Positions 1 to 57,328 of a stretch of DNA of 57,328 nucleotides are shown here, piece by piece. Both the position numbers and the translations under genes were made by a program. A model generated the notes under the pieces. That model did not search any database. It was not told where the DNA came from and saw only the letters and a program-made list of their open reading frames with translations. The stretch is from Kiritimatiellia bacterium. GTDB taxonomy: Bacteria; Verrucomicrobiota; Kiritimatiellia; RFP12; UBA3636. Location: positions 1 through 57,328 of the forward strand of contig JAGCJJ010000092.1 in the NCBI GenBank assembly GCA_017648065.1, given 5' to 3'. Position 1 is the first letter of the stretch, and every line of letters begins with the position of its first letter.

Positions 1-1
1 A

Positions 2-748
2 ATGAACTATGGACGAGTCAATTTTACATGGCCAGAGGAAATCACATCTGAGCGTGGTTTTACAGAGCCATTACCACGTCTTTTTGAATACATCATTAAA
101 AATGTACCTGAGCTAAAGCGTATTCGTTTTACATCAAGCCACCCATCAGGTGTTACAGATGAGTTAGTTCGTGCATTAAAAGATTTCCCTCAACTATGCC
201 ATCATGTACATTTGCCAATGCAATCTGGTTCAGATAGAATTTTGAAGCACATGCGCCGTGGCTATGACACGGAAAAATATCTTGCTGCACTAAAGAAGCT
301 ACGTGAAGCAATTCCTGACATAGCAATCACAACAGATATCATTGTTGGATACCCAGAGGAAACAAAAGAAGACTTTGAGGCTACACGCCGCATTATGGAG
401 GAAGCAAACTTTGATAATTCCTTCATCTTCAAATATTCTCCTCGCCCTGGAACCCCTTCATCATTATTAGATGATGTTATCACTGATGAAGAGAAGCAGA
501 GACGAAATCAAGTACTATTAGCGGATCAAGATGCACGAGCAATGCGCATAAACAATCAGCTTATTGGAACAATAACTGAAGTTCTTGTTGAAGGACCAAG
601 CCTACGTAATAAAGAAAAGTGGTCTGGAAGAAATTCTCAAAATAAGATTGTCATATTTGAACCTAAAACAGAAATTTCAATAGGAGATTTTGTTTCTGTT
701 AAGATAACCTCTGTACAGCCACAAACACTTTATGGAGAAACAATCTAA
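2..748 (+). CDS. miaB: tRNA-2-methylthio-N6-dimethylallyladenosine synthase MiaB (5'-truncated by the window edge)
   Basis: Radical-SAM core end (RIRFTSSHP, HLPMQSGSDRILKHMRRGY, TTDIIVGYPEET, FKYSPRPGT) followed by a TRAM domain (EVLVEG...GR...GDFVSVKI). The real start lies upstream of the window. Confidence 0.9.
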   Translation: MNYGRVNFTWPEEITSERGFTEPLPRLFEYIIKNVPELKRIRFTSSHPSGVTDELVRALKDFPQLCHHVHLPMQSGSDRILKHMRRGYDTEKYLAALKKLREAIPDIAITTDIIVGYPEETKEDFEATRRIMEEANFDNSFIFKYSPRPGTPSSLLDDVITDEEKQRRNQVLLADQDARAMRINNQLIGTITEVLVEGPSLRNKEKWSGRNSQNKIVIFEPKTEISIGDFVSVKITSVQPQTLYGETI

Positions 749-775
749 ATTCAAATTTAGAATTTACAAATGACA

Positions 776-817
776 AAAAATAAAAGCGTGGAAAATCAAC
801 CCCACGCTTTTATTTTT
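776..817. terminator. Bidirectional intrinsic terminator between convergent miaB and pta
   Basis: 16-bp inverted repeat aaaaataaaagcgtgg (776-791) / ccacgcttttattttt (802-817), with A and T tracts on the flanks. Confidence 0.85.
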
Positions 818-842
818 ATCGTATTATATTCTTAGCTGACTA

Positions 843-1856
843 TTACAAGCCCTGAAGAATTGTGATAACTACTGTTCCGTAGATATCCTCTGCAGAGCAG
901 CCACGTGATAGGTCATTCACTGGCTTTGCAACACCCTGAAGAACTGGACCATAAGCAGTTGCACCACCTAGGCGCTCTGTAATTTTGTAACAAATATTAC
1001 CTGCCTGAAGGTCAGGGAAGATAAGAACATTTGCATTACCTGCAACTGAGCTGCCAGGTGCCTTTGACTGACCTACAGAAGGAACGATTGCAGCATCTGC
1101 CTGTAACTCACCATCAACATCTGCATCAATACCTAGCTCAGCAAAGCGAGCCTTTGTTAGCTCTGTTGCCTGCTGCATCTTTGATACTAGGTCATGCTTT
1201 GCACTGCCCTTTGATGAGAAGCTTAGGAATGCTAGCTTTGGCTTCTTGCCTAGAAGTGCCTTGTAGCTTGTTGCTGTTGCTAGAGCAATATCAACTAGCT
1301 CCTCAGCTGTTGGGCAAGGATTTACAGCGCAGTCTGCATAAAGAAGTGTTGTATCGCCAGCTGGTGTTGGCTCACGCAAATCCATGATAAAGCAAGAGCT
1401 TGCTAGCTTGATGCCTTTTGCTGTGCCAACGCAGTGGAATGCAGAGCGGAGCATATCTGGTGTTGAAGCAATTGAGCCAGCAACAAAACCATCAACCAAG
1501 CCCTGATTCATCATCATATTACCGAAGTATAGACGATTTGTGCGAACAAGCTTTGTAGCATCCTCTTCTGTCATGCCCTTAGCTTTTCTTCTCTCATATA
1601 GAGCAGCTGTTAGCTGATCACCTAGAGGAGCTGTTGTGTAGTCGATAACCTCAACATTTAGACCCTCTAGAGAAACACCTGCCTTCTCACTAGCTGCAGC
1701 CAACTCCTCAGGAGTAGCTAGAACTGTAAGTTTACAAATTTCATCCTTACCTAGTAGGTATGCTGCCTTAATAACGCGTGGGTCCATACCCTCAGGTAGA
1801 ACGATGTGGCGATTTGCTGCTTTTGCCTTTGGCTTTACTGTTTCTAGAAAATTCAT
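843..1856 (-). CDS. pta: Phosphate acetyltransferase (short form)
   Basis: IVLPEG.DPRV, ADCAVNP, SFSSKGSA, DGELQADAA, ANVLIFPDLQAGNICYK, GPVLQG, DLSRGCS motifs; lies directly downstream of ackA. Confidence 0.95.
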   Translation of the reverse strand: MNFLETVKPKAKAANRHIVLPEGMDPRVIKAAYLLGKDEICKLTVLATPEELAAASEKAGVSLEGLNVEVIDYTTAPLGDQLTAALYERRKAKGMTEEDATKLVRTNRLYFGNMMMNQGLVDGFVAGSIASTPDMLRSAFHCVGTAKGIKLASSCFIMDLREPTPAGDTTLLYADCAVNPCPTAEELVDIALATATSYKALLGKKPKLAFLSFSSKGSAKHDLVSKMQQATELTKARFAELGIDADVDGELQADAAIVPSVGQSKAPGSSVAGNANVLIFPDLQAGNICYKITERLGGATAYGPVLQGVAKPVNDLSRGCSAEDIYGTVVITILQGL

Positions 1857-1891
1857 TTTTTTACCTCAATCTAAAAATATTTACGTTAAGA

Positions 1892-3121
1892 TTAATAGAA
1901 GAACTTAGACATTACAGACTTTGTTTCCTTAGCAATCATAAGCTCTTCGTCTGTTGGGATAATTAGAGCTGTAACCTTTGAACCAGGCTTTGAGATTGTG
2001 CAAGGACCACGAAGTGTTGCGTTTAGCTCTGGATCGATTTCACAACCTAATGCAGCAAACTGCTCAATTAGTGTTGCACGTGCCTCCTTAGAGTTCTCGC
2101 CAATACCTCCTGTAAATACGATAGCATCAGCGCCACCTAGTAGAGCATAATAAGCGCCAACGTAGAATACTAAACGATGTGTCCACATGTCTAGAGCTAA
2201 TTGAGCAGACTCAACACCCTTTGCTGCGTTATTAATAATATCACGCATATCGTTTGAGTTTACTCCACCAACACCCAATAGACCACTCTTCTTGTTTAAC
2301 AAATTATCAACCTCATCTACAGACATACCCTCGCGGATAAGTGTAAACACAACAGCTGGATCAATATCACCAGAGCGAGTACCCATTACAACACCTGCTA
2401 ATGGAGTAAGACCCATTGTTGTATCAAGAACCTTACCATACTTTACAGCAGCGATTGAAGAACCATTACCAAGATGGCAAGTAATAATCTTTAAATCCTC
2501 TGGCTTCTTACCTAGATACTCAGCTGTAGCTAGAGTTACGAAATGATGTGATGTACCATGGAAGCCATACTTACGAATGCCGTACTTCTTATAGAATTCC
2601 TCTGAAATAGCATAGTGGCAAGCACTCTTAGGCATTGTCTGGTGGAAAGCTGTATCAAAAACAGCAATATTTGGTAGACCTGGGAAAAGCTCCTTACAAG
2701 CCTCAATACCGCCAATATTTGGTGGCATGTGCAATGGACCTAGTGGGACAAGCTTCTTTAGCTGAGCCATAACCTCTCTTGTAACGATTGTTGCCTTTGT
2801 AAAGACCTCGCCTCCGTGAAGAACGCGGTGACCCACTGCATCAACCTCCTCAAGGCTCTTTAGAACACCCATCTCTGGATCAATAAGTGCATCTGTTACA
2901 AGACGTAATGCAGCTGAATGATCTGGTGCTGCAACTAGCTGCTCCTGCTTTGCTCCATCACCCTTACGGTAAACCATATTTGCATTATCTGAGCCAATAC
3001 GCTCAACTAAACCAGAGGCAAGCTTAGTCTCTGTTTCAATATTATAAAGAGTAAACTTTAGTGATGATGAACCTGAGTTAATCACAAGAATGGTATCTAT
3101 TTTTTCCATAATTTTTTCCAT
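1892..3121 (-). CDS. ackA: Acetate kinase (alternative start at 3109)
   Basis: LVINSGSSSLKF, VGHRVLHGG, PLHMP, FDTAFHQT, YGFHGTSH, CHLGNGSS, MGTRSGDID, FTGGIGEN, IPTDEE. Confidence 0.97.
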   Translation of the reverse strand: MEKIMEKIDTILVINSGSSSLKFTLYNIETETKLASGLVERIGSDNANMVYRKGDGAKQEQLVAAPDHSAALRLVTDALIDPEMGVLKSLEEVDAVGHRVLHGGEVFTKATIVTREVMAQLKKLVPLGPLHMPPNIGGIEACKELFPGLPNIAVFDTAFHQTMPKSACHYAISEEFYKKYGIRKYGFHGTSHHFVTLATAEYLGKKPEDLKIITCHLGNGSSIAAVKYGKVLDTTMGLTPLAGVVMGTRSGDIDPAVVFTLIREGMSVDEVDNLLNKKSGLLGVGGVNSNDMRDIINNAAKGVESAQLALDMWTHRLVFYVGAYYALLGGADAIVFTGGIGENSKEARATLIEQFAALGCEIDPELNATLRGPCTISKPGSKVTALIIPTDEELMIAKETKSVMSKFFY

Positions 3122-3261
3122 AATTTATTAGTTATAGTTAAGCTATTACCTGCTTTGAGTAAAAGCCAAAAAGTGCCAGAAAGTATACTCTTTTCCTTAT
3201 GCAAAAGCAACATAAAACCTAAATTTGAAAATCACAAACCAAATCTTATTTTATTTTACAA

Positions 3262-3537
3262 TTAGTCTTTTTTTGAAGAATCATTTATATCTGCCCTTAG
3301 CAATTTAATATAACGCTCTAATTCTGTAATTTTTTCTCTCAATGCATTAATCCGAGATAAACTAATTGATACCATAAGCATTACCATAAATGGAACATAG
3401 AGCACCAAATCTTCCAAAATAAAATCTTCCAAACTGGTTGGAACACACAATGGATGAGAAAACATTATGCACAATGGCAACACAAATAATATTGTAGTGA
3501 ATGTCCAACTGATAAAAACAAGCATAATATCCTCCAT
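3262..3537 (-). CDS. Small hypothetical membrane protein (2 TM helices plus coiled tail)
   Basis: 91-aa ORF directly abutting the DUF523 stop codon; two hydrophobic segments and a heptad-like C-terminus (LREKITELERYIKLL). Confidence 0.55.
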   Translation of the reverse strand: MEDIMLVFISWTFTTILFVLPLCIMFSHPLCVPTSLEDFILEDLVLYVPFMVMLMVSISLSRINALREKITELERYIKLLRADINDSSKKD

Positions 3538-3990
3538 CTAAATATTATCTTCTGTAAGAATTTTATCTACACCATATTTTGCAATTACCATCTGAGCCCA
3601 AATACCTGGAGCAAACCCAATTTCTTTTCCTTCATAATCATGAAGCTTTGAACATACCCCACAGCTAGGTGAACGTGCCTTGAGTAAGAAAAATGATATT
3701 TCCTCACCATCCAATTTTGCTAGCATCTGTTCGCAAACAATACGGAGCTTTTCTGTGACATCAACACGGTTTTTTGTGCCCATTACGCGAATCCCCGCCT
3801 CTCCCATATCAACTAACTCAATGGTCTCTCGAGGGATTCCTAAGCCTGCTTCAACCTCTGGACAGAAATGTATAACCTCGTATTGCTCATGTAAAGCATC
3901 AACACCTCCGACCAAATTCTTGTCAGTGCCATCATAACGCGTCTTATAACCAAGCAAACAAGAGCTTACAACTATCTTACTTTTCTTCAT
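3538..3990 (-). CDS. DUF523 / 2-thiouracil desulfurase (TudS) family Fe-S protein
   Basis: SSCLLG..RYDG, CPEVEAGLGIPRE and LKARSPSCG signature motifs. Confidence 0.88.
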   Translation of the reverse strand: MKKSKIVVSSCLLGYKTRYDGTDKNLVGGVDALHEQYEVIHFCPEVEAGLGIPRETIELVDMGEAGIRVMGTKNRVDVTEKLRIVCEQMLAKLDGEEISFFLLKARSPSCGVCSKLHDYEGKEIGFAPGIWAQMVIAKYGVDKILTEDNI

Positions 3991-5602
3991 TTTTTAGCTC
4001 GTAGATTTTCAGCTCAGTAAAGCACTGACCAAAGCTTGGAACTGTTTTAACTAAAGTGTACTTTCGATTCAACACTTCATTAAATTTATCTAGAAGCTCA
4101 GGAGGGGTTTGTGTTGTTGATGGGCAAAAGATTGCAAAACCATAGCCACTGACTGCAGCAACTTCATATTTGCCTGACTCAAGCATTTCCAACATTGTTG
4201 TGAATGTATGAACCTTTCTTGCACGTGCCTCATCATCTGTCATCCAACAGCTATATTCAAACATAGAGAATGGACCTAGCTCCAAACCAGGAGCAACCTT
4301 TCTTTGTGCCTCAACAGCAAGATATGCATCTTGCGTAAATAACACGGCATCCTCAGGTAATTTTTCACGAAGTTCAGCACCTATGCGTTTAAGCTTTAGA
4401 ACCTGTGGTTCATCCTGCATAACAAACCAAAATCTATCCTGACGCTCAAGCACCCAGTTCATACACATAGGAGAACCAACTGCAAAAAACCCTACAGACA
4501 CCAACACAATCAAAACCAAACCTTTATACCATGCCACATTACGAATTGCCAACGCAAAAATTGCTGCAACTATTACTGCAAACAAAGGCATACCTGGAGT
4601 CTGATAATCATCATAAGGGAATGGTGCTGTGCCATGAACAAAAAGAGTTGCGAGAAAGGCAAAGGCAATAATAACAACAAAAAGGTGCTCTATCGCTGTT
4701 GATTTAACCCACCCTGCCACACGAGTAAGCATACCTTTGTTTTGATTTGATTGATGCTGTCTTTTAGTTGTAAACCAAACAACAAGTGCGGATGCTAAAA
4801 ATAATGCAACCATAGGGAAATACGCTTGCAAAAGACGCGATGCAAAACCACCCATTAACACAAGTCTATAGAGCAAATCAGGTGTTTCTCTATGCATATG
4901 ATATGTTTGACAAAATACAAAATTATCGAATGAAGACAAAAGCACAGGAACAAAAATTATTGCAAGCATTACTACGCCAGCAATACCAAATCGGAGCCAT
5001 GCAAAGCGCAACTCTTTCCTTCTGCAGAAGATTAAAAGGCAAAATCCAACTGCTGCCAGAATTACACCTAAAGAAAGTCTTACTCCAGCTGCTAATGCAA
5101 AAAATGCTGCAGCAATCTCAAAGCTAAAGCATTTCCGGCTGACTAAAGAAAACATACCAGCAGAAACAAATAATCCAGCTAAAGCATAGGTCTTTGGAAT
5201 TGCTGTAAAATATGAATATACAGGACAAAGGCCAAGCAATGACATCGCAACTATTGCAGCACTTCCCTTGCGACCATTTGGAGCAAGACAATACACTGCC
5301 ACAGAAGCAAAGAAAATACCAAGCATACCAAGAATTGCGGTAAAGACTCTGCCACCAAGCACACCATTTGAAGCCCACAATCCACTAAAAACGCTATAGA
5401 AATATGGCATTACTGGGGCTTGTGTATATGCAAAATCCTTATATGGTTGCATACCTTGCGCTGTATTAATTCCTGCAAGCAAATACCAGCCTTCATCTTG
5501 GTTTAGCGGGCCAAGCACTACATTTATACAATATAGTGAAAGAATGCCTAGCATAACAATGCCAGCAAGCCAATACAAAAATATCGAGCGCTTCTTTTCC
5601 AT
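3977..5602 (-). CDS. GT-C fold (ArnT/PMT-like) polytopic membrane glycosyltransferase
   Basis: DE motif in the first external loop (NQDEGWY...PYKDF...P), about 11 hydrophobic segments and a soluble C-terminal domain. Confidence 0.65.
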   Translation of the reverse strand: MEKKRSIFLYWLAGIVMLGILSLYCINVVLGPLNQDEGWYLLAGINTAQGMQPYKDFAYTQAPVMPYFYSVFSGLWASNGVLGGRVFTAILGMLGIFFASVAVYCLAPNGRKGSAAIVAMSLLGLCPVYSYFTAIPKTYALAGLFVSAGMFSLVSRKCFSFEIAAAFFALAAGVRLSLGVILAAVGFCLLIFCRRKELRFAWLRFGIAGVVMLAIIFVPVLLSSFDNFVFCQTYHMHRETPDLLYRLVLMGGFASRLLQAYFPMVALFLASALVVWFTTKRQHQSNQNKGMLTRVAGWVKSTAIEHLFVVIIAFAFLATLFVHGTAPFPYDDYQTPGMPLFAVIVAAIFALAIRNVAWYKGLVLIVLVSVGFFAVGSPMCMNWVLERQDRFWFVMQDEPQVLKLKRIGAELREKLPEDAVLFTQDAYLAVEAQRKVAPGLELGPFSMFEYSCWMTDDEARARKVHTFTTMLEMLESGKYEVAAVSGYGFAIFCPSTTQTPPELLDKFNEVLNRKYTLVKTVPSFGQCFTELKIYELKNEEK

Positions 5603-5607
5603 AAACT

Positions 5608-7680
5608 CTATTTTACAAACTCAGCAAAAGGCTTCAATGCTTTAATACCATTTGCATGACGGATAAAATTACCACGGTTTTTAGCTCGCATTGCAAGAAT
5701 TGCCTTTGTAATCTGCAATTCCTTAGAGCTATCTGGCTCCGTACGTAAAATATTATACATCTCTTCAGCAGAAGCTTTAGCTAGTGGAATTGTTATATTA
5801 CGAGTCTCTGTTGAACCAACCTTACGTGCAATGCAAATAAGCTCTCCATTAGCATATCCTTGAGCTTTTACTTCAAAGGTCTTCCCTGCTATTGTAACTT
5901 TCTTAAATGCTATTTGAGTTTGACGAATCAATGCAAAACCAACAGCTTCCACCTCTAGGACAGCAGCATTCAATGTCATTAATATTCCGCGACATTCTGC
6001 ACGATTAACTCCTGGTTTAGAAGCATATTCATCAAATATTTTTTTAACCTCTGCACGAGCCTCTGTGAGTGGCTTTGTTGAAAGCACTTCATATACCTTA
6101 CGAAGCATTTCATCACGAGGAGAAACTTCCTCTACTGTTATTGATGTAGTTTCTGTTTTTTGTGTTTGAGTCACTACTTCTGATGTTGAAGAAACAGAAC
6201 TAGCAACTGTATCACCACTACTTGCTACATTTTCAACAAACTCATCCTCTTCAAAGTCACTAAGTTCAGAAAGATTCATATCCTCTACCGTTGATGCTGC
6301 TACTTCATCAGCTGCAGAATTATCATTAGCAATTTTAGAAGACTTAGATAGAGGAACAACAGGAGCCTCCTCATCCATTACTGGCTGTGAGATTTCAACT
6401 GAACCTGCAGGTCCAAGCTTTTGCACTATTGTATAAATACCACCAACGAAAAGCAGAACACAAACCAATCTTGTTAAAAGCACCACAACTCCAGAAGGAC
6501 GCATATTCACATAGCTCTTATAATTACTTTTGCGAGCTGCCACTGGTTGCTTTGGAATAGAAGTACTTGTTTTTGTCTTTTTTACATCCTGCTTAGCAAA
6601 TTGATTCTTTTGTTCTTCTACTTGTACTGGATTCTGATTTTCAGAAGGTTGAACATTACGGACTGTCTCTGCATAAGCCCCAGATGCTATCGGAGCATTA
6701 TTTACAGGCACTCCAGGAATAATTGGTGTAATAATTGGTGACTGATTTTGTGGTGTAAGTGGTGCCATTGTCAAAGGAGCCACACCTACAGAAAGCAAAT
6801 CAATTGTGCTTCGAACAGCTCCATTAGGTGGCTCCTTACGTAAAGGACGACCTGCAAGAGTATGCTCAATATCCTCTACCACATCTAACCACCAAGCATA
6901 ACGATCATTAGGACTCTTAGCCATTAATCGAGCAAGAATATATACTACATCATCAGAAAGTGTAGGATTCTTGAGCTTTGGATTTGGCAAATGACCAGAA
7001 CGCTGCAGTTCCAAAATTTTCATTGGATCTCGCTCTTCATCAAAAGGAGATGTTCCTGTAAGCATCTGGTACAAAGTTGCACCTAATCCATACATATCTG
7101 CATGAAAATCTATAGTTGGAAGGCAATCTATCTGCTCTGGAGAAGCATAATTCGGAGTGCCAACAACCATACCATCATCAAAAGCAAGTGGGTTTACTCC
7201 AGGTTGAACAATTGTTGCACTATTGAAATTGAATATTTTTATATTACCATCTGCCGAAATACGAATATTTTCAGGCTTTAAATTTCTATGAACAAAACCA
7301 ACCTGTTTCCATGCTGCATCAAGTGCCAAAGCAACTTCCTTAGCTATTTCTAATGCTTTCCCAGCATTATATGGACCATTCTCTTTGATAACTCGGGCAA
7401 CAGATACACTGTAAGCATTTTCAAAAACAATATATGGCAGACCATCTTGTGTAGTTGAAATATCAATCACAGGAGGGAAATTATTATGTTTCAATCGAGA
7501 AATTGCTCGCGTAATTGTAGAAAAATGATTTACGAGATTAGCATCTGCTGCCGAACGATCCTTCATGACCCAAATACTTACATTTCTATCTAAAGAAATT
7601 TGGCGAGCTGTCCAAATCGTAGTATCTGTTGTTCCGCCTGCTTGCTCTAATATCTCATAGCCTTCAATTTTGATTGACAT
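5608..7680 (-). CDS. Hanks-type Ser/Thr kinase-fold membrane protein, apparently a catalytically dead pseudokinase
   Basis: Kinase subdomains are recognisable (HRNLKPENI, GTPNYASPEQ, ADMYGLGATLYQMLTG..PF, LMAKSPNDRY), followed by a Pro-rich linker, a TM helix at about aa 397-419 and a C-terminal external domain. Confidence 0.85.
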   Translation of the reverse strand: MSIKIEGYEILEQAGGTTDTTIWTARQISLDRNVSIWVMKDRSAADANLVNHFSTITRAISRLKHNNFPPVIDISTTQDGLPYIVFENAYSVSVARVIKENGPYNAGKALEIAKEVALALDAAWKQVGFVHRNLKPENIRISADGNIKIFNFNSATIVQPGVNPLAFDDGMVVGTPNYASPEQIDCLPTIDFHADMYGLGATLYQMLTGTSPFDEERDPMKILELQRSGHLPNPKLKNPTLSDDVVYILARLMAKSPNDRYAWWLDVVEDIEHTLAGRPLRKEPPNGAVRSTIDLLSVGVAPLTMAPLTPQNQSPIITPIIPGVPVNNAPIASGAYAETVRNVQPSENQNPVQVEEQKNQFAKQDVKKTKTSTSIPKQPVAARKSNYKSYVNMRPSGVVVLLTRLVCVLLFVGGIYTIVQKLGPAGSVEISQPVMDEEAPVVPLSKSSKIANDNSAADEVAASTVEDMNLSELSDFEEDEFVENVASSGDTVASSVSSTSEVVTQTQKTETTSITVEEVSPRDEMLRKVYEVLSTKPLTEARAEVKKIFDEYASKPGVNRAECRGILMTLNAAVLEVEAVGFALIRQTQIAFKKVTIAGKTFEVKAQGYANGELICIARKVGSTETRNITIPLAKASAEEMYNILRTEPDSSKELQITKAILAMRAKNRGNFIRHANGIKALKPFAEFVK

Positions 7681-7746
7681 AATCTGCTACCTTTGATGTT
7701 TTCTAAATTATTTTTATAGCGCTTATTGGTATAAACGCATATTCAA

Positions 7747-8787
7747 CTAATCCTCTACGGTATAGAACTGATAGATTGTTGTTGACTGGTATACCTCTCC
7801 AGGATTTAGTCGAATTGATGGGAAGCCTGGCTGATTAGGAGAATCTGGAGCATGCTGTGTTTCCAAGCAGAAACCCATACGCTTACCATATCCACGACCA
7901 CCCTTACCAATTACCTTCTTTTGGCTTAAGAAATTACCTGTATAGAACTGAACACATGGCTCTGTTGTCCAAGTTTCCATTTGGCGACCACTCTCTTCAT
8001 CCTCTACAACAGCACATAGTGATAGATTTGCACCTGCAGGCTTACTAATCACAAAATTATGGTCATAACCACCAGCTACTTGAATTGCAGGATGCTTTGC
8101 TCTTACGCGCTCACCAATTTTATGTGGTGTAAGGAAATCCAAAGGAGTACCTTGTACAGGAAGAACTTTTCCATTAGGAATTAATCCAGGTCCAACATCT
8201 GTATAGCGATCGCAGAATAGCTGAACATAGTGATTATCTACATTTTTCTTTGCGCCATTTAAGTTAAAGTATGCATGATGAGTCAAATTTACTAATGTTG
8301 GAGCATCTGTCATTGCCCAATACTGAATTCGCCATGCATTTGTATCTTTTAGAGTGTAAACCACGCGAACAAACAAATTGCCTGGGAATCCACCTTCTCC
8401 TGCTGGGCTCAAACGAGTAAATTCAATTGCTGGGCCTTCTGGAGTATCAAATTGACGAGCATCCCAAATTACTGAATCATAGCCTCCATCGCCACCATGC
8501 AAGCAGCACTTGTTAGGACGCTTTCCTGAATTAAGTGCTAGCTTGTATTCCTTACCATCTAGAGAAAATTTACCTTCAGCAATACGATTTCCTACGCGAC
8601 CGATTAATGCTGAGATATATCCATCCTTAAGGTGATCCTCAGGCTTATCAAATTCAAGTACTACATTTTCAAATTTTCCATTTTTATCTGGCGCAGTAAG
8701 AGACATTACAATGCCTCCAAGGTTGGAAACCTTCATTGTCATGCCATTTTTGTTTGTCAAAGTAAAAATTTGTGGTTTTGCTGTCAT
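7747..8787 (-). CDS. galM: Aldose 1-epimerase (galactose mutarotase)
   Basis: IGRVGNRIA, LHGG, GFPGNL, NLTHHAYFNL, GYDHNF, QFYTGNFL, GFCLETQH.PDSPN. Confidence 0.95.
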   Translation of the reverse strand: MTAKPQIFTLTNKNGMTMKVSNLGGIVMSLTAPDKNGKFENVVLEFDKPEDHLKDGYISALIGRVGNRIAEGKFSLDGKEYKLALNSGKRPNKCCLHGGDGGYDSVIWDARQFDTPEGPAIEFTRLSPAGEGGFPGNLFVRVVYTLKDTNAWRIQYWAMTDAPTLVNLTHHAYFNLNGAKKNVDNHYVQLFCDRYTDVGPGLIPNGKVLPVQGTPLDFLTPHKIGERVRAKHPAIQVAGGYDHNFVISKPAGANLSLCAVVEDEESGRQMETWTTEPCVQFYTGNFLSQKKVIGKGGRGYGKRMGFCLETQHAPDSPNQPGFPSIRLNPGEVYQSTTIYQFYTVED

Positions 8788-8906
8788 AAAATTCTCCTAA
8801 AAAAAGAAAGCTTTTTCCTTACCTATTTATATTAGCAAAAACCAATCGTCTAAAACAATGAAAAACTGAAAATTTATCACTGGTTATTTACAAAAAACAG
8901 CAATTA

Positions 8907-9016
8907 TTCAGCCTTATTAAAAGACACTGATACGGCCTAGCCCTACTCGTAAGTGAGGTTGGGTCGAAAACAACAATAAAATGAATTAAATTAGAGTCTA
9001 AGTGTCTAATGTTGAA
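8907..9016 (+). other. Unassigned structured intergenic element (candidate small RNA)
   Basis: Nested pairing ttcagc/gttgaa, agacact/agtgtct, and cggcctagcc (8933-8942)/ggttgggtcg (8957-8966). Three G-U pairs in the inner stem work only on the + strand. No family recognised. Confidence 0.3.
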
Positions 9017-9059
9017 AACAAATTATTTAATTTTACCGCATACTATTACAAAGCTATGC

Positions 9060-10847
9060 TTATTCTCGTTCAGATAGCTCTGCCCAACGGTCAACTAGCT
9101 GCTCCAGTTGTTGCTCCAGTTCTGCCATTTGTTGGGCCTTTTGTACTGCAATTGCAGGCTGAGTTGCAAATAATTGCGGATCATCTAGCTCTGCTTTTAA
9201 TGCAGCTAATTCCATTTCTAGGCCCTCAATCTTTTCAGGAAGCGCAGCCAGCTCTCGCTTTTCCATATAGCCAAGACGATTTGATTTTTTCCGTTCTGGC
9301 TCTGACTTTTCCTGTTCCTTCTGCTCTGCTTTTTGCTTATCTTGCTCTGCCTTTTTCTCAACCTTACGTTGACGCAGCCAATCTTCATAACCTCCTGGGA
9401 ATACCCCAACAGATCCATCTCCCTCAAGCACAAGCGACGAAGTGACTACATTATCCAAGAAGGTTCTGTCATGGCTTACAAGTATTAAAGTACCACCATA
9501 ATTTAATAATTGCTCTTCAAGTAGCTCAAGTGTCTCAATATCTAAATCATTTGTCGGCTCATCCATAACCAACAAATTACCTGGATTTAGAAATAACTTT
9601 GCCAAAATAAGTCGAGCACGCTCTCCTCCTGAAAGTGCACTGACTGGACATTTAGCACGCTCTGGAGTAAATAGAAAATCCTGTAAATAGCTGAAAACAT
9701 GGCGGCTGACACCATTTACCATCACTTGGTCCTTACCCTCTGCAAGGTTACTAATCACAGTGCCGTTCATATCAAGTGCGGCATGAAGCTGATCAAACAT
9801 AGCTAGCTCCACTCTGCTACCCAATTCAATCTCTCCAGAGGTTGGTTGTAGCTCTCCGGCAAGTAACTTTAGAAGTGTTGTTTTTCCTGTTCCATTCTTT
9901 CCAATTACACCAACACGCTCTCCTCGAAGAATATTTCCTGTGAAGGCTTTTACTATTGGCTTATCATCGGAGTATGAGAAAGACAAATCTTTTACCTTAA
10001 CCACCTGCATACCAGAGCTTGAAGCAGCTCCGATTTGCAGCTTACTTACACCTGACTGTTGTCTACGTAACCTAAACTCCTCACGTAACTTACGTAAAGC
10101 CTCCACACGCCCCTCATTTCTTGTAGTACGCGCTTTTACACCACGGCGAATCCAGGCCTCTTCCTTTTCAAGTTTTTTGCCCTTGCGAGTCCAATAAACC
10201 TCTTCATCTGCCAACAGTTCAGCCTTGCGCTTAAGGAAGGTGCGATAATCACAATCCCAACCCGCAAGACGGCCTCTATCAAGATCAAGAATGCGTAAAG
10301 CTGTCTTTTGAAGAAAAGCTCGGTCATGCGTTACAAACAAGCAGGCACAACGTAATTTTGCAAGCACGCCTTCAAGAAAGATAATAGACTCAATATCAAG
10401 ATGATTTGTAGGTTCATCAAGTAATAATAATTGTGGATCAGTAGCGAGAGCTGCAGCTAAGCGTACACGACGGCGCATTCCACCAGAAAGGCTGTTAAAT
10501 TCAGCAGAACCATCTAATCCTAAAAGCGTTACATAACGGGCAGCAAGTGGAGTAACAACTCCGTCAACAAGAAGAAGATCCTTTGTTACAATATCCATCA
10601 CTGTTCCCGGAGTGTCTCCAGGTACATCCTGAGAAAGAAAAGCTGTACGTAAATTTGGTGCACGAATTATCTCTCCAGCATCAGGCTCGATAATTCCTGC
10701 TACCAACTTTAACAACGTAGATTTACCCTCGCCATTTCGACCGGTAATACATGTGCGCTCTCCCTCCTCTACGGAAAAAGTTACATCCTCAAGGACAGAT
10801 GGACCACCAAATCCTATATTTACATTACGAAAAGTTATTAATGCCAT
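9060..10847 (-). CDS. uup: ABC-F family ATPase, Uup-like
   Basis: Two ABC domains (GRNGEGKST / LSGG / LLLLDEPTNHLD; GKNGTGKTT / LSGGERAR / DEPTNDLD), the Uup linker EAWIRRGVKARTTRNEGRVEAL, and a C-terminal coiled coil (EKRELAALPEKIE...RWAEL). Confidence 0.9.
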   Translation of the reverse strand: MALITFRNVNIGFGGPSVLEDVTFSVEEGERTCITGRNGEGKSTLLKLVAGIIEPDAGEIIRAPNLRTAFLSQDVPGDTPGTVMDIVTKDLLLVDGVVTPLAARYVTLLGLDGSAEFNSLSGGMRRRVRLAAALATDPQLLLLDEPTNHLDIESIIFLEGVLAKLRCACLFVTHDRAFLQKTALRILDLDRGRLAGWDCDYRTFLKRKAELLADEEVYWTRKGKKLEKEEAWIRRGVKARTTRNEGRVEALRKLREEFRLRRQQSGVSKLQIGAASSSGMQVVKVKDLSFSYSDDKPIVKAFTGNILRGERVGVIGKNGTGKTTLLKLLAGELQPTSGEIELGSRVELAMFDQLHAALDMNGTVISNLAEGKDQVMVNGVSRHVFSYLQDFLFTPERAKCPVSALSGGERARLILAKLFLNPGNLLVMDEPTNDLDIETLELLEEQLLNYGGTLILVSHDRTFLDNVVTSSLVLEGDGSVGVFPGGYEDWLRQRKVEKKAEQDKQKAEQKEQEKSEPERKKSNRLGYMEKRELAALPEKIEGLEMELAALKAELDDPQLFATQPAIAVQKAQQMAELEQQLEQLVDRWAELSERE

Positions 10848-10881
10848 AAAATAAAAACTATATTTGTTAAAACCCGTAAAT

Positions 10882-10911
10882 AATCTATCAAAAAATAATT
10901 TATCTTGTCAA
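10882..10911 (-). promoter_or_regulatory. Putative sigma70 promoter of uup
   Basis: Minus strand TTGACA-N18-TAGATT with an extended TGn element; the -35 sits inside the palindrome cttgtc-aaa-gacaag (10904-10918). Confidence 0.5.
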
Positions 10912-11217
10912 AGACAAGTAGGGTCTCACTTATATTAATCCATACAATAATACTTAATAGATAGGAGACAAACAACATTTTCATGCTAATACAAATATGA
11001 TTTTGCAGCGAATATTTAGCATAAATATTTAATAAAAAACAAATATAATTCAAACAAAATTTTCTTGCAAACAATGCAAAAATATGTAACAATAAGTACA
11101 TAAAAGATGGGTTTATTTTGCGGTTTATGATATAGGAATTACATTATTTTGCAAATATAGAAAGATAATTTAAGGCAAACCAACAAGCCTGTTTTTGGGC
11201 ACGGAAAGGAAATTTAT

Positions 11218-13002
11218 ATGGTTCAACAACACAACAAAATTTCTCGACAGACAGATTTTGTAGCATTCAATGCAATTGAGCATGTAGAAGCTTCTTTGAA
11301 TTATCTAACTAAAATGACTGATGCAAAATTGGGATATCTTCCTTATTGGTTTGTATCATTAAGCGGAGGACCTGCATTTGCTGAACATAATCGAATAGAT
11401 GATGCAGAGCTTGTCGCATCCTGGTATGAAGGAATTTCCTCAGCCCGTGAAATTTTAAAGACGCACAATGGTGCAGAAGTTGAACAAGCGCTTTACGATA
11501 AGCTAATAAAAGAAGGCTGGGATTCAAAAACAGGACTTCGCTTCCCTATTCAGCGCCCTTGGTCCCCAGAGCTTACATACTGCACTATTCATGAACAAGC
11601 ATATGTTCTTTCCGCACTTGTTCGAGCTATTTCTATTGACCCTAAAGATAGCAGTGCTATAAAGCGTGCAAAAGGTCTTGTTGATGGATTAAACAAGCTC
11701 GTAACAAAGCATACTTCTCGCGCTATGTGGTTCGGACAAATTGAATATACGGAGCCATCTCTTTCTTTCCCTCTTGATGTTTACATTTTAGGTAAAGGTT
11801 TCAGCAATGAAATTAATACAGGTTGGGGCGATAGTGTACTAAGAAATGCAGCTATCATCACACCACTTGTTGACTATTATGAATTAACAGATTATGAGCC
11901 TGCATTAGAGCTTGCTATTGGACTGTCAAACCACCTAACAACATATAGCCACTACTTGAATTTCAAAATGGAATTTTTCGGACATGTTAATTCTGCACTA
12001 TGGATTTCTTCTGGCTTAATCAAACTAGGTCGAATTCTTACTAATGATCGCTTTGTAGCTCGTGGCAAAGCAATTTATGATTATGTTCGTAATTATTGCT
12101 CTGCATTTGGATGGGTTCCAGAGTTTATGCATTGGCAGCTGTTAGCTGACGAGCGCTGCGAAGCTTCATGTATTAAAAATCTAATGCGCAGCGCACAAGA
12201 GCTTGTACTAAGTGGTTTCCCTGAATATTGGGATGACATTCATCGTTTCTGGCGCAATCATCTAGCAAACAGCCAGTTAACCTACACCAATTTTATTAAG
12301 GAAGACAATTCTATTGAGGACACAGAACAGCGCACTTTCAAAAATATGCGTGAGCGTGTTAAAGGAGCTGGTTTTGGAGCATCAATGCCAAACACCGTTG
12401 AAATGAATAGATTCAACACAATTTCAGGCTCTTCTTCTGCAGCTATTCCTATTGCTATGCTTATGGCATGGAAATCAACTATTGAAAGTAATAAGAATAT
12501 GGTTCTTATTAACTTCCCAGTTAATATTGAAACCCCTGATGTTAAAGTTGAGGTTGGCTACCCTAATGCCGGTTATATCCGCGTAAAGCTTAATCGAGAT
12601 TGTCGCGTAATTCTACGTATCTATCCATGGATGCCATCCCCTCATGAAGGAACAATTGACGGACGCCCTGCATGCTTGGAGCGTAGAGATGATTTAATTG
12701 CATTCTCCCCATCAACAAAGGGAACAATTATTGAACTAAGACACGAATTAAAAACACGCCGTATCATGGAAAATGTTGGTGGTATGAGCTATTTTGGTTT
12801 ATGGCGAGGTCCGGAAATGGTTGATATTTTACCTCACGCCAGCTATGGTTACAGACTATATCAGCGTGCTGTTGACGGAGAAAAAGACTATCCAAATATA
12901 GCTAGCAATATTTCTCCACTGAACCGAAAAATTGAAGTTATTCCAGAGCCTCAACCATTGAAGGAAACAAGATTAAATCGTCGCCGCGCACCACGTTCAT
13001 AA
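11218..13002 (+). CDS. Cytoplasmic GH127/GH146-like (beta-L-arabinofuranosidase-fold) protein with a degenerate active site
   Basis: 594 aa with SD-like ggaaagga. Helical-barrel-type region with GHVNS, GWVPE and CEASC, then a beta-sandwich (YPNAGYIRV...LRIYPW...WRGP) as in GH127-like proteins. Family call is from motif memory. Confidence 0.5.
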   Translation: MVQQHNKISRQTDFVAFNAIEHVEASLNYLTKMTDAKLGYLPYWFVSLSGGPAFAEHNRIDDAELVASWYEGISSAREILKTHNGAEVEQALYDKLIKEGWDSKTGLRFPIQRPWSPELTYCTIHEQAYVLSALVRAISIDPKDSSAIKRAKGLVDGLNKLVTKHTSRAMWFGQIEYTEPSLSFPLDVYILGKGFSNEINTGWGDSVLRNAAIITPLVDYYELTDYEPALELAIGLSNHLTTYSHYLNFKMEFFGHVNSALWISSGLIKLGRILTNDRFVARGKAIYDYVRNYCSAFGWVPEFMHWQLLADERCEASCIKNLMRSAQELVLSGFPEYWDDIHRFWRNHLANSQLTYTNFIKEDNSIEDTEQRTFKNMRERVKGAGFGASMPNTVEMNRFNTISGSSSAAIPIAMLMAWKSTIESNKNMVLINFPVNIETPDVKVEVGYPNAGYIRVKLNRDCRVILRIYPWMPSPHEGTIDGRPACLERRDDLIAFSPSTKGTIIELRHELKTRRIMENVGGMSYFGLWRGPEMVDILPHASYGYRLYQRAVDGEKDYPNIASNISPLNRKIEVIPEPQPLKETRLNRRRAPRS

Positions 13003-13067
13003 TATAGATATAGAATATCGCGTCGTAGATATTAGTCAATGGGGCTCCCCCATCAACCTAATCTGTT

Positions 13068-13101
13068 GGGTCGAGGCTTTTGCTCTCGGCCCTTCTGTTT
13101 T
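13068..13101 (+). terminator. Intrinsic terminator or attenuator hairpin between the GH127-like gene and murD
   Basis: gggtcgag-gc-tttt-gc-t-ctcggccc followed by ttctgtttt. Confidence 0.6.
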
Positions 13102-13122
13102 AATAAAATCCAACGTATCATT

Positions 13123-14508
13123 ATGTCTTTACCAACACAATTCAAAAACAGAAATCATGCACTAGTACTTGGTGCAGGCATCAGTGGATTATCTGCTGCA
13201 TCTCTTTTAATATCCAAAGGATATAAAGTAACTGTTTTGGGCAGTTGCAATAACGAAGAGAAAAAGACACAACTGGCAACACTTGGCGTCAAATTTGATG
13301 TTTCGGAAATGGACTCATACATTCAAAACTTTTGTGATTCCAAAGAAAACACATCTAAAATTTTTGCTGTACTAAGCCCTGGCATCAGCCCAAAATCTAA
13401 TCCAATCAAACTATTGTATCAAGCACAAATCCCTATTATTGGAGAAATGGAATTAGGGCTTACTCTTGGAGATAAATTACTCAAATTTATTGCAATAACA
13501 GGAAGTAAAGGGAAGAGCTCAATCGTAAAACTTATTGCGGATACACTTACCCAAGCAGGTAAACCAGCCATACCATGTGGAAATTACGGAACAGCCACCT
13601 GCAGTGTCGCAGAAACGAATGAAAGTGTAATTCCTGTCGTTGAATGCAGCAGCTTTCAATTAGAAACCACAACCTCTGAATTTTCACCTTATGCGGCTCT
13701 GTTATTAAATCTTTCTCCAGACCATCTCGATAGACATTCCTCTATGGAAGAATATCGTGATGCTAAACTACGTATTTTCTCACACTGCTCAGGAATAAAG
13801 CTTATTCCTGAAACTTGTGATTACAATATCGACGAGTCAATTACAAAACAAGGCATGCAAATTGATTCATTCACACGTTTTGGCACCTCCCCTTCTTCTG
13901 CTTACAAGTATATTGAAGGTAAAATCTACATCTCTGCAACAGGAGAATATATAAACATATCTGGAAGCTACTTTGACAATTCAATTATTGGCCCCGGAGC
14001 AGCTGCTGCAGTAGCAATTCTATTAGAATATGGTTTAACTATCAAACAAATTGAAGACGGCTTTAAGAATTTTGTTCCTCTAAATCACCGAATGCAAAAA
14101 ATACGCGAATTAGAAGGAGTTACATTCATTAATGACTCAAAAGCCACTAGCATAGCAGCACTTTTTGCTGGTTGCAAAATGGCATCAAAAGCCAAAAAAC
14201 CGATTTATTTGATTGCTGGTGGAAAATTAAAAGAAAAAATATCATTAAACGCAAATGATTTAGTAGATTTTTACGTTAAAAAAGTGTATATTATAGGTGA
14301 ATGTTTAGAGGAAATGGCGAGCGCATGGGAAAAAGACATCGCTATTGAGCGTTGCTACACCATGGATGTCGCTGTAAATCAAGCATTTAAGGCAGCAAAA
14401 GAGGAAGAAAGCATTATTCTTCTTTCTCCAGGAACTGCCAGCTTTGATCAATTTAAATCTTATAACCAACGTGGAGAATGCTTTACTAAATTGGTAGAGC
14501 AGCTATAA
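13123..14508 (+). CDS. murD: UDP-N-acetylmuramoyl-L-alanine--D-glutamate ligase (461 aa; start revised from 13039)
   Basis: LVLGAGISG, SPGI, AITGSKGKSS, GNYG, ECSSFQLE, LNLSPDHLDRH, HRMQ, NDSKAT, LLSPGTASFDQF...RG. Confidence 0.93.
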   Translation: MSLPTQFKNRNHALVLGAGISGLSAASLLISKGYKVTVLGSCNNEEKKTQLATLGVKFDVSEMDSYIQNFCDSKENTSKIFAVLSPGISPKSNPIKLLYQAQIPIIGEMELGLTLGDKLLKFIAITGSKGKSSIVKLIADTLTQAGKPAIPCGNYGTATCSVAETNESVIPVVECSSFQLETTTSEFSPYAALLLNLSPDHLDRHSSMEEYRDAKLRIFSHCSGIKLIPETCDYNIDESITKQGMQIDSFTRFGTSPSSAYKYIEGKIYISATGEYINISGSYFDNSIIGPGAAAAVAILLEYGLTIKQIEDGFKNFVPLNHRMQKIRELEGVTFINDSKATSIAALFAGCKMASKAKKPIYLIAGGKLKEKISLNANDLVDFYVKKVYIIGECLEEMASAWEKDIAIERCYTMDVAVNQAFKAAKEEESIILLSPGTASFDQFKSYNQRGECFTKLVEQL

Positions 14509-14545
14509 TTCGGATTATAGTCTTCCAAACTCAAGGAGTATATAC

Positions 14546-15922
14546 ATGAACAAAAAACTAACTACAGCTATGGCTGGTAATATTGCTCTAGCAATGATTA
14601 TGGCAACAGGCTGCCAGTCTCTAATGACAAACCGTACAGCAATGGGCTCAGGCGATGATGATCCTTATTCTTCAGCACCTGTAGTTAATATCGAAGAAAG
14701 AGGAACCTCTACTCCTGACCAAATAACACCAAAAACACTTGGTGAAGAAGCTTATGCAACAGTAGCAGAGGCAAAGGAAACTGCTAAGAAAGCAGAAGAT
14801 GATACTGAGGCAAAGATTGCTGAGGCTGAAGAAAGTGCTAATGAAAAGATTGCTGAGGCAGAAAAGGATGCTAAAGAGGCTGTAGATGCTGTTGACGAGC
14901 AAGCAAAAAAAGAGCCTTCATATCAAAAGTATATTATTCCTGCAGATTACAAGAACCCAACAGAAGGTCTAACTCCAACTAAGGAGCGCCCAGATCGCTC
15001 TGCTAAAGAAGAAGAAGAAAAAGCTGAAGCAGCAGATGCTCCTGCAACTGTTGACGAAGACGGCAATTTCACATACATTGTAAAATCAGGTGACTGCCTA
15101 TCTGTTATCGCAAATAGCAATGGTGTAAAAACAAAAGAGCTAGCAAAAATCAACAACATCAATGTTGACACTCCTATTTTTGTTGGTCAAAAGCTAAAGA
15201 TTCCTGCAGGTCGCAAGCCTTTCGAATCAAAGAAGGAAGAAAAAGTTGAGACTCCTGCAGATGATTCTGTTTACGTAGTAAAATCTGGCGATTGCCTATC
15301 TGTCATCGCTAAAAACTATGGCGTAAAGACATCTGATTTCATGAATGAAAACAATTTAGAAAATGCAAATCAAATTTATGTTGGCCAAAAGCTAAAGATT
15401 CCTGGAAAGGCAAAAAAAGCTCCTACTGCAGAGACACCTGCAACTAACGAGCCTGCTCCAACAAAAGAACCAAAGAATGAGGTTGCAAATGAGGCTCCTG
15501 CTCCTGTTGCAGAAAAAGAGCCAGTTAAGAATGACCCATTCGATCTAGATCAGAAGACAGAAGATAAATTTGCTCCTGCTGCTCAGGAAGAGGCACCAGC
15601 TCCTGCTACAGAAACAAAGGAAAAGACAGAGGCAATCGTAGTTCCTCCTGCTCCTGTTGAGGCAGAAGAAACTGTAGAAGAGGCAGACCCATTTGATATT
15701 GATAGCGTTATTCAAAACTTCGAGAACAATGCACAGCAAAAAGCTAACGAAGTAATCGAGAAAATTGAAAACGTAAAAGTTGAAAAAGGTGACACTCTTG
15801 AGCTTATCGCAGCAAACTACAGCACAACTGCTGAAGAGCTACGCAAGCTAAATGGCTTTGACAGCTCTAAGAAGCTAAAGGCTGGCGAAATCATTAAGAT
15901 TCCTGCTCAGACAACAAAGTAA
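14546..15922 (+). CDS. Lipoprotein with three LysM domains and acidic Ala/Glu/Pro-rich linkers
   Basis: Lipobox MATG-C23. LysM domains at about 15074-15205, 15272-15403 and 15773-15904 (Y.VKSGDCLSVIA...GQKLKIP twice; VEKGDTLELIA...GEIIKIP). SD aaggag. Confidence 0.9.
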   Translation: MNKKLTTAMAGNIALAMIMATGCQSLMTNRTAMGSGDDDPYSSAPVVNIEERGTSTPDQITPKTLGEEAYATVAEAKETAKKAEDDTEAKIAEAEESANEKIAEAEKDAKEAVDAVDEQAKKEPSYQKYIIPADYKNPTEGLTPTKERPDRSAKEEEEKAEAADAPATVDEDGNFTYIVKSGDCLSVIANSNGVKTKELAKINNINVDTPIFVGQKLKIPAGRKPFESKKEEKVETPADDSVYVVKSGDCLSVIAKNYGVKTSDFMNENNLENANQIYVGQKLKIPGKAKKAPTAETPATNEPAPTKEPKNEVANEAPAPVAEKEPVKNDPFDLDQKTEDKFAPAAQEEAPAPATETKEKTEAIVVPPAPVEAEETVEEADPFDIDSVIQNFENNAQQKANEVIEKIENVKVEKGDTLELIAANYSTTAEELRKLNGFDSSKKLKAGEIIKIPAQTTK

Positions 15923-15935
15923 ACCCTACAGAATA

Positions 15936-17102
15936 ATGAAGCTGGCAATAAGTCTACTGATTACATCTGTACTTTTACTTTCATCGATTGGATTAGTAAT
16001 GATTTTTAGCGTGAGCTCTGTTGAAGGGCTCCGCATTTACAATGACTCATACCACTTCTTAAAAAATCAAGCATTATTCTTTATTGCAGCACTTACTGTT
16101 GCAACAATTATTTTTGCCATTCCTCTTGAAAAATGGTTTTCAAAAGGAATGGTTTATTTTTTAATCGGAGCTATTCTCATTGGTCTGATTGTTGTACATA
16201 TTCCTGGATTAGGCAAAGAAATCAAAGGCTCAAACCGTTGGGTACAACTTCCTGGAATTAGCCTTCAAACCTCTGAATTTATTAAAATCTCTGTCATCAT
16301 TTTAATGGCATGGTGGCAGGGTCAGCCATGGCGAAAAAATGCGGCTTTCAAAGAGGGCCTTCTTTATCCGGGAATTGGAGTTGGACTCGTTTGTGTTGGG
16401 TTACTATTACAACCAGACTTTGGCTCTGCAATTATGCTAGCTCTTATCTGCTGTTTAATGATGATTACAGCAGGAGTAAACATCCGCATTCTTGCAACAA
16501 TGGGAGCAACTGCTCTTGCCATTATCACTATTCTTGTTATCCATGACTCAGTACGCATCAAACGTGTTGTTCCAGTATTCTTGCTAAATATGCCTGAAGA
16601 AGTAGACCCAGAACTTCTCTCTGGACCACTCTACCAAGTTATTAGTGCAATCTCAGCCTTTAAGCATGGCGGTATTATTGGGAAAGGGCTAGGCAACAGC
16701 ATCTACAAAGAGCACTACATCCCTGAATACCATACCGACTTCATTCTCTCTATGATAGGAGAAGAACTCGGCATTATAGGCACAGCAAGTTGTGTTATCT
16801 TGATTCTTACTATTTTTATTTGCGGTCTATATATCAGCTACAAGGCAGAAAATTTTCAGCACCGCCTTTTAGCTCTCGGAATGACTTTACAAATATCCCT
16901 CTATTCTATCGTAAATACAGGTGTAGTTTGCGGACTATTTCCAACAAAAGGTTTGGCAATGCCATTTCTGAGCTATGGGGGAAGTAATCTGCTTTCATCA
17001 TTCATGGCCATCGGTTTTATTCTTGCGGTTGGAAGATATATTATTGAGAATGAAATCCCTGACAATACACCCCAACACAATGACACATTTTGGAATATGT
17101 AG
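15936..17102 (+). CDS. ftsW: SEDS peptidoglycan glycosyltransferase FtsW
   Basis: GLVMIFS, GSNRW, QTSEFIK, QPDFGS, GKGLGNS, IPEYHTDFI..IGEELG, PTKGLAMPFLSYGGS; sits in murD context. Confidence 0.9.
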   Translation: MKLAISLLITSVLLLSSIGLVMIFSVSSVEGLRIYNDSYHFLKNQALFFIAALTVATIIFAIPLEKWFSKGMVYFLIGAILIGLIVVHIPGLGKEIKGSNRWVQLPGISLQTSEFIKISVIILMAWWQGQPWRKNAAFKEGLLYPGIGVGLVCVGLLLQPDFGSAIMLALICCLMMITAGVNIRILATMGATALAIITILVIHDSVRIKRVVPVFLLNMPEEVDPELLSGPLYQVISAISAFKHGGIIGKGLGNSIYKEHYIPEYHTDFILSMIGEELGIIGTASCVILILTIFICGLYISYKAENFQHRLLALGMTLQISLYSIVNTGVVCGLFPTKGLAMPFLSYGGSNLLSSFMAIGFILAVGRYIIENEIPDNTPQHNDTFWNM

Positions 17103-17104
17103 CA

Positions 17105-18001
17105 ATGCCAAATTATCGTTCCCAATATAATTTCCCAACAGATATTTCCGGCACCACAGAACCAACTGCTCTTGTTCTTGGTTCAGGCACATCAACCGGT
17201 GTACCTATCATTCAATGTGGTTGTCCAGTATGCTTATCTACTAATCCATTTGACCATAGACTGCGCACCAGTGTTTATCTAAGCTGTGATGGCTTTGGAC
17301 TGCTGATTGACCCATCTGCTGATTTCAGATTACAAGCTCTAAGATATAGACTTCCACGAATTGATGCAGTTCTTGTTTCTCATGCACATGCTGACCATGT
17401 ATTTGGCATGGATGAATTACGGCAATATAATCGGCTACAGGAAGATGCAACAATCAATATTTATTCCAGAGATTTTGCCAATAAAACACTTACAGAAATT
17501 TTCAGCTATATAGTAAACTTCAAACCTAAAGCAAATGATCAGATGTATCGACCTCAACTTAACTTCTGCATCCTGCCTGAGTCTCCATACAAAATTGGGC
17601 CATTTACAATAGAGTCATTCATTATTCCACATGGCCCTGCAAAATCTACAGGCTTTAGAATTGAGGCAAAAGGGAAAACCTTTGGAATCGCATCCGATTG
17701 CAGCGAGTTAACAGAAGAAGCAATGGATAAATTTACAGGCGTAGATTTTCTTTTACTTGATGGGCTTCGAGATCGCCCTCACCCAAGCCACTTCTCTATT
17801 GGTACGGCTGTAGAAAAGATGCAAATTCTTAAGCCAAAAATTGGTAGATTCATACACATTAGCCACGATATTTCTCATTCAGATTTAGAAGCCAGATATC
17901 CTGAAAATTATGGTCCTGCCTACGATGGCATGAAGGTAATTCTTGGGAACCCAACGCCAGAGACTCCATCAAAAGAAGCTCTGAACTATATTAAATTCTA
18001 A
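17105..18001 (+). CDS. PhnP-like metallo-beta-lactamase-fold phosphodiesterase (ATG at 17105)
   Basis: LGSGTSTGVP..CGCPVC, SHAHADHVFGMDELR, HPSHF, HISH, PAYDG. Confidence 0.85.
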   Translation: MPNYRSQYNFPTDISGTTEPTALVLGSGTSTGVPIIQCGCPVCLSTNPFDHRLRTSVYLSCDGFGLLIDPSADFRLQALRYRLPRIDAVLVSHAHADHVFGMDELRQYNRLQEDATINIYSRDFANKTLTEIFSYIVNFKPKANDQMYRPQLNFCILPESPYKIGPFTIESFIIPHGPAKSTGFRIEAKGKTFGIASDCSELTEEAMDKFTGVDFLLLDGLRDRPHPSHFSIGTAVEKMQILKPKIGRFIHISHDISHSDLEARYPENYGPAYDGMKVILGNPTPETPSKEALNYIKF

Positions 18002-18013
18002 GAATAAAATACA

Positions 18014-18820
18014 ATGTCAGACTCTGCCACAGTTTCAATTCCAGCAACACCAATAATTAGTGTTAAAGAAGCAAGTGTAATTTTCTCCGAAGGAAAATCC
18101 AAAGTGAAGCTTGCAGTTAACACGGTTTCATTTAATGTTGAAGCAAAAAAGATTCTTGGAATTGTCGGCACCAGTGGCTGTGGCAAAACTACACTTGCAA
18201 GAGCAATCGCGGGCATACAACCTCTAAGCTCAGGAGATATTTTATTTGATGGAAATTCTATTCGCAACATGTCGCGAACAGAGCGAATACAATATAGCCG
18301 AAAAGTCCAGCTCGTTTTTCAAGACACACTTGGAGCATTAAATCCACGCATGACAATTTGCGATGCACTTGACGAAGTACTTAAAGTACATAGAAAAGCA
18401 GAAATGCCATCCAAGGAGAAACGCCTGGCTGAAATTAAATTACTTCTCGACAAAGTTGAGCTGCCGGAATCAGTATTAAATTGTTATCCTCATGAAATTA
18501 GTGGAGGACAGCGCCAGCGTATTGGCATTGCTCGAGCATTAGCAGTAAAACCACAAGTTCTCATTGCTGATGAACCTATATCTGCACTTGATGTTTCTGT
18601 ACAAGCACAAATCATCAAAATGTTAGCACATTTAATAGCAGAAGAAAAAATGACAATGCTTTTTATCGCGCATGATCTTGCTGCTGTTCGCTGTCTATGT
18701 GATAACATCATTGTTATGAATGCAGGAAAAATTGAAGAAATGGGTTCTTGCAACGAAGTATACACTTCACCAAAAAGCAAGTTCACACGCGAGCTCCTCG
18801 CAGCAATCCCTTCAATATAA
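18014..18820 (+). CDS. Peptide/nickel ABC transporter ATP-binding subunit (OppF/DppF type)
   Basis: GTSGCGKTT, VQLVFQD...LNPRM, YPHEISGGQRQR, ADEPISALDVSVQAQI, HDL. Confidence 0.9.
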   Translation: MSDSATVSIPATPIISVKEASVIFSEGKSKVKLAVNTVSFNVEAKKILGIVGTSGCGKTTLARAIAGIQPLSSGDILFDGNSIRNMSRTERIQYSRKVQLVFQDTLGALNPRMTICDALDEVLKVHRKAEMPSKEKRLAEIKLLLDKVELPESVLNCYPHEISGGQRQRIGIARALAVKPQVLIADEPISALDVSVQAQIIKMLAHLIAEEKMTMLFIAHDLAAVRCLCDNIIVMNAGKIEEMGSCNEVYTSPKSKFTRELLAAIPSI

Positions 18821-19296
18821 GCAAATCTCTCAACGCCAGCCGTATTGTTTTCCTAGACGAAATGGCAAAAAAGTGAATAGGGAAATTTGCAACGAGAAAT
18901 AGGTCTACCATAATAAAACAATCTCTTTCCTCTTTCTTCTTTGTAACTAGATAAATCGTAATCAAATGATTTTGTATATGCAAAATATCTATTTAAATTC
19001 TGAACGATATTTGTATGGAGAACAACGTCCAATGAAGTGTTTTCAAAAGACACAGAAAATAATTCATTGATAATTTTTATTGTTTGCAAATATATATGAT
19101 TTAATAAACATACAATAGCCACAAATATATAAAACAAATTACTTTTCATTATTATACCCTTATATCATTAGCCTGTGCTACAATAAATATCTTCTTATAT
19201 GCTATTGGCATAAGAGACAAAAATCCGAGTTGTGTAACATCTTGAAACAAATTTTTGTATTTGTCAAAGGTTATGGCTAAATCTGCGATTGCAAGA

Positions 19297-19333
19297 AACA
19301 AAAAAAGGCGGTCCGAAGACCGCCTCTTTTGTT
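19297..19333 (-). terminator. Intrinsic terminator of ppdK
   Basis: Minus strand aggcggtc-TTCG-gaccgcc followed by a T run; cUUCGg tetraloop immediately after the stop codon. Confidence 0.9.
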
Positions 19334-19334
19334 G

Positions 19335-21980
19335 TTACTTGCTCTTGATTGCAGCTTGTGCAGCAGCCAAGCGTGCGATAGGCACACGGAATGGGCTGCA
19401 AGATACATAATCCAAGCCAATCTTGTGGCAGAACTCTACGGAAGAAGGATCACCACCATGCTCACCACAAATACCTGTGTGGATTGTTGGGCGAGCAGCC
19501 TTACCTAGCTTGCAAGCCATATCCATTAGCTTACCAACACCAACCTGGTCAAGCTTTGCAAATGGATCGTTCTCGTAAATCTTAGTGTCATAGTATGCAC
19601 CAAGGAACTTACCAGCATCATCGCGGCTGAAACCGAATGTCATCTGTGTTAGGTCATTTGTACCAAAGCAGAAGAACTCAGCTTCCTTAGCAATATCATC
19701 AGCTGTCAGAGCTGCACGTGGAATTTCAATCATTGTACCAACCTCATACTTGAGCTCAGCACCTGCTTGACGAATCTCCTCATCTGCTACTGCAGTTACG
19801 ATATCCTTAACAAACTTGAATTCCTTCAAATCACCTGTTAGAGGAATCATGATTTCTGGCTTAACATTCCACTCTGGATGTAGCTTCTGAACCTTGATAG
19901 CAGCACGAATAACTGCCTTTGTCTGCATCTTAGCAATTTCTGGGAATGTAACTGTCAAACGGCAACCACGATGACCCATCATTGGGTTGAACTCATGCAA
20001 GCTTGCTATGATTTCCTTAATTCTGGATACTGGCTTATTCTGAGCCTTAGCTAGAGTCTCAATATCAGCCTCCTCTGTAGGAACGAATTCGTGTAGAGGT
20101 GGATCTAGGAAGCGGATTGTTACAGGAGCACCCTCAAGAGCTAAATATAGCTGCTCAAAGTCATCCTGCTGATATGGAAGAATCTTACCTAGAGCAATCT
20201 CGCGCTCCTCAAGAGTATCTGCACAAATCATCTCGCGGAATGCAGCAATTCTCTCTGGCTCAAAGAACATGTGCTCTGTACGGCATAGACCAATACCCTC
20301 TGCACCTAGCTCACGTGCCTTCTTAGCATCGCGTGGAGTATCAGCATTTGTGCGCACCTTTAGTCTGCGGAACTTGTCAGCCCATGCCATGATGCGGCCA
20401 AACTCACCACCAATTGTTGCATCAACTGTTGGGATGATACCATCATAGATGCAGCCTGTTGCACCATCAATAGAAATCCAATCGCCTTCGCGATATAGCT
20501 TACCAGCAAGCTTAAATTCCTTGTTATCCTCATCCATTACGATTTCTGAGCAGCCAGATACGCAACATGTACCCATACCACGAGCAACAACAGCTGCGTG
20601 AGATGTCATACCACCACGAACTGTCAAGATACCCTGAGCAGCCTTCATGCCCTCAATATCCTCTGGAGATGTCTCAAGGCGAACTAGAACAACCTTCTCG
20701 CCCTTTGCCTTCCAAGCCTTAGCATCCTCTGCTGTAAATACTGCGCGACCACAAGCAGCACCTGGAGATGCAGCTAGAGCGCGTGCGATTGGCTCTGCAT
20801 GCTTTAGAGCTGTTGCATCAAACTGTGGGTGAAGCAATGTATCAAGATTTCTTGGATCAATCATCATTACTGCTTCTTCCTCTGTGCGTACGCCCTCGTC
20901 TACAAGATCGCAAGCAATCTTAAGAGCTGCGCGTGCTGTACGCTTACCATTACGTGTCTGAAGCATGTAAAGGTGCTTGTTCTCAATTGTGAACTCCATA
21001 TCCTGCATATCGCGGTAGTGAGCTTCAAGTGTCTTACATACATCGCAGAACTGAGCATAAACCTCGGGCATTACCTCTTCCATCTTTGCGATAGGCATTG
21101 GGGTGCGAACACCTGCTACAACGTCCTCGCCCTGAGCATTCATCAAGAACTCACCCATTAGCTTCTTCTCGCCTGTTGCAGGGTCACGAGTAAATGCAAC
21201 ACCAGTACCAGACTCGTCATTTAGGTTACCAAATGCCATCATCTGTACATTAACTGCTGTACCCCAGCTATATGGGATATCATTGTCACGGCGATATACG
21301 TTAGCACGTGGGTTATCCCATGAACGGAACACAGCCTTGATTGCCTCAAATAGCTGTACTTTAGGGTCAGATGGGAAATCCTCACCAATCTTTGACTTAT
21401 ACTCAGCCTTAAACTGAGTTGCTAGTTCCTTAAGATCGTCTGCAGTTAGGTCAACATCGCTTGTGATGCCCTTGCGCTCTTTCATCTGGTCAATAAGCTT
21501 CTCGAAATACTTCTTACCTACCTCCATAACAACGTCAGAGAACATCTGGATGAAGCGGCGATAGCAGTCATAAGCCCAGCGTGGGTTACCTGATTTCTTT
21601 GCTAGCACCTCAACTACTGTCTCATTTAGACCTAGGTTAAGAATTGTATCCATCATACCAGGCATAGAAGCACGAGCACCAGAACGAACAGAAACTAGCA
21701 ATGGATTTTCTGCATCACCGAATTTCTTACCAGCAGAAGCCTCTAGCTTAGCGATGTTTTCCATAATCTGAGTCTGGATATCCTCGCCAATCTGTTTTCC
21801 ATCATCGTAATAGCGAGTACAAGCCTCTGTTGAGATTGTAAAGCCTTGTGGTACTGGGAGTCCAATTAGATTCATTTCAGCTAGGTTAGCGCCCTTACCG
21901 CCAAGCAAGTTACGCATTTCTGCATTACCCTCTGTTTGACCTGCTCCGAAGAAGTAAACAAACTTTGATTTATCTGACAT
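19335..21980 (-). CDS. ppdK: Pyruvate, phosphate dikinase
   Basis: LGGKGANLAEM, PLLVSVRSGA..SMPGMMDT, GGMTSHAAVVARG (phospho-His), GIGLCRTEHMF, EFNPMMGHRGCR, GTNDLTQ, GICGEHGG. Confidence 0.98.
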   Translation of the reverse strand: MSDKSKFVYFFGAGQTEGNAEMRNLLGGKGANLAEMNLIGLPVPQGFTISTEACTRYYDDGKQIGEDIQTQIMENIAKLEASAGKKFGDAENPLLVSVRSGARASMPGMMDTILNLGLNETVVEVLAKKSGNPRWAYDCYRRFIQMFSDVVMEVGKKYFEKLIDQMKERKGITSDVDLTADDLKELATQFKAEYKSKIGEDFPSDPKVQLFEAIKAVFRSWDNPRANVYRRDNDIPYSWGTAVNVQMMAFGNLNDESGTGVAFTRDPATGEKKLMGEFLMNAQGEDVVAGVRTPMPIAKMEEVMPEVYAQFCDVCKTLEAHYRDMQDMEFTIENKHLYMLQTRNGKRTARAALKIACDLVDEGVRTEEEAVMMIDPRNLDTLLHPQFDATALKHAEPIARALAASPGAACGRAVFTAEDAKAWKAKGEKVVLVRLETSPEDIEGMKAAQGILTVRGGMTSHAAVVARGMGTCCVSGCSEIVMDEDNKEFKLAGKLYREGDWISIDGATGCIYDGIIPTVDATIGGEFGRIMAWADKFRRLKVRTNADTPRDAKKARELGAEGIGLCRTEHMFFEPERIAAFREMICADTLEEREIALGKILPYQQDDFEQLYLALEGAPVTIRFLDPPLHEFVPTEEADIETLAKAQNKPVSRIKEIIASLHEFNPMMGHRGCRLTVTFPEIAKMQTKAVIRAAIKVQKLHPEWNVKPEIMIPLTGDLKEFKFVKDIVTAVADEEIRQAGAELKYEVGTMIEIPRAALTADDIAKEAEFFCFGTNDLTQMTFGFSRDDAGKFLGAYYDTKIYENDPFAKLDQVGVGKLMDMACKLGKAARPTIHTGICGEHGGDPSSVEFCHKIGLDYVSCSPFRVPIARLAAAQAAIKSK

Positions 21981-22111
21981 TTTTATTCCTATTCTTAGGT
22001 GTTACAACAATACAATAACCATGCAAACGATGCCCTATTGCTCCCTTTGCACGATTATTTTTTTATAACCTATTATTATATTAAAAATTTATTTCTTTAA
22101 TGATGGGACAA

Positions 22112-22140
22112 ATTCTAATATAGATTAGCAACATAGTCAA
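22112..22140 (-). promoter_or_regulatory. Putative sigma70 promoter of ppdK
   Basis: Minus strand TTGACT-N17-TAGAAT. Confidence 0.55.
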
Positions 22141-22291
22141 CCATTAATTTTGTTAGAATACACGCTAGAACTTATCTGAGCTTTCACACATAATCTTGTA
22201 TTGTGCAAGCGACGAATAAGAGTACACCAACTTATAGCTATTTGTACTTGTTTGGACAATTAGTAAGCCAAATTGTTTTTAGAAAAACATA

Positions 22292-22329
22292 GAGGATTCT
22301 CCATACCTTCTACAAGCACGAGAATCCTC
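22292..22329 (-). terminator. Intrinsic terminator of the 1252-aa gene
   Basis: 10-bp inverted repeat gaggattctc / gagaatcctc, followed on the minus strand by tatgtttttct. Confidence 0.7.
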
Positions 22330-22352
22330 ATCACACTAAGCAATATATAATG

Positions 22353-25300
22353 TTATCGTACAATAATTATTAGTGCACTGCCAAGTACATCAATAACACC
22401 TGATGCAGCTTCACTTGAGTCAACAACAACACTATGCCCAGCATCATTGAGCTCTTTTGCCGTATATTGGCCAGCTCCAAGCTTAACCCCATCAAGCTCC
22501 ATAGAGCGAACCTTTAAGGTTCTTCCAGCTATGTCTAATGTACATTTTTTTGCCACATCTACATTCTCTAACTGCACATCCGCAACAATGATAACACGCC
22601 CCGCCTCTGAGATAGACAATGACGCAGCCTTTAGGCTTTCATCATTATTATACTTTGTTGATGGAATTGCTGTTTTAGCTGGTGTCGATGTTAGATTATT
22701 ATTGCGAACAAAAATTGTACCTGAGCCTTCTTTATCAGAGCCAGACTGAAGGTATACAGTTCCAGCAGATGCCAATGAATTTGTTTGTGCTCCTGTCGCA
22801 GCCTTAGAACCACCATAAGCCTTTATTGCTGCAGAAGTCAACCAATGCTCAGAAAATTCTGCATCCTCATCTGTTAGACGGACAGAAACACGCCCACCAC
22901 CTGTACAAGTTTTTATATTTCTTTCAGCAAGCCCTGATACAGATGTAACGCTTGACAAATTAGCACCACAATAAGAACCTATAACAGAAATACTACCTTC
23001 GCCTTGTAAGCTACCTGCCGTTATATTTATTGAGCCACCCGATCCAACTCCCTCATAAGAATTAGGGCTTCCATCTCCAGTTGATACTGCCGTACCATCC
23101 AATGTTAAGCATCCCTCAACAACTAACTTTACTACACCACCTCCAACAAACTGTGATGCAGTATCGTTATGTGCTCCAGGAACACCTGGTAGCAATGGAC
23201 TCAAAATTGAGCCATAAACAGAATTTGTTTGAATTGTCAACTGACCACCATGGCTATAAAAACCATTAAAACGAACATGATCTGTATTATCTGTTAAACC
23301 ACTATAATTTGCAAAAAGAGAACTATCTGCTCCAACAAGCATATTACCCTTTACAATTACATCACAAATACGTGGTTCAGCAACTGTTGATAATAAGCGC
23401 AAGCTACCTATAGCGGCACCATTTGTTACAGTAACATTACCCGTGAATGTATAAGGTTTAATTGCTTGGAAAAGCCATTTATTTTGAATAACTACATTTT
23501 CTTCATCAGAAGCAACAATACTTCCTCCATTATAGAGAATACCTGAGGTTGTTCCAGAACCACGAACAGAAGCAAATCCATTTGGCAATGTTAGCGTTGT
23601 TCCTTCTGGTATTCCCAAAATGCCATAGCCTGAAAATACTATTTCATCAAAGATCCAATTCTCTCCTGACGGAATTAGGGTTGTTCCACAAGGTGTTGGG
23701 AAATAGTGTGTATATACAGTCTTACGAGCAATATTCTTTACATACAATGAGCCATATCTTTGATTAGCTGTTTTAATCAAAATAGTTCCAGCACCTGAGC
23801 CGCCATTAGATGTTGCATCAGTTCCATTCGCTGTTATATTTGCTATTGGCAACCCTAACTCAGTAGCAGAAGTTAAAGAGATTGCAATACGACCTCCTGA
23901 ACCTGGCTTAGATGTGTGTGCTGTTTCTAATGCTGAAGCATTTATTTTTCCAGAACCTGTAACAGCAGCTGCTTCAATGTAGATAGAGCCACCCGCTCCA
24001 TGCGATTCTTTTAGCCATCCATTTGTTGTATTTTCACCAGTATCTGCTCGAACAATTCCATTTATCTCCACAGAGCCTTCCACATCTAAAAATATAGCCC
24101 CACCTCCAGCTGTGGTTTCATTACCAGCACCTAGAGAAATTGGCTTATATACATTTCCATAAACCTTTGAAACGCTTCCATAGCCACCACCATGAACTCC
24201 TGCTGAGCCTCCAGATGGGTATGAATTTTTCTGATATCCCTTTCTGCGGGCATCTAGCTTTGCAGCACTGCCCAATGAGAAGCTACCACCTACAGCAACA
24301 GAAAGGCGATACATTTCCGTATTAGTATTTTCATTGTGAGTCCAAGTTCCACCCTCAATAGAGACATCACCTGTTATATTGAAAGTTTCAAAGCCTTGCC
24401 CTGGATATGTTGTCATAAAAGTAACTATTCCGTTGTATCCACTTTTTTGCTCCCAGCCAGCAACTGTTTGTGGTGCTGCACTATCCCACTTACAGCTACT
24501 TGCTGTAAAATCAGGATCAAAAACAATTCTTTCTGAAGATGTTGGAACAACACCTTTTGACCAGTTTGATGCAGTGGATGCTAAATATGCACCATCTGTA
24601 GCAGTGACACCAATCCAGTAATTATAACCCATAGGCGTTGTAAAGTTTTTTACAATAACCTCTATTGCAGAATTATTAACAAAATAATTTCCCGAATCAA
24701 GTGAAACTGTCAAAGCTGTATCATTTTCATTTTCTGCTTCAACAATAGGTGAAACAAAAATAGTTACAGATGCTTCTCCAGCAGGGATAACAACAACTCC
24801 AGAATCATCTAAATAATTCACATCAGCTCGTGCTGTTCCATCCGCAAATGAATAATTTACCGTTAATGGGAAAGGATCTGCATTAGCACGAGAAACTGTT
24901 ATCATACCTTTTTCAAGTAGAGCTTCTGCGGCATCTTGCGTTTTAACAATAGAAAGAGCTCCACCATAAATTGTTCCCAATGAAACTTCAATATACTCAC
25001 CTAATGAATTTTCTGCATAGAGCGATACTCTATAGGTTTTATTATCCATTGGAGTAGTAAAGCTTGCAGAAACATTGCTATCCTTAGAGCAAGCACCGAT
25101 GGAATTTGTTACCGCTATTGTTCCATCATAGAGAATACATGATAGATTAGCATCAGCATTCGACAAAAATCCTTCTACAGTATATTCCTCCTCAGCAAAG
25201 GTTAGTGCTACATCTGAAAGCACAGGTTCAGTTCTTGCCTTATGGTGATATGCCTCTGCTTCATTTGTTGTAATAACAAATTCATCAAAGGAAACCCACT

Positions 25301-26111
25301 TATTATAAGTGCAATATTGACCAATCATTTGCAAATAACTAAGCGGTGTTGTTCCACTAACCAAACTTACATTTTCATAAACTGTTGTCCAGTCAAAGTA
25401 AATATCGTAGGAATCAACAGGAGCAGCATAAAAGGATAAAGTATCGGAGCCATTTTCACCAATATCTATTTTTGCAATCAGAACACAATTTAAAGTTTTA
25501 CTTGTGTCAATTTCAAACATATTTGTTGGTGTAGAGATTGCCCCAGTTGTGGGATCTCTAAAATATGCAGAAACATAAAATTTTCCACCATTATTTCGTA
25601 CACCCATATATAAACCATTTGCAATATTACCATTATCACTCACAGGGGAAGTAATTGCTTCAGTGCCTAGACCTGCCAACCAATAATTATTATTGCCTAA
25701 AAATTGTGTTGTAAGCAAATTTTTGTCAACTTGCATTAAAAAGCGAAAATATACAGAGCCAGAGCTTGGCCATTCTAGATCAAGTTTGCGCTGCTGTGCA
25801 CGATTCTTTCGTGCACTTGTTCCTACAGCTCCATTTACCATTACTGCACGCAAATCCTCTGTACCTGTAATTGAATCAACACCAGCCCAAGAACTAAGCA
25901 ATTCCAAACTTGGCTCCTGTGCAATAAATACACCAGTTCCAGAATTCCATCCAGCAGTTGTATCTAATCCTATTGATTTAACAGCTCCTTTTTTGTTATT
26001 AATGGATTTATTTAAATCGTAATCACTGGAGCTAAAACCCTCATACATTAGAATCTCGCCAGACAATATGCTAGATATCGATAAAACAAACAATAAAAAT
26101 ATTTTTTTCAT
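22353..26111 (-). CDS. Large secreted multidomain protein (Calx-beta-like domain plus duplicated Gly-rich beta-strand modules)
   Basis: Sec signal peptide; Calx-beta-like segment (PLTVNYSFADGTARADVNY...VVIPAGEASVTI); ASNWS..VP motif; repeated GGGAI.L / GAGGSI.I / GSGGRI modules; ends GSALIIIVR. Confidence 0.8.
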   Translation of the reverse strand: MKKIFLLFVLSISSILSGEILMYEGFSSSDYDLNKSINNKKGAVKSIGLDTTAGWNSGTGVFIAQEPSLELLSSWAGVDSITGTEDLRAVMVNGAVGTSARKNRAQQRKLDLEWPSSGSVYFRFLMQVDKNLLTTQFLGNNNYWLAGLGTEAITSPVSDNGNIANGLYMGVRNNGGKFYVSAYFRDPTTGAISTPTNMFEIDTSKTLNCVLIAKIDIGENGSDTLSFYAAPVDSYDIYFDWTTVYENVSLVSGTTPLSYLQMIGQYCTYNKWVSFDEFVITTNEAEAYHHKARTEPVLSDVALTFAEEEYTVEGFLSNADANLSCILYDGTIAVTNSIGACSKDSNVSASFTTPMDNKTYRVSLYAENSLGEYIEVSLGTIYGGALSIVKTQDAAEALLEKGMITVSRANADPFPLTVNYSFADGTARADVNYLDDSGVVVIPAGEASVTIFVSPIVEAENENDTALTVSLDSGNYFVNNSAIEVIVKNFTTPMGYNYWIGVTATDGAYLASTASNWSKGVVPTSSERIVFDPDFTASSCKWDSAAPQTVAGWEQKSGYNGIVTFMTTYPGQGFETFNITGDVSIEGGTWTHNENTNTEMYRLSVAVGGSFSLGSAAKLDARRKGYQKNSYPSGGSAGVHGGGYGSVSKVYGNVYKPISLGAGNETTAGGGAIFLDVEGSVEINGIVRADTGENTTNGWLKESHGAGGSIYIEAAAVTGSGKINASALETAHTSKPGSGGRIAISLTSATELGLPIANITANGTDATSNGGSGAGTILIKTANQRYGSLYVKNIARKTVYTHYFPTPCGTTLIPSGENWIFDEIVFSGYGILGIPEGTTLTLPNGFASVRGSGTTSGILYNGGSIVASDEENVVIQNKWLFQAIKPYTFTGNVTVTNGAAIGSLRLLSTVAEPRICDVIVKGNMLVGADSSLFANYSGLTDNTDHVRFNGFYSHGGQLTIQTNSVYGSILSPLLPGVPGAHNDTASQFVGGGVVKLVVEGCLTLDGTAVSTGDGSPNSYEGVGSGGSINITAGSLQGEGSISVIGSYCGANLSSVTSVSGLAERNIKTCTGGGRVSVRLTDEDAEFSEHWLTSAAIKAYGGSKAATGAQTNSLASAGTVYLQSGSDKEGSGTIFVRNNNLTSTPAKTAIPSTKYNNDESLKAASLSISEAGRVIIVADVQLENVDVAKKCTLDIAGRTLKVRSMELDGVKLGAGQYTAKELNDAGHSVVVDSSEAASGVIDVLGSALIIIVR

Positions 26112-26137
26112 ACCATTGTTCCCTAACTTGTATTTTA

Positions 26138-26166
26138 ATTTTACATCAAAAACAAGAACCAGTCAA
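26138..26166 (-). promoter_or_regulatory. Putative sigma70 promoter of the 1252-aa gene
   Basis: Minus strand TTGACT-N17-TAAAAT. Confidence 0.55.
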
Positions 26167-26311
26167 TACACAACTAGAATGAAAATTTGCACAAAATGAG
26201 TATTAGGGAATTAGGTCAAGAAACCGCCTGTTCAAAAAATAATGTAGGACGCTAGACATAAGACATAGGGCATCCGATGATAAGCAGCCATTAGAGGGAA
26301 AAAGGTATGCT

Positions 26312-28096
26312 TTATTCGGCAAAAGGAAGTGGCATTACGGCACCATTTAGCTGTGCTTGCTCTAAGGCCTCTGCCCTATCCTCATCATACCACCAATAGG
26401 CAATCGCATCATCTTCACTGCCATATTTTGAGAGAATTTTCTCTGGAACACCAAATTTATTCCACCAAAGGAGGCGTGTACTTGCTGTATTCCATAAGAG
26501 GATGTATGGACACTCATTTGCAACAATTCCATCAATTTCTCTGCAAATTTCATTACGACGAGCCAAATCAAAGCATGTTTTCTGCTCTTCAATCAATTCA
26601 TCTACTCTTGCATTAGCAAAGCCTGTTATATTCACACCACCATTTATTGTTGCATGCTTTGATGACCACATACCCTCTGGGTCTTTAAATAGTCCAGCTC
26701 CCCAAGCACACCATGACATCTCGAAGTTGTAGGAATCCATATCTCGTGACCATGCAGACCAATCCTTACGCTCAATCTTAAGTTGGATACCAACCTTTTC
26801 TAAATCAGAGCGATATAGAGCGATAAATTTATCTGTTGTACCTGAGTCATTTGAAAGAAATGTAATTACAAATTGCTTACCATTCTTTTCTAACCAACCT
26901 GTATTTGGATTGATTTTCCAGCCGGCCTCATTCAACAACTGGATTGCCTTTTCAGGATTGTAATCATAGCCTGGATTTGGACAAGGTGTAGTCTCATCAT
27001 ACAAATCCTCATAATATGACTTATGAAGAAAATATTGTCCATACATCATTGTTGAATTCATTGTAGGACGATCTAAAAGATGTGCCAATGCCTTGCGAAC
27101 CTTAACATCGTTATATGGTTCTCGACGCATATTCATTGCAAAGCCCTGAAAACCGATTGGCTTATTGTTGTTTATTGCTTTAGCAACAATCCAATTTTTA
27201 TCAAAACGCTCACCCTTGATTTCTTGTACCCAAATTCGTGCAGAATATATTGGATATAAATCAAAGCCTCCTTTTCTAAATACCTCCCATGCATTCTCTC
27301 TATCTGTATGGAAACGATATTCAATAAAATCAAAATTAAAGAGATTCTTATTGGCAGGGCGATTACTCTGCCACCAATCGTCACGACGCTTCATCGTGAG
27401 CGAAATATTTTCCTTCATCCCTGCGAGTTGGTAAGGGCCAGACACTACAGGAAAATCAAAATTTATTTTATTAAAATCTTTTCCTTCAAAGCAATGCTTA
27501 GGAAGGATTGGGAAACCACCGATAGCGCCAAGATTTCTCCAATGAGATTCTGCTGCTGTAAATTTGATTGTGCGCTCATCTAACACAACTGGTGGTGTTT
27601 CCAAAAATGTAGCAAGACCTATTTTATATGGACCTGTCAGATGCTTTGGGTCCATTATTGCGTTAAAGCTCCAAAGTACATCGTGAGCAGTAATTGGTGT
27701 ACCATCACTCCACTTGGCTGCTGGATCAATTTTAAATATAAAGGCATTGCCACAGCATGGAGAAACACACCACTCGCTTGCTACATTTGGAGCGTAATCA
27801 GCCGTGATTGGATCACGTCCAAGCAAGGTTTCATACATCATATAAAACACTTGGCTTGAAAAAGAATTATTATCCAAAAGTGCATTTAGGCTTTTAGGTA
27901 CTGCGCTGCCCCATATCGCAAGTTTTCCTCCGCGCTTTGCATAAGGAGACGAATATGGACTTGGTTGCTCTACCCAGTCTGCCTTGGGAAACCATTCTGA
28001 AGAACACTCTGGAGCTGGTGGAGTCACAGCTGTATCAGCAATTAATACAAGCACATGAAGCAATAAAATTAGCACTGTAAATATTTTAAAATTCAT
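26312..28096 (-). CDS. ABC transporter peptide-binding protein, family 5 (YejA-like)
   Basis: Signal peptide; AKRGGKL, YETLL, AKWSDGTPITAHDV, PVVSGPY, NFDFIEY, QGFAMNMRR, DVKVRKALA. Confidence 0.88.
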   Translation of the reverse strand: MNFKIFTVLILLLHVLVLIADTAVTPPAPECSSEWFPKADWVEQPSPYSSPYAKRGGKLAIWGSAVPKSLNALLDNNSFSSQVFYMMYETLLGRDPITADYAPNVASEWCVSPCCGNAFIFKIDPAAKWSDGTPITAHDVLWSFNAIMDPKHLTGPYKIGLATFLETPPVVLDERTIKFTAAESHWRNLGAIGGFPILPKHCFEGKDFNKINFDFPVVSGPYQLAGMKENISLTMKRRDDWWQSNRPANKNLFNFDFIEYRFHTDRENAWEVFRKGGFDLYPIYSARIWVQEIKGERFDKNWIVAKAINNNKPIGFQGFAMNMRREPYNDVKVRKALAHLLDRPTMNSTMMYGQYFLHKSYYEDLYDETTPCPNPGYDYNPEKAIQLLNEAGWKINPNTGWLEKNGKQFVITFLSNDSGTTDKFIALYRSDLEKVGIQLKIERKDWSAWSRDMDSYNFEMSWCAWGAGLFKDPEGMWSSKHATINGGVNITGFANARVDELIEEQKTCFDLARRNEICREIDGIVANECPYILLWNTASTRLLWWNKFGVPEKILSKYGSEDDAIAYWWYDEDRAEALEQAQLNGAVMPLPFAE

Positions 28097-28098
28097 AG

Positions 28099-30042
28099 CT
28101 ATTTACTTTTCCCATCATTAATCAATTCTAGCGCAGGCAAGACCTCTGCCTCTAGATATTCCTCATAGCTATAGAGAGAAATGCCCCTAAGCTTTTTAAA
28201 TCCTGCAAAACGGAGCTGATGAAATACCTGAGTTACATTTAACAACCCCTCAAACGAATTTACACCAATTCCTGAAACAACTCTATCGCGATACTTTGGA
28301 TTTGATTGCACACTTACCAACTCGCGATAATAATTCATATCTGTTGTATAGTTCATAGGAACAACAAAATCAACGAGTCCTTCATCTAGCCACGTATACC
28401 AATCCTGACCAACTGTATTGACGCACTTTGGGTGCTCTCCAAAAACAGCAGTTGAAAAAGTAACATTTGGTACTGCTTTTTTAAGCGATGTACCTACTGA
28501 GCGGACAAACCCTGCCACATTTTTGCTACGCCACTTATCATATTGCTGGCGATGTTTTCCATCAATCGCAATATCCTTTGACCAATCAATTTGCTTGAGT
28601 TTTGCATATTGCATAAATTTAGCTTTATCGTTAACAGACTTCAAATCATTTGCAGGGAAATCTGGGTAGCGGACATAATCTAAATGAACACCATCAAAAC
28701 CATAAGTCTTTACTAAATAAATTGCTGTATCGCTAATAATTTTCGCGACATCTGGATGGTTTGGGTTAAGCCAACGGATAGTTGTTTTTTCAGATTCGCC
28801 CTCTATTGTCATTCCACGTTTTTTATATACATCCCAGTTCGCTTGAGGCATATATTCTCCGCTAAGCGAATATATCCATGCATGGGTGCGAATACCTGCG
28901 GCCTTGTAAAGAGCAATCATTTCACGCAAGTCTTTTTCACGTGACTTATCTTTAGGCAATGGAAGATTTGGCAAAGAAACACGCCCCCAACCAGGTGCTG
29001 CCATTTCCATATACACATCTGTCACACCAGCTGCCTTAAGCTTTTCAACGGCAGCCTTTTTGTTTTTGGTATGAGCAAGAACAGTTGATTTATCCCACGC
29101 TGCCACAACCTTTAGCTTTACTGGTCCATCAAGAAGAGCTTGGGTAATATCCAATTCCTTACGTAGTTTACAAAGCTCTGGCACTGCTTTTGCAAAAAGT
29201 CCTTTAGAAAAGCATATATCTATTTCTGAATTTATATTTCGCAAAACATCCAGCTTTTGCTTTACCTTTGGATATGGTGTATGCTTATATTTCTCATAAA
29301 GAGCTGAAACAGATTTTTGAGGGATTGACTCATTTATTTCTTTACGCAAATTTTGAGCAGCAGAACGCCATAGCGATTTATCTTTCCCGCAGACAATAGA
29401 GGCGACAAAATATGTATAATCTGACTGATTTGCATATTCGCTAGGAAGAAAGCCTATCCAAAAACCATTAGGTACCTCAATAACAGCAGCAGGACCTTTC
29501 GTTTTAGAAGAGCTCTCCCAATTACCAAGCACCTTGCCACCTTTTTGTGGTGTTACCTGCAACACAGATGTTAATTTATGAGAATAGCTTTCAGGCATAT
29601 GAACTGGGCGAGGCCATGCAAAGACAATGCGCTCCCACCACTCTTCCTTGCCATCAAGCTTAACAAACTTATCTATCTGAATCCCCATTGTCTGTGCTAA
29701 AGCAGGAGAATCAGAATAAAAGACACAAACCTTTCCACCACGTCCAACAAAACTGTTTATTCCTGCCAAAAATTCCTTACTTGGATTTTGGCACATAATA
29801 AGACTGGCGGTCTTGCAATCTTGTGATAAAGCATCCTTAAAATTCTTATCTGAAAAAACCTCTGCAGTTAAACCAATACGCTGTAGGTATCGGCTCATCC
29901 CTTTAGCTCTGCGAGCAACAAATGAAACCTCTTTTTTATTTCTTAAAGAATCCTCGCCATAAATAATAGCAACCTCAGCGGTGCGCAATAATGGCATCGC
30001 TAAAAAGAGGAAAACAAAAAAGAATAGAAGCTTACGTAGCAT
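28099..30042 (-). CDS. Secreted GHL10 (DUF187) glycoside hydrolase-like protein with an N-terminal extra domain (start revised from 30099)
   Basis: Signal peptide MLRKLLFFFVFLFLA; HAWI, WLNP.HP, YGFDGVHLDYVRYP, GQDW..W...G.VDFVVPMNY. Confidence 0.8.
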   Translation of the reverse strand: MLRKLLFFFVFLFLAMPLLRTAEVAIIYGEDSLRNKKEVSFVARRAKGMSRYLQRIGLTAEVFSDKNFKDALSQDCKTASLIMCQNPSKEFLAGINSFVGRGGKVCVFYSDSPALAQTMGIQIDKFVKLDGKEEWWERIVFAWPRPVHMPESYSHKLTSVLQVTPQKGGKVLGNWESSSKTKGPAAVIEVPNGFWIGFLPSEYANQSDYTYFVASIVCGKDKSLWRSAAQNLRKEINESIPQKSVSALYEKYKHTPYPKVKQKLDVLRNINSEIDICFSKGLFAKAVPELCKLRKELDITQALLDGPVKLKVVAAWDKSTVLAHTKNKKAAVEKLKAAGVTDVYMEMAAPGWGRVSLPNLPLPKDKSREKDLREMIALYKAAGIRTHAWIYSLSGEYMPQANWDVYKKRGMTIEGESEKTTIRWLNPNHPDVAKIISDTAIYLVKTYGFDGVHLDYVRYPDFPANDLKSVNDKAKFMQYAKLKQIDWSKDIAIDGKHRQQYDKWRSKNVAGFVRSVGTSLKKAVPNVTFSTAVFGEHPKCVNTVGQDWYTWLDEGLVDFVVPMNYTTDMNYYRELVSVQSNPKYRDRVVSGIGVNSFEGLLNVTQVFHQLRFAGFKKLRGISLYSYEEYLEAEVLPALELINDGKSK

Positions 30043-30073
30043 TGGGAACAAAAAATACAGAGGTCTTAAAAGC

Positions 30074-30116
30074 ATTTGTCCTAAACGGCGGCAATGCACC
30101 GTCGATTAGGACAAAT
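30074..30116 (-). terminator. Intrinsic terminator-like hairpin after araA
   Basis: 11-bp inverted repeat atttgtcctaa / ttaggacaaat with an inner GC stem; followed by gctttt on the minus strand. Confidence 0.65.
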
Positions 30117-30174
30117 ATTTAGTTTGCCTAGTGGCAAAATTGTGTAGCAACAATAATTACTACATTGCTATGCA

Positions 30175-31668
30175 TTAGAATGAAGCATCATTCCAGCGTA
30201 GCTCATTGCGGAAGTTACGAATTGTTGTAGCTTCATCAATGTATACGCACTCAATACCCATAGCAGCAGCCCAATCACCCATCTGCTCAGCTGTCAGGTC
30301 ATAAGAGAATGCAGTATGGTGAGCACCGCCAGCAAGAATCCAAGCCTCAGCACCTGTGATTAGGTTTGGCATTGGCTTCCACAATGCTGTAGCTACAGGA
30401 AGCTTAGGCATTGGTGTATCCTGAGGCAAGCATTCTACCTCATTTACAATCAAGCGGAAACGATGGCCAAGATCAACTAGTGAGCAAGCAACGCCACGAC
30501 CTGGCTTTGATGTAAATACTAGACGTGCTGGATCCTCACGCTGACCCATAGATAGGAACTGAACCTTCATTACAGGCTTTTCAGCTGCAACTGTTGGGCA
30601 GATTTCAAGCATGTGAGACTGAAGGATTGCCTCATTACCTGCTGGTAGATGATATGTGTAATCCTCAAAGAATGAAGTACCCTTAGCATTCTTGATACCT
30701 GTTGTCATAATCTTCATCAGACGAACCATTGCAGCTGTCTTCCAGTCACCCTCTGCACCAAAGCCATAGCCCTCAGCCATTAGGCGCTGAATTGCCAAGC
30801 CTGGTAGCTGCTTCAAGCCACCTAGCATCTGGAAGTTAGTTACGATTGCATGGTAGTTATGCTCTTCAAGGAAGCGGCGGAAACCAATTTCAATTCCTGC
30901 CTGCACCTCAACATGCTTACGAAACTCAGCTGGCTTACGGCCTTCTAGCACTACACCATACTGCTCATAGTAAAGGTCTGTCAAATCATTGATTTCTGAC
31001 TTCTTTACAGCATCAACATATTCAGCAATATCTGTTACATTGTAAGCATCAATTTCCCAGCCAAACTTAATTTCAGCCTCAACCTTATCACCTTCTGTAA
31101 CAGCAACATCACGCATATTATCGCCAATACGTAGAACACGAATATGGCTGCTTTCCATAACACCGATAGCTGTACGCATCCATGAAGCAATGCGCTCTTG
31201 AACATTTTCATCACTCCAATGGCCAACTATAATCTTGCGCTCAATGCCCATACGGCTTACGATATGACCAAACTCGCGATCGCCATGTGCAGACTGATTT
31301 GTATTCATGAAATCCATATCGATTGAATCGTATGGAATTTCGCGATTAAATTGTGTATGTAGGTGTAGCAATGGCTTACGATATTCCTGAAGGCCTAGAA
31401 TCCACATCTTTGCAGGAGAGAATGTGTGCATCCAAGTAATAACACCTGCGCAATTTGGATCTGCGTTTGCATCATTAAAGCACTTACGAATAGATGCTGA
31501 GTCAATAAGTGTTGGCTTTAGCTCTACCTTAAATGGAAGCTTCTTAGAAGCGTTAAGTGCTTCTACGATAATTTGGGAATGCTTTGCGACTTCCTTAAGG
31601 CACTCATCACCATAAAGATCCTGAGAGCCAGTTGCAAACCAAAACTTATATTTCTTTGTCTTTAGCAT
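30175..31668 (-). CDS. araA: L-arabinose isomerase (497 aa; start revised from 31749)
   Basis: FWFATGSQDLYG, WMHTFSPAK, NQSAHGDREFG, VAVTEGDKV, GFGAEGDWK, SHMLEICP, AGGAHHT. Confidence 0.97.
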   Translation of the reverse strand: MLKTKKYKFWFATGSQDLYGDECLKEVAKHSQIIVEALNASKKLPFKVELKPTLIDSASIRKCFNDANADPNCAGVITWMHTFSPAKMWILGLQEYRKPLLHLHTQFNREIPYDSIDMDFMNTNQSAHGDREFGHIVSRMGIERKIIVGHWSDENVQERIASWMRTAIGVMESSHIRVLRIGDNMRDVAVTEGDKVEAEIKFGWEIDAYNVTDIAEYVDAVKKSEINDLTDLYYEQYGVVLEGRKPAEFRKHVEVQAGIEIGFRRFLEEHNYHAIVTNFQMLGGLKQLPGLAIQRLMAEGYGFGAEGDWKTAAMVRLMKIMTTGIKNAKGTSFFEDYTYHLPAGNEAILQSHMLEICPTVAAEKPVMKVQFLSMGQREDPARLVFTSKPGRGVACSLVDLGHRFRLIVNEVECLPQDTPMPKLPVATALWKPMPNLITGAEAWILAGGAHHTAFSYDLTAEQMGDWAAAMGIECVYIDEATTIRNFRNELRWNDASF

Positions 31669-31713
31669 AGGAAAAACCTTTCTTACAAAATTATTTTTAA
31701 TTTGATAAATCAA

Positions 31714-31742
31714 ATTGTACCTAATTATAGAAAAAAAATCAA
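31714..31742 (-). promoter_or_regulatory. Putative sigma70 promoter of araA
   Basis: Minus strand TTGATT-N17-TACAAT. Confidence 0.5.
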
Positions 31743-31995
31743 TAAACAACGCACTGCCAATTCACTACAAACCTAAATTGTGCAATTAGTTGTAAATGTT
31801 ATAGCTAAAAATACAAAGGTTTTGGTAATACAACCTTAAAATTGGATAAATTTTATGCATACTAATAGAGTACAATTACTCAAAAAATTGTAAAGTATGC
31901 TAAGGATATGCATAATTAATGCCTATAGTCCTAAATCCGGAGATGCTTTATATCCGAACTACACTTCCCAAAGGAAAACCATTTGGGCAAAAAAA

Positions 31996-32072
31996 TGGTC
32001 GGAGAGGCGGGATTCGAACCCACGACAGCCAGTTCCCAAAACTGGTGCGCTACCAGACTGCGCTACTCTCCG
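31996..32072 (-). tRNA. tRNA-Pro (anticodon TGG), CCA encoded
   Basis: Minus strand CGGAGAG-TA-GCGCAGTCTGGTAGCGC-A-CCAGT-TT TGG GA-ACTGG-CTGTC-GTGGG TTCGAAT CCCGC-CTCTCCG-ACCA. Full cloverleaf with C1-G72 and A73 proline identity elements. Confidence 0.97.
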
Positions 32073-32097
32073 ACTTGTGATGTAAAATATGCGCATA

Positions 32098-32126
32098 ATG
32101 ATACAGTATTCTGAACCAAAATGCAA
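32098..32126 (-). promoter_or_regulatory. Putative sigma70 promoter of tRNA-Pro
   Basis: Minus strand TTGCAT-N17-TATCAT with an A-rich upstream region. Confidence 0.55.
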
Positions 32127-32150
32127 GCACTTTTTTCAATTTTTTAAGTT

Positions 32151-33473
32151 TTATTTTTTCTTTATTGCTAAAACAGATAAAATCAATGAGATACAACCTC
32201 CAAAAATTGGCAAAAAAGAAGGTAATGTAGGCATTATTGCAGAAATTAAACCACAAAAACCACCAATTCCTGCTGCTGAAAGCCACATTCCAGAGTGCAC
32301 CATGCCACGAGAATGTGCAAATAACGCTACTGCTAATGGAATTGCAATACCTGGAGTATAAATACTATAAGAAAGAAGCAACAATTCAATGATACCATAA
32401 TCTAAAAATGCAAGCGACATTGCCACAAGTCCTATAGCCAATACTGTAAGTCGAATTGAACGCACACTACCACAATTCAGAATATCGCGATTCACAATTA
32501 CAGCACAATTAATTAAGCAAGTATTAGCTGAAGAAAGCAAAACAGAAATCAGCCCAAGAGAAAAAAGCAATTTTAATGGCAATGGGAGCAATGTGCTGAT
32601 GTGAATCAAAGGGTTGTCATTAGAAGAAGGGAATTTTGATGCGTCCCACAACCCCATAAATGTAATTATTATTCCAAGAGCAAGAATTGTTACTGCTGCA
32701 AGAACTGTAGCGAGCTTTGCATGCTTAGGTGTGCGTGCGATAAAGCTTCTTGAAACAACATCTGGGCCAAGAAAGAATGCTCCGCCTGCAGCAAAAAGCA
32801 TCAGCACCAGCTTTTCCCAACCAAAACTAGAATTAAGAAGCTCAAATTGTGGCAAGGTTTGATTAGGCGAATCTACTCCTGTAACACCTCCAAATGCAAT
32901 TGCTATTGCTACTGCAATAAAAGCGGCAATAATTATCATTGCCTGGAGTTTATCGGTACGCACGACAGATAATTGCCCTCCGCACATTGTATAGCAAATT
33001 GTAATAGCACCAGCAATAATTACCCCCCACTCTCTTGTGAGCCATTCAAATGAAAACAATTTTATAAATTCATAGCCGATATAAAATTGTGCCGCAACAA
33101 TTCCAATCCATGCAATTGCAATAATAGAGCCTACTATTTTTTTTGCACGAGAAGAAACTAATTTCTCTGCAAGTTCAGGAAGTGAACATGGCTTAAATTT
33201 TGCAATGCGCGAGGTTAAAAATGCAGCTTGCAAAAGCAAGCCGACAGCACCTGCCGCAAGCCACCAAATTGCAGGCCAACCAATATTTTTTGCAGACTCT
33301 GCCACACCAATAGTTGCTGATGCACCAATAATTGTTGCAACAAGTGATGCATATACACCAAACACACCTTGATTACGCCCAGCGACAACAAAATCTGCTG
33401 CTGTGGGTTTTCGCAGAAAATCGCAAACACAAATAAATGCAAGAATGATGATGTATACTAAAAATATTGTCAT
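32151..33473 (-). CDS. Sodium:solute symporter (SSS) family protein
   Basis: DFVVAGR, ATIIGASATIG, YTMCGGQLSVVRTDKLQ, SSANT; about 13 TM segments. Substrate unknown. Confidence 0.88.
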   Translation of the reverse strand: MTIFLVYIIILAFICVCDFLRKPTAADFVVAGRNQGVFGVYASLVATIIGASATIGVAESAKNIGWPAIWWLAAGAVGLLLQAAFLTSRIAKFKPCSLPELAEKLVSSRAKKIVGSIIAIAWIGIVAAQFYIGYEFIKLFSFEWLTREWGVIIAGAITICYTMCGGQLSVVRTDKLQAMIIIAAFIAVAIAIAFGGVTGVDSPNQTLPQFELLNSSFGWEKLVLMLFAAGGAFFLGPDVVSRSFIARTPKHAKLATVLAAVTILALGIIITFMGLWDASKFPSSNDNPLIHISTLLPLPLKLLFSLGLISVLLSSANTCLINCAVIVNRDILNCGSVRSIRLTVLAIGLVAMSLAFLDYGIIELLLLSYSIYTPGIAIPLAVALFAHSRGMVHSGMWLSAAGIGGFCGLISAIMPTLPSFLPIFGGCISLILSVLAIKKK

Positions 33474-33507
33474 AGACTAGTACAAGCCAAAGCGAACCAC
33501 TCCACTA

Positions 33508-34329
33508 TCAGGAAAGGATTGCTGCGGATTTGAATGCCTCTAAATCAGAGAACGCAGGGGTTGTTGATTGAGGAATTGAAGCCGCTGTCTGCTCAGCAAT
33601 CCAACTATCTATGAGCTTACGAGCAAGAGAATCCTTACGAGGCAACTCAGGCAAATTATCAATAGTAAAGAACTGTGCATCTGTCAGCTCAGAATCCTGA
33701 AGAGTAATATCTCCATTTATAGCCTCAGCAGTAAAGCCCAACATCAAGCTATTTGGATATGGCCAAATTTGGCTGCCAAAATATTTCAGATTCTTCAGCT
33801 TTAGACCTGTCTCTTCATAAGCCTCACGAACAACACATTCCTCAAGGCTCTCACCTAGTTCTACAAAGCCAGCAACGAGTCCATAAAATGATCCGCGAAA
33901 ATTCTTTGCACGAACAAGAAGAGCACTCTTCTTGCGTTTAATTAAAATAATAGCTGCAGGCGCAATAATTGTATATTGAGGTTTGCCACATGTGCAACAA
34001 CGCTTTGATGAGAATCCTGCTGGATCCATGCGTCCCCCACATACAGGACAACGCTGGGAATTCAAATCCCACAATACCTTTTCTAAAGCAACAAGAGCTG
34101 GCTTATAAAACTTCTCTGGAAGAAGTTCATATGCATCTCGTAATCCAACTAAATCCGTTAGCTTTTCCTGACAACAAACTGCACGGGCAGGAACACCATC
34201 AATCAAGCCTAAGCCAAATACTATCATACCCTCAGCAGGTGCAACTGGGCAAAACTCCTCACAAGGCAGTTCTCCATTTGGCAAGAACAACTTACCATCA
34301 CAAATAATATACCAATAAATCTTTTTCAT
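33508..34329 (-). CDS. nudC: NAD-capped RNA / NADH pyrophosphatase NudC
   Basis: Zn ribbon CPVCG...C.TCG, Nudix box GFVELGESLEECVVREAYEETG, and SQIWPYPNSLM. Own promoter-like TTGATA-N17-TAGAAT at 34339-34367. Confidence 0.92.
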   Translation of the reverse strand: MKKIYWYIICDGKLFLPNGELPCEEFCPVAPAEGMIVFGLGLIDGVPARAVCCQEKLTDLVGLRDAYELLPEKFYKPALVALEKVLWDLNSQRCPVCGGRMDPAGFSSKRCCTCGKPQYTIIAPAAIILIKRKKSALLVRAKNFRGSFYGLVAGFVELGESLEECVVREAYEETGLKLKNLKYFGSQIWPYPNSLMLGFTAEAINGDITLQDSELTDAQFFTIDNLPELPRKDSLARKLIDSWIAEQTAASIPQSTTPAFSDLEAFKSAAILS

Positions 34330-34384
34330 AGGTGCAAAATTCTAATAAAAACAAATCTATTTATCAATCCGCAATTTTTGAATA

Positions 34385-35464
34385 TTACATAGGTCTAGCA
34401 GATTTTAACCTTTCATAAGTTTCCATAATCAATTCTTCTGTCTCTGCCCAACCAATGCATGCATCTGTAACAGAAACCCCATAACGAAGTTTAGACTTAT
34501 CTGCTGTAATCGGTTGAGAACCAAACTCAAGATTACTCTCAAGCATGTAGCCACAAATTGATGTATTACCATTCTCAATTTGGCTTAATATGCTATTAAC
34601 TACAATTCTTTGACGCTCCGGCTTCTTTAATGAATTACCATGACTGCAATCAACAATAATGCGCTTAGGAAGATGCGCAGCCTCTAATGCCTCTTCGCAT
34701 TCAATAATTGAAACCTCATCATAATTAGGGCGCTTTCCTCCACGCAAAACAACATGCGCATAACGATTTCCTTTTGTACTGAAAACAGCAGGAAGGCCTT
34801 CATCTGTTACGCCTAAGAAATGGTGAGAACCAAGTGATGCACGAACTCCATTTATTGCAGCTCCAAGAGAGCCATCAGTTGCATTCTTAAAACCAACTGG
34901 AGTAGAAATACCACTGGCAATCTCGCGATGTGTTTGTGCTTCTGCTGTGCGAGCACCAATAGCAGACCAAGAAATTAAATCGCCAATATACTGAGGTGTC
35001 AAAGTATCAAGAATTTCTGTAGCAGCAGGAAGACCAAGCTCAGCCAAATCTAACAAAAATTTTCGAGCAATAATAATGCCCTCTTCCATACGAAAGGTAT
35101 CATCCAAATATGGGTCATTTATCAAGCCCTTCCATCCAAGTACAGAACGAGGCTTTTCAAAATAAACACGCATAACAATTAGAAGCTTATCTGAAACCTT
35201 ATCAGAAAGCACCTTGAGTCGTGAAGCATATTCCTTAGCTTCTTCAATATTATGTAAAGAGCAAGGTCCAGTAATAACAATAAAGTGATTATCTATGCAA
35301 TCCAAGATACGTTCAATTGAAGCACGTCCTTCTGCAACCATCTTAGTTGTAACTTCTGTTTGAGGAAGAATGTCGCGTATTTGAGCAGGTGTCTTTAGTA
35401 AAAGAACATCATTAATATTGGTATTATCAATGCCAGGAAGACGAATATCTTTTTCTTTAATCAT
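34385..35464 (-). CDS. DAHP synthase, class I-alpha (AroF/G/H family)
   Basis: GPCSLH, RVYFEKPR..GWKGLINDP, AIGART, VGFKNATDG, VDCSHGNS, GVSVTDACIGW. The isoenzyme cannot be assigned. Confidence 0.93.
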   Translation of the reverse strand: MIKEKDIRLPGIDNTNINDVLLLKTPAQIRDILPQTEVTTKMVAEGRASIERILDCIDNHFIVITGPCSLHNIEEAKEYASRLKVLSDKVSDKLLIVMRVYFEKPRSVLGWKGLINDPYLDDTFRMEEGIIIARKFLLDLAELGLPAATEILDTLTPQYIGDLISWSAIGARTAEAQTHREIASGISTPVGFKNATDGSLGAAINGVRASLGSHHFLGVTDEGLPAVFSTKGNRYAHVVLRGGKRPNYDEVSIIECEEALEAAHLPKRIIVDCSHGNSLKKPERQRIVVNSILSQIENGNTSICGYMLESNLEFGSQPITADKSKLRYGVSVTDACIGWAETEELIMETYERLKSARPM

Positions 35465-35475
35465 AAATTCACCTC

Positions 35476-36708
35476 TTATTTAACTTCACAGGTAGGAGAT
35501 ATATTTAACAGGCCAAAATTATTTGCATTATTTTCACGAGAATTTATAGGTTGTTTATCATCAATAGTGAACTCTAATGCTTTTGTTCTGCTAACATAAG
35601 TACGAACATAAGGATTATTTAGAAATACATCAATATAGTAATGTCCATTTGTTAATAGCTTTTTAAGACCAGGGAATCGAACAATCATTGTTGCAGAACC
35701 ATTAAGCTCATTAATGGCAACATTTGTATTAACAAAATTTGCCTTTGCAATCATCTCGCTTGTATTAGTCTTAATGATATTCACTACCTCAACAGTTTGC
35801 ACCAATGCTGAAGAAGAGATTTTATTTTCTATGATTAAATCATCACCTTCAAATGAGGTTGTCATTGAATCTATTTGAACAGGATCAAGAGGAGCAACAA
35901 TTGGAAAAACACCAGCTCCACTTGCTGTTTCTCTCAAATAATCATCAACAATCTGCGCAGATGGGCCTTGCTTATAAACCTTGCCATCTTTTAACCAAAC
36001 ACACTTATTACAAAGTTCGCGAACAGCATTCATATTGTGTGAAACAAAAATAATTGTTCGACCACCCTTTGCAATATCATTCATTTTTGAAAGGCATTTC
36101 TTTTGGAATTCAGCATCACCAACAGCAAGCACCTCATCAATAAGCAAAATTTCCGGTTCAAGGTGCGCTGCAACAGCAAAACCTAAGCGAACATACATAC
36201 CAGAAGAATATCTTCTCACGGGAGTATCAAGAAAATTTTCTACACCTGAGAACTTAACGATTTCATCAAACTTGTCATCGATCTCATGCTTATGCATTCC
36301 AAGAACAGCACCTGAAAGATAAATATTTTCTCTGCCTGTCAAATCTGGGTGAAAGCCAGTTCCCACCTCGAGCAAAGAGCCAACACGGCCATCAAGCATA
36401 GCCTTACCTGAGGTTGGTTCTGTAATGCGTGTTAACACCTTTAGAAGAGTTGATTTTCCAGAACCATTTGTTCCAATCAGTCCAATAACATCACCTTGTT
36501 CAACAGTAAAAGAAACATTATCAAGAGCCTTAAATAAACCCTTCGCTCCTATACGACCCTCATCACCAATTTTAACAAAATCGTCTAGTTTCCTACGAAA
36601 TATTTTTTTTAGAAAATAATGAAACTCATCGCCAAAGGTTTTTCTATCAATTACACCTAAGCGATAATGCTTACTAATATTTTCTACAGAAATAACTGTT
36701 TTACCCAT
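35476..36708 (-). CDS. wzt: Polysaccharide-export ABC ATPase Wzt with C-terminal domain (ATG at 36708)
   Basis: GTNGSGKSTLLK, LLEVGTGFHPDLTGRENI, RYSSGMYVRLGF, DEVLAVGDAEFQKKC, FVSH. Confidence 0.9.
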   Translation of the reverse strand: MGKTVISVENISKHYRLGVIDRKTFGDEFHYFLKKIFRRKLDDFVKIGDEGRIGAKGLFKALDNVSFTVEQGDVIGLIGTNGSGKSTLLKVLTRITEPTSGKAMLDGRVGSLLEVGTGFHPDLTGRENIYLSGAVLGMHKHEIDDKFDEIVKFSGVENFLDTPVRRYSSGMYVRLGFAVAAHLEPEILLIDEVLAVGDAEFQKKCLSKMNDIAKGGRTIIFVSHNMNAVRELCNKCVWLKDGKVYKQGPSAQIVDDYLRETASGAGVFPIVAPLDPVQIDSMTTSFEGDDLIIENKISSSALVQTVEVVNIIKTNTSEMIAKANFVNTNVAINELNGSATMIVRFPGLKKLLTNGHYYIDVFLNNPYVRTYVSRTKALEFTIDDKQPINSRENNANNFGLLNISPTCEVK

Positions 36709-36733
36709 AATATTCAAAACCAATAATTATCAA

Positions 36734-37573
36734 TTAAATTACATCTACAAAATTTCTCTGCACTTTGTTAAACAAAGCCAATCCAGAGAAAAATATTATT
36801 ATTGTAGAAACGCAACCAATAATAATAGCGTTCAAATCAAGAGTCGTTTGGCCAGTGAACATAAATCTATTTAATTCAACCGCTATAGAGACTGGATTAG
36901 CCCAGATAATAGCACGATATACAGGATTACTTACAACGCTTGCAGGAAAAATAATTGGTGTTGCATACATCCATGTTTGAACAAAGAAAGGAAGCATAAA
37001 TCTAAAATCGCGATATTTCGTAGTTACTGCGGCAATCCATAGACCAACACCCAGACCAACTACAGCTGTATATAAAATCAGCAAAGGAAATGCTAGCATA
37101 TACCAATTTGGCGCAAATTGCGTTCCCCCAGTTTGTGTAAAATAATAATACAAATAAAATGCCAAAAACATTAGCATATTCAAACCAAGATAAACGAGAT
37201 TGGAAACCACACCAGAAAGAGGAATAATAATTCTTGGGAAATACACTTTTGAAAGCATAGTAGAATTTGAGGCAAGAGAATTTCCTGCAGTATTCATCAC
37301 CCCTTGAGTATAATTCCAAATCACAATACCACTCATATAGAAAACCATATGAGGTAAACCATCAGTTGAGATATTAGCAACCCTACCAAAAATGACAGTA
37401 AAAACAACAGTTGTAATTAATGGCTGAATTAAAAACCACAAAGGGCCAAGAATTGTTTGCTTATAAATAACAGTCAAATCGCGTTTAACTAATAGCATTA
37501 GTAAATCGCGATACTCTAACACTTCTTTTAATTTGAAATTAAAAAAATTCTTTGTAGGTTGTATAATTACCAT
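36734..37573 (-). CDS. wzm: Polysaccharide-export ABC permease Wzm (ATG at 37573)
   Basis: YRDLL..LVKRD...YKQTILG..W..IQPL, KVYFPR, KYRD, YATPII, NP; adjacent to wzt. Confidence 0.9.
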   Translation of the reverse strand: MVIIQPTKNFFNFKLKEVLEYRDLLMLLVKRDLTVIYKQTILGPLWFLIQPLITTVVFTVIFGRVANISTDGLPHMVFYMSGIVIWNYTQGVMNTAGNSLASNSTMLSKVYFPRIIIPLSGVVSNLVYLGLNMLMFLAFYLYYYFTQTGGTQFAPNWYMLAFPLLILYTAVVGLGVGLWIAAVTTKYRDFRFMLPFFVQTWMYATPIIFPASVVSNPVYRAIIWANPVSIAVELNRFMFTGQTTLDLNAIIIGCVSTIIIFFSGLALFNKVQRNFVDVI

Positions 37574-37588
37574 AAACAAACTTTATAT

Positions 37589-38134
37589 TTATTGTTTCAG
37601 ACTCTCGATTGCAAACTTAACTGCATCTAGAATGGATGCACAAATTGGGAGCTGGTTTTGTTCTGCGTACTCTTTTGCACTCTCGCGTGGAGCACCTGTT
37701 GCTCCTCGATAAACAAGTATTGACCCAACACCTGCATTTACACCACACTCAATATCTGAACGCTTATCCCCTACTATCCAACAATGAGCTGCATCAAGTT
37801 TATCTTCTTCTATGCGCTCTAAAATATATGCCGGAGATGGCTTACGATATTTTGATGGCTCATCTGGTGTCTCAGGAGCGATGCAAATTCCTGCAAAGCT
37901 TGGCAACTCAAGAAGCTCAAGCAAGCGTGCATTACATGCCTCTGCATCTGAAAGTGTGTAATACCCACGATTGATGCCGCTCTGATTTGTAAGCAAATAC
38001 AACTCAAAATGCTTTGCAGCTAACTTTAATGCTTCCTTTGCATCTGGGAGTAAACGTATCTGTTCTGGACGGCTCATGTAACTCTCATCAAAAACGAGAG
38101 TATCATCACGATCTAAAAATAAAGCAGGTTTCAT
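37589..38134 (-). CDS. gmhB: D-glycero-D-manno-heptose 1,7-bisphosphate phosphatase
   Basis: HAD motifs FLDRDDTL, TNQSGINRGY, RKPSP, VGDKRSDI; adjacent to the heptose kinase. Confidence 0.85.
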   Translation of the reverse strand: MKPALFLDRDDTLVFDESYMSRPEQIRLLPDAKEALKLAAKHFELYLLTNQSGINRGYYTLSDAEACNARLLELLELPSFAGICIAPETPDEPSKYRKPSPAYILERIEEDKLDAAHCWIVGDKRSDIECGVNAGVGSILVYRGATGAPRESAKEYAEQNQLPICASILDAVKFAIESLKQ

Positions 38135-38146
38135 TTTACAAAATTC

Positions 38147-39124
38147 TTATTTATTAGAAGCGTATGCAATAATATCTTCTGGTGTAGCAGTTGCAGTACC
38201 GAGTTTACCAACAACAAAGCCAGCAGCTGTATTTGCAAAGTGAATTGCATCAAGTATTGAGGCACCTGTTGCAAGAGCTACACTTAATGCTGCTATTACA
38301 GTATCACCAGCTCCAGAAACATCAAATACCTCACGAGCATATGTTGGCACTTTACTTACTACTTCTCCATTTTCTGAAAGAAGCATTCCATCAGCACCTA
38401 ATGTGATAATTAAACTCTTTGGAGAATACTTCTCATAGATACGCTTACATACTAGCTCTGCAGGGAAATCAGTAATCTCATCCTCATTTATTCCTGCCAG
38501 TTTATAAGCTTCTGAACGATTTGGTGTCATTACAGATAAACCAGTATAGCTAATGCTTGGACGAGGCTTAGGGTCTAATGCAATTATTGTTTCAGGGCGA
38601 GCAATACTCTGAATCTGTTTAATTGTTTCTGTAGTAATAATACCCTTTGCATAATCAGAAAGAATAATTGCATCAGCTTCTTTAATTGCAGGAGCAAGCT
38701 TAGTGGCAATGTCATATGGTGTCACTTGGAAGCAATCTGGAGAATCTTCTGAGTCAAGGCGGCATACTTGCTGGCGGCGGCATACAACACGTGTCTTTAC
38801 GATTGTATTCTTCTCCTTTGAGATAGAACCGGGTACTACAACCACGCCTTGATTTGTTATTGTCTGAGTAAGCTTTTCGCCATTATCATCAACACCAATC
38901 CAACCAAATAAATTTGCCTTTGCACCAAGTGTTGCGATATTAAGAGCAACATTTGCGGCACCACCAGCTGTATATGTTTCAGAAGAAACTTTTACAACAG
39001 GTACAGGTGCTTCTGGAGAAATCCTTGATGTATCGCCCCAAATATATTTATCAAGCATCACATCGCCAATTACAAGAAGCTTTACTTCTTTAGCATCATT
39101 TAAAATCTTTTGAATAGCCTGCAT
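38147..39124 (-). CDS. hldA: Heptose 7-phosphate kinase (HldA/RfaE domain I, monofunctional)
   Basis: IGDVMLD.Y..G...RISPEAPVPVV, GGAANVA, SDYAKG, TPNRSEA, DVSGAGDTV, VVGKLGTA. No nucleotidyltransferase domain. Confidence 0.88.
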   Translation of the reverse strand: MQAIQKILNDAKEVKLLVIGDVMLDKYIWGDTSRISPEAPVPVVKVSSETYTAGGAANVALNIATLGAKANLFGWIGVDDNGEKLTQTITNQGVVVVPGSISKEKNTIVKTRVVCRRQQVCRLDSEDSPDCFQVTPYDIATKLAPAIKEADAIILSDYAKGIITTETIKQIQSIARPETIIALDPKPRPSISYTGLSVMTPNRSEAYKLAGINEDEITDFPAELVCKRIYEKYSPKSLIITLGADGMLLSENGEVVSKVPTYAREVFDVSGAGDTVIAALSVALATGASILDAIHFANTAAGFVVGKLGTATATPEDIIAYASNK

Positions 39125-39169
39125 CTATCTACCTTTCAAAAATAAAAATCATAAAATATCTTGTCACAA

Positions 39170-39919
39170 TTATTTGAAAATTACAGTACCAAATTGTGAT
39201 TCATCAATAAATGGAGTCTTTGGATTTCCTGTAAAGTAAAGAGCAGAATCTCTGCGACCTCCATCATCATCGTCCTGAAGAGAAATATTAAATCCGATTT
39301 TCTCTGGGCGAGCTGTTTGACCCATAGCTTCCCACTTAATTAAATATTCATATTGAACAATACCCTGCTCTATATCTGTATGCTGCTTAACTTGCTTTGC
39401 AGCACCCTGCCACAATTTTCCGAAGGAATGTGGGTAGCCAGAAAAATCAGATGTATATGCACCATTGGCAACGATAGAAAATTCACCGCCAAACTTTAAA
39501 TCCTCACCATTGTTTGCACGAGAATTTGTTACGCGATTATAATTTCCATCAATAAAAAATTCACATGCATCATCATCCCATGCAGGAGCGGAATCCTGAC
39601 CTGGCTTTGCTGAGTCTGCAACAATTTTATCATCCTCAACTTTTACTGCAACTAACAGACCTTCGTCGTTATATGCTAATGCAAAAGAGAAAACAAGATC
39701 CTTTTCTCCTTCAAGTGGACGAGTTCCTGCATCAAGCACACCATTGTCTTTTGTAACTTTAATCCAATTAGCATTATCCCAATCGCACAAATCGCCATCG
39801 ACCTTTATTGAGTTATTTTTTTCGGCGCTACACTCTGTTAAATTGGAGATGACAGCACTAGCATTAGCAAAAAATGCCATTGAGAGAATAATTGCGCCTG
39901 TAAATAATTTTTTATTCAT
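39170..39919 (-). CDS. Secreted CBM9/DOMON-like sugar-binding protein
   Basis: Signal peptide; IKVDGDL.DW, L.VAVKVEDD, WDDDACEFFID, YEYLIKW, IGFNISLQDDD. Confidence 0.75.
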   Translation of the reverse strand: MNKKLFTGAIILSMAFFANASAVISNLTECSAEKNNSIKVDGDLCDWDNANWIKVTKDNGVLDAGTRPLEGEKDLVFSFALAYNDEGLLVAVKVEDDKIVADSAKPGQDSAPAWDDDACEFFIDGNYNRVTNSRANNGEDLKFGGEFSIVANGAYTSDFSGYPHSFGKLWQGAAKQVKQHTDIEQGIVQYEYLIKWEAMGQTARPEKIGFNISLQDDDDGGRRDSALYFTGNPKTPFIDESQFGTVIFK

Positions 39920-39930
39920 AATTTATTTCC

Positions 39931-41598
39931 TTATTTTGGAAGTTCAGAAATGATTGATAAAATCAATGGAAGAAATTGTTTTTTACGAGAAAGAACACCT
40001 GGCATCATAAGCACACCATGATCATTCTTCTTAAAGTGTAATGCGCTCGCAATCTGTGGATTACCAGCAAATAGAAGTACAGAATTACCACGAACAGCAT
40101 CTGTAATCATTAAACCAAAGAAATCAAGTTTATCTGCTGTAACGCGTCTCTGCAGTTCAGCATGAAGTTTATCCTTATGTTTGTATACAATTGAAAGATT
40201 TGTTTCTTCAAGCTGGGACAAAGCAAAACGCCAGCCATTTTCATTATAGTCCTTACAGTCAGAATTGATTGCATTATGTGCTGACATAGTTGCCAAAGGT
40301 GAATCAATTTCTAACAAGCGAGCCATTAGCTTATCAGATTTTACACCAGCAAGCTTTTCAAGCCACTTTGCTGTAGTTTTATCCAACTCAGTAGTTGTTG
40401 GAGATTGGAACAAAAGTGTATCTGTTACAATGCCACTAAGAATAAGTCCTGCAGTTGACTTTGATGGTTCAATGCCTGCATTCTTAAACATATTTGCAAC
40501 GATTGTACATGTACTGCCAACAACATCGCAAGTATAACGGATAGGCTCAACCGTTGGGCGCATTCCAATGCGATGGTGATCTACGACCTCTACAATTGGA
40601 AGCTCCTCTGCTCCAGGAATTGCTTGAGAAAGCTCGTTATGATCCACAAAAATCATTTTCATTGGAGGTGGTGCAGTCAAATTTGCTTTTGCCACAATTC
40701 CTATAAGCTTTCCATCATGATCACAAACTGGGCATTGAGCAGTAGTAGCTGCCATAACCTTGTATTTTATGTCATGCACCATATCATTAGGAGAAAGAAC
40801 AACAGCATCTGAGCGCAGTGTTATATTACGCACTGGCGTACTGAATTTTACGCGACGTATTACTGTGGCAGAGTCATATTTCGTTCTAAGGATTGTAACG
40901 CCTTTAACATTTGCCAATTCTATTACTGCTTTTTCAACAGGACAATTTCCTGTGATGATTATAAGCTTAATATCATTTTGTAAAACGCGCAAATGAATTT
41001 CTGGTCTGTCACCAACAATAACAACAGGCTCATGATCAGGAGCCGCCTTAACATGTTTGTCAAAGAACTCAAGGCTCATCGCTGCGACAAACATATCATA
41101 TGTCTTAAGCTCAGAATTTATCTCTCCACTTAGAAATTCTGCTTTAAGAGTATTTGCAATTTTTTTAATCGAAGAAACAACGGATCGACCAGTCAAGCTG
41201 CTATCTGATTTTGAATCAATATTAAGCAACTCTGAAATAAGATTTACAGGACTTAAGATTCCAAGAAAAGTTCCATCCTTTTCAATTACAGGAATTGTTG
41301 TCTTATCAAATTTTCTTAATGCAGCAACTGCATCAAGAACTGTTTTACTTCCGTAGATTGATGCATAATCTGTATTCATTACATCACGAACACGAAGATA
41401 CACATCATTTCTACGGCGAATTGGTTTCACCTTAAATTCATTAAATAGCCATGCTGCCTTGCCAGGCATTAAACCAGGGCAAATGGCTTCAACTCCTTTT
41501 TCGCCTTGTAGCTGCTTCAATTCAGCCAAGGCATATGCTGACATAATACTGTCAACATCAGGATTTTTATGACCACTAATTACTATTTTTGAATTCAT
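39931..41598 (-). CDS. ppaC: Family II Mn-dependent inorganic pyrophosphatase with CBS-DRTGG insert (ATG at 41598)
   Basis: GHKNPDVDS, CBS pair flanking a DRTGG-type region (VIVGDR), VDHNE, VDHHR, VGSTCTIV, DTLLF.SPTTT, GVLSRKKQ. Confidence 0.92.
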   Translation of the reverse strand: MNSKIVISGHKNPDVDSIMSAYALAELKQLQGEKGVEAICPGLMPGKAAWLFNEFKVKPIRRRNDVYLRVRDVMNTDYASIYGSKTVLDAVAALRKFDKTTIPVIEKDGTFLGILSPVNLISELLNIDSKSDSSLTGRSVVSSIKKIANTLKAEFLSGEINSELKTYDMFVAAMSLEFFDKHVKAAPDHEPVVIVGDRPEIHLRVLQNDIKLIIITGNCPVEKAVIELANVKGVTILRTKYDSATVIRRVKFSTPVRNITLRSDAVVLSPNDMVHDIKYKVMAATTAQCPVCDHDGKLIGIVAKANLTAPPPMKMIFVDHNELSQAIPGAEELPIVEVVDHHRIGMRPTVEPIRYTCDVVGSTCTIVANMFKNAGIEPSKSTAGLILSGIVTDTLLFQSPTTTELDKTTAKWLEKLAGVKSDKLMARLLEIDSPLATMSAHNAINSDCKDYNENGWRFALSQLEETNLSIVYKHKDKLHAELQRRVTADKLDFFGLMITDAVRGNSVLLFAGNPQIASALHFKKNDHGVLMMPGVLSRKKQFLPLILSIISELPK

Positions 41599-41650
41599 AA
41601 TGAAATAATTCCTATTCAAGAATCTTTGAGACAGAACCTACTATACAAAA

Positions 41651-43312
41651 TTAAATCTTGTAAAGGAATCTCTTAATCTTAAGAGTTGTTGTTTTCTCAA
41701 AAGGTTCCATACGAATAATGATACGACGAGGATGCTTATATGTAGAGATTGCCTTTACTGCATTCAATACCTCTTCGCGGCACTTATTAGTAATCTCTTC
41801 TTCTGTATATGACTGATTATTTTCTTTATGCTCAGCAAAATAATCAAGATTTGGAACAACGATTACACCAACTCGTTCACCCTTTTCGCCTTCCTCGCTA
41901 TAACCTAAAACGAGAGACTCAAGAATCCATGGACTTGCAGCAATTGTACCTTCAACCTCCTCAGGATAAATATTCTTGCCTTCGCGATTAACAATCATGC
42001 ACTTCTTACGTCCTGTGATTGTAATATATCCATCCTTGTCCATCTTACCAAGGTCACCAGTCATAAACCAATCACCATCCATGCAAGCAGCTGTTGCAGC
42101 ATCATTTTTGAAATAGCCTTGCATTACGATTGGTCCTTTAATTTGGATTTCGCCAATACCCTCTTCATTTGGCTCAGCAATACGAGCCTCGCAATTAGGA
42201 AGTGCTTTACCAACAGAACCAAAGCGAATATCTTGCTCAGGTGTTAATGCGCAAATTGGAGAAGTTTCTGTCAGGCCATAGCCTTCCATAATACCAATGC
42301 CAAGCTTTGTGAAGCCTTTCATTACTGCAACATCTGTAGCAGCACCACCACAAATGATTAAGCGCAGCTTACCACCAAGTCCTTCCTTTACCTTCTTGCC
42401 GATTACCTTACCTAAGCCTAGCTTCATTAGTAGCATTGCTGCCTTGCTCTTCTTAAGCTTTGCATAAATTCCATTGTACATTTTCTCTGCTAGCAATGGC
42501 ACTGCAAGAAGAATTGTTGGAGATACCTCGCGCATATTTTCTGCAACAGTGCGAAGATTTTCAACCATACTGATTTCACAACGGCGGCATAGTGGCACAA
42601 GGAAGTTTGCTGAAAATGCAAAGCCATGGTGCAATGGAAGCACAAGCAAGAAATTATCATGCTCATAAACATGGAAATATTGCAAAGCGCCCTCTAGCTG
42701 AGTTGTGAAATTACCATGTGTAAGCATTGCGCCCTTTGGGTAACCCGTTGTACCTGATGTATAAATAATTGAAGCAATATCTGACTCGCTAGGAACATTG
42801 CTATCAAAGAATGAACCTGGTAGTGCTGCTGCTTCCTGTACACTATCCATCAGCTTAACGAAATCATGAGCAAAAACATGACCAATCTTAGCATCTTCAG
42901 AAACTACGTTATCAAGAATTACTACATGCTTAAGCTCAGGCAAATCATCAGCAATTGTATTTAGCAATGGCCATAGCTTTCCTGAAGCAAATACAACATA
43001 TGTCTCTGAGTCGCGTAGGATATAAGAAACCTCTTTCTCCTGCAAGCGAGCATCAATAGGAACTACCTCAACACCAATAGTTGCCAAACCCAAATATGTA
43101 ATTAACCATTCTGGGCGATTCTCCATTATAACAGCCGCTCTAAAACCAGGCTTTACTTCAAGCTTATTTGCTGCCTCTGAAACAATTCTGCTACGCTTGT
43201 ATAGTTCAACAAAGCTCCAAGAATGCCACTGTCCATGAGACTTCCAACGAACAAATGGGCGATTACCTGCCTTATCATTTGCATCCTGTAAATATGTACG
43301 AATTGTAGCCAT
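41651..43312 (-). CDS. Long-chain acyl-CoA synthetase (AMP-dependent ligase)
   Basis: IIYTSGTTGYPKGAMLTH, LPLHH, EGYGLTETSP, GPIVMQGY, TGDLG, GRKK...GKNIYPEE. Confidence 0.9.
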   Translation of the reverse strand: MATIRTYLQDANDKAGNRPFVRWKSHGQWHSWSFVELYKRSRIVSEAANKLEVKPGFRAAVIMENRPEWLITYLGLATIGVEVVPIDARLQEKEVSYILRDSETYVVFASGKLWPLLNTIADDLPELKHVVILDNVVSEDAKIGHVFAHDFVKLMDSVQEAAALPGSFFDSNVPSESDIASIIYTSGTTGYPKGAMLTHGNFTTQLEGALQYFHVYEHDNFLLVLPLHHGFAFSANFLVPLCRRCEISMVENLRTVAENMREVSPTILLAVPLLAEKMYNGIYAKLKKSKAAMLLMKLGLGKVIGKKVKEGLGGKLRLIICGGAATDVAVMKGFTKLGIGIMEGYGLTETSPICALTPEQDIRFGSVGKALPNCEARIAEPNEEGIGEIQIKGPIVMQGYFKNDAATAACMDGDWFMTGDLGKMDKDGYITITGRKKCMIVNREGKNIYPEEVEGTIAASPWILESLVLGYSEEGEKGERVGVIVVPNLDYFAEHKENNQSYTEEEITNKCREEVLNAVKAISTYKHPRRIIIRMEPFEKTTTLKIKRFLYKI

Positions 43313-43361
43313 AGTCTAATCTCCTATCAGAATTATAGATTAAATTTGTTTTGCAAAAAAA

Positions 43362-44486
43362 TTATGCGAGACTCTCGCGATCCTCAATCCATGTTTGCAT
43401 TTCACGAACAGTCTCTTCCCAGCGCTCTTCATTCTTAAGTATCTCAAGAAATTCATCGAACAGGCTATAAAATGCATCTACAAAGAATGAAAAATGCTGT
43501 AGTTTCTCAACTAAGCGACCACGCTCATCTGTTCCCTCCTCTGCGCGAGGAACCTTAACAGTACGAAATGCGAAAGTTTGTGCATCAATTGAAGCAGACC
43601 ATTGATGATTCTCATCAAGAATAAAAGCAACATTTGCACGTGCGAGCTTCTTACCAGAAAGTAGTGCTGTTTTTGCTTCGCTACTTAAAATTGGAGTACC
43701 CTTGCGTAGGCTTGTTTCATAAGAGCCTGCACCCTCATTATTCAAGAATGTAATTGGATCAGCAAATGCCAATGCATATGAAATATTTGGATCATGCTTT
43801 CCATTTGTAACTCTAAAAGTATGATCTTTTACTTCTGAACGGAAAAGAAGCCAAGTCATAAAATCCAAACCTAAGCCACTCTTATCGGGAATAGCAGATG
43901 AATCTGGAGAAAATGTAACTGCACCAAAAGAATCATAAGTAAGGCCTGCACGCTTGAATGCAAGAAGCTCAGGAATCATTGGAATAAGCTTTGCTTGGCT
44001 TGTATGTGTAAATGCTGCTTCAAATGCATCCTTTTGCTTTGGACCACGGCATTCAGCAAAAACGCGCTTATTACGGCAATCTGTTGCCACATCAAGATTA
44101 GTTAGTGTTGGAGGCATCTGCTCAAGCAATTCCTCATGAACATGTGCTTTTATTTCTGCATGCTGCTGTTTATTGATTGAAGTCAAATTTTGATCCTTCA
44201 TAAACTGGTATTCAGAAAGCTTCACAATTGATTTCAAAAGTTTGCTTGGCACCTTCTTCTCTGCCTTTAACAAAGAACCACAGAACCAACCATTAATAAA
44301 CATTGTTTCTTCTGAAATTTCTCTATCAAGCAAAAATCTTGCGGTTGTCCAACCAAAGATAGGAGTCTCACGAAGAGAGTCAAGTGTAGGACATTGACCT
44401 TCCTTAACAAGCTCCAGAATATCTGTTGTAATTTCTGCTTCTGTTTCATATACCTGAAACGAATTTGACGAACCATCAAAAATCAT
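43362..44486 (-). CDS. RdgC-like (recombination-associated) DNA-binding protein, long form
   Basis: GW...LL, EKKVP..L, EIK......LL...P, GLDFMTWL, EAKTAL..GKKL motifs resemble RdgC-family proteins (recalled, not searched). Confidence 0.6.
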   Translation of the reverse strand: MIFDGSSNSFQVYETEAEITTDILELVKEGQCPTLDSLRETPIFGWTTARFLLDREISEETMFINGWFCGSLLKAEKKVPSKLLKSIVKLSEYQFMKDQNLTSINKQQHAEIKAHVHEELLEQMPPTLTNLDVATDCRNKRVFAECRGPKQKDAFEAAFTHTSQAKLIPMIPELLAFKRAGLTYDSFGAVTFSPDSSAIPDKSGLGLDFMTWLLFRSEVKDHTFRVTNGKHDPNISYALAFADPITFLNNEGAGSYETSLRKGTPILSSEAKTALLSGKKLARANVAFILDENHQWSASIDAQTFAFRTVKVPRAEEGTDERGRLVEKLQHFSFFVDAFYSLFDEFLEILKNEERWEETVREMQTWIEDRESLA

Positions 44487-44518
44487 AATTACTCCTTAAA
44501 AATAAAAATTAAAATCGA

Positions 44519-46858
44519 TTAGTTTTTATAATAAAGCACAATTTGCTTTCTATCCTTACGAACATCAAGCACCCAGCGACTTGCATCCATTGAAGGATCA
44601 AGCTTTATATTATCAATGCTTTTACATTCACCCTTCCATGCAAGTACAGGATATTGACCAGGCTTTGCACGCTCTGCATTTACCACCTTAATACATGCAC
44701 CTTCACCAAATGTTACGTTCTTATTAACAAGCAAAGGTTTTGGAGCAGAAGCTAAATCTAACTCAATTAAATTCTTTGCATTAACAGTCAAATTTTCAAT
44801 CAATGCATTACCACCGGCAAGCACAAGTGCATTACCAGTATTGTTATTGCAATTCTTCTCTGCTCCAATAATAATTGAAGCAACTCCTGTCAATTCACTA
44901 TATGGGCCAAGTATAAAGCGATTATCCTGTGCATGACGATTATTGCTCTGGCTATAGCCAATATAAATATTTTGATTATCCATCTTAAGAATAGTCTTTG
45001 CCTTTGATGTACCACGCATTTCAAAAACATTATCGCGAATACTTTGATTATCGCTATTATTATTCTTACCAACGATAATTGATTGCTCTTGACGCATCAT
45101 GCTTCCAGAAAGCAATCTAAATCTATTTGTAACAGCAGGACGTCCAACTCCATTACCAACAATAATCTGAGACTTTGATAGAACCCTTGCACCATCTTGA
45201 ACTACGATTGAATTTCCTTGAGCAGTTGAAGAGCCTGCATTTCCAACAATTGTGGTATCGCCTGTACTCTCCCATGCTGAGCCGGCACCACTGATAATAA
45301 GCTTATTATCTACTGCATGTGAAGTATTATGAGTGCGAGATGCATGACCGATTACTGCTCCCTTTGAGCGAAGCTTACCACCCTTGATTACACGAACAAC
45401 AACATTACTTACTGGACAATTTTCTGATTTATGAGCTGATGATGTTTGTCCTACATACATTCGTGGTGTAGAATTTAAAACTGCGCCATTAGAAACTGTA
45501 ATTGTGACATTTGTTGTAGGATTTCCCCAATCAGTATATCCGATTGTTAAATCATCTGCTGTTACATTGAGGCGGGTATCCTTGCCTGTAATAACTGCTG
45601 TTGAGCAGCTGCCTCTGAAACCAAACCATAATAGACGTGTTTCTAGCTTTGCTCCATCGCTCAAAATCAACTTAGAATGCTTAGAGCCGTCGGTTGGAAT
45701 TTGAAGCTTGTTAATGCCAATAATTTGAGAATTACCTAGCACCTCAATTGTATTGCTTCCTTTACTGAAAAGGTCACCCCAACCACCGCGAACACCAAGA
45801 AGCAAATCGTTATTATTTAAATTAATTGTTGTTGGAGAATCCTTTGTACCACCTGTCAAACGCAGAGTTACATTACTGCAACCAATCTGGCCAAGATTTC
45901 TATCTGCAACACCAACATACATTCCCTTGCAGCTTACCTCTGCGCCATTAGCAAATTCGAAAGTATATCTTTCTCCATCCCATGCATTAAATAAACGGAT
46001 GTGACCAACATTTGAAAAAATACCACCATCTAGCTTAAAGCCTTTTGAAAATAATGCAATTGGACGATTTTGAAAATCAACCATAGATGGCTCACCTGCA
46101 TCATTAACTCCAGAGACATCAAATTTATGACGAATAAAAAATATATCATTTTTATTTGTGCTGCAAACCTTTATCTGAGATCCCTTAACGATTGAGAATG
46201 AAGATGCATAGTTTGTTGAAAAGCTATTTTCATTTAGGATGCTGCCAGTAACATTTGAAAGAGTAACATCACCTTGGTTAAAAGAAAGCGACTTTAAATC
46301 AACAACACCATCAGCAATAGTTAAACTCTTAGGACCATGCTTATTGATACGGAATTGAGATCCATCAGCACCGCCTTTTAGAACAACATCACCATTGATT
46401 GTATCAATGGTTGTATCCCATCCAATACGAAGACGTTTCCCTTCCAAAGTTTGAGTATTTGAAGAGTGATTTTCAATTATGCCTTTAGAAAAAATATTTT
46501 CCAGAATGTAACCATCATCTTTATTTTCATTTACTGAGCCACCAATTGAAAGAATTGGTGCAGAAACAGTGAATGGTCCTGCATTTGTTGGGTAAAGAAA
46601 AGTACCTGCACGAAATTCAAAATCTTCGCCACCAAATCCAAAACGCTTTCCTTCTTCTGAATCAAACGAAATAGCTGATGAAAAAGCGAAAAAACTAGGA
46701 TTATTCTGTTCATGCCAATTTGTTTTGTCTGTCCATTTGGGAGATGTGCCACCACCTAACCAACGATGTATAATAACACCATCAGCATCTCCTTTTGCAA
46801 CTAAACTTGTCATCCAAGTAATGGACAAACCAAGTACACATAAAATAAAGCTTCTCAT
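44519..46858 (-). CDS. Secreted passenger-like beta-helix protein
   Basis: Signal peptide; W.GG....W....NW motif; K.G...LTI strand; about 10 rungs of the type '.VG......N...V..GA'. No C-terminal beta-barrel. Confidence 0.7.
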   Translation of the reverse strand: MRSFILCVLGLSITWMTSLVAKGDADGVIIHRWLGGGTSPKWTDKTNWHEQNNPSFFAFSSAISFDSEEGKRFGFGGEDFEFRAGTFLYPTNAGPFTVSAPILSIGGSVNENKDDGYILENIFSKGIIENHSSNTQTLEGKRLRIGWDTTIDTINGDVVLKGGADGSQFRINKHGPKSLTIADGVVDLKSLSFNQGDVTLSNVTGSILNENSFSTNYASSFSIVKGSQIKVCSTNKNDIFFIRHKFDVSGVNDAGEPSMVDFQNRPIALFSKGFKLDGGIFSNVGHIRLFNAWDGERYTFEFANGAEVSCKGMYVGVADRNLGQIGCSNVTLRLTGGTKDSPTTINLNNNDLLLGVRGGWGDLFSKGSNTIEVLGNSQIIGINKLQIPTDGSKHSKLILSDGAKLETRLLWFGFRGSCSTAVITGKDTRLNVTADDLTIGYTDWGNPTTNVTITVSNGAVLNSTPRMYVGQTSSAHKSENCPVSNVVVRVIKGGKLRSKGAVIGHASRTHNTSHAVDNKLIISGAGSAWESTGDTTIVGNAGSSTAQGNSIVVQDGARVLSKSQIIVGNGVGRPAVTNRFRLLSGSMMRQEQSIIVGKNNNSDNQSIRDNVFEMRGTSKAKTILKMDNQNIYIGYSQSNNRHAQDNRFILGPYSELTGVASIIIGAEKNCNNNTGNALVLAGGNALIENLTVNAKNLIELDLASAPKPLLVNKNVTFGEGACIKVVNAERAKPGQYPVLAWKGECKSIDNIKLDPSMDASRWVLDVRKDRKQIVLYYKN

Positions 46859-47065
46859 TACATTACACCAAAAAATTCTATCAAATAAAATACCCCTAAC
46901 TTATATATATAAAGTATAGCAAAATATCACTCTATAAGCAACTTAAAAGCAAATAACGTTAAACGCAAATTTGACAATTTGAAGTATATGTATTAATTCA
47001 CTTTTTATTAAGGGTTGACCCACAACAACCTAATTCTACAAACACCTGGAATTGCAACGGAAATA

Positions 47066-47089
47066 TAGCATGGAATACATCACATGCTA
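47066..47089 (-). terminator. Possible terminator after the OppD-type gene
   Basis: tagcatg / catgcta inverted repeat 11 nt past the stop codon, followed by a short T-rich tail on the minus strand. Confidence 0.4.
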
Positions 47090-47100
47090 CAACTCAAATT

Positions 47101-48057
47101 TTAATTTAAATTAGTATTGCACTCAACAAAATGTGTTTGTGTAACCATATTAACATTAGGTATTTGACACTTAAATCCGCAATCCCTTGAACTTGAACAC
47201 CGTTCAAAAAATGCACATCCCTCCCATTCGCCTGGAGGAGGCACTCGTCCTGGAATAGTTTGAAGCTCAGCAATGGTCGTCCCTTTTATAGACGGCACAG
47301 CCTTCAGCAAGCCTTGTGTGTACGGATGAAGTGGATTTTCTAAAATTTCTGAAACTTTTCCTGATTCTACAACTCTGCCACCATACATTACTGCGGCATA
47401 TTCAGAATATTTTGCAACTAGGCCCAAATTATGAGTAATAAAAAGAATTGAAAGACCTAGTTTTACACGAAGTTCTGACAAAAGCTCTAGCAACCTTTGC
47501 TGCATAATAACATCAAGAGCAGTTGTTGGTTCATCTGCAATTAACAATCTAGGCCTAGAAAGCATTGCCATCGCGATACATACTCGTTGAGCCATTCCAC
47601 CACTCAATTCACAAGGGAATGCATTTAAAATACGTTTCTCAAGCCCAACAGACTGTAAAAGTTTTGATAGCTCATACTCACAAGATTTCTTTGGTCCTCT
47701 GTAAACTTCTAATAATTGGTTTTTTACTCTAAGCACAGGATTTAATGCAGAAATTGGATCTTGAAAGATATATGCAATACCACCCTCGCCTCGCAATTCT
47801 CTTAATTCATTAGAACCTAAATTTAATATAGATTTACCTGCAAATAGCACCTCTCCTGAAAGCTTTGCTTGATTAAAAGGAGGTAACTGAGTCAGACTCA
47901 TAGATGTAACACTTTTACCGCATCCACTCTCTCCTACTAAGCTATAAAAACTGCCCTCGGGTATATTAAAACTTACGCCACGAACAAGCTCAAGAGGCTT
48001 TTTATCTTTTATTACACTCACATGTAAATCACGAACCTCCAATATGTTACAACTCAT
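47101..48057 (-). CDS. Peptide ABC transporter ATP-binding subunit (OppD/DppD type; ATG at 48057)
   Basis: GESGCGKSVT, IFQDPISALNP, ELSGGMAQRV, ADEPTTALDV, THNLG, HPYTQGLL, C-terminal Cys cluster (GCAF..RC...C). ATGA overlap with the gluQ stop codon. Confidence 0.9.
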   Translation of the reverse strand: MSCNILEVRDLHVSVIKDKKPLELVRGVSFNIPEGSFYSLVGESGCGKSVTSMSLTQLPPFNQAKLSGEVLFAGKSILNLGSNELRELRGEGGIAYIFQDPISALNPVLRVKNQLLEVYRGPKKSCEYELSKLLQSVGLEKRILNAFPCELSGGMAQRVCIAMAMLSRPRLLIADEPTTALDVIMQQRLLELLSELRVKLGLSILFITHNLGLVAKYSEYAAVMYGGRVVESGKVSEILENPLHPYTQGLLKAVPSIKGTTIAELQTIPGRVPPPGEWEGCAFFERCSSSRDCGFKCQIPNVNMVTQTHFVECNTNLN

Positions 48058-49052
48058 AAACAAAAGTACTCCTTTACTCTTTGAGTTAATATTGCAGGTT
48101 CTTTATAAAAGCTATTCCAATTAAAACGAGAAAGCAAATCACCAGGATCAAGCTCTTCTCCAAATTCAGCCCAGCCACACCACCATGCAAGAATGCCTAC
48201 TACTTGCTTTGGAGTAAAACCTTTCTCACGTAACATAGCAATTCGTGTATCGCCATGACGCTTAGCTAAACGCCGTCCATCTTCAGCAACAACAAGTGGC
48301 ACATGAATATATTGTGGAGAATAAAAATTTAATGCTCTTTGAAGGATAATGTGAGAATGAGTTGCTTCTAGCAAATCATCACCTCTTAAAACCTCGGTTA
48401 CCCCCATCAGATAATCATCTATTACATGAGCAAACGTATAACCAGCTCCATTTTGCTCACGAGCCAGGGCAAAATCTCCAATATCTAGCTGATAATCAGC
48501 AATGCTTTCTCCACAAAGCAAATCATTGAAGCTTGTTGTTCCTTGCTTTTCAAGCTTAAATCGCCATACAGGAAGCCTACCCTCACCTAATATATTTGTG
48601 GCAGAGTCCCAATCTGCAAAACGCCCTCTACATGTCCCATTATAAATTAAGCGTTGATCTTCACGATGCGGAGCACTTTGTACATTTTCTATTTCATTAC
48701 GAGAACAAATACAAGGGTAAACTAAATTTTGCTCAATAAGTTGCTGAAGATATTCTCGATATATTTCTTTACGATTCGATTGGATATACTCTTTTTCATC
48801 AGTATCAGGTCCTGCATCCCAATCTAGGCCAAGCCAATGCAAATCATCAAGTGCCGCCTTTGTCGCCCATGGCTTTACCTTTGGATGATCAAGATCCTCC
48901 ATACGAACAATCAATCGGCCATTACGAGAACGAATACTAAGCCATGCTAACAGAAAGCTTCGAGCATTCCCTAAATGTAATGCACCTGTAGGGCTAGGAG
49001 CTAAACGGCCCACTATAGGTGTTATATTTTTTGATGATTCGACAGCATTCAT
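48054..49052 (-). CDS. gluQ: Glutamyl-Q tRNA(Asp) synthetase (ATG at 49052)
   Basis: GRLAPSPTGALHLGN, RMEDLD, YPCICSR..YNGTCR, V.RGDDLL, RLAKRHG; lacks the GluRS anticodon-binding domain. Confidence 0.9.
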   Translation of the reverse strand: MNAVESSKNITPIVGRLAPSPTGALHLGNARSFLLAWLSIRSRNGRLIVRMEDLDHPKVKPWATKAALDDLHWLGLDWDAGPDTDEKEYIQSNRKEIYREYLQQLIEQNLVYPCICSRNEIENVQSAPHREDQRLIYNGTCRGRFADWDSATNILGEGRLPVWRFKLEKQGTTSFNDLLCGESIADYQLDIGDFALAREQNGAGYTFAHVIDDYLMGVTEVLRGDDLLEATHSHIILQRALNFYSPQYIHVPLVVAEDGRRLAKRHGDTRIAMLREKGFTPKQVVGILAWWCGWAEFGEELDPGDLLSRFNWNSFYKEPAILTQRVKEYFCL

Positions 49053-49095
49053 TGTGTGCAAAAATACAGCAGTATAACTACAAATTACTCAAATC

Positions 49096-50496
49096 TTACT
49101 CTTGATAGAAAACATAAGCACCAGTTGGAATATTCTTTTCATCCATATCTGCACCTGAAGTAAGAGTACCTTTTTTTGAATTAAAATAATATGTGTCAGG
49201 CATATTCCACTTTAATCCACATATATTAAAGACTGGTTTTTTTGAAGAAATTGGTCCACCAACTTTGTAACCTACTAATACAAATGAACCTTCTGGTAAT
49301 GCTTCAAGCTTCTTAATTGTTTGCTGACTACCTCTTAAATAATAGCCTTTTTTATTAGATGGGAAATAAAATGTTGTACCAGCAAGTATTTCATCTCCTG
49401 TTATATCGTGAACACTTCCATCCTTACCTATCTCCATTAAAGTAACATCAGGATTTTCGCTTCCCTCTCCACCACCAATTTCTACACGTGTTCCTTCTGG
49501 CATTGACTTCCATTTTTTTACCTCTTTTCCCGTTTTTGTAGAGCCATCTGGGAAATGATAAATTGTATCTGCTGAATTATACAAATCTCGTGCAATATCC
49601 CATGCAGAACGACCTGGGCCAATAATATTGCTTGGAAGTTTGAATACAAATGGTTGAGTTGTTGTAGTAAGCACTACAGGTGTCTGTGACTTTGTTTGTG
49701 TAACTTGATTTGTAACTACATACGATCCAGAAGGTTGTACAACAGTTTTATCAACAACAGGTATCGTTTCCTTTTGTGTTTTAGGAGTACTAGCTTTCTT
49801 TGGGCGAGAATACAAAATTTTTGACAGCTCTGTATCTGCATCCACTAAGCGTCCTGCACGCACATCAGGGTCAAACAAAGGCTTTGATTTAAGACCTAAC
49901 TTTAATCTATTTTCTGGCTTTGCCAGGAGCATACCACAACGCTTTCTTCCACGATGTTTACGCTTTTGCCAACGATTAGGATTTCCATATGCAACCATTG
50001 AATGCGTAAGCACCCTGTCATCACTAATTGCATAGGTAGTTTTTAATTCTGAAATCAAGCGTCTCAAAGATTCGTATTGTGCCTTGGTAATTTCTTTATC
50101 ATGGTAGCCGGCTATCTCAATTCCAATAGACATCGAGTCTAAACCTGTTTGGCCGTTCCACATGCTGACGCCTGCATGGTAAGCTATACGATTTTTATCA
50201 ATAATCGTATATATTTTACCATCCTTGTCTACCATATAATGACATTCGCCATTTTTACTAAGTTTTTCCAATGCTCCTCTTGCAGATCCCTCAGTAGTAT
50301 GCAAAATAATAAATTTTGTTACACGACGATATTTTCTTGTAACATTTTTGGGGCTGCGATAACTCTTTATCACAAATACTGGTTTATTATTTGTGGGAGC
50401 AGCTACTAGTTCTTGCGGCAAAAAAAACAGATGGGCAGAAATAGCAAAAAGAATAATGCTCCAATAGCATCTAAAAAATTGCTTTAATCTACCCAT
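49096..50496 (-). CDS. Exported N-acetylmuramoyl-L-alanine amidase (Amidase_2) with C-terminal repeats
   Basis: N-terminal signal/TM segment; IILHTTEG, HYMVDKDG, AYHAGVSMW, SIGIEI, THS...RKRCG; Thr/Gln-rich linker; three repeats of about 55 aa. Confidence 0.85.
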   Translation of the reverse strand: MGRLKQFFRCYWSIILFAISAHLFFLPQELVAAPTNNKPVFVIKSYRSPKNVTRKYRRVTKFIILHTTEGSARGALEKLSKNGECHYMVDKDGKIYTIIDKNRIAYHAGVSMWNGQTGLDSMSIGIEIAGYHDKEITKAQYESLRRLISELKTTYAISDDRVLTHSMVAYGNPNRWQKRKHRGRKRCGMLLAKPENRLKLGLKSKPLFDPDVRAGRLVDADTELSKILYSRPKKASTPKTQKETIPVVDKTVVQPSGSYVVTNQVTQTKSQTPVVLTTTTQPFVFKLPSNIIGPGRSAWDIARDLYNSADTIYHFPDGSTKTGKEVKKWKSMPEGTRVEIGGGEGSENPDVTLMEIGKDGSVHDITGDEILAGTTFYFPSNKKGYYLRGSQQTIKKLEALPEGSFVLVGYKVGGPISSKKPVFNICGLKWNMPDTYYFNSKKGTLTSGADMDEKNIPTGAYVFYQE

Positions 50497-50513
50497 CTCT
50501 ATGCTTTCACATA

Positions 50514-50542
50514 CACTCTGCCACGCATAATGTGGCAGAGTG
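50514..50542 (-). terminator. Hairpin after gpmI (terminator or RNA-stabilising stem)
   Basis: 11-bp perfect inverted repeat cactctgccac / gtggcagagtg; weak U tract. Confidence 0.6.
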
Positions 50543-50551
50543 AGTAATTAA

Positions 50552-52102
50552 TTAAGCCAATAGGCTCTTTGATGTCATATCTGCAGGTATTTCAATACCC
50601 ATTAGGTCAAGTACTGTAGGTGCAATATCTGACAAAATACCTTCCTTGCGTAGCTTTACACCTTCTGCATCATTTGCTACATAAATGCAGTCAACAAGAT
50701 TTAGAGTGTGGCTTGTCTTTGTCATGCCTGTCTCATAATCTACCATCTGATCAGCATTACCATGATCAGCTGTGATTAGAATCTTAGCATCAAGCTCTAG
50801 CAAGCGCTTTACTACCTTACCAACACACTCATCAACAATTTCTACTGCCTGACGAGCAGCATCAAAATCACCTGTATGACCAACCATATCGCAGTTTGCA
50901 AAGTTAACAGCAATAAAACCATACTCGTTATTTTCCAAACGCTTTAGTAGGTCCTCTGTTACTGTATAAGCATCCATCTCTGGGTGGCTAGCAAAAGTAG
51001 CTGGGTCAAAGCGGCTAGGAATATTTACCTGATCTTCGCCATCATATGGCTTTGTTGACTTACCATTGAAGAAGCTTGTAACATGGCGGAACTTCTGAGT
51101 TTCAGCAATACGTAGCTGACGTACACCAGCCTTGCTAATTACCTCACCTAGAAGGTTATCCATGCCACCACCTGCGCCCATAGCGCCAAGTAGGTAATCT
51201 TCAAACTCATCCCAGTAACGTGTAAAGCCTAGATATGCAATACGTGGGCGAACACTGCGTGTTCCCTCATAATCATCACAAACAAATGCCTGTGTTAGCT
51301 GAATTGCACGATCCTGACGATAGTTTGTATGCATTACAACATCGCCATCCTTGATACCTGCATAATCACCGATTACATATGGAACAATGTACTCATCTGT
51401 CATCTCAACGCCATCTGGTGTCTTGTCATTATCATAAGACTCCTTAACTGCGCTAACTGCATCTGCAGCCTTACGGCCAACTGCTGCAACCAATGTCTCA
51501 TAAGCCTGGCTTGTTAGCTCATAATTGCGAGAGCGGTCCATTGCATAATAGCGGCCCATTACTGTACCAATCTTACAATTACCGATTGCTTCCATTTCCT
51601 TCTGTAAGCGGCCGATATACTCTAGAGTACTGCGTGGTGGTGTGTCACGACCATCTAGGAATGGGTGAACAATAATCTGACCCTCAGCCCATGTCTGGCG
51701 TGCACGACGCATTAGCTTAAATAGATGCTCCTGATGAGCATGTACACCTTCGTCCTGCAATAGGCCTAGGAAATGTAGGCTGCCTTTGCCATCCATCCAA
51801 GCCTTCATAAAGCCCTGCCACTTCTCTGTTTCAAACAAAGAACCACTGCTCAAGCCATCATCAATACGCTTTAGCTCTTGAACAACTATACGGCCAGCAC
51901 CCATATTTAGATGACCAACCTCGCTTGAACCCTGATAACCATTTGGCAAGCCTACTGCTTCACCGCAAGCATCAAGAAATGCCCAAGGAAATTTTGCCTT
52001 ATATGAATCAATATTTGGTGTATTAGCGGCTGCTACAGCGTTACCTTCTGTCTTATCATTAACGCCCCAACCATCACGAATAATCAATGCTACTGGTCTC
52101 AT
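50552..52102 (-). CDS. gpmI: 2,3-bisphosphoglycerate-independent phosphoglycerate mutase
   Basis: IRDGWG, GSSEVGHLNMGAGR, LDGRDTPP, GRYYAMDR, AETQK..HVT.FFNG, NCDMVGHTG, TADHGNA, SHT. Promoter-like TTGAAA-N17-TAGAAT at 52145-52173. Confidence 0.96.
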   Translation of the reverse strand: MRPVALIIRDGWGVNDKTEGNAVAAANTPNIDSYKAKFPWAFLDACGEAVGLPNGYQGSSEVGHLNMGAGRIVVQELKRIDDGLSSGSLFETEKWQGFMKAWMDGKGSLHFLGLLQDEGVHAHQEHLFKLMRRARQTWAEGQIIVHPFLDGRDTPPRSTLEYIGRLQKEMEAIGNCKIGTVMGRYYAMDRSRNYELTSQAYETLVAAVGRKAADAVSAVKESYDNDKTPDGVEMTDEYIVPYVIGDYAGIKDGDVVMHTNYRQDRAIQLTQAFVCDDYEGTRSVRPRIAYLGFTRYWDEFEDYLLGAMGAGGGMDNLLGEVISKAGVRQLRIAETQKFRHVTSFFNGKSTKPYDGEDQVNIPSRFDPATFASHPEMDAYTVTEDLLKRLENNEYGFIAVNFANCDMVGHTGDFDAARQAVEIVDECVGKVVKRLLELDAKILITADHGNADQMVDYETGMTKTSHTLNLVDCIYVANDAEGVKLRKEGILSDIAPTVLDLMGIEIPADMTSKSLLA

Positions 52103-52210
52103 TAAAACTCCTTCAGTATAAATTTAATGTAAAAATTGTGGTTAATTCTAACAAAAATATGATTTTTTTTCAATTTGAAAAGGTCTTAGAAAATGAAATT
52201 ATAAATGTCA

Positions 52211-53533
52211 TTAAAATTCAAATTTCAACACCTTAACACCATAAGTGTCAACATCACTCCAATCTACGCCCTCAAGATATGGACCACTCCACATTTCAAA
52301 GGATAGTTCCTTACCTGTTCGCAAATCTGTTATGCGCTTTGGCACATAACCAGCTGTCTCAAACAAAGCAAATCCTTTAAGTGGTGTCTGTGTCACTAGC
52401 ACATAAAATGTGTTTGGATCATCGTATGGTGTTGTGATTGAGCAAAAACCAATACTATTATGGTGATCAAAGTAGCCTGGTGTCATAATTGTAGCCTCAG
52501 CACCCTTTGTATTGTAAATAGCTTCGCTACCCCACTCCAAGAAATCTTTGATGCGCTTCAAGGATGGCTTTAGCTCTTCTGGAACAGTTCCATCAATTAA
52601 AGGGCCAATACCAGGGGCAAAATTCCACATGCCACGCTGACCCATTGCACAGCAAAATTCACGCAATAAGAAAAATTCATCATTTTTATATTCTGGCTTA
52701 ATCTTATCAGGGCCATTCCACCACCAATAGTTTGGTGTAGGAATATCCTCATTAAAGTCACGACGTGGTGGAGTTGCTCCCCAACGACCATTTCTACGAT
52801 AGCCACTCCATCTATTGTATGGAGGAGAGCAAGGGTCTTCATGCTCCTCAGATGTTCCATAATCTGTATCTGGAACATCTAGCTCTGCAGCAGCATTATT
52901 TGTAATGATAAAATCATCACCCCACAATGAGCGAATATATCCTGGGATACGTTCCATACCAAACTCTGGACGTCCATCAAGCCATAAACCAGCAAGTGCT
53001 TTGCCATAGCGATCATAAATTTCCTTAATCAGTTCACACAACAGAGTGTAGTATGCAGGATATCCGCCCTTACCAACCTCTGGATCAATACATGGAGCAT
53101 ATGGCTCTTGATCCCAACCACCAAAGCCCATTGGGAGATATAGGAATGGCTTAATTCCACGCTCGTTACATGCTTTGATAAATTCACCAACATAATCACC
53201 CTTTGTCTTGTAATAGAAAGTAGCATTATTTGTTGGGAATAAAACTGTCAAAGCATCACCTGTGTGAATTGCTGTCAAAATAGCATATTTCGCACCTACA
53301 TCCTTTGCTGCCTGGGCAAGATTAACACCTACTGCCTCTGGGCCTGGAGTTGCTGCTTCAAACTCCTCAGGCGTTGAATACATCATTTTGCCATTATAAA
53401 TATCATCTTCAACAACTACAGAGCAGCCACCACCTGTAAATAAACCATAGTGGTAAAACATACCGAAACGTGCTGGAGCAAACCATTTCATTGCACGCTC
53501 TAAACGAGCCTTATGAGTATCTGATAATTGCAT
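52211..53533 (-). CDS. Divergent GH29 alpha-L-fucosidase-like protein (no signal peptide)
   Basis: WF..ARFGMFYHYGL, AKDVGAKYAILT, DYVGEFIKAC..GIK..LY, LWLDG (nucleophile), GP..DGTVP, EAIYNT. Confidence 0.75.
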   Translation of the reverse strand: MQLSDTHKARLERAMKWFAPARFGMFYHYGLFTGGGCSVVVEDDIYNGKMMYSTPEEFEAATPGPEAVGVNLAQAAKDVGAKYAILTAIHTGDALTVLFPTNNATFYYKTKGDYVGEFIKACNERGIKPFLYLPMGFGGWDQEPYAPCIDPEVGKGGYPAYYTLLCELIKEIYDRYGKALAGLWLDGRPEFGMERIPGYIRSLWGDDFIITNNAAAELDVPDTDYGTSEEHEDPCSPPYNRWSGYRRNGRWGATPPRRDFNEDIPTPNYWWWNGPDKIKPEYKNDEFFLLREFCCAMGQRGMWNFAPGIGPLIDGTVPEELKPSLKRIKDFLEWGSEAIYNTKGAEATIMTPGYFDHHNSIGFCSITTPYDDPNTFYVLVTQTPLKGFALFETAGYVPKRITDLRTGKELSFEMWSGPYLEGVDWSDVDTYGVKVLKFEF

Positions 53534-53706
53534 ATTTCTCTTCCTTGAACAAAATAAATATTAAAACTCAAAAGAACCAAAATTGACTCTTTATTTATAT
53601 GGTAATATTAACAAATATCCGTCATAAAACAAAAGAGAAAAAGAATAAAAAATATATCTAAAAAACAATTTTCATTAAAATACTACAAAAAACAGCAATA
53701 ATATTA

Positions 53707-54675
53707 CTATTTTTTCCGATTGGCTCTAAAATCTCTGACTGCACGCACTAACCATAATGGCAGATGCTCTACAAGAAAGCAATAGGTACCATGCTTAATT
53801 TGTGCACAAATACGTGCCCAACGTGTACGCTTCAAGTATTCAGGTGTTACCTTAAAAATATATTTCTCAAACTTATCTTGATTTTCTAAAATATATTTTG
53901 GAAATGTATTATCCAAAGGAATACAGAAAAAACGCTGCCAATCAAATGGTGTCTTACCTTCAGAAATCAGCTTTTCAATACTCTGCTCTGTTACTCCATC
54001 AACATTAAATTCCTGATGTGCGTAGGATTTTAGTTTATGCAATACAGCGGCAGCTCCACCTATACTTGTGAAATGCCAGCCTGCATGGCGTAGCTTACGC
54101 ATAGGAATCTCACGAGCACAACGAATTTTAGTAGGCGTCGTTCCTTGATTATATTCCTCAAGCATAAAGCGATTATACTCAACCTTAACATTATCTGCGA
54201 TTGAGAAAAAATTATCGTATGAAAGTAGTTTTGTTCCTTGCCAATAATACTCCATCACATTACGGGCATTCAAATAAAAGCAATAGTAATCGTTATAGAA
54301 TGTTGTCATCCCAGCGGCACCAGCATACTTTGCTACTAGTTCTGGGCGTGGAATCTCGTCAATATCTGAAAGAAGAATTGTATCTCCGGATTTTGCATGT
54401 TGCTTCACTACTTCTGCAATATAATTGCGTTGGAGATTTTCTAAAATCCATGAATCATCTGCTTGAGGAAGTGTTTCTAATTTTGCATAAATAATTTTAT
54501 CTTCAAAGCGAGAAAAACGAGCACGATTCTCCTCAAAATAAAATGGTTTTTCTAAACCAGAGTGTGTTTTACTTGCTTCTACAATTATAAAGCGATCAAC
54601 AACTGGACTTAGCAATTCCAGGCGTAGCTCTAAAAGCTCTAGCTCATTAAAAAATGTAAAGCAATCAAAAATCAT
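53707..54675 (-). CDS. GT17 family (MGAT3/GnT-III-like) glycosyltransferase
   Basis: IFDCFTFFNELELLELRL, VDRFIIVEA..THSG..KP, ENLQRN, LSDIDEIP, GWHFT, KLKSYAHQE. Confidence 0.85.
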   Translation of the reverse strand: MIFDCFTFFNELELLELRLELLSPVVDRFIIVEASKTHSGLEKPFYFEENRARFSRFEDKIIYAKLETLPQADDSWILENLQRNYIAEVVKQHAKSGDTILLSDIDEIPRPELVAKYAGAAGMTTFYNDYYCFYLNARNVMEYYWQGTKLLSYDNFFSIADNVKVEYNRFMLEEYNQGTTPTKIRCAREIPMRKLRHAGWHFTSIGGAAAVLHKLKSYAHQEFNVDGVTEQSIEKLISEGKTPFDWQRFFCIPLDNTFPKYILENQDKFEKYIFKVTPEYLKRTRWARICAQIKHGTYCFLVEHLPLWLVRAVRDFRANRKK

Positions 54676-54690
54676 AAAAGAAAAGTTGAG

Positions 54691-55503
54691 CTAGCGGTTC
54701 TTCAGATAGACAATGCCCACACGCACTCTCTCTACCATCACCATTGTAAATAATATTGGATGGCGAATAATCTTTAGCCATTTCCAATTCTCAACAAACA
54801 CCCAAAAGAAACGATACCACACGCCGAGCTGCTTTCGGATAATTTTATCATTATTCCACTTCTCGCGATATGCAGCCATCTTCTGCGTATAATACGCTTT
54901 CTTTTCAAGCATCTTTTCTGTGGACAACAGCTTTTCGTTATGAATCAACTCGCCTTTTGTCAATGCCACATTTTTAGTGACAGCTAAGATACGTCTGTCA
55001 ATATCCCAATCTTCCGGACCGACAAGTGCTTCATCATAGCCACCTATTTGAAGAAAGAGCTCACGCTCAAATAAACGCAGTCCATCTATACATGTGGCAT
55101 TGTAAAAACTGCGCTCAAAATTACGAGCCCTTGCACGCAATCCCTTTCCTACGCGATGCTCACGAATATACATCGCAGAAGGAGGTTTCTCTGAATTGCA
55201 GCATGCAAGAAGCTCTTGAAGAGTTGCCTCTGGCAATATCATATCTGCATCCAAAAATAACAGATATTTTCCAGAGGCTTGTTGTGCTCCAAAATTACGT
55301 TGTGTGGAGCGCTCAGGACCAATAGAAAAAACGCGTGCGCCAAATTCGTTTGCAATAGCTAATGTATCATCCTCAGAGAAATTATCCACAACAATTAACT
55401 CACAAGACCCTGCCACCAATTGCTCTGCAAATGGTGTACAGCAATTAGCTATATTTGCTTGCTCATTTTTTGTTGGGATAATTACACTAATAATTGGTTG
55501 CAT
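54691..55503 (-). CDS. GT2 family glycosyltransferase
   Basis: ISVIIPTKNE, IVVDNFSEDDT, GPERSTQRNFGA, LFLDADM, GGYDE..EDWD. Confidence 0.9.
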   Translation of the reverse strand: MQPIISVIIPTKNEQANIANCCTPFAEQLVAGSCELIVVDNFSEDDTLAIANEFGARVFSIGPERSTQRNFGAQQASGKYLLFLDADMILPEATLQELLACCNSEKPPSAMYIREHRVGKGLRARARNFERSFYNATCIDGLRLFERELFLQIGGYDEALVGPEDWDIDRRILAVTKNVALTKGELIHNEKLLSTEKMLEKKAYYTQKMAAYREKWNNDKIIRKQLGVWYRFFWVFVENWKWLKIIRHPILFTMVMVERVRVGIVYLKNR

Positions 55504-55549
55504 TTTGTTTTAGAAACAATTAGCTATTACTTGTGGCACACGCTTTTTA

Positions 55550-56716
55550 TTACTTTAGAATTTCTAGTTCAACACCTAGTAGGCTTGCAATATTCTTTGC
55601 AAGAACTGTGTTATCAATTTCGCCAGCAAATAATTCTGCGCCAGGACCAAATGCATATACAGGAACATTTGCTGCTGAGTGAGAACCAGAATTATATGTA
55701 ATTGTCATCTCCTTATCATCGCGAGAAGAAGCAGAGATGCTGCCAGTTTCATGGTCTGCTGTTACGATTACAAGAGTATCCTTATTCTTGTTAGCAAAAT
55801 CAACAGCTGCCTTAACTGCGATATCCATATGTATTGTTCCTAGAACTGTCTTTGATGGGTCATTACCATGTCCACCCTTATCAGGATAGCAGCACTCAAC
55901 CATCATAAAGAAACCATTAGGATTCTTCTCTACACGAGCAATAGATGCATTCATAAATTCAGCAACAGATGTTTCCTTATCCAGGAATTTGCTATCTAGG
56001 TGAGCAATGACCTTCTTATCTGCTGGAGCAGCTTCAAACTCACTCATACCTTCTGTGATAACATGTGTATCTGCAATCTTTGCAACTACTGCTGCGTTAT
56101 CTTTGTTACATAGCCATTTAAGTGTATTATTACCACCGAGAACTACATCAAATTTACAATCCATCAAATCTGTTAAGATTCCACCAAAATCGTGGCGAGA
56201 TGGTTTGTGAGCAAAAAATGCAGAAGGAGTTGCTCCTGCAATACTATCAGAAGTAATAATAGCGATAGCCTTACCTTTTTCATTGCTTAGGGTAGCATAT
56301 GATTTCAGAGGAACAAAGTTTGTGCCTTCTTCAGACTTAACAGTTCTTCCACCGATATTGCCATTATTAACCTTATTACCTGTTGCCATAGCAGTTGCAG
56401 CTGCAGCAGAATCTGTTACACCACTGTTAAGAGAGCGAGTCTTTAGCATACCTTTAACAGGTAGTTGCTCCATAAATAGTTTACCATTTTCACCATGAAT
56501 ATAAAGTGATGTTGCATTAAATGCACCAGAACCCATACCATCGCCAATTAAAAGAATGATATTTTTTGGCTTTGCACCAGCTTCTACTGCTGCAGGAACA
56601 TCATTCGCAGAATATTTTAGGCCTTCATACTTACCTAGCTCAATTTTCTTGTCGTTTGCTGCAAATGCAAAAGCACAAAAAGAAGTTAAAACAACTGTTG
56701 AAATAAATTTATTCAT
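55550..56716 (-). CDS. Secreted alkaline phosphatase (PhoA family)
   Basis: Signal peptide; NIILLIGDGMG, VTDSAAAATA (catalytic Ser), ATPSAF, MVE...DKGGH.ND, VTADHETG, SHS..V.VYAFGP. Confidence 0.9.
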   Translation of the reverse strand: MNKFISTVVLTSFCAFAFAANDKKIELGKYEGLKYSANDVPAAVEAGAKPKNIILLIGDGMGSGAFNATSLYIHGENGKLFMEQLPVKGMLKTRSLNSGVTDSAAAATAMATGNKVNNGNIGGRTVKSEEGTNFVPLKSYATLSNEKGKAIAIITSDSIAGATPSAFFAHKPSRHDFGGILTDLMDCKFDVVLGGNNTLKWLCNKDNAAVVAKIADTHVITEGMSEFEAAPADKKVIAHLDSKFLDKETSVAEFMNASIARVEKNPNGFFMMVECCYPDKGGHGNDPSKTVLGTIHMDIAVKAAVDFANKNKDTLVIVTADHETGSISASSRDDKEMTITYNSGSHSAANVPVYAFGPGAELFAGEIDNTVLAKNIASLLGVELEILK

Positions 56717-56739
56717 TTTTACTTATCCTTTAAACAACA

Positions 56740-56780
56740 AATGGCATTTCTATCATTGAATAACGCGTAGAAACACCATT
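56740..56780 (-). terminator. Terminator-like hairpin after rubredoxin
   Basis: Minus strand aatggtgtttcta ... tagaaatgccatt (13 bp including two G-U pairs), followed by tgttgttt. Confidence 0.55.
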
Positions 56781-56813
56781 CTTTTTCAATTTTATAATAA
56801 TTTTAATAATTAA

Positions 56814-56975
56814 TTATTCTGCCTTTGAAAAATCACCTTTTCCAACGCCACATACTGGGCATACCCAATTCTCTGGGATATCCTCAAATTTTGTTCCAGC
56901 AGCGATACCGCTATCAGGATCACCTACCTCTGGGTCATAGATATAACCACAAATATTGCAAACATATTTATCCAT
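56814..56975 (-). CDS. Rubredoxin (53 aa; absent from the supplied ORF track)
   Basis: Hand translation [53 protein letters not shown]; two CxxCG knuckles; strong SD taaggaggt. Confidence 0.97.
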
Positions 56976-57328
56976 AATTTTACCTCCTTAGAGACATTTC
57001 TTTAATAAAACATTAAATTAACGGGACCTTCGTTCTAACGAATATTTTACCAAAAACAAAATATCAAAATCAACACATAACAAAAAAATATCACACATCG
57101 GAGTTTGTCATAGTAAATGAATCCAGAAAGAAAAATGTAAAGTACAAAATAACACCCATTTGCTCAAATGCTAGACACTTTGGTAAAACAGAAAAAACAA
57201 TCTTTTGAAAGTCAACAGCCAAATATATCAGAATCAAGAAAAAGACACCAATCTTCAAATAAACTAAAAGAGTCACATAAATATATTAAAGATATAGACA
57301 ATTAACGTAAAAATGTAAATAAACAACC

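Follow-up and report, generated by a model that had tools for sequence, protein, structure and literature searches.

A gene of a Kiritimatiellia bacterium probably specifies a bitopic receptor of the inner membrane. In this reading its cytoplasmic PknB-like kinase domain has no catalytic activity and has been kept as a structural module. The gene combines a retained kinase fold, absence of the catalytic residues and purifying selection, and it is well preserved throughout a family of uncultured bacteria of the PVC clade; its product most likely has a signalling or scaffolding role that involves no phosphorylation by the protein itself. The adjoining gene, which encodes a glycosyltransferase of the GT-C fold, suggests that this non-catalytic receptor or scaffold is possibly tied to envelope glycosylation.

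Results

Source and layout of the gene

The window analysed here is a whole stretch of 57,328 nucleotides (GenBank assembly GCA_017648065.1, contig JAGCJJ010000092.1, positions 1 to 57,328, forward strand) from a Kiritimatiellia bacterium (GTDB lineage Bacteria; Verrucomicrobiota; Kiritimatiellia; RFP12; UBA3636), a member of a lineage that is gut-associated and has been seen chiefly in metagenomes. A first-pass annotation, made from the letters of the sequence, had described an uninterrupted 690-aa ORF for a membrane pseudokinase. The ORF is present on the minus strand, and a coordinate check located every motif quoted from it (Table 1). Full-length identity among the orthologues is 54-99%.

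Table 1. Features of the pseudokinase gene and of its neighbours in the window.
Feature	Position	Strand	Details
Whole pseudokinase gene	5608..7680	-	690 aa; ATG start, TAG stop; stop codon 5608-5610
Pseudokinase domain, cytoplasmic, Hanks-type	6826..7680	-	residues 1-285; PF00069 and PknB matches; dN/dS
Juxtamembrane linker, cytoplasmic	6493..6825	-	residues 286-396; Pro/Gln/Asn-rich, poorly conserved
Single TM helix	6421..6492	-	residues about 397-420; hydropathy and flanking charges
Extracytoplasmic linker	6109..6420	-	residues 421-524; fast-evolving
Extracytoplasmic C-terminal domain (CTD)	5611..6108	-	residues 525-690; AlphaFold2
Degenerate Gly-rich loop AGGTTDTT	7618..7641	-	residues 14-21; PknB GFGGMS opposite GGTTDT
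Trp37 codon replacing beta3 ATP-binding Lys	7570..7572	-	PknB alignment; invariant in 14/14 W-clade orthologues
Ile56 replacing alphaC Glu	7513..7515	-	PknB alignment
HRN replacing catalytic-loop HRD	7282..7290	-	residues 131-133; N133 opposite PknB HRD Asp
NFN replacing Mg-binding DFG	7222..7230	-	residues 151-153; N151 = DFG Asp, N153 = DFG Gly
S-T-I motif just past the kinase-like domain	6802..6810	-	Thr292 invariant in 29/29 family sequences
GT-C-fold glycosyltransferase gene, downstream	3977..5602	-	541 aa; ATG 5 nt after pseudokinase stop
150-aa ORF, 2-thiouracil desulfurase family	3538..3990	-	PF04463 E 1.3e-32
Aldose 1-epimerase (GalM-like) gene, upstream	7747..8787	-	PF01263 E 7.1e-86

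A kinase fold without catalytic residues

The predicted kinase fold was confirmed by a significant full-domain match to Pfam PF00069 (Pkinase; E 1.7e-27, residues 22-262), which scores 97 bits (cut-off 31.7) and covers profile positions 15-253 of 263, and by matches to M. tuberculosis PknB (1mru; E 1.7e-29 with HMMER, profile E 8.3e-45). Alignment to PknB 1mru with HMMER also upheld the assignment of the motifs to catalytic positions. W37, the last residue of VSIW (residues 34-37, 7570-7581), stands opposite the Lys of PknB VAVK, Asn replaces Asp in both HRN and NFN, and the Gly-rich loop is degenerate, all as the first-pass annotation had read them. Each of the beta3 Lys, HRD Asp and DFG Asp required of a catalytically competent Hanks kinase is absent. 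A further loss, beyond those listed earlier, is that of the alphaC Glu, which pairs with the beta3 Lys in kinases. The C-lobe motifs are intact as described, GTPNYASPEQ at residues 174-183, DMYGLG at 195-200 and RY at 260-261, and the APE Glu E182, the alphaF Asp D195 and R260 of RY are invariant in the orthologues.

Judging from the sequence, Trp37 would fill the nucleotide pocket and the uncharged Asn133 and Asn151 would neutralise it, so that both ATP-Mg binding and phosphate transfer by the domain are presumably abolished. The HRxK Lys135 is retained, and the KPxN Asn (N138) is kept in this genus (KPEN), with Thr, Ala or Ser in many orthologues. Lys135 and, in this genus, Asn138 might still leave room for non-canonical nucleotide chemistry.

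Other conserved positions lie outside the lost motifs. The activation segment from N151 to E182 is largely invariant across orthologues, and within it an invariant Asp168 occupies the column of the PknB activation-loop Thr pair, presumably phospho-sites, with no Thr there. In the N-lobe, the invariant L30 and D73 correspond to L33 and D76 of PknB, which we take to be residues of the back-to-back dimer. Just past the domain, Thr292 of the S-T-I motif may be a phospho-acceptor; the motif also occurs in 9 of 11 order-level relatives, and since the two active kinases examined among them carry it, Thr292 is not specific to pseudokinases.

Membrane topology and the outer domain

The protein is arranged N-in, with the pseudokinase followed by a linker, one TM helix, an acidic Ser/Thr-rich linker (27% Ser/Thr and 24% Asp/Glu over residues 429-524) and an outer domain of 166 aa. 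The TM segment reaches a Kyte-Doolittle value of 2.51 in a 19-residue window and is flanked by four K/R and no D/E before it and by two K/R and seven D/E after it, charges that support a kinase inside and a C-terminus outside. The AlphaFold2 model of the CTD is a helical bundle with an inserted four-stranded beta-meander (pLDDT 94.1, pTM 0.87). The TM helix and external domain proposed earlier are thus borne out by one TM segment and one confident model.

The CTD belongs to no known family. Searches of Pfam and NCBIfam up to E<=10 returned nothing usable, Foldseek against the PDB gave no match at E<=1e-3 (best 0.19, Sso7d, over 65 columns), and the best hit of a wide VIA-align comparison, Z 6.4 over 56 helical residues, lies under the noise level of the tool for such folds. 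Matches of the beta-part (55-126) to a designed SH3-like barrel (Z 6.0) and to the WYL domain of PafBC/BrxR (Z 5.9/5.5) were rejected as below that level, and tandem matches of the CTD profile to P0253, P0264 and P0265, which fall on PKD, Big_9 and fn3 repeats, were discarded as beta-rich noise. An exhaustive search of 1.84e9 proteins yielded 30 representative clusters with the CTD, and in the full-length representatives examined a dead kinase domain invariably accompanies this outward-facing folded domain (12/12).

Five other Hanks kinases in the genome keep the K/D/D residues, and the alphaC Glu is clearly present in four of the five, which indicates that the organism uses canonical kinase chemistry elsewhere. 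The closest active paralogue (L002; 31% identity, E 3e-39) likewise has a kinase-linker-TM-tail layout. The genome also contains five FHA ORFs; a search with one PP2C phosphatase model (PF13672) found none in this 88%-complete genome.

Neighbouring genes and the GT-C enzyme

The product of the gene downstream was assigned by fold comparison as a multi-pass GT-C protein with an outer C-terminal domain. Its AlphaFold2 model (pLDDT 90.1) matches ArnT (5f15) over the full length in Foldseek (E 2.9e-8, TM 0.59), and all 33 Foldseek matches at E<=1e-3 are GT-C enzymes. The motif LNQDEGWY is invariant, as is the Asp36-Glu37 pair of the first outer loop in 23 sequences; acidic residues of the first outer loop are catalytic in GT-C enzymes. 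The protein shares the fold and the acidic outer-loop pair with ArnT/PMT/STT3-type GT-C enzymes but, searched up to E<=10, matches no model in Pfam or NCBIfam. The 150-aa desulfurase-family ORF shares its first 14 nt with the end of the GT-C gene and is possibly the last gene of an operon. In a promoter and terminator scan over 3000-9300, sites were no commoner than in shuffles, and operon boundaries are not definable in this way. Complex prediction for the GT-C protein with the pseudokinase TM helix and CTD scored 0.00 in two runs without controls, which weighs neither way on binding.

The aldose 1-epimerase gene is syntenic at all 20 loci of the family (this gene and 19 syntenic orthologues), and the order galM-pseudokinase-GT-C holds at each of the 14 loci that extend far enough downstream. 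At 10 of these 14 the pseudokinase and GT-C genes are separated by at most 6 nt or overlap by 4 nt, and at the other four the choice of start is ambiguous. The position is fixed and syntenic over 8 genera, across which pseudokinase identity falls to about 31-36%. Only one taxonomic family has the galM/GT-C neighbourhood; elsewhere in the order, related HRN-type dead kinases lack both neighbours at 9 of 11 loci, so the link to the GT-C gene may reflect local gene-order inertia.

These loci bear on an alternative in which a dead-kinase receptor has nothing to do with the GT-C gene and acts solely inside the Ser/Thr phospho-network, as a decoy substrate or allosteric dimer partner of the active paralogue, with the gene order left over by phylogenetic inertia. 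The relatives without galM or GT-C neighbours speak for it, as do the layout shared with the active paralogue L002 and the alignment of L30 and D73 with the presumed dimer residues of PknB, but the junction is tighter over 8 genera than is usual for inertia. We consider this alternative rather unlikely.

Conservation, selection and stepwise loss

The beta3 Lys, HRD Asp and DFG Asp are absent at 20/20 family loci, and the losses recur at six of six further family loci from named genomes with a complete N-terminus (L028-L033). In the W-clade, N133 and N151 are, like W37, invariant in all 14 syntenic orthologues. The replacements are fixed across the whole taxonomic family of Kiritimatiellia-type bacteria, and since the same substitutions recur in independent genomes, chance is excluded as their cause. 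In the tree the dead forms make up one clade of 25 rows (SH-aLRT 100), within which catalytic residues were lost stepwise, with R/HRN/DFG followed by L/HRN/xFx and then by W/HRN/NFN as intermediates in order. The catalytic loss is both old and stepwise.

No part of the protein is under stronger constraint than the dead kinase-like domain. Its dN/dS of 0.03-0.18 (Nei-Gojobori, 11 pairs) is the lowest of any part, compared with 0.2-0.87 for the linkers, and amounts to 0.034 in the least saturated pair (dS 0.29); comparisons beyond the genus or between subclades were saturated (pS>0.75) and were excluded. Within the genus, amino acid identity is 82-85% in the kinase-like domain versus 16-54% in the second linker. 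The first-pass annotation had named conserved W/N/N substitutions with dN/dS below 1 as the sign of a functional pseudokinase, and this is the pattern observed; the opposite scenario it named, orthologues keeping K/HRD/DFG with relaxation in this gene only, is excluded. Its view of a maintained rather than a decaying gene stands, as the losses are common to all orthologues examined and selection is purifying.

Constraint of this kind could also be expected of an atypical but active enzyme that performs phosphoryl or nucleotidyl transfer with relocated or different residues, in the manner of WNK-type kinases or SelO-type AMPylases. The whole domain is under strong constraint, including His131, Arg132 and Lys135 of the catalytic loop and the activation segment, the Asp-to-Asn replacements are isosteric and invariant, and a lysine, K40 of VMK (residues 38-40), sits three residues after the lost one. 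K40, however, aligns with R43 of PknB, a position that is basic in canonical kinases too, and elsewhere in the family its column holds R, H, L, T or G, which makes the rescue by the VMK lysine envisaged in the first-pass annotation unlikely. The N-lobe strand region contains no family-specific invariant alternative Lys or acidic pair, N138 is not conserved (T/A/S), and five separate nucleotide- or metal-binding elements are lost together. An active enzyme is, on balance, improbable.

A role in anti-phage defence, as a kinase of PD-T4-6 or MADS/BREX type, is very improbable. The protein matches PADLOC PD-T4-6 models (E 3.3e-48, 163 bits) as well as MAD6 (E 2.2e-26) and PglW (E 1.1e-8) of NCBIfam, but these matches reflect the kinase fold in general: canonical kinases of the same genome reach 230 and 223 bits on the PD-T4-6 models, and no NCBIfam score comes near its cut-off. 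Moreover, the neighbours are housekeeping genes with no PADLOC match, the gene has a fixed, syntenic position over 8 genera, and the catalytic residues are absent. The absence of every catalytic motif is also what a recent kinase pseudogene with a still open frame would display, but this reading, which retains next to no probability, is refuted by losses fixed in every orthologue examined, by the low dN/dS, by the absence of stops and frameshifts in the 20 loci and by a domain whose conservation exceeds that of the other parts of the protein.

Discussion

Proposed function

The sequence points to a receptor-like scaffold or allosteric regulator. In the mechanism that we propose for the catalytically dead receptor, the CTD would bind a periplasmic or envelope ligand, and the dead domain would offer a docking or allosteric surface, built from the invariant activation segment and the retained L30/D73, to one of the five active Hanks kinases and/or the five FHA proteins. 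Partners would perhaps be recruited via phosphorylation of the invariant Thr292, and the output would bear on the presumably co-expressed GT-C enzyme and through it on glycosylation of the envelope or of proteins, much as in the mycobacterial MviN-FhaA-PknB system. Were the GT-C link true, it would be a second, independent case, after MviN, of pseudokinase control of envelope glycan assembly. We regard it as unlikely that the GT-C enzyme has the dead kinase as an obligatory regulatory subunit, with a CTD that senses an envelope or glycan cue and a relay without phosphotransfer, via Thr292-recruited kinases or FHA proteins, that switches glycosylation; if true, this would be a mode of transmembrane signalling undescribed in bacteria outside mycobacterial MviN, and one of independent origin in the PVC clade.

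With this locus comes an additional, clearly bounded pseudokinase family that has a clean Trp/HRN/NFN signature under strong purifying selection. Living intermediates order the loss of its catalytic residues, and the family would thereby give an unusually well resolved record of the successive stages in the death of a receptor kinase. With a putative outer sensor domain without known relatives and a concrete candidate output in the Pfam-less GT-C glycosyltransferase of the adjoining gene, it provides a testable system for dead receptor kinase signalling in bacteria.

Comparison with known families

The searchable text of a 2025 review (PMC12599244) describes bacterial Ser/Thr pseudokinases as experimentally little explored, and those with three degraded motifs as nearly always without ATP binding. 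In that text and the matching preprint seven families are named (ActPs1, ActPs2, ActPs3, GLW, CP1, DYD and DLHK), with no PVC-clade family among them. As far as this text describes them, the present pseudokinase appears to match none of the seven, and the descriptions set it apart from ActPs3 and GLW. Our literature search turned up neither an account of this family nor one of a pseudokinase paired with a GT-C enzyme; the family tables of the bacterial STK atlas, outside its coverage, could contain members.

The GLW family, mainly of Proteobacteria, has GLW in place of HRD, whereas here His-Arg is kept and only the Asp has changed; Leu or Trp for the beta3 Lys, given for that family in the text available, is common to both (Trp37). 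For CP1 the accessible part of the review (PMC12599244) indicates no TM segment and an expected COG3899 domain, whereas our protein has a TM helix and no COG3899 domain. EssB/YukC of type VIIb secretion, as far as its description was accessible, is likewise bitopic with a cytoplasmic pseudokinase fold and is a structural part of a membrane machine, but its outer domain differs from the CTD; no T7SS genes lie near the locus, and the 60 best PDB matches by sequence do not include EssB.

The PknB/StkP receptor kinases give the best sequence and profile match and have the same layout of kinase, juxtamembrane linker, TM helix and outer sensor, but they carry PASTA repeats and catalytic residues, both of which are lacking here. 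Pfam detects no PASTA in the pseudokinase, and the Stk1/PknB PASTA model NF033483 gives 184 bits where its cut-off asks for 450, matching only at positions 9-277 of 563.

MurJ-like MviN of M. tuberculosis (ActPs3), which works with PknB and FhaA, is likewise membrane-anchored, with three degraded motifs and an outer domain, although it is absent from the best 60 PDB sequence matches, of which canonical PknB is the nearest. MviN is linked to a lipid-linked-sugar envelope enzyme, whose counterpart here is the adjoining GT-C gene. Bulky aromatics (F724/W789) fill the ATP pocket of MviN, and residues analogous to L30/D73 are named for it, in the part of the review consulted (PMC12599244); here Trp37 replaces the Lys, and the genome encodes active kinases and FHA proteins. 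The activation loop, given as deleted in ActPs3/MviN in the text available, is here of full length, with a one-residue gap relative to PknB, and highly conserved. The outer domain of MviN is a carbohydrate-binding module, whereas the CTD has a novel fold, and the partnership of MviN with PknB and FhaA is paralleled here by phosphorylation and FHA recruitment as a proposal only. Finally, the MviN pseudokinase, from Actinobacteria, is fused to a flippase, whereas the present one, from a PVC lineage, is a separate protein beside a GT-C transferase.

Conserved loss of the catalytic residues

The frame at 5608..7680 (-) runs uninterrupted through 690 codons, as the first-pass annotation had claimed, and its product carries a protein kinase domain (PF00069, E 1.7e-27, 97 bits; Pfam). 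Among solved structures, the kinase domain of M. tuberculosis PknB (1mru, E 1.7e-29) is its closest relative. The coordinates of every motif were re-derived from the window sequence, and residue-by-residue alignment to 1mru placed Trp37 at the Lys position of PknB VAVK, HRN (Asn133) opposite HRD, NFN (Asn151, Asn153) opposite DFG and GGTTDT opposite GFGGMS, which bears out each of the catalytic-motif assignments made earlier (VSIW, HRN, NFN and a degenerate Gly-rich loop). The alignment revealed one further loss, that of the alphaC Glu partnering the beta3 Lys, which is replaced by Ile56. The structural anchors APE Glu182, alphaF Asp195 and RY-motif Arg260 are kept, in line with the retained C-lobe described at first pass.

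A word-index search returned full-length relatives at 54-99% identity and a graded series of remoter proteins possessing both the kinase-like and the C-terminal domain. Matches at E<=1e-40 were found in 35 of 41 genomes (the window's assembly, 2.06 Mb and 88% complete, and 40 relatives), including all but one of the 24 other genomes that belong to the window's taxonomic family. Catalytic columns were tabulated for 20 extracted family loci against the five other Hanks kinases of this genome. The beta3 Lys (Trp in 14, Leu/Val/Ala in 6), the alphaC Glu and the DFG Asp are absent from all 20 loci, and the HRD Asp is Asn in all 20, whereas the Lys, catalytic Asp and DFG are kept by 5/5 paralogues and the alphaC Glu clearly by 4/5. 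Within the Trp-clade alignment (n=14), W37, H131, R132, N133, K135 and N151 are invariant, and the activation segment through E182 is mostly so.

Nei-Gojobori analysis of residues 1-285 gave dN/dS of 0.03-0.18 in 11 pairs (least saturated pair: dS 0.29, dN 0.010, omega 0.034), compared with 0.09-0.38 for the outer domain and 0.2-0.87 for the two linkers. The dead kinase-like domain is thus the most constrained portion of the protein, which excludes a decaying gene; the first-pass annotation had favoured a maintained gene and suggested looking for conserved Trp, Asn and Asn with dN/dS<1, the pattern found here.

Topology and outer domain

The single hydrophobic segment at about 397-420 is preceded by four K/R and no D/E and followed by two K/R and seven D/E, a charge pattern that gives a predicted topology with the kinase inside and the C-terminus outside. 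Near the start of the cytoplasmic linker lies an S-T-[IVL] motif, whose Thr292 is invariant in 29/29 family sequences and whose Thr recurs in 9/11 order-level relatives, both active ones included. The outer domain was modelled with high confidence (pLDDT 94.1, pTM 0.87); the TM helix and external domain noted at first pass hold up. It matched nothing in Pfam or NCBIfam even at E<=10 and no PDB entry by Foldseek at E<=1e-3, and a Foldseek-independent scan gave no whole-domain match (best Z 6.4 over 56 residues). In a structural search of the ESM Atlas it turned up at the C-termini of further Verrucomicrobiota-labelled kinase-domain clusters and nowhere else (TM 0.71, 0.60). These model-based matches offer a lead that it may be a PVC-specific sensor module.

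Features of the pseudokinase and its neighbours
Feature	Position	Strand	Remarks
Aldose 1-epimerase	7747-8787	-	upstream of pseudokinase; PF01263, E 7.1e-86
Pseudokinase	5608-7680	-	690 aa
Kinase domain	residues 22-262		PF00069
Cytoplasmic linker	residues 286-396		Pro/Gln/Asn-rich, poorly conserved
Linker after TM helix	residues 421-524		fast-evolving; 27% Ser/Thr and 24% Asp/Glu within 429-524
Outer domain	residues 525-690		predicted: four helices, four-stranded beta-meander, four more helices
Multi-pass membrane protein (GT-C)	3977-5602	-	541 aa; downstream, start 5 nt past pseudokinase TAG
2-thiouracil desulfurase family ORF	3538-3990	-	PF04463, 150 aa; starts 14 nt before GT-C stop codon

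Age and order of the losses

Against 1.84 billion representative proteins, a profile of the outer C-terminal domain (CTD) matched only 30 clusters, 26 of them at E<=1e-10. All 12 full-length clusters contain a Pkinase domain, and all 12 lack Lys/Asp/Asp. The remaining matches were to short pieces without a Pfam family or to proteins made of tandem Ig-like repeats, the latter regarded as noise. In a rapid maximum-likelihood tree built from 38 kinase-like domains (a short search with long outgroup branches and the four trait columns kept in the alignment), all 25 dead sequences form one clade (SH-aLRT 100). Its basal subclade of four members has Arg at beta3 and HRN, with the DFG Asp still present in three and Glu in the fourth; the DFG Asp is lost as well in a 21-row clade (SH-aLRT 99), and Trp is fixed at beta3 in a 14-row clade (89) nested within it.

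Across a sample of 120 further genomes from the order, the CTD profile at E<=1e-5 detected 27 of 29 from the window's family and none of 91 from eleven other families. The best kinase-like matches in the other families were dead in 9/11 cases (HRN, FRN, LRN or VRN), many keeping DFG and some the Lys, and canonical in 2/11; the HRN lineage therefore predates the family. The closest named relatives are labelled as Kiritimatiellae or Kiritimatiellia MAGs, and remoter ones bear the label Lentisphaerae or Verrucomicrobia. HRN is combined with an intact beta3 Lys and DFG in P0039, an unrelated protein of 651 aa, and a Victivallis-labelled locus (L042, 3001-3804) has Arg/HRN/DFG. The Asp-to-Asn change in HRD may have recurred independently among PVC-type kinases.

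Genetic coupling to a GT-C enzyme

The 541-aa protein encoded downstream belongs to no Pfam or NCBIfam family, yet at least 962 homologues match it at E<=1e-3. Those that carry a name are mostly hypothetical proteins from Kiritimatiellia or Lentisphaerae; one is labelled 'ArnT-like' and one 'DUF2029'. Its AlphaFold2 model (pLDDT 90.1, pTM 0.91) matched ArnT over the full length (5f15, E 2.9e-8, TM 0.59), and all 33 Foldseek matches at E<=1e-3 were GT-C glycosyltransferases. PMT_2/GT39 clusters were also indicated by an Atlas feature search. Across 23 sequences the motif LNQDEGWY of the first outer loop does not vary.

The epimerase lies beside the pseudokinase in 20/20 family loci, and the order epimerase-pseudokinase-GT-C holds in all 14 that reach far enough downstream and also in the named loci L028-L033. 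From pseudokinase stop to GT-C start there are at most 6 nt, or a 4-nt overlap, in 10/14 loci, the start choice being ambiguous in the other four. Neither neighbour occurs near any of 11 order-level loci outside the family; the tight genetic coupling is observed within one family. Since the desulfurase-family ORF overlaps the GT-C end, it may be co-translated with the pair; acetate kinase and phosphotransacetylase genes follow past a gap.

In one named MAG (L033) the GT-C gene occupies two overlapping ORFs, 4890-5183 and 5057-6382 (+), which could reflect a frameshift or an assembly error. In two same-genus loci (L029 395-2964, L030 157-2624) the pseudokinase is preceded by two aldose 1-epimerase paralogues in tandem, which share about 93% and about 40% identity with the epimerase of the window. 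Elsewhere in the window, a 594-aa ORF without a Pfam family at E<=0.001 (11218-13002, +) directly precedes a stretch (13039-17102) that encodes a MurD-like ligase, a three-LysM protein and FtsW/RodA, and G+C rises to 0.462 at 20001-22000 from about 0.39 in the rest, overlapping an 881-aa ORF (19335-21980, -).

Proposed function

The protein joins a cytoplasmic Hanks domain that is dead yet under strong constraint to a novel, folded domain on the outside. It is probably a maintained non-catalytic receptor or scaffold, and the interpretation given at first pass is supported as far as sequence reaches; granting this role, a specific link to the GT-C enzyme is possible yet rather doubtful. An invariant Asp168 stands where PknB has the Thr pair that forms its activation-loop phospho-sites, the pseudokinase having no Thr there (1mru and Trp-clade alignments); the back-to-back dimer residues L33 and D76 of PknB have L30 and D73 as their aligned counterparts. 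Taken together, these features suggest a docking surface fixed in an active-like form, which would serve dimerisation with an active kinase or adaptor binding, and Thr292 would be a candidate phospho-acceptor for an active partner. Given that Lys, Glu and both Asp are missing and that a loop rich in Thr replaces the Gly loop, neither ATP nor metal is expected to bind in the pocket. According to a 2025 review (PMC12599244), such a lack of binding is the rule for triple-degraded bacterial pseudokinases, the MviN pocket is filled by aromatics, and MviN residues analogous to PknB L33/D76 are named.

In the window's genome there are also five active Hanks kinases, and FHA domains occur in five ORFs. 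Of these kinases, L002 is the active paralogue nearest to the pseudokinase, at 31% identity, and it shares the layout of the latter. Another (L005, G000:C93:28231-31839, ORF 1477-3216 +) has an FGE-sulfatase/SUMF1-like domain (PF03781, E 1.2e-24) fused to it; the combination is unusual, and sulfatases may be of importance in this lineage. A 759-aa frame (L007, G000:C16:38922-42227) matches Pkinase weakly (E 6.5e-4 over profile positions 3-105) and may encode a second kinase-like protein, more degenerate than the first.

Comparison with known pseudokinases

A defence kinase was rejected, the PADLOC and NCBIfam matches being generic to the kinase fold. By sequence the nearest proteins are the canonical PknB, StkP and PknA (E 8e-45 to 1e-32), and the 60 best hits include neither of the solved pseudokinases MviN and EssB. 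Seven bacterial pseudokinase families (ActPs1, ActPs2, ActPs3, GLW, CP1, DYD and DLHK) are named in the accessible text of PMC12599244 and the bioRxiv bacterial STK atlas preprint, which contains no mention of Kiritimatiell-, Verrucomicrob-, Lentisphaer-, Planctomycet- or HRN. As described there, ActPs3 is defined by an activation-loop deletion and GLW by GLW in place of HRD, features absent here, although Leu/Trp at the Lys position is common to GLW and the present proteins; CP1, unlike them, is cytosolic and COG3899-linked. Distinct in these respects from the three families compared (ActPs3, GLW and CP1), the proteins appear to form a PVC-clade family of Hanks pseudokinases that has so far gone undescribed, receptor-like in build, with an outer domain that is novel and a GT-C gene next door; MviN-FhaA-PknB would be the nearest functional analogue.

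Follow-up and report, generated by a model that had tools for sequence, protein, structure and literature searches.

A short C-terminal tail shared by unrelated exported proteins of a Kiritimatiellia bacterium is probably a modular sorting or docking tag

C-terminal signals have repeatedly led to machines of the bacterial envelope, from LPXTG to sortase, from PEP-CTERM to exosortase and from the T9SS CTD to PorU/PorV. The OMP beta-signal, whose pattern resembles G-x-x-phi-x-phi, ends in a C-terminal aromatic residue, usually Phe, and is read by BamA/BamD; to our knowledge, BamA is universal. Enzymes of the Prc/Ctp type bind C-terminal peptides and trim short C-terminal extensions, as in the pairs pre-D1/CtpA and FtsI/Prc, and a charged last residue is unfavourable for recognition by Prc. 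In its published description, PEP-CTERM (PF07589, TIGR02595) is defined by a PEP motif, a membrane helix and a basic cluster, with a near-invariant Pro-Glu-Pro opening the C-terminal domain; it is found on many unrelated signal-peptide proteins per genome and occurs many times in a genome if it occurs at all (Haft et al. 2006, PMC1569441).

Here we describe a C-terminal tail of exported proteins in a stretch of DNA of 57,328 nucleotides from a Kiritimatiellia bacterium, which we call the window. Like PEP-CTERM as described there, the tail is a short C-terminal element, present in many copies on diverse and poorly annotated carriers of surface type. The PVC group typically has PEP-CTERM, and this genome encodes an exosortase (EpsH) too. 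Unlike PEP-CTERM, the tail has no Pro-Glu-Pro, no transmembrane helix and, with its single K or R, no basic cluster, and it measures 7 residues instead of about 25. With T9SS CTDs, LPXTG, GlyGly-CTERM and PGF-CTERM it shares the position of a C-terminal label placed after interchangeable passenger domains. However, a T9SS domain folds into a module of about 70-100 aa, which the tail lacks, and GlyGly-CTERM, PGF-CTERM and LPXTG all combine a motif with a membrane helix and a basic tail, none of which is present here. The likeness to the OMP beta-signal lies in a terminal hydrophobic or amphipathic beta-strand of similar length, with a Gly at a constant distance upstream; reading presumably proceeds by beta-augmentation, and a few of the paralogues have F or Y at the end. 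The difference is that the tail ends in K or R (47 of 48 strong tails), sits on solenoid and LRR proteins and not on barrels, and is restricted to a lineage. Finally, the tail resembles the extensions of pre-D1/CtpA and FtsI/Prc, as it extends exported proteins by a short C-terminal stretch of constant length in a genome that encodes a Prc-type protease, but it is found on dozens of unrelated carriers and the marker of Prc does not co-occur with it. The literature that we searched holds no description of such a tail, and no Pfam or NCBIfam model covers it among the carriers scanned.

The initial annotation had pointed to GSALIIIVR-stop at 22353-22382 as the end of a 1252-aa secreted protein, and these positions correspond exactly to the stop codon plus nine codons (Table 1). 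The open reading frame starts with MKKIFLLFVLSISSILSG and ends with VIDVLGSALIIIVR, followed by TAA, and its extended C-terminus reads ...SGVIDVLGSALIIIVR. The N-terminal stretch is probably a Sec signal peptide, judging from its residues, and as read from the sequence it contains no lipobox cysteine. Pfam reports Calx-beta at residues 414-474 with 25.6 bits, just below the cut-off of 27. Starting 23 nt past the stop, a hairpin followed by a U-run (z -4.66, with none of 200 shuffles equally good) is a probable intrinsic terminator. It is not listed by a simple consensus terminator scan because its loop exceeds the loop rule of that scan. The putative terminator lies directly after the stop, and the gene therefore appears to truly end at the tail. 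We rejected an alternative genetic code or read-through, as the tail genes stop at TAA (43) or TAG (8) and the stop of the 1252-aa frame is followed by the hairpin and U-run.

Table 1. Positions, within the window, of the tail, the gene that carries it and two proteins with look-alike ends
Feature	Position	Strand	Basis or remark
Gene of secreted protein, 1252 aa	22353..26111	minus	Open reading frame; beta-solenoid-like; carries the tail
Tail codons G-S-A-L-I-I-I-V-R, residues 1244-1252	22356..22382	minus	Profile score 17.6 bits
TAA stop of the 1252-aa frame	22353-22355	minus	Read from sequence
Predicted Sec signal peptide (MKKIFLLFVLSISSILSG)	26058..26111	minus	Sequence and crude n-region/h-region rule
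Hairpin and U-run, putative intrinsic terminator	22281..22329	minus	16-bp stem, dG -25.7 kcal/mol
CBM9 protein ending in GTVIFK, not a member	39170..39919	minus	End one residue shorter than the tag
Secreted protein of 779 aa ending in QIVLYYKN, not a member	44519..46858	minus	Tail profile ranking

We searched for the tail in a gene set of 1730 home-made ORF calls, which cover 89.5% of the 2.06-Mb assembly (88% complete), and signal peptides were called by a home-made heuristic, a crude n-region/h-region rule, and not by SignalP. The consensus of the tail in this genome is P-x-[GPSA]-T-phi-I-I-[IV]-[KR]-COOH. A 12-residue profile reaches at least 12 bits at 48 of the 1730 C-termini, as compared to 7 of 592,374 internal windows. 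Among these 48 strong tails, 38 are on ORFs positive for a signal peptide by the crude rule and 8 on ORFs that are 5'-truncated at contig ends; one of the remaining two has an evident signal peptide that the rule missed. The motif G-x(1,2)-[ILVMF]{3,5}-[RK]-stop is found in 21 of the 1730 ORFs, 18 of which are signal-peptide positive, and contig ends cut off the 5' part of the other 3. The looser [ILVMF]{3,}[RK]-stop occurs in 57 ORFs, whereas 3.6 would be expected from its occurrence at internal positions (1269 of 606,214). It is present in 43 of 508 signal-peptide ORFs and in 14 of 1222 others (P-value 3e-13, Fisher test), and in 42 of 502 and 6 of 1147, respectively, when 5'-partial ORFs are left out (P-value 1e-16). 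The enrichment on secreted proteins anticipated by the initial annotation is thus confirmed, signal-peptide ORFs having the motif about 8-17 times more often than the others according to our home-made calls. Signal-peptide ORFs of at least 800 aa bear the tail in 21 of 47 cases.

K or R closes 47 of the 48 strong tails and N closes one, and F or Y is the final residue of about eight weaker paralogues (PTAILVF, ATVILVF and ATLISIY among them). Only 5-6 consecutive hydrophobic residues stand ahead of the terminal K/R. The tail is preceded by a Pro/Gly hinge, G/T is conserved at positions -7 and -6, and some tails have E-P about 10 residues upstream. Two other proteins of the window that had been proposed as members drop out. 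GTVIFK of the CBM9 protein is the last strand of its domain (CBM9_1, PF06452, matches residues 47-248 of 249 with profile positions 9-182 of 185), and against the tail profile it scores -3.3. QIVLYYKN of the 779-aa protein, which shows a weak match to a T5SS/PEP-CTERM-associated repeat (17.2 bits versus a cut-off of 23), is absent from the 95 best-scoring of the 1730 termini.

The carriers of the tail in this genome are about 50 exported, mostly large, repeat-built and adhesin-like proteins. A Pfam scan of 54 carriers besides the 1252-aa protein returned BspA-type LRR_5 on 19 of them, LamG/DUF2341 on 8, Gly_rich_2 on 3 and an additional Calx-beta on 1; the remaining carriers had fn3, PKD, PATR, F5/8-C or GH106, or were without family (16). 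Passenger-type repeats were also found in Pfam and NCBIfam, namely PATR on L018, and TIGR02601. LamG/beta-helix, Gly-rich and Calx-beta solenoid carriers and BspA-type LRR proteins are unrelated families with one tail, and positions -20 to -8 of the carriers have no residues in common. None of the best Pfam stretches on the 54 carriers extends into the last 9 residues. The 'choice-of-anchor Q' domain of NCBIfam stops at ...IDIGAYE on both L009 and L017, 10 residues short of the end. We take the name of this domain to mean that it precedes C-terminal sorting signals in other bacteria, and here it is followed by the mini-tail in the place that such signals would occupy. The tail is independent of the protein family that precedes it, and is modular within the window's own order (families f1 and f2).

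We also looked for known C-terminal modules. Por_Secre_tail and T9SS type A or B had no match on the 1252-aa protein, on the 54 carriers (Pfam) or on 35 carriers (NCBIfam), and no autotransporter (T5SS) barrel translocator was matched on the carriers in either collection. An LPXTG-like motif and helix are absent from the carrier termini that we inspected, and PF07589 had no match on the 1252-aa protein or the 54 other carriers in Pfam, with PEP-CTERM models unmatched. The view of the initial annotation that the tail is not PEP-CTERM, LPXTG or a T9SS CTD agrees with this lack of any such Pfam or NCBIfam match on the carriers, which also lack a match to an autotransporter barrel.

The tail is conserved in relatives. 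When we compared homologues of the C-terminal part of the 1252-aa protein (28-94% identity), 108 of the 120 matches listed had hydrophobic residues at -4 and -2 and R/K at the end, although 3 of the 108 look like chance and 2 real-looking tails escape the regex. Similarly, 116 of the 120 matches listed as homologues of one DIGCYE-type carrier end in R/K, and the spacing from DIGCYE to the C-terminus is 11-12 residues in all 120 homologues listed. Loci of Kiritimatiellia MAGs with GC from 38 to 68%, found with a 16-row alignment, retain the tail, and its core across the lineage is G-x-x-phi-x-phi-[RK], rarely with H, Q, F or Y as the last residue. In 401 genomes of the phylum, the DNA pattern for D-[IVM]-G-x-[YF]-E plus 11 codons plus stop occurs in several copies per genome only within the class to which the window belongs, and its reversed control gives 0-1 per genome. 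Two genomes of one genus differ sharply in this pattern, with 30 DIGCYE tails in G323 and 0 in G350. The suggestion in the initial annotation that similar tails are common in Kiritimatiellia therefore holds in the listed homologues, the MAG loci and the DNA-pattern scan alike.

Outside the window's own family, G007 (GC 66%), which belongs to a different family within that order, has 9 tail ORFs versus 0.8 expected, on at least 3 families, in a 359-kb sample that is biased towards DIGCYE neighbourhoods. In a 400-kb sample (282 ORFs) of G221, which belongs to family f7 of another order, all 3 tails are on DxGCYE proteins; judging from these ORFs, the tail in family f7 may be bound to one protein family. 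General DNA patterns used for tail counts elsewhere gave matches about equal to the reversed control, and the only clean ones were the AT-type (11 matches versus 0 in the control) and the DIGCYE-anchored pattern. Since the general patterns are too noisy, the 'tail-negative' calls below depend on the DIGCYE-anchored pattern, which is specific to one family, and on a 134-kb sample of one such genome, where the tail was found on 0 of 24 signal-peptide ORFs.

Two structure predictions bear on the question of whether the tail belongs to the fold of its carrier. In the AlphaFold model of the last 349 aa of the 1252-aa protein (pLDDT 87.8, mostly beta), the last strand is VIDV at model residues 336-339, and residues 341-349 are coil, with a pLDDT of 68 for this block versus 97 just before it. 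A Foldseek search of the PDB with this model gave weak beta-helix rows only, none at E<=0.001. Residues 430-441 of a full-length 441-aa LRR carrier are likewise modelled as coil (pLDDT 53/42 versus about 85 before). The tail is thus predicted to hang free of the fold in two unrelated carriers and, as both models place it outside, it does not appear to be simply the last strand that the initial annotation had considered. This makes it unlikely, in our judgement, that the tail is a final beta-strand or cap belonging to the fold of the carrier itself, recurring as a capping strand of solenoids and LRRs and not as an address. Such a cap would fit the fact that nearly all carriers are beta-solenoid or repeat proteins, the fixed spacing after DIGCYE, which is as for a domain-intrinsic strand, and the occurrence of all 3 tails of the G221 sample on one family, and the CBM9 protein shows that look-alike ends can be ordinary strands. 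However, the tail is coil at pLDDT 42-68 next to confidently modelled folds, one and the same heptad comes after unrelated folds that have no upstream residues in common, and it lies beyond the choice-of-anchor Q domain model with a Pro/Gly hinge ahead. The free and unpaired strand of the monomer models, together with the beta-branched hydrophobic run, the charged 'gatekeeper' end and the lack of a partner gene among our results, would also be compatible with aggregation-prone steric zippers that link surface proteins to each other or to a scaffold with no dedicated enzyme. We find this the least credible of the explanations considered, as it is purely conjectural, and the conservation of G/T at -7 and -6, together with the narrow choice of last residue, points to specific recognition more than to generic stickiness.

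The other explanations assign the tail to a known reader. It is very doubtful that the tail is a degenerate, shortened PEP-CTERM still processed by the exosortase of this genome (a single one, which scores 151-152 bits with PF09721 and 137.5 bits with TIGR02602). The tail has none of the three features by which PMC1569441 defines PEP-CTERM, PF07589 is unmatched on the 54 carriers, and canonical PEP-CTERM proteins coexist in the genome. These are L058 and L059, which end in ...AVPEPASAMLALAGVAMLIRRRK and score 20.0 and 20.3 bits against PF07589, just below the cut-off of 20.7; their basic ends are ...LIRRRK, as compared to one K/R in the tail. The E-P upstream of some tails favors a link with PEP-CTERM, and so does the presence of an exosortase in 14 of 14 tail-positive genomes tested outside family f7 (G134, G293, G007, G329, G266, G311, G314, G362, G041, G068, G083, G209, G341 and G269). 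However, tail-poor genomes have an exosortase just as often (4 of 5 in one set and 19 of 21 in another, all three misses being of family f7), every non-f7 genome tested has one, tail-positive and tail-negative alike, and none is found above cut-off in seven f7 genomes with 4-84 DIGCYE-type tails (completeness 92-96%). Exosortase thus does not discriminate between the two groups, and its co-occurrence gives no ground for choosing it as the tail reader. We set aside small PEP-CTERM proteins as tail adaptors because f7 genomes with tails lack an exosortase above the cut-off. A periplasmic Prc/Ctp-type protease could instead use the tail as a handle, in which case it would act as a degron or as a pro-peptide that is cleaved off, and not as a sorting signal. 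The genome does encode an 835-aa Prc-type tail-specific protease with signal peptide, TSP_NTD, S41 and DUF3340, such enzymes bind and trim C-terminal peptides, and the extension after DIGCYE has a constant length. Nevertheless, TSP_NTD, the marker of Prc, does not track the tail across the genomes scanned: it is missing from 10 of 10 f7 genomes, 7 of which have DIGCYE-type tails, and each of the 34 tail-negative genomes scanned from families other than f7 and f12 has it. A Prc-type protease was rejected as the reader on these grounds, the charged end of the tail is disfavoured by Prc, and we have little belief in such a handle. Nor do we think it at all likely that the tail mimics the OMP beta-signal and is read by BamA or BamD. 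The lineage core resembles that signal, about eight paralogues end in F or Y, and the only Omp85 protein of this genome leaves BamA as the sole candidate of that family. Against such mimicry stand the K/R end of 47 of 48 strong tails in a genome whose barrel-like proteins end in F (for example, ...GLGVGYSF and ...GTLGVNF), the solenoid or LRR nature of the carriers, with no barrel family in Pfam or the two models, and the universality of BamA, which cannot account for the lineage restriction. A complex prediction of BamA residues 340-783 with the last 90 residues of the 1252-aa protein, run without controls, scored 0.00 ('no answer') and speaks neither for nor against.

Searches for a partner gave the following results. 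Among 221 neighbours of 55 tail genes (3 genes on each side, clustered by BLASTP) there was no recurrent neighbour family, and only generic ABC ATPases and LRR paralogues recur beside tail genes. A giant GspK-like pseudopilin (L092) was rejected as the reader since it has matches in 8 of 8 tail-negative f3 genomes too. A search of the genome with PDZ_2 and PDZ_6 returned only RseP, with 2 PDZ domains, and no GspC-like protein. The neighbourhood and co-occurrence comparisons thus identified no tail reader, protease or translocase, and co-occurrence does not point to exosortase, Prc or the giant GspK, none of which tracks the tail, as the translocase or sortase-like enzyme that the initial annotation had postulated.

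The tail exists as a strictly terminal element, is tied to signal-peptide proteins and is conserved in relatives. It is a genuine modular C-terminal tag, probably with a role in sorting or docking. We hold with moderate confidence that, as a whole, the data are best explained by a modular terminal tag read by beta-augmentation on an envelope component after Sec export. The tag consists of a flexible Gly/Pro/Ser hinge and a six-residue, beta-strand-prone hydrophobic stretch with a K/R cap and a free carboxylate. Once the protein is exported through Sec, an envelope component would read the free strand by beta-strand augmentation, and would either move the protein across the outer membrane or keep it on the cell surface. 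In this way it would do what PEP-CTERM, LPXTG or T9SS domains do elsewhere, minus the membrane helix, if the tag is indeed read like this. More tentatively, the heptad might be the address of a new pathway for outer-membrane export or surface attachment in gut and rumen Kiritimatiellia, independent of exosortase, sortase, T9SS and autotransporter barrels; we regard this as possible but doubtful. In that case, a helix-less, single-strand signal acting through beta-augmentation would serve up to 45% of the large secreted proteins.

In an uncultured gut lineage, this helix-less and much shorter signal is present on about 3% of the proteome and on close to half of the large, adhesin-like proteins that are secreted. 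Should it be merely a structural cap, the tail is still a useful marker of a class of large solenoid proteins. If, instead, it serves as a tag for sorting or docking, it would provide annotation pipelines with a new model, the count of tails per genome would be a profile with which to find the reader phylogenetically, and the surface proteome of these bacteria would become definable from sequence alone.

A typical Sec signal peptide (MKKIFLLFVLSISSILSG) opens the 1252-aa target protein, which, as read from the sequence, ends in ...SGVIDVLGSALIIIVR followed by TAA, the noted 30-base feature being this stop codon and the last nine codons. Folding predicts a 16-bp hairpin that begins 23 nt past the stop and leads into a U-run (dG -25.7 kcal/mol, z -4.66); a rule-based scan listed no terminator. 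The 51 genes of the genome that score at least 10 bits with the tail profile described below stop in TAA (43) or TAG (8). Given the hairpin with its U-run and these stop codons, the target protein truly terminates at the tail, and the GSALIIIVR end proposed in the initial annotation is a genuine protein end. TGA is used by 0 of the 51 tail genes, compared with 143 of the remaining 1679 ORFs. Pfam returned for the target a sub-threshold Calx-beta match alone, and NCBIfam no match. The last 349 residues gave a confident model (pLDDT 87.8) of a mostly-beta, solenoid-like body, for which a PDB structure search with the C-terminal model retrieved no significant neighbour; the weak rows were pectate lyase and autotransporter passengers.

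Coordinates of the target gene and of related features elsewhere in its genome (G000; C, contigs)
Feature	Location	Strand	Remark
Target protein gene	22353..26111	-	ORF, 1252 aa; in the window
F/Y-ended paralogues of tail carriers	G000:C18:2162-6538, C17:21789-22799, C37:32338-33045, C73:26463-30914, C46:37918-39771		
Carriers of the ...GVATVPATTATGFFKVEA[KR] end	G000:C14:11140-12810, C32:404-3691, C44:26296-27903, C24:2-1243		outside window
Tandem pairs L058, L059, L095, L096	G000:C84:88-2843		outside window
Secretin locus, L099 and surroundings	G000:C51:5293-19298		
RseP-type protease L094	G000:C26:13000-14532		

We divided the assembly (2.06 Mb, 102 contigs, 88% complete) into 1730 non-overlapping ORFs covering 89.5% of its bases, and a crude n-region/h-region rule assigned signal peptides to 508 of them. 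The strict motif of the initial annotation occurs at 21 of the 1730 ends, 18 of which are signal-peptide positive and 3 cut by contig ends. The looser [ILVMF]{3,}[RK]-stop was found at 57 ends, compared with 3.6 expected from its internal frequency, and is enriched on signal-peptide ORFs (43/508 versus 14/1222 others, P-value 3e-13; 42/502 versus 6/1147 when 5'-partial ORFs are excluded, P-value 1e-16). An iterated 12-residue tail profile splits the proteome cleanly: a score of 12 bits or more is reached by 48 of the 1730 termini and by 7 of 592,374 internal windows, and one of 5 bits or more by 55 termini, with 0.9 expected. The consensus of the 48 is P(-9), [GPSA](-7), T(-6; 31/48), [LTMI](-5), I(-4; 36/48), I(-3; 36/48), [IV](-2) and [KR](-1; 47/48). 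Signal peptides were assigned to 38 of these proteins and 8 are 5'-truncated; of the remaining two, one begins MKISKLFASVNAMMFTGISAAMA, an obvious signal peptide missed by the crude rule. Among ORFs with a signal peptide and a length of 800 aa or more, 21 of 47 have the tag. Two other proteins offered as examples fall outside this group. The GTVIFK end of the CBM9 protein lies within the CBM9_1 model, whose match extends to residue 248 of 249, and has a profile score of -3.3; it resembles the tail, is one residue shorter and was left out of the member count. QIVLYYKN, on the 779-aa protein, is outside the 95 best termini by the profile.

The carriers are diverse. Among 54 besides the target, Pfam identified BspA-type LRR_5 in 19, LamG/DUF2341 in 8, Gly_rich_2 in 3, Calx-beta in 1 more, and PKD, PATR, fn3, F5/8-C and GH106 in single carriers, while 16 had no Pfam family. 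None of the best Pfam stretches in these 54 reached the last nine residues, positions -20 to -8 of the strong tails share no common residues, and neither Pfam nor NCBIfam has a model over the tail. The NCBIfam 'choice-of-anchor Q' domain of two fragments stops at ...IDIGAYE, ten residues short of the end. 'Choice-of-anchor' is NCBI's name for domains preceding different anchoring signals in different lineages. Full-text literature searches returned no description of the tail, the listing of one of them showing uses of this name only. In the target model the final strand is VIDV and the nine tail residues are predicted as coil (block pLDDT 68, versus 97 before), as are residues 430-441 (FPPPSTIILR; pLDDT 53/42) in the full-length model of an unrelated 441-aa LRR protein, L007. 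The enrichment counts and the two models therefore address both grounds for doubt raised in the initial annotation, a motif equally frequent on other proteins and a tail that is simply the last strand of a domain, and neither refutes the proposal.

Other recurring ends were seen in the same genome. About eight paralogues of tail carriers, mostly LRR_5, have the same hydrophobic run with F or Y in place of K/R (ATVILVF, ATLISIY, PSVISIF, PTAILVF and GLLIFIF, for example), and barrel-type proteins have F at the C-terminus. A second end, ...GVATVPATTATGFFKVEA[KR], recurs on 4 proteins (3 with a signal peptide, 1 5'-truncated); a further 3 secreted proteins have looser FFK[VIL] ends, and the regex matched 12 ORFs with 2.3 expected.

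The tail is kept among relatives. The C-terminal 403 aa of the target have 134 homologues (28-94% identity), and 108 of the 120 listed have hydrophobic residues at -4 and -2 and end in R/K by a simple regex, of which 3 matches (...SAGAELK) look accidental and which missed 2 real-looking ...VIIYR ends. GC-rich relatives show an amphipathic strand form (GGGFSLIVR, GGGFKLSVR, GGGLHLHIR). For one DIGCYE-type carrier, 11-12 residues follow DIGCYE in 120 of 120 homologues listed (of 222), and 116 of these 120 end in R/K. The matched gene kept its tail at 16 loci from species-representative genomes with GC from 38 to 68%, all MAGs labelled Kiritimatiellia/Kiritimatiellae, uncultured Verrucomicrobia, Lentisphaeraceae/Lentisphaerales or uncultured bacterium, some with isolate names suggesting rumen, rectum or duodenum; at locus L064 an adjacent DMGCYE protein is also tail-bearing.

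Across 401 genomes of the phylum, a corresponding DNA pattern (codons for D-[IVM]-G-x-[YF]-E, 11 codons, then a stop or TGG) occurs in multiple copies in the window's own class alone. It occurs in 6 of 6 genomes of the window's own family (up to 25 copies), in G007 from another family of the same order (6 copies), in some genomes of family f5, and in 7 of 10 genomes of f7, a family of another order in that class (4-84 copies). Other classes gave single matches only, mostly TGG-ended, and the reversed control 0-1 per genome. A 359 kb sample of G007 (GC 66%), biased to DIGCYE neighbourhoods, held 9 tail ORFs versus 0.8 expected: 7 DxGCYE proteins, 1 of Gly-rich type and 1 of another family. The tail was on 0 of 24 signal-peptide ORFs in 134 kb of G014, from the tail-poor family f3, and on 3 of 282 ORFs, all DxGCYE proteins, in 400 kb of G221 (f7). 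The tag is thus demonstrably multi-family in the window's order and may be tied to one family in f7.

In searching for a reader of the tail, we found no recurring gene family among the neighbours of tail genes in the target's genome. This genome encodes one generic exosortase and, on another contig than the window, two small canonical PEP-CTERM proteins, the only ones found; the exosortase thus has conventional clients. The tail itself is not a PEP-CTERM, as initially stated: the PEP motif, membrane helix and basic cluster, the three hallmarks of that signal (PMC1569441), are all missing. Exosortase was detected in every non-f7 panel genome tested, tail-positive or tail-negative, and over cut-off in 0 of 10 f7 genomes, 7 of which carry DIGCYE-type tails; its presence does not track the tail across the panel. 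The presence of a Prc-type tail-specific protease (835 aa) and of a giant GspK-like pseudopilin was equally non-discriminating across the panel. The genome also has one Omp85 protein, BamA, and three secretins, and no DegP/HtrA-type PDZ protease was detected with the PDZ_2/PDZ_6 models in the 88%-complete assembly.

Several features were recorded alongside. In two tandem pairs, a 200-232-aa protein without a Pfam family, ending ...GNGTLTFK or ...EEISVTFTK, precedes a small canonical PEP-CTERM protein (...AVPEPASAMLALAGVAMLIRRRK). A 990-aa secretin and PilMNOP-like genes adjoin two ExbD-like genes, an ExbB-like gene and a 1067-aa secreted protein. L094, the sole PDZ_2 plus PDZ_6 match, is an RseP-type M50 site-2 protease. 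The Prc-type TSP_NTD protease is found in 0 of 10 f7 genomes (G003, G173, G182, G221, G272, G320, G323, G347, G350, G353); the other families tested all have exosortase and most have Prc.

In the tail, a hinge leads into six strand-prone hydrophobic residues, which are closed by a basic cap bearing the free carboxylate. Its carriers are Sec-exported, adhesin-like repeat proteins, from whose fold it is predicted to be free. This combination fits a recognition strand that would be read in trans by beta-augmentation, and such reading might lead to outer-membrane passage or surface attachment. The main rival explanation makes the tail a capping strand intrinsic to solenoid proteins; it is kept alive by the fixed spacing after DIGCYE and by the f7 sample, with its tails on DxGCYE proteins only. 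The panel offers a pair of genomes of the same genus (g55), G323 with 30 DIGCYE-type tail genes and G350 (2.7 Mb, 92% complete) with 0, which form a natural contrast for genes travelling with the tail.
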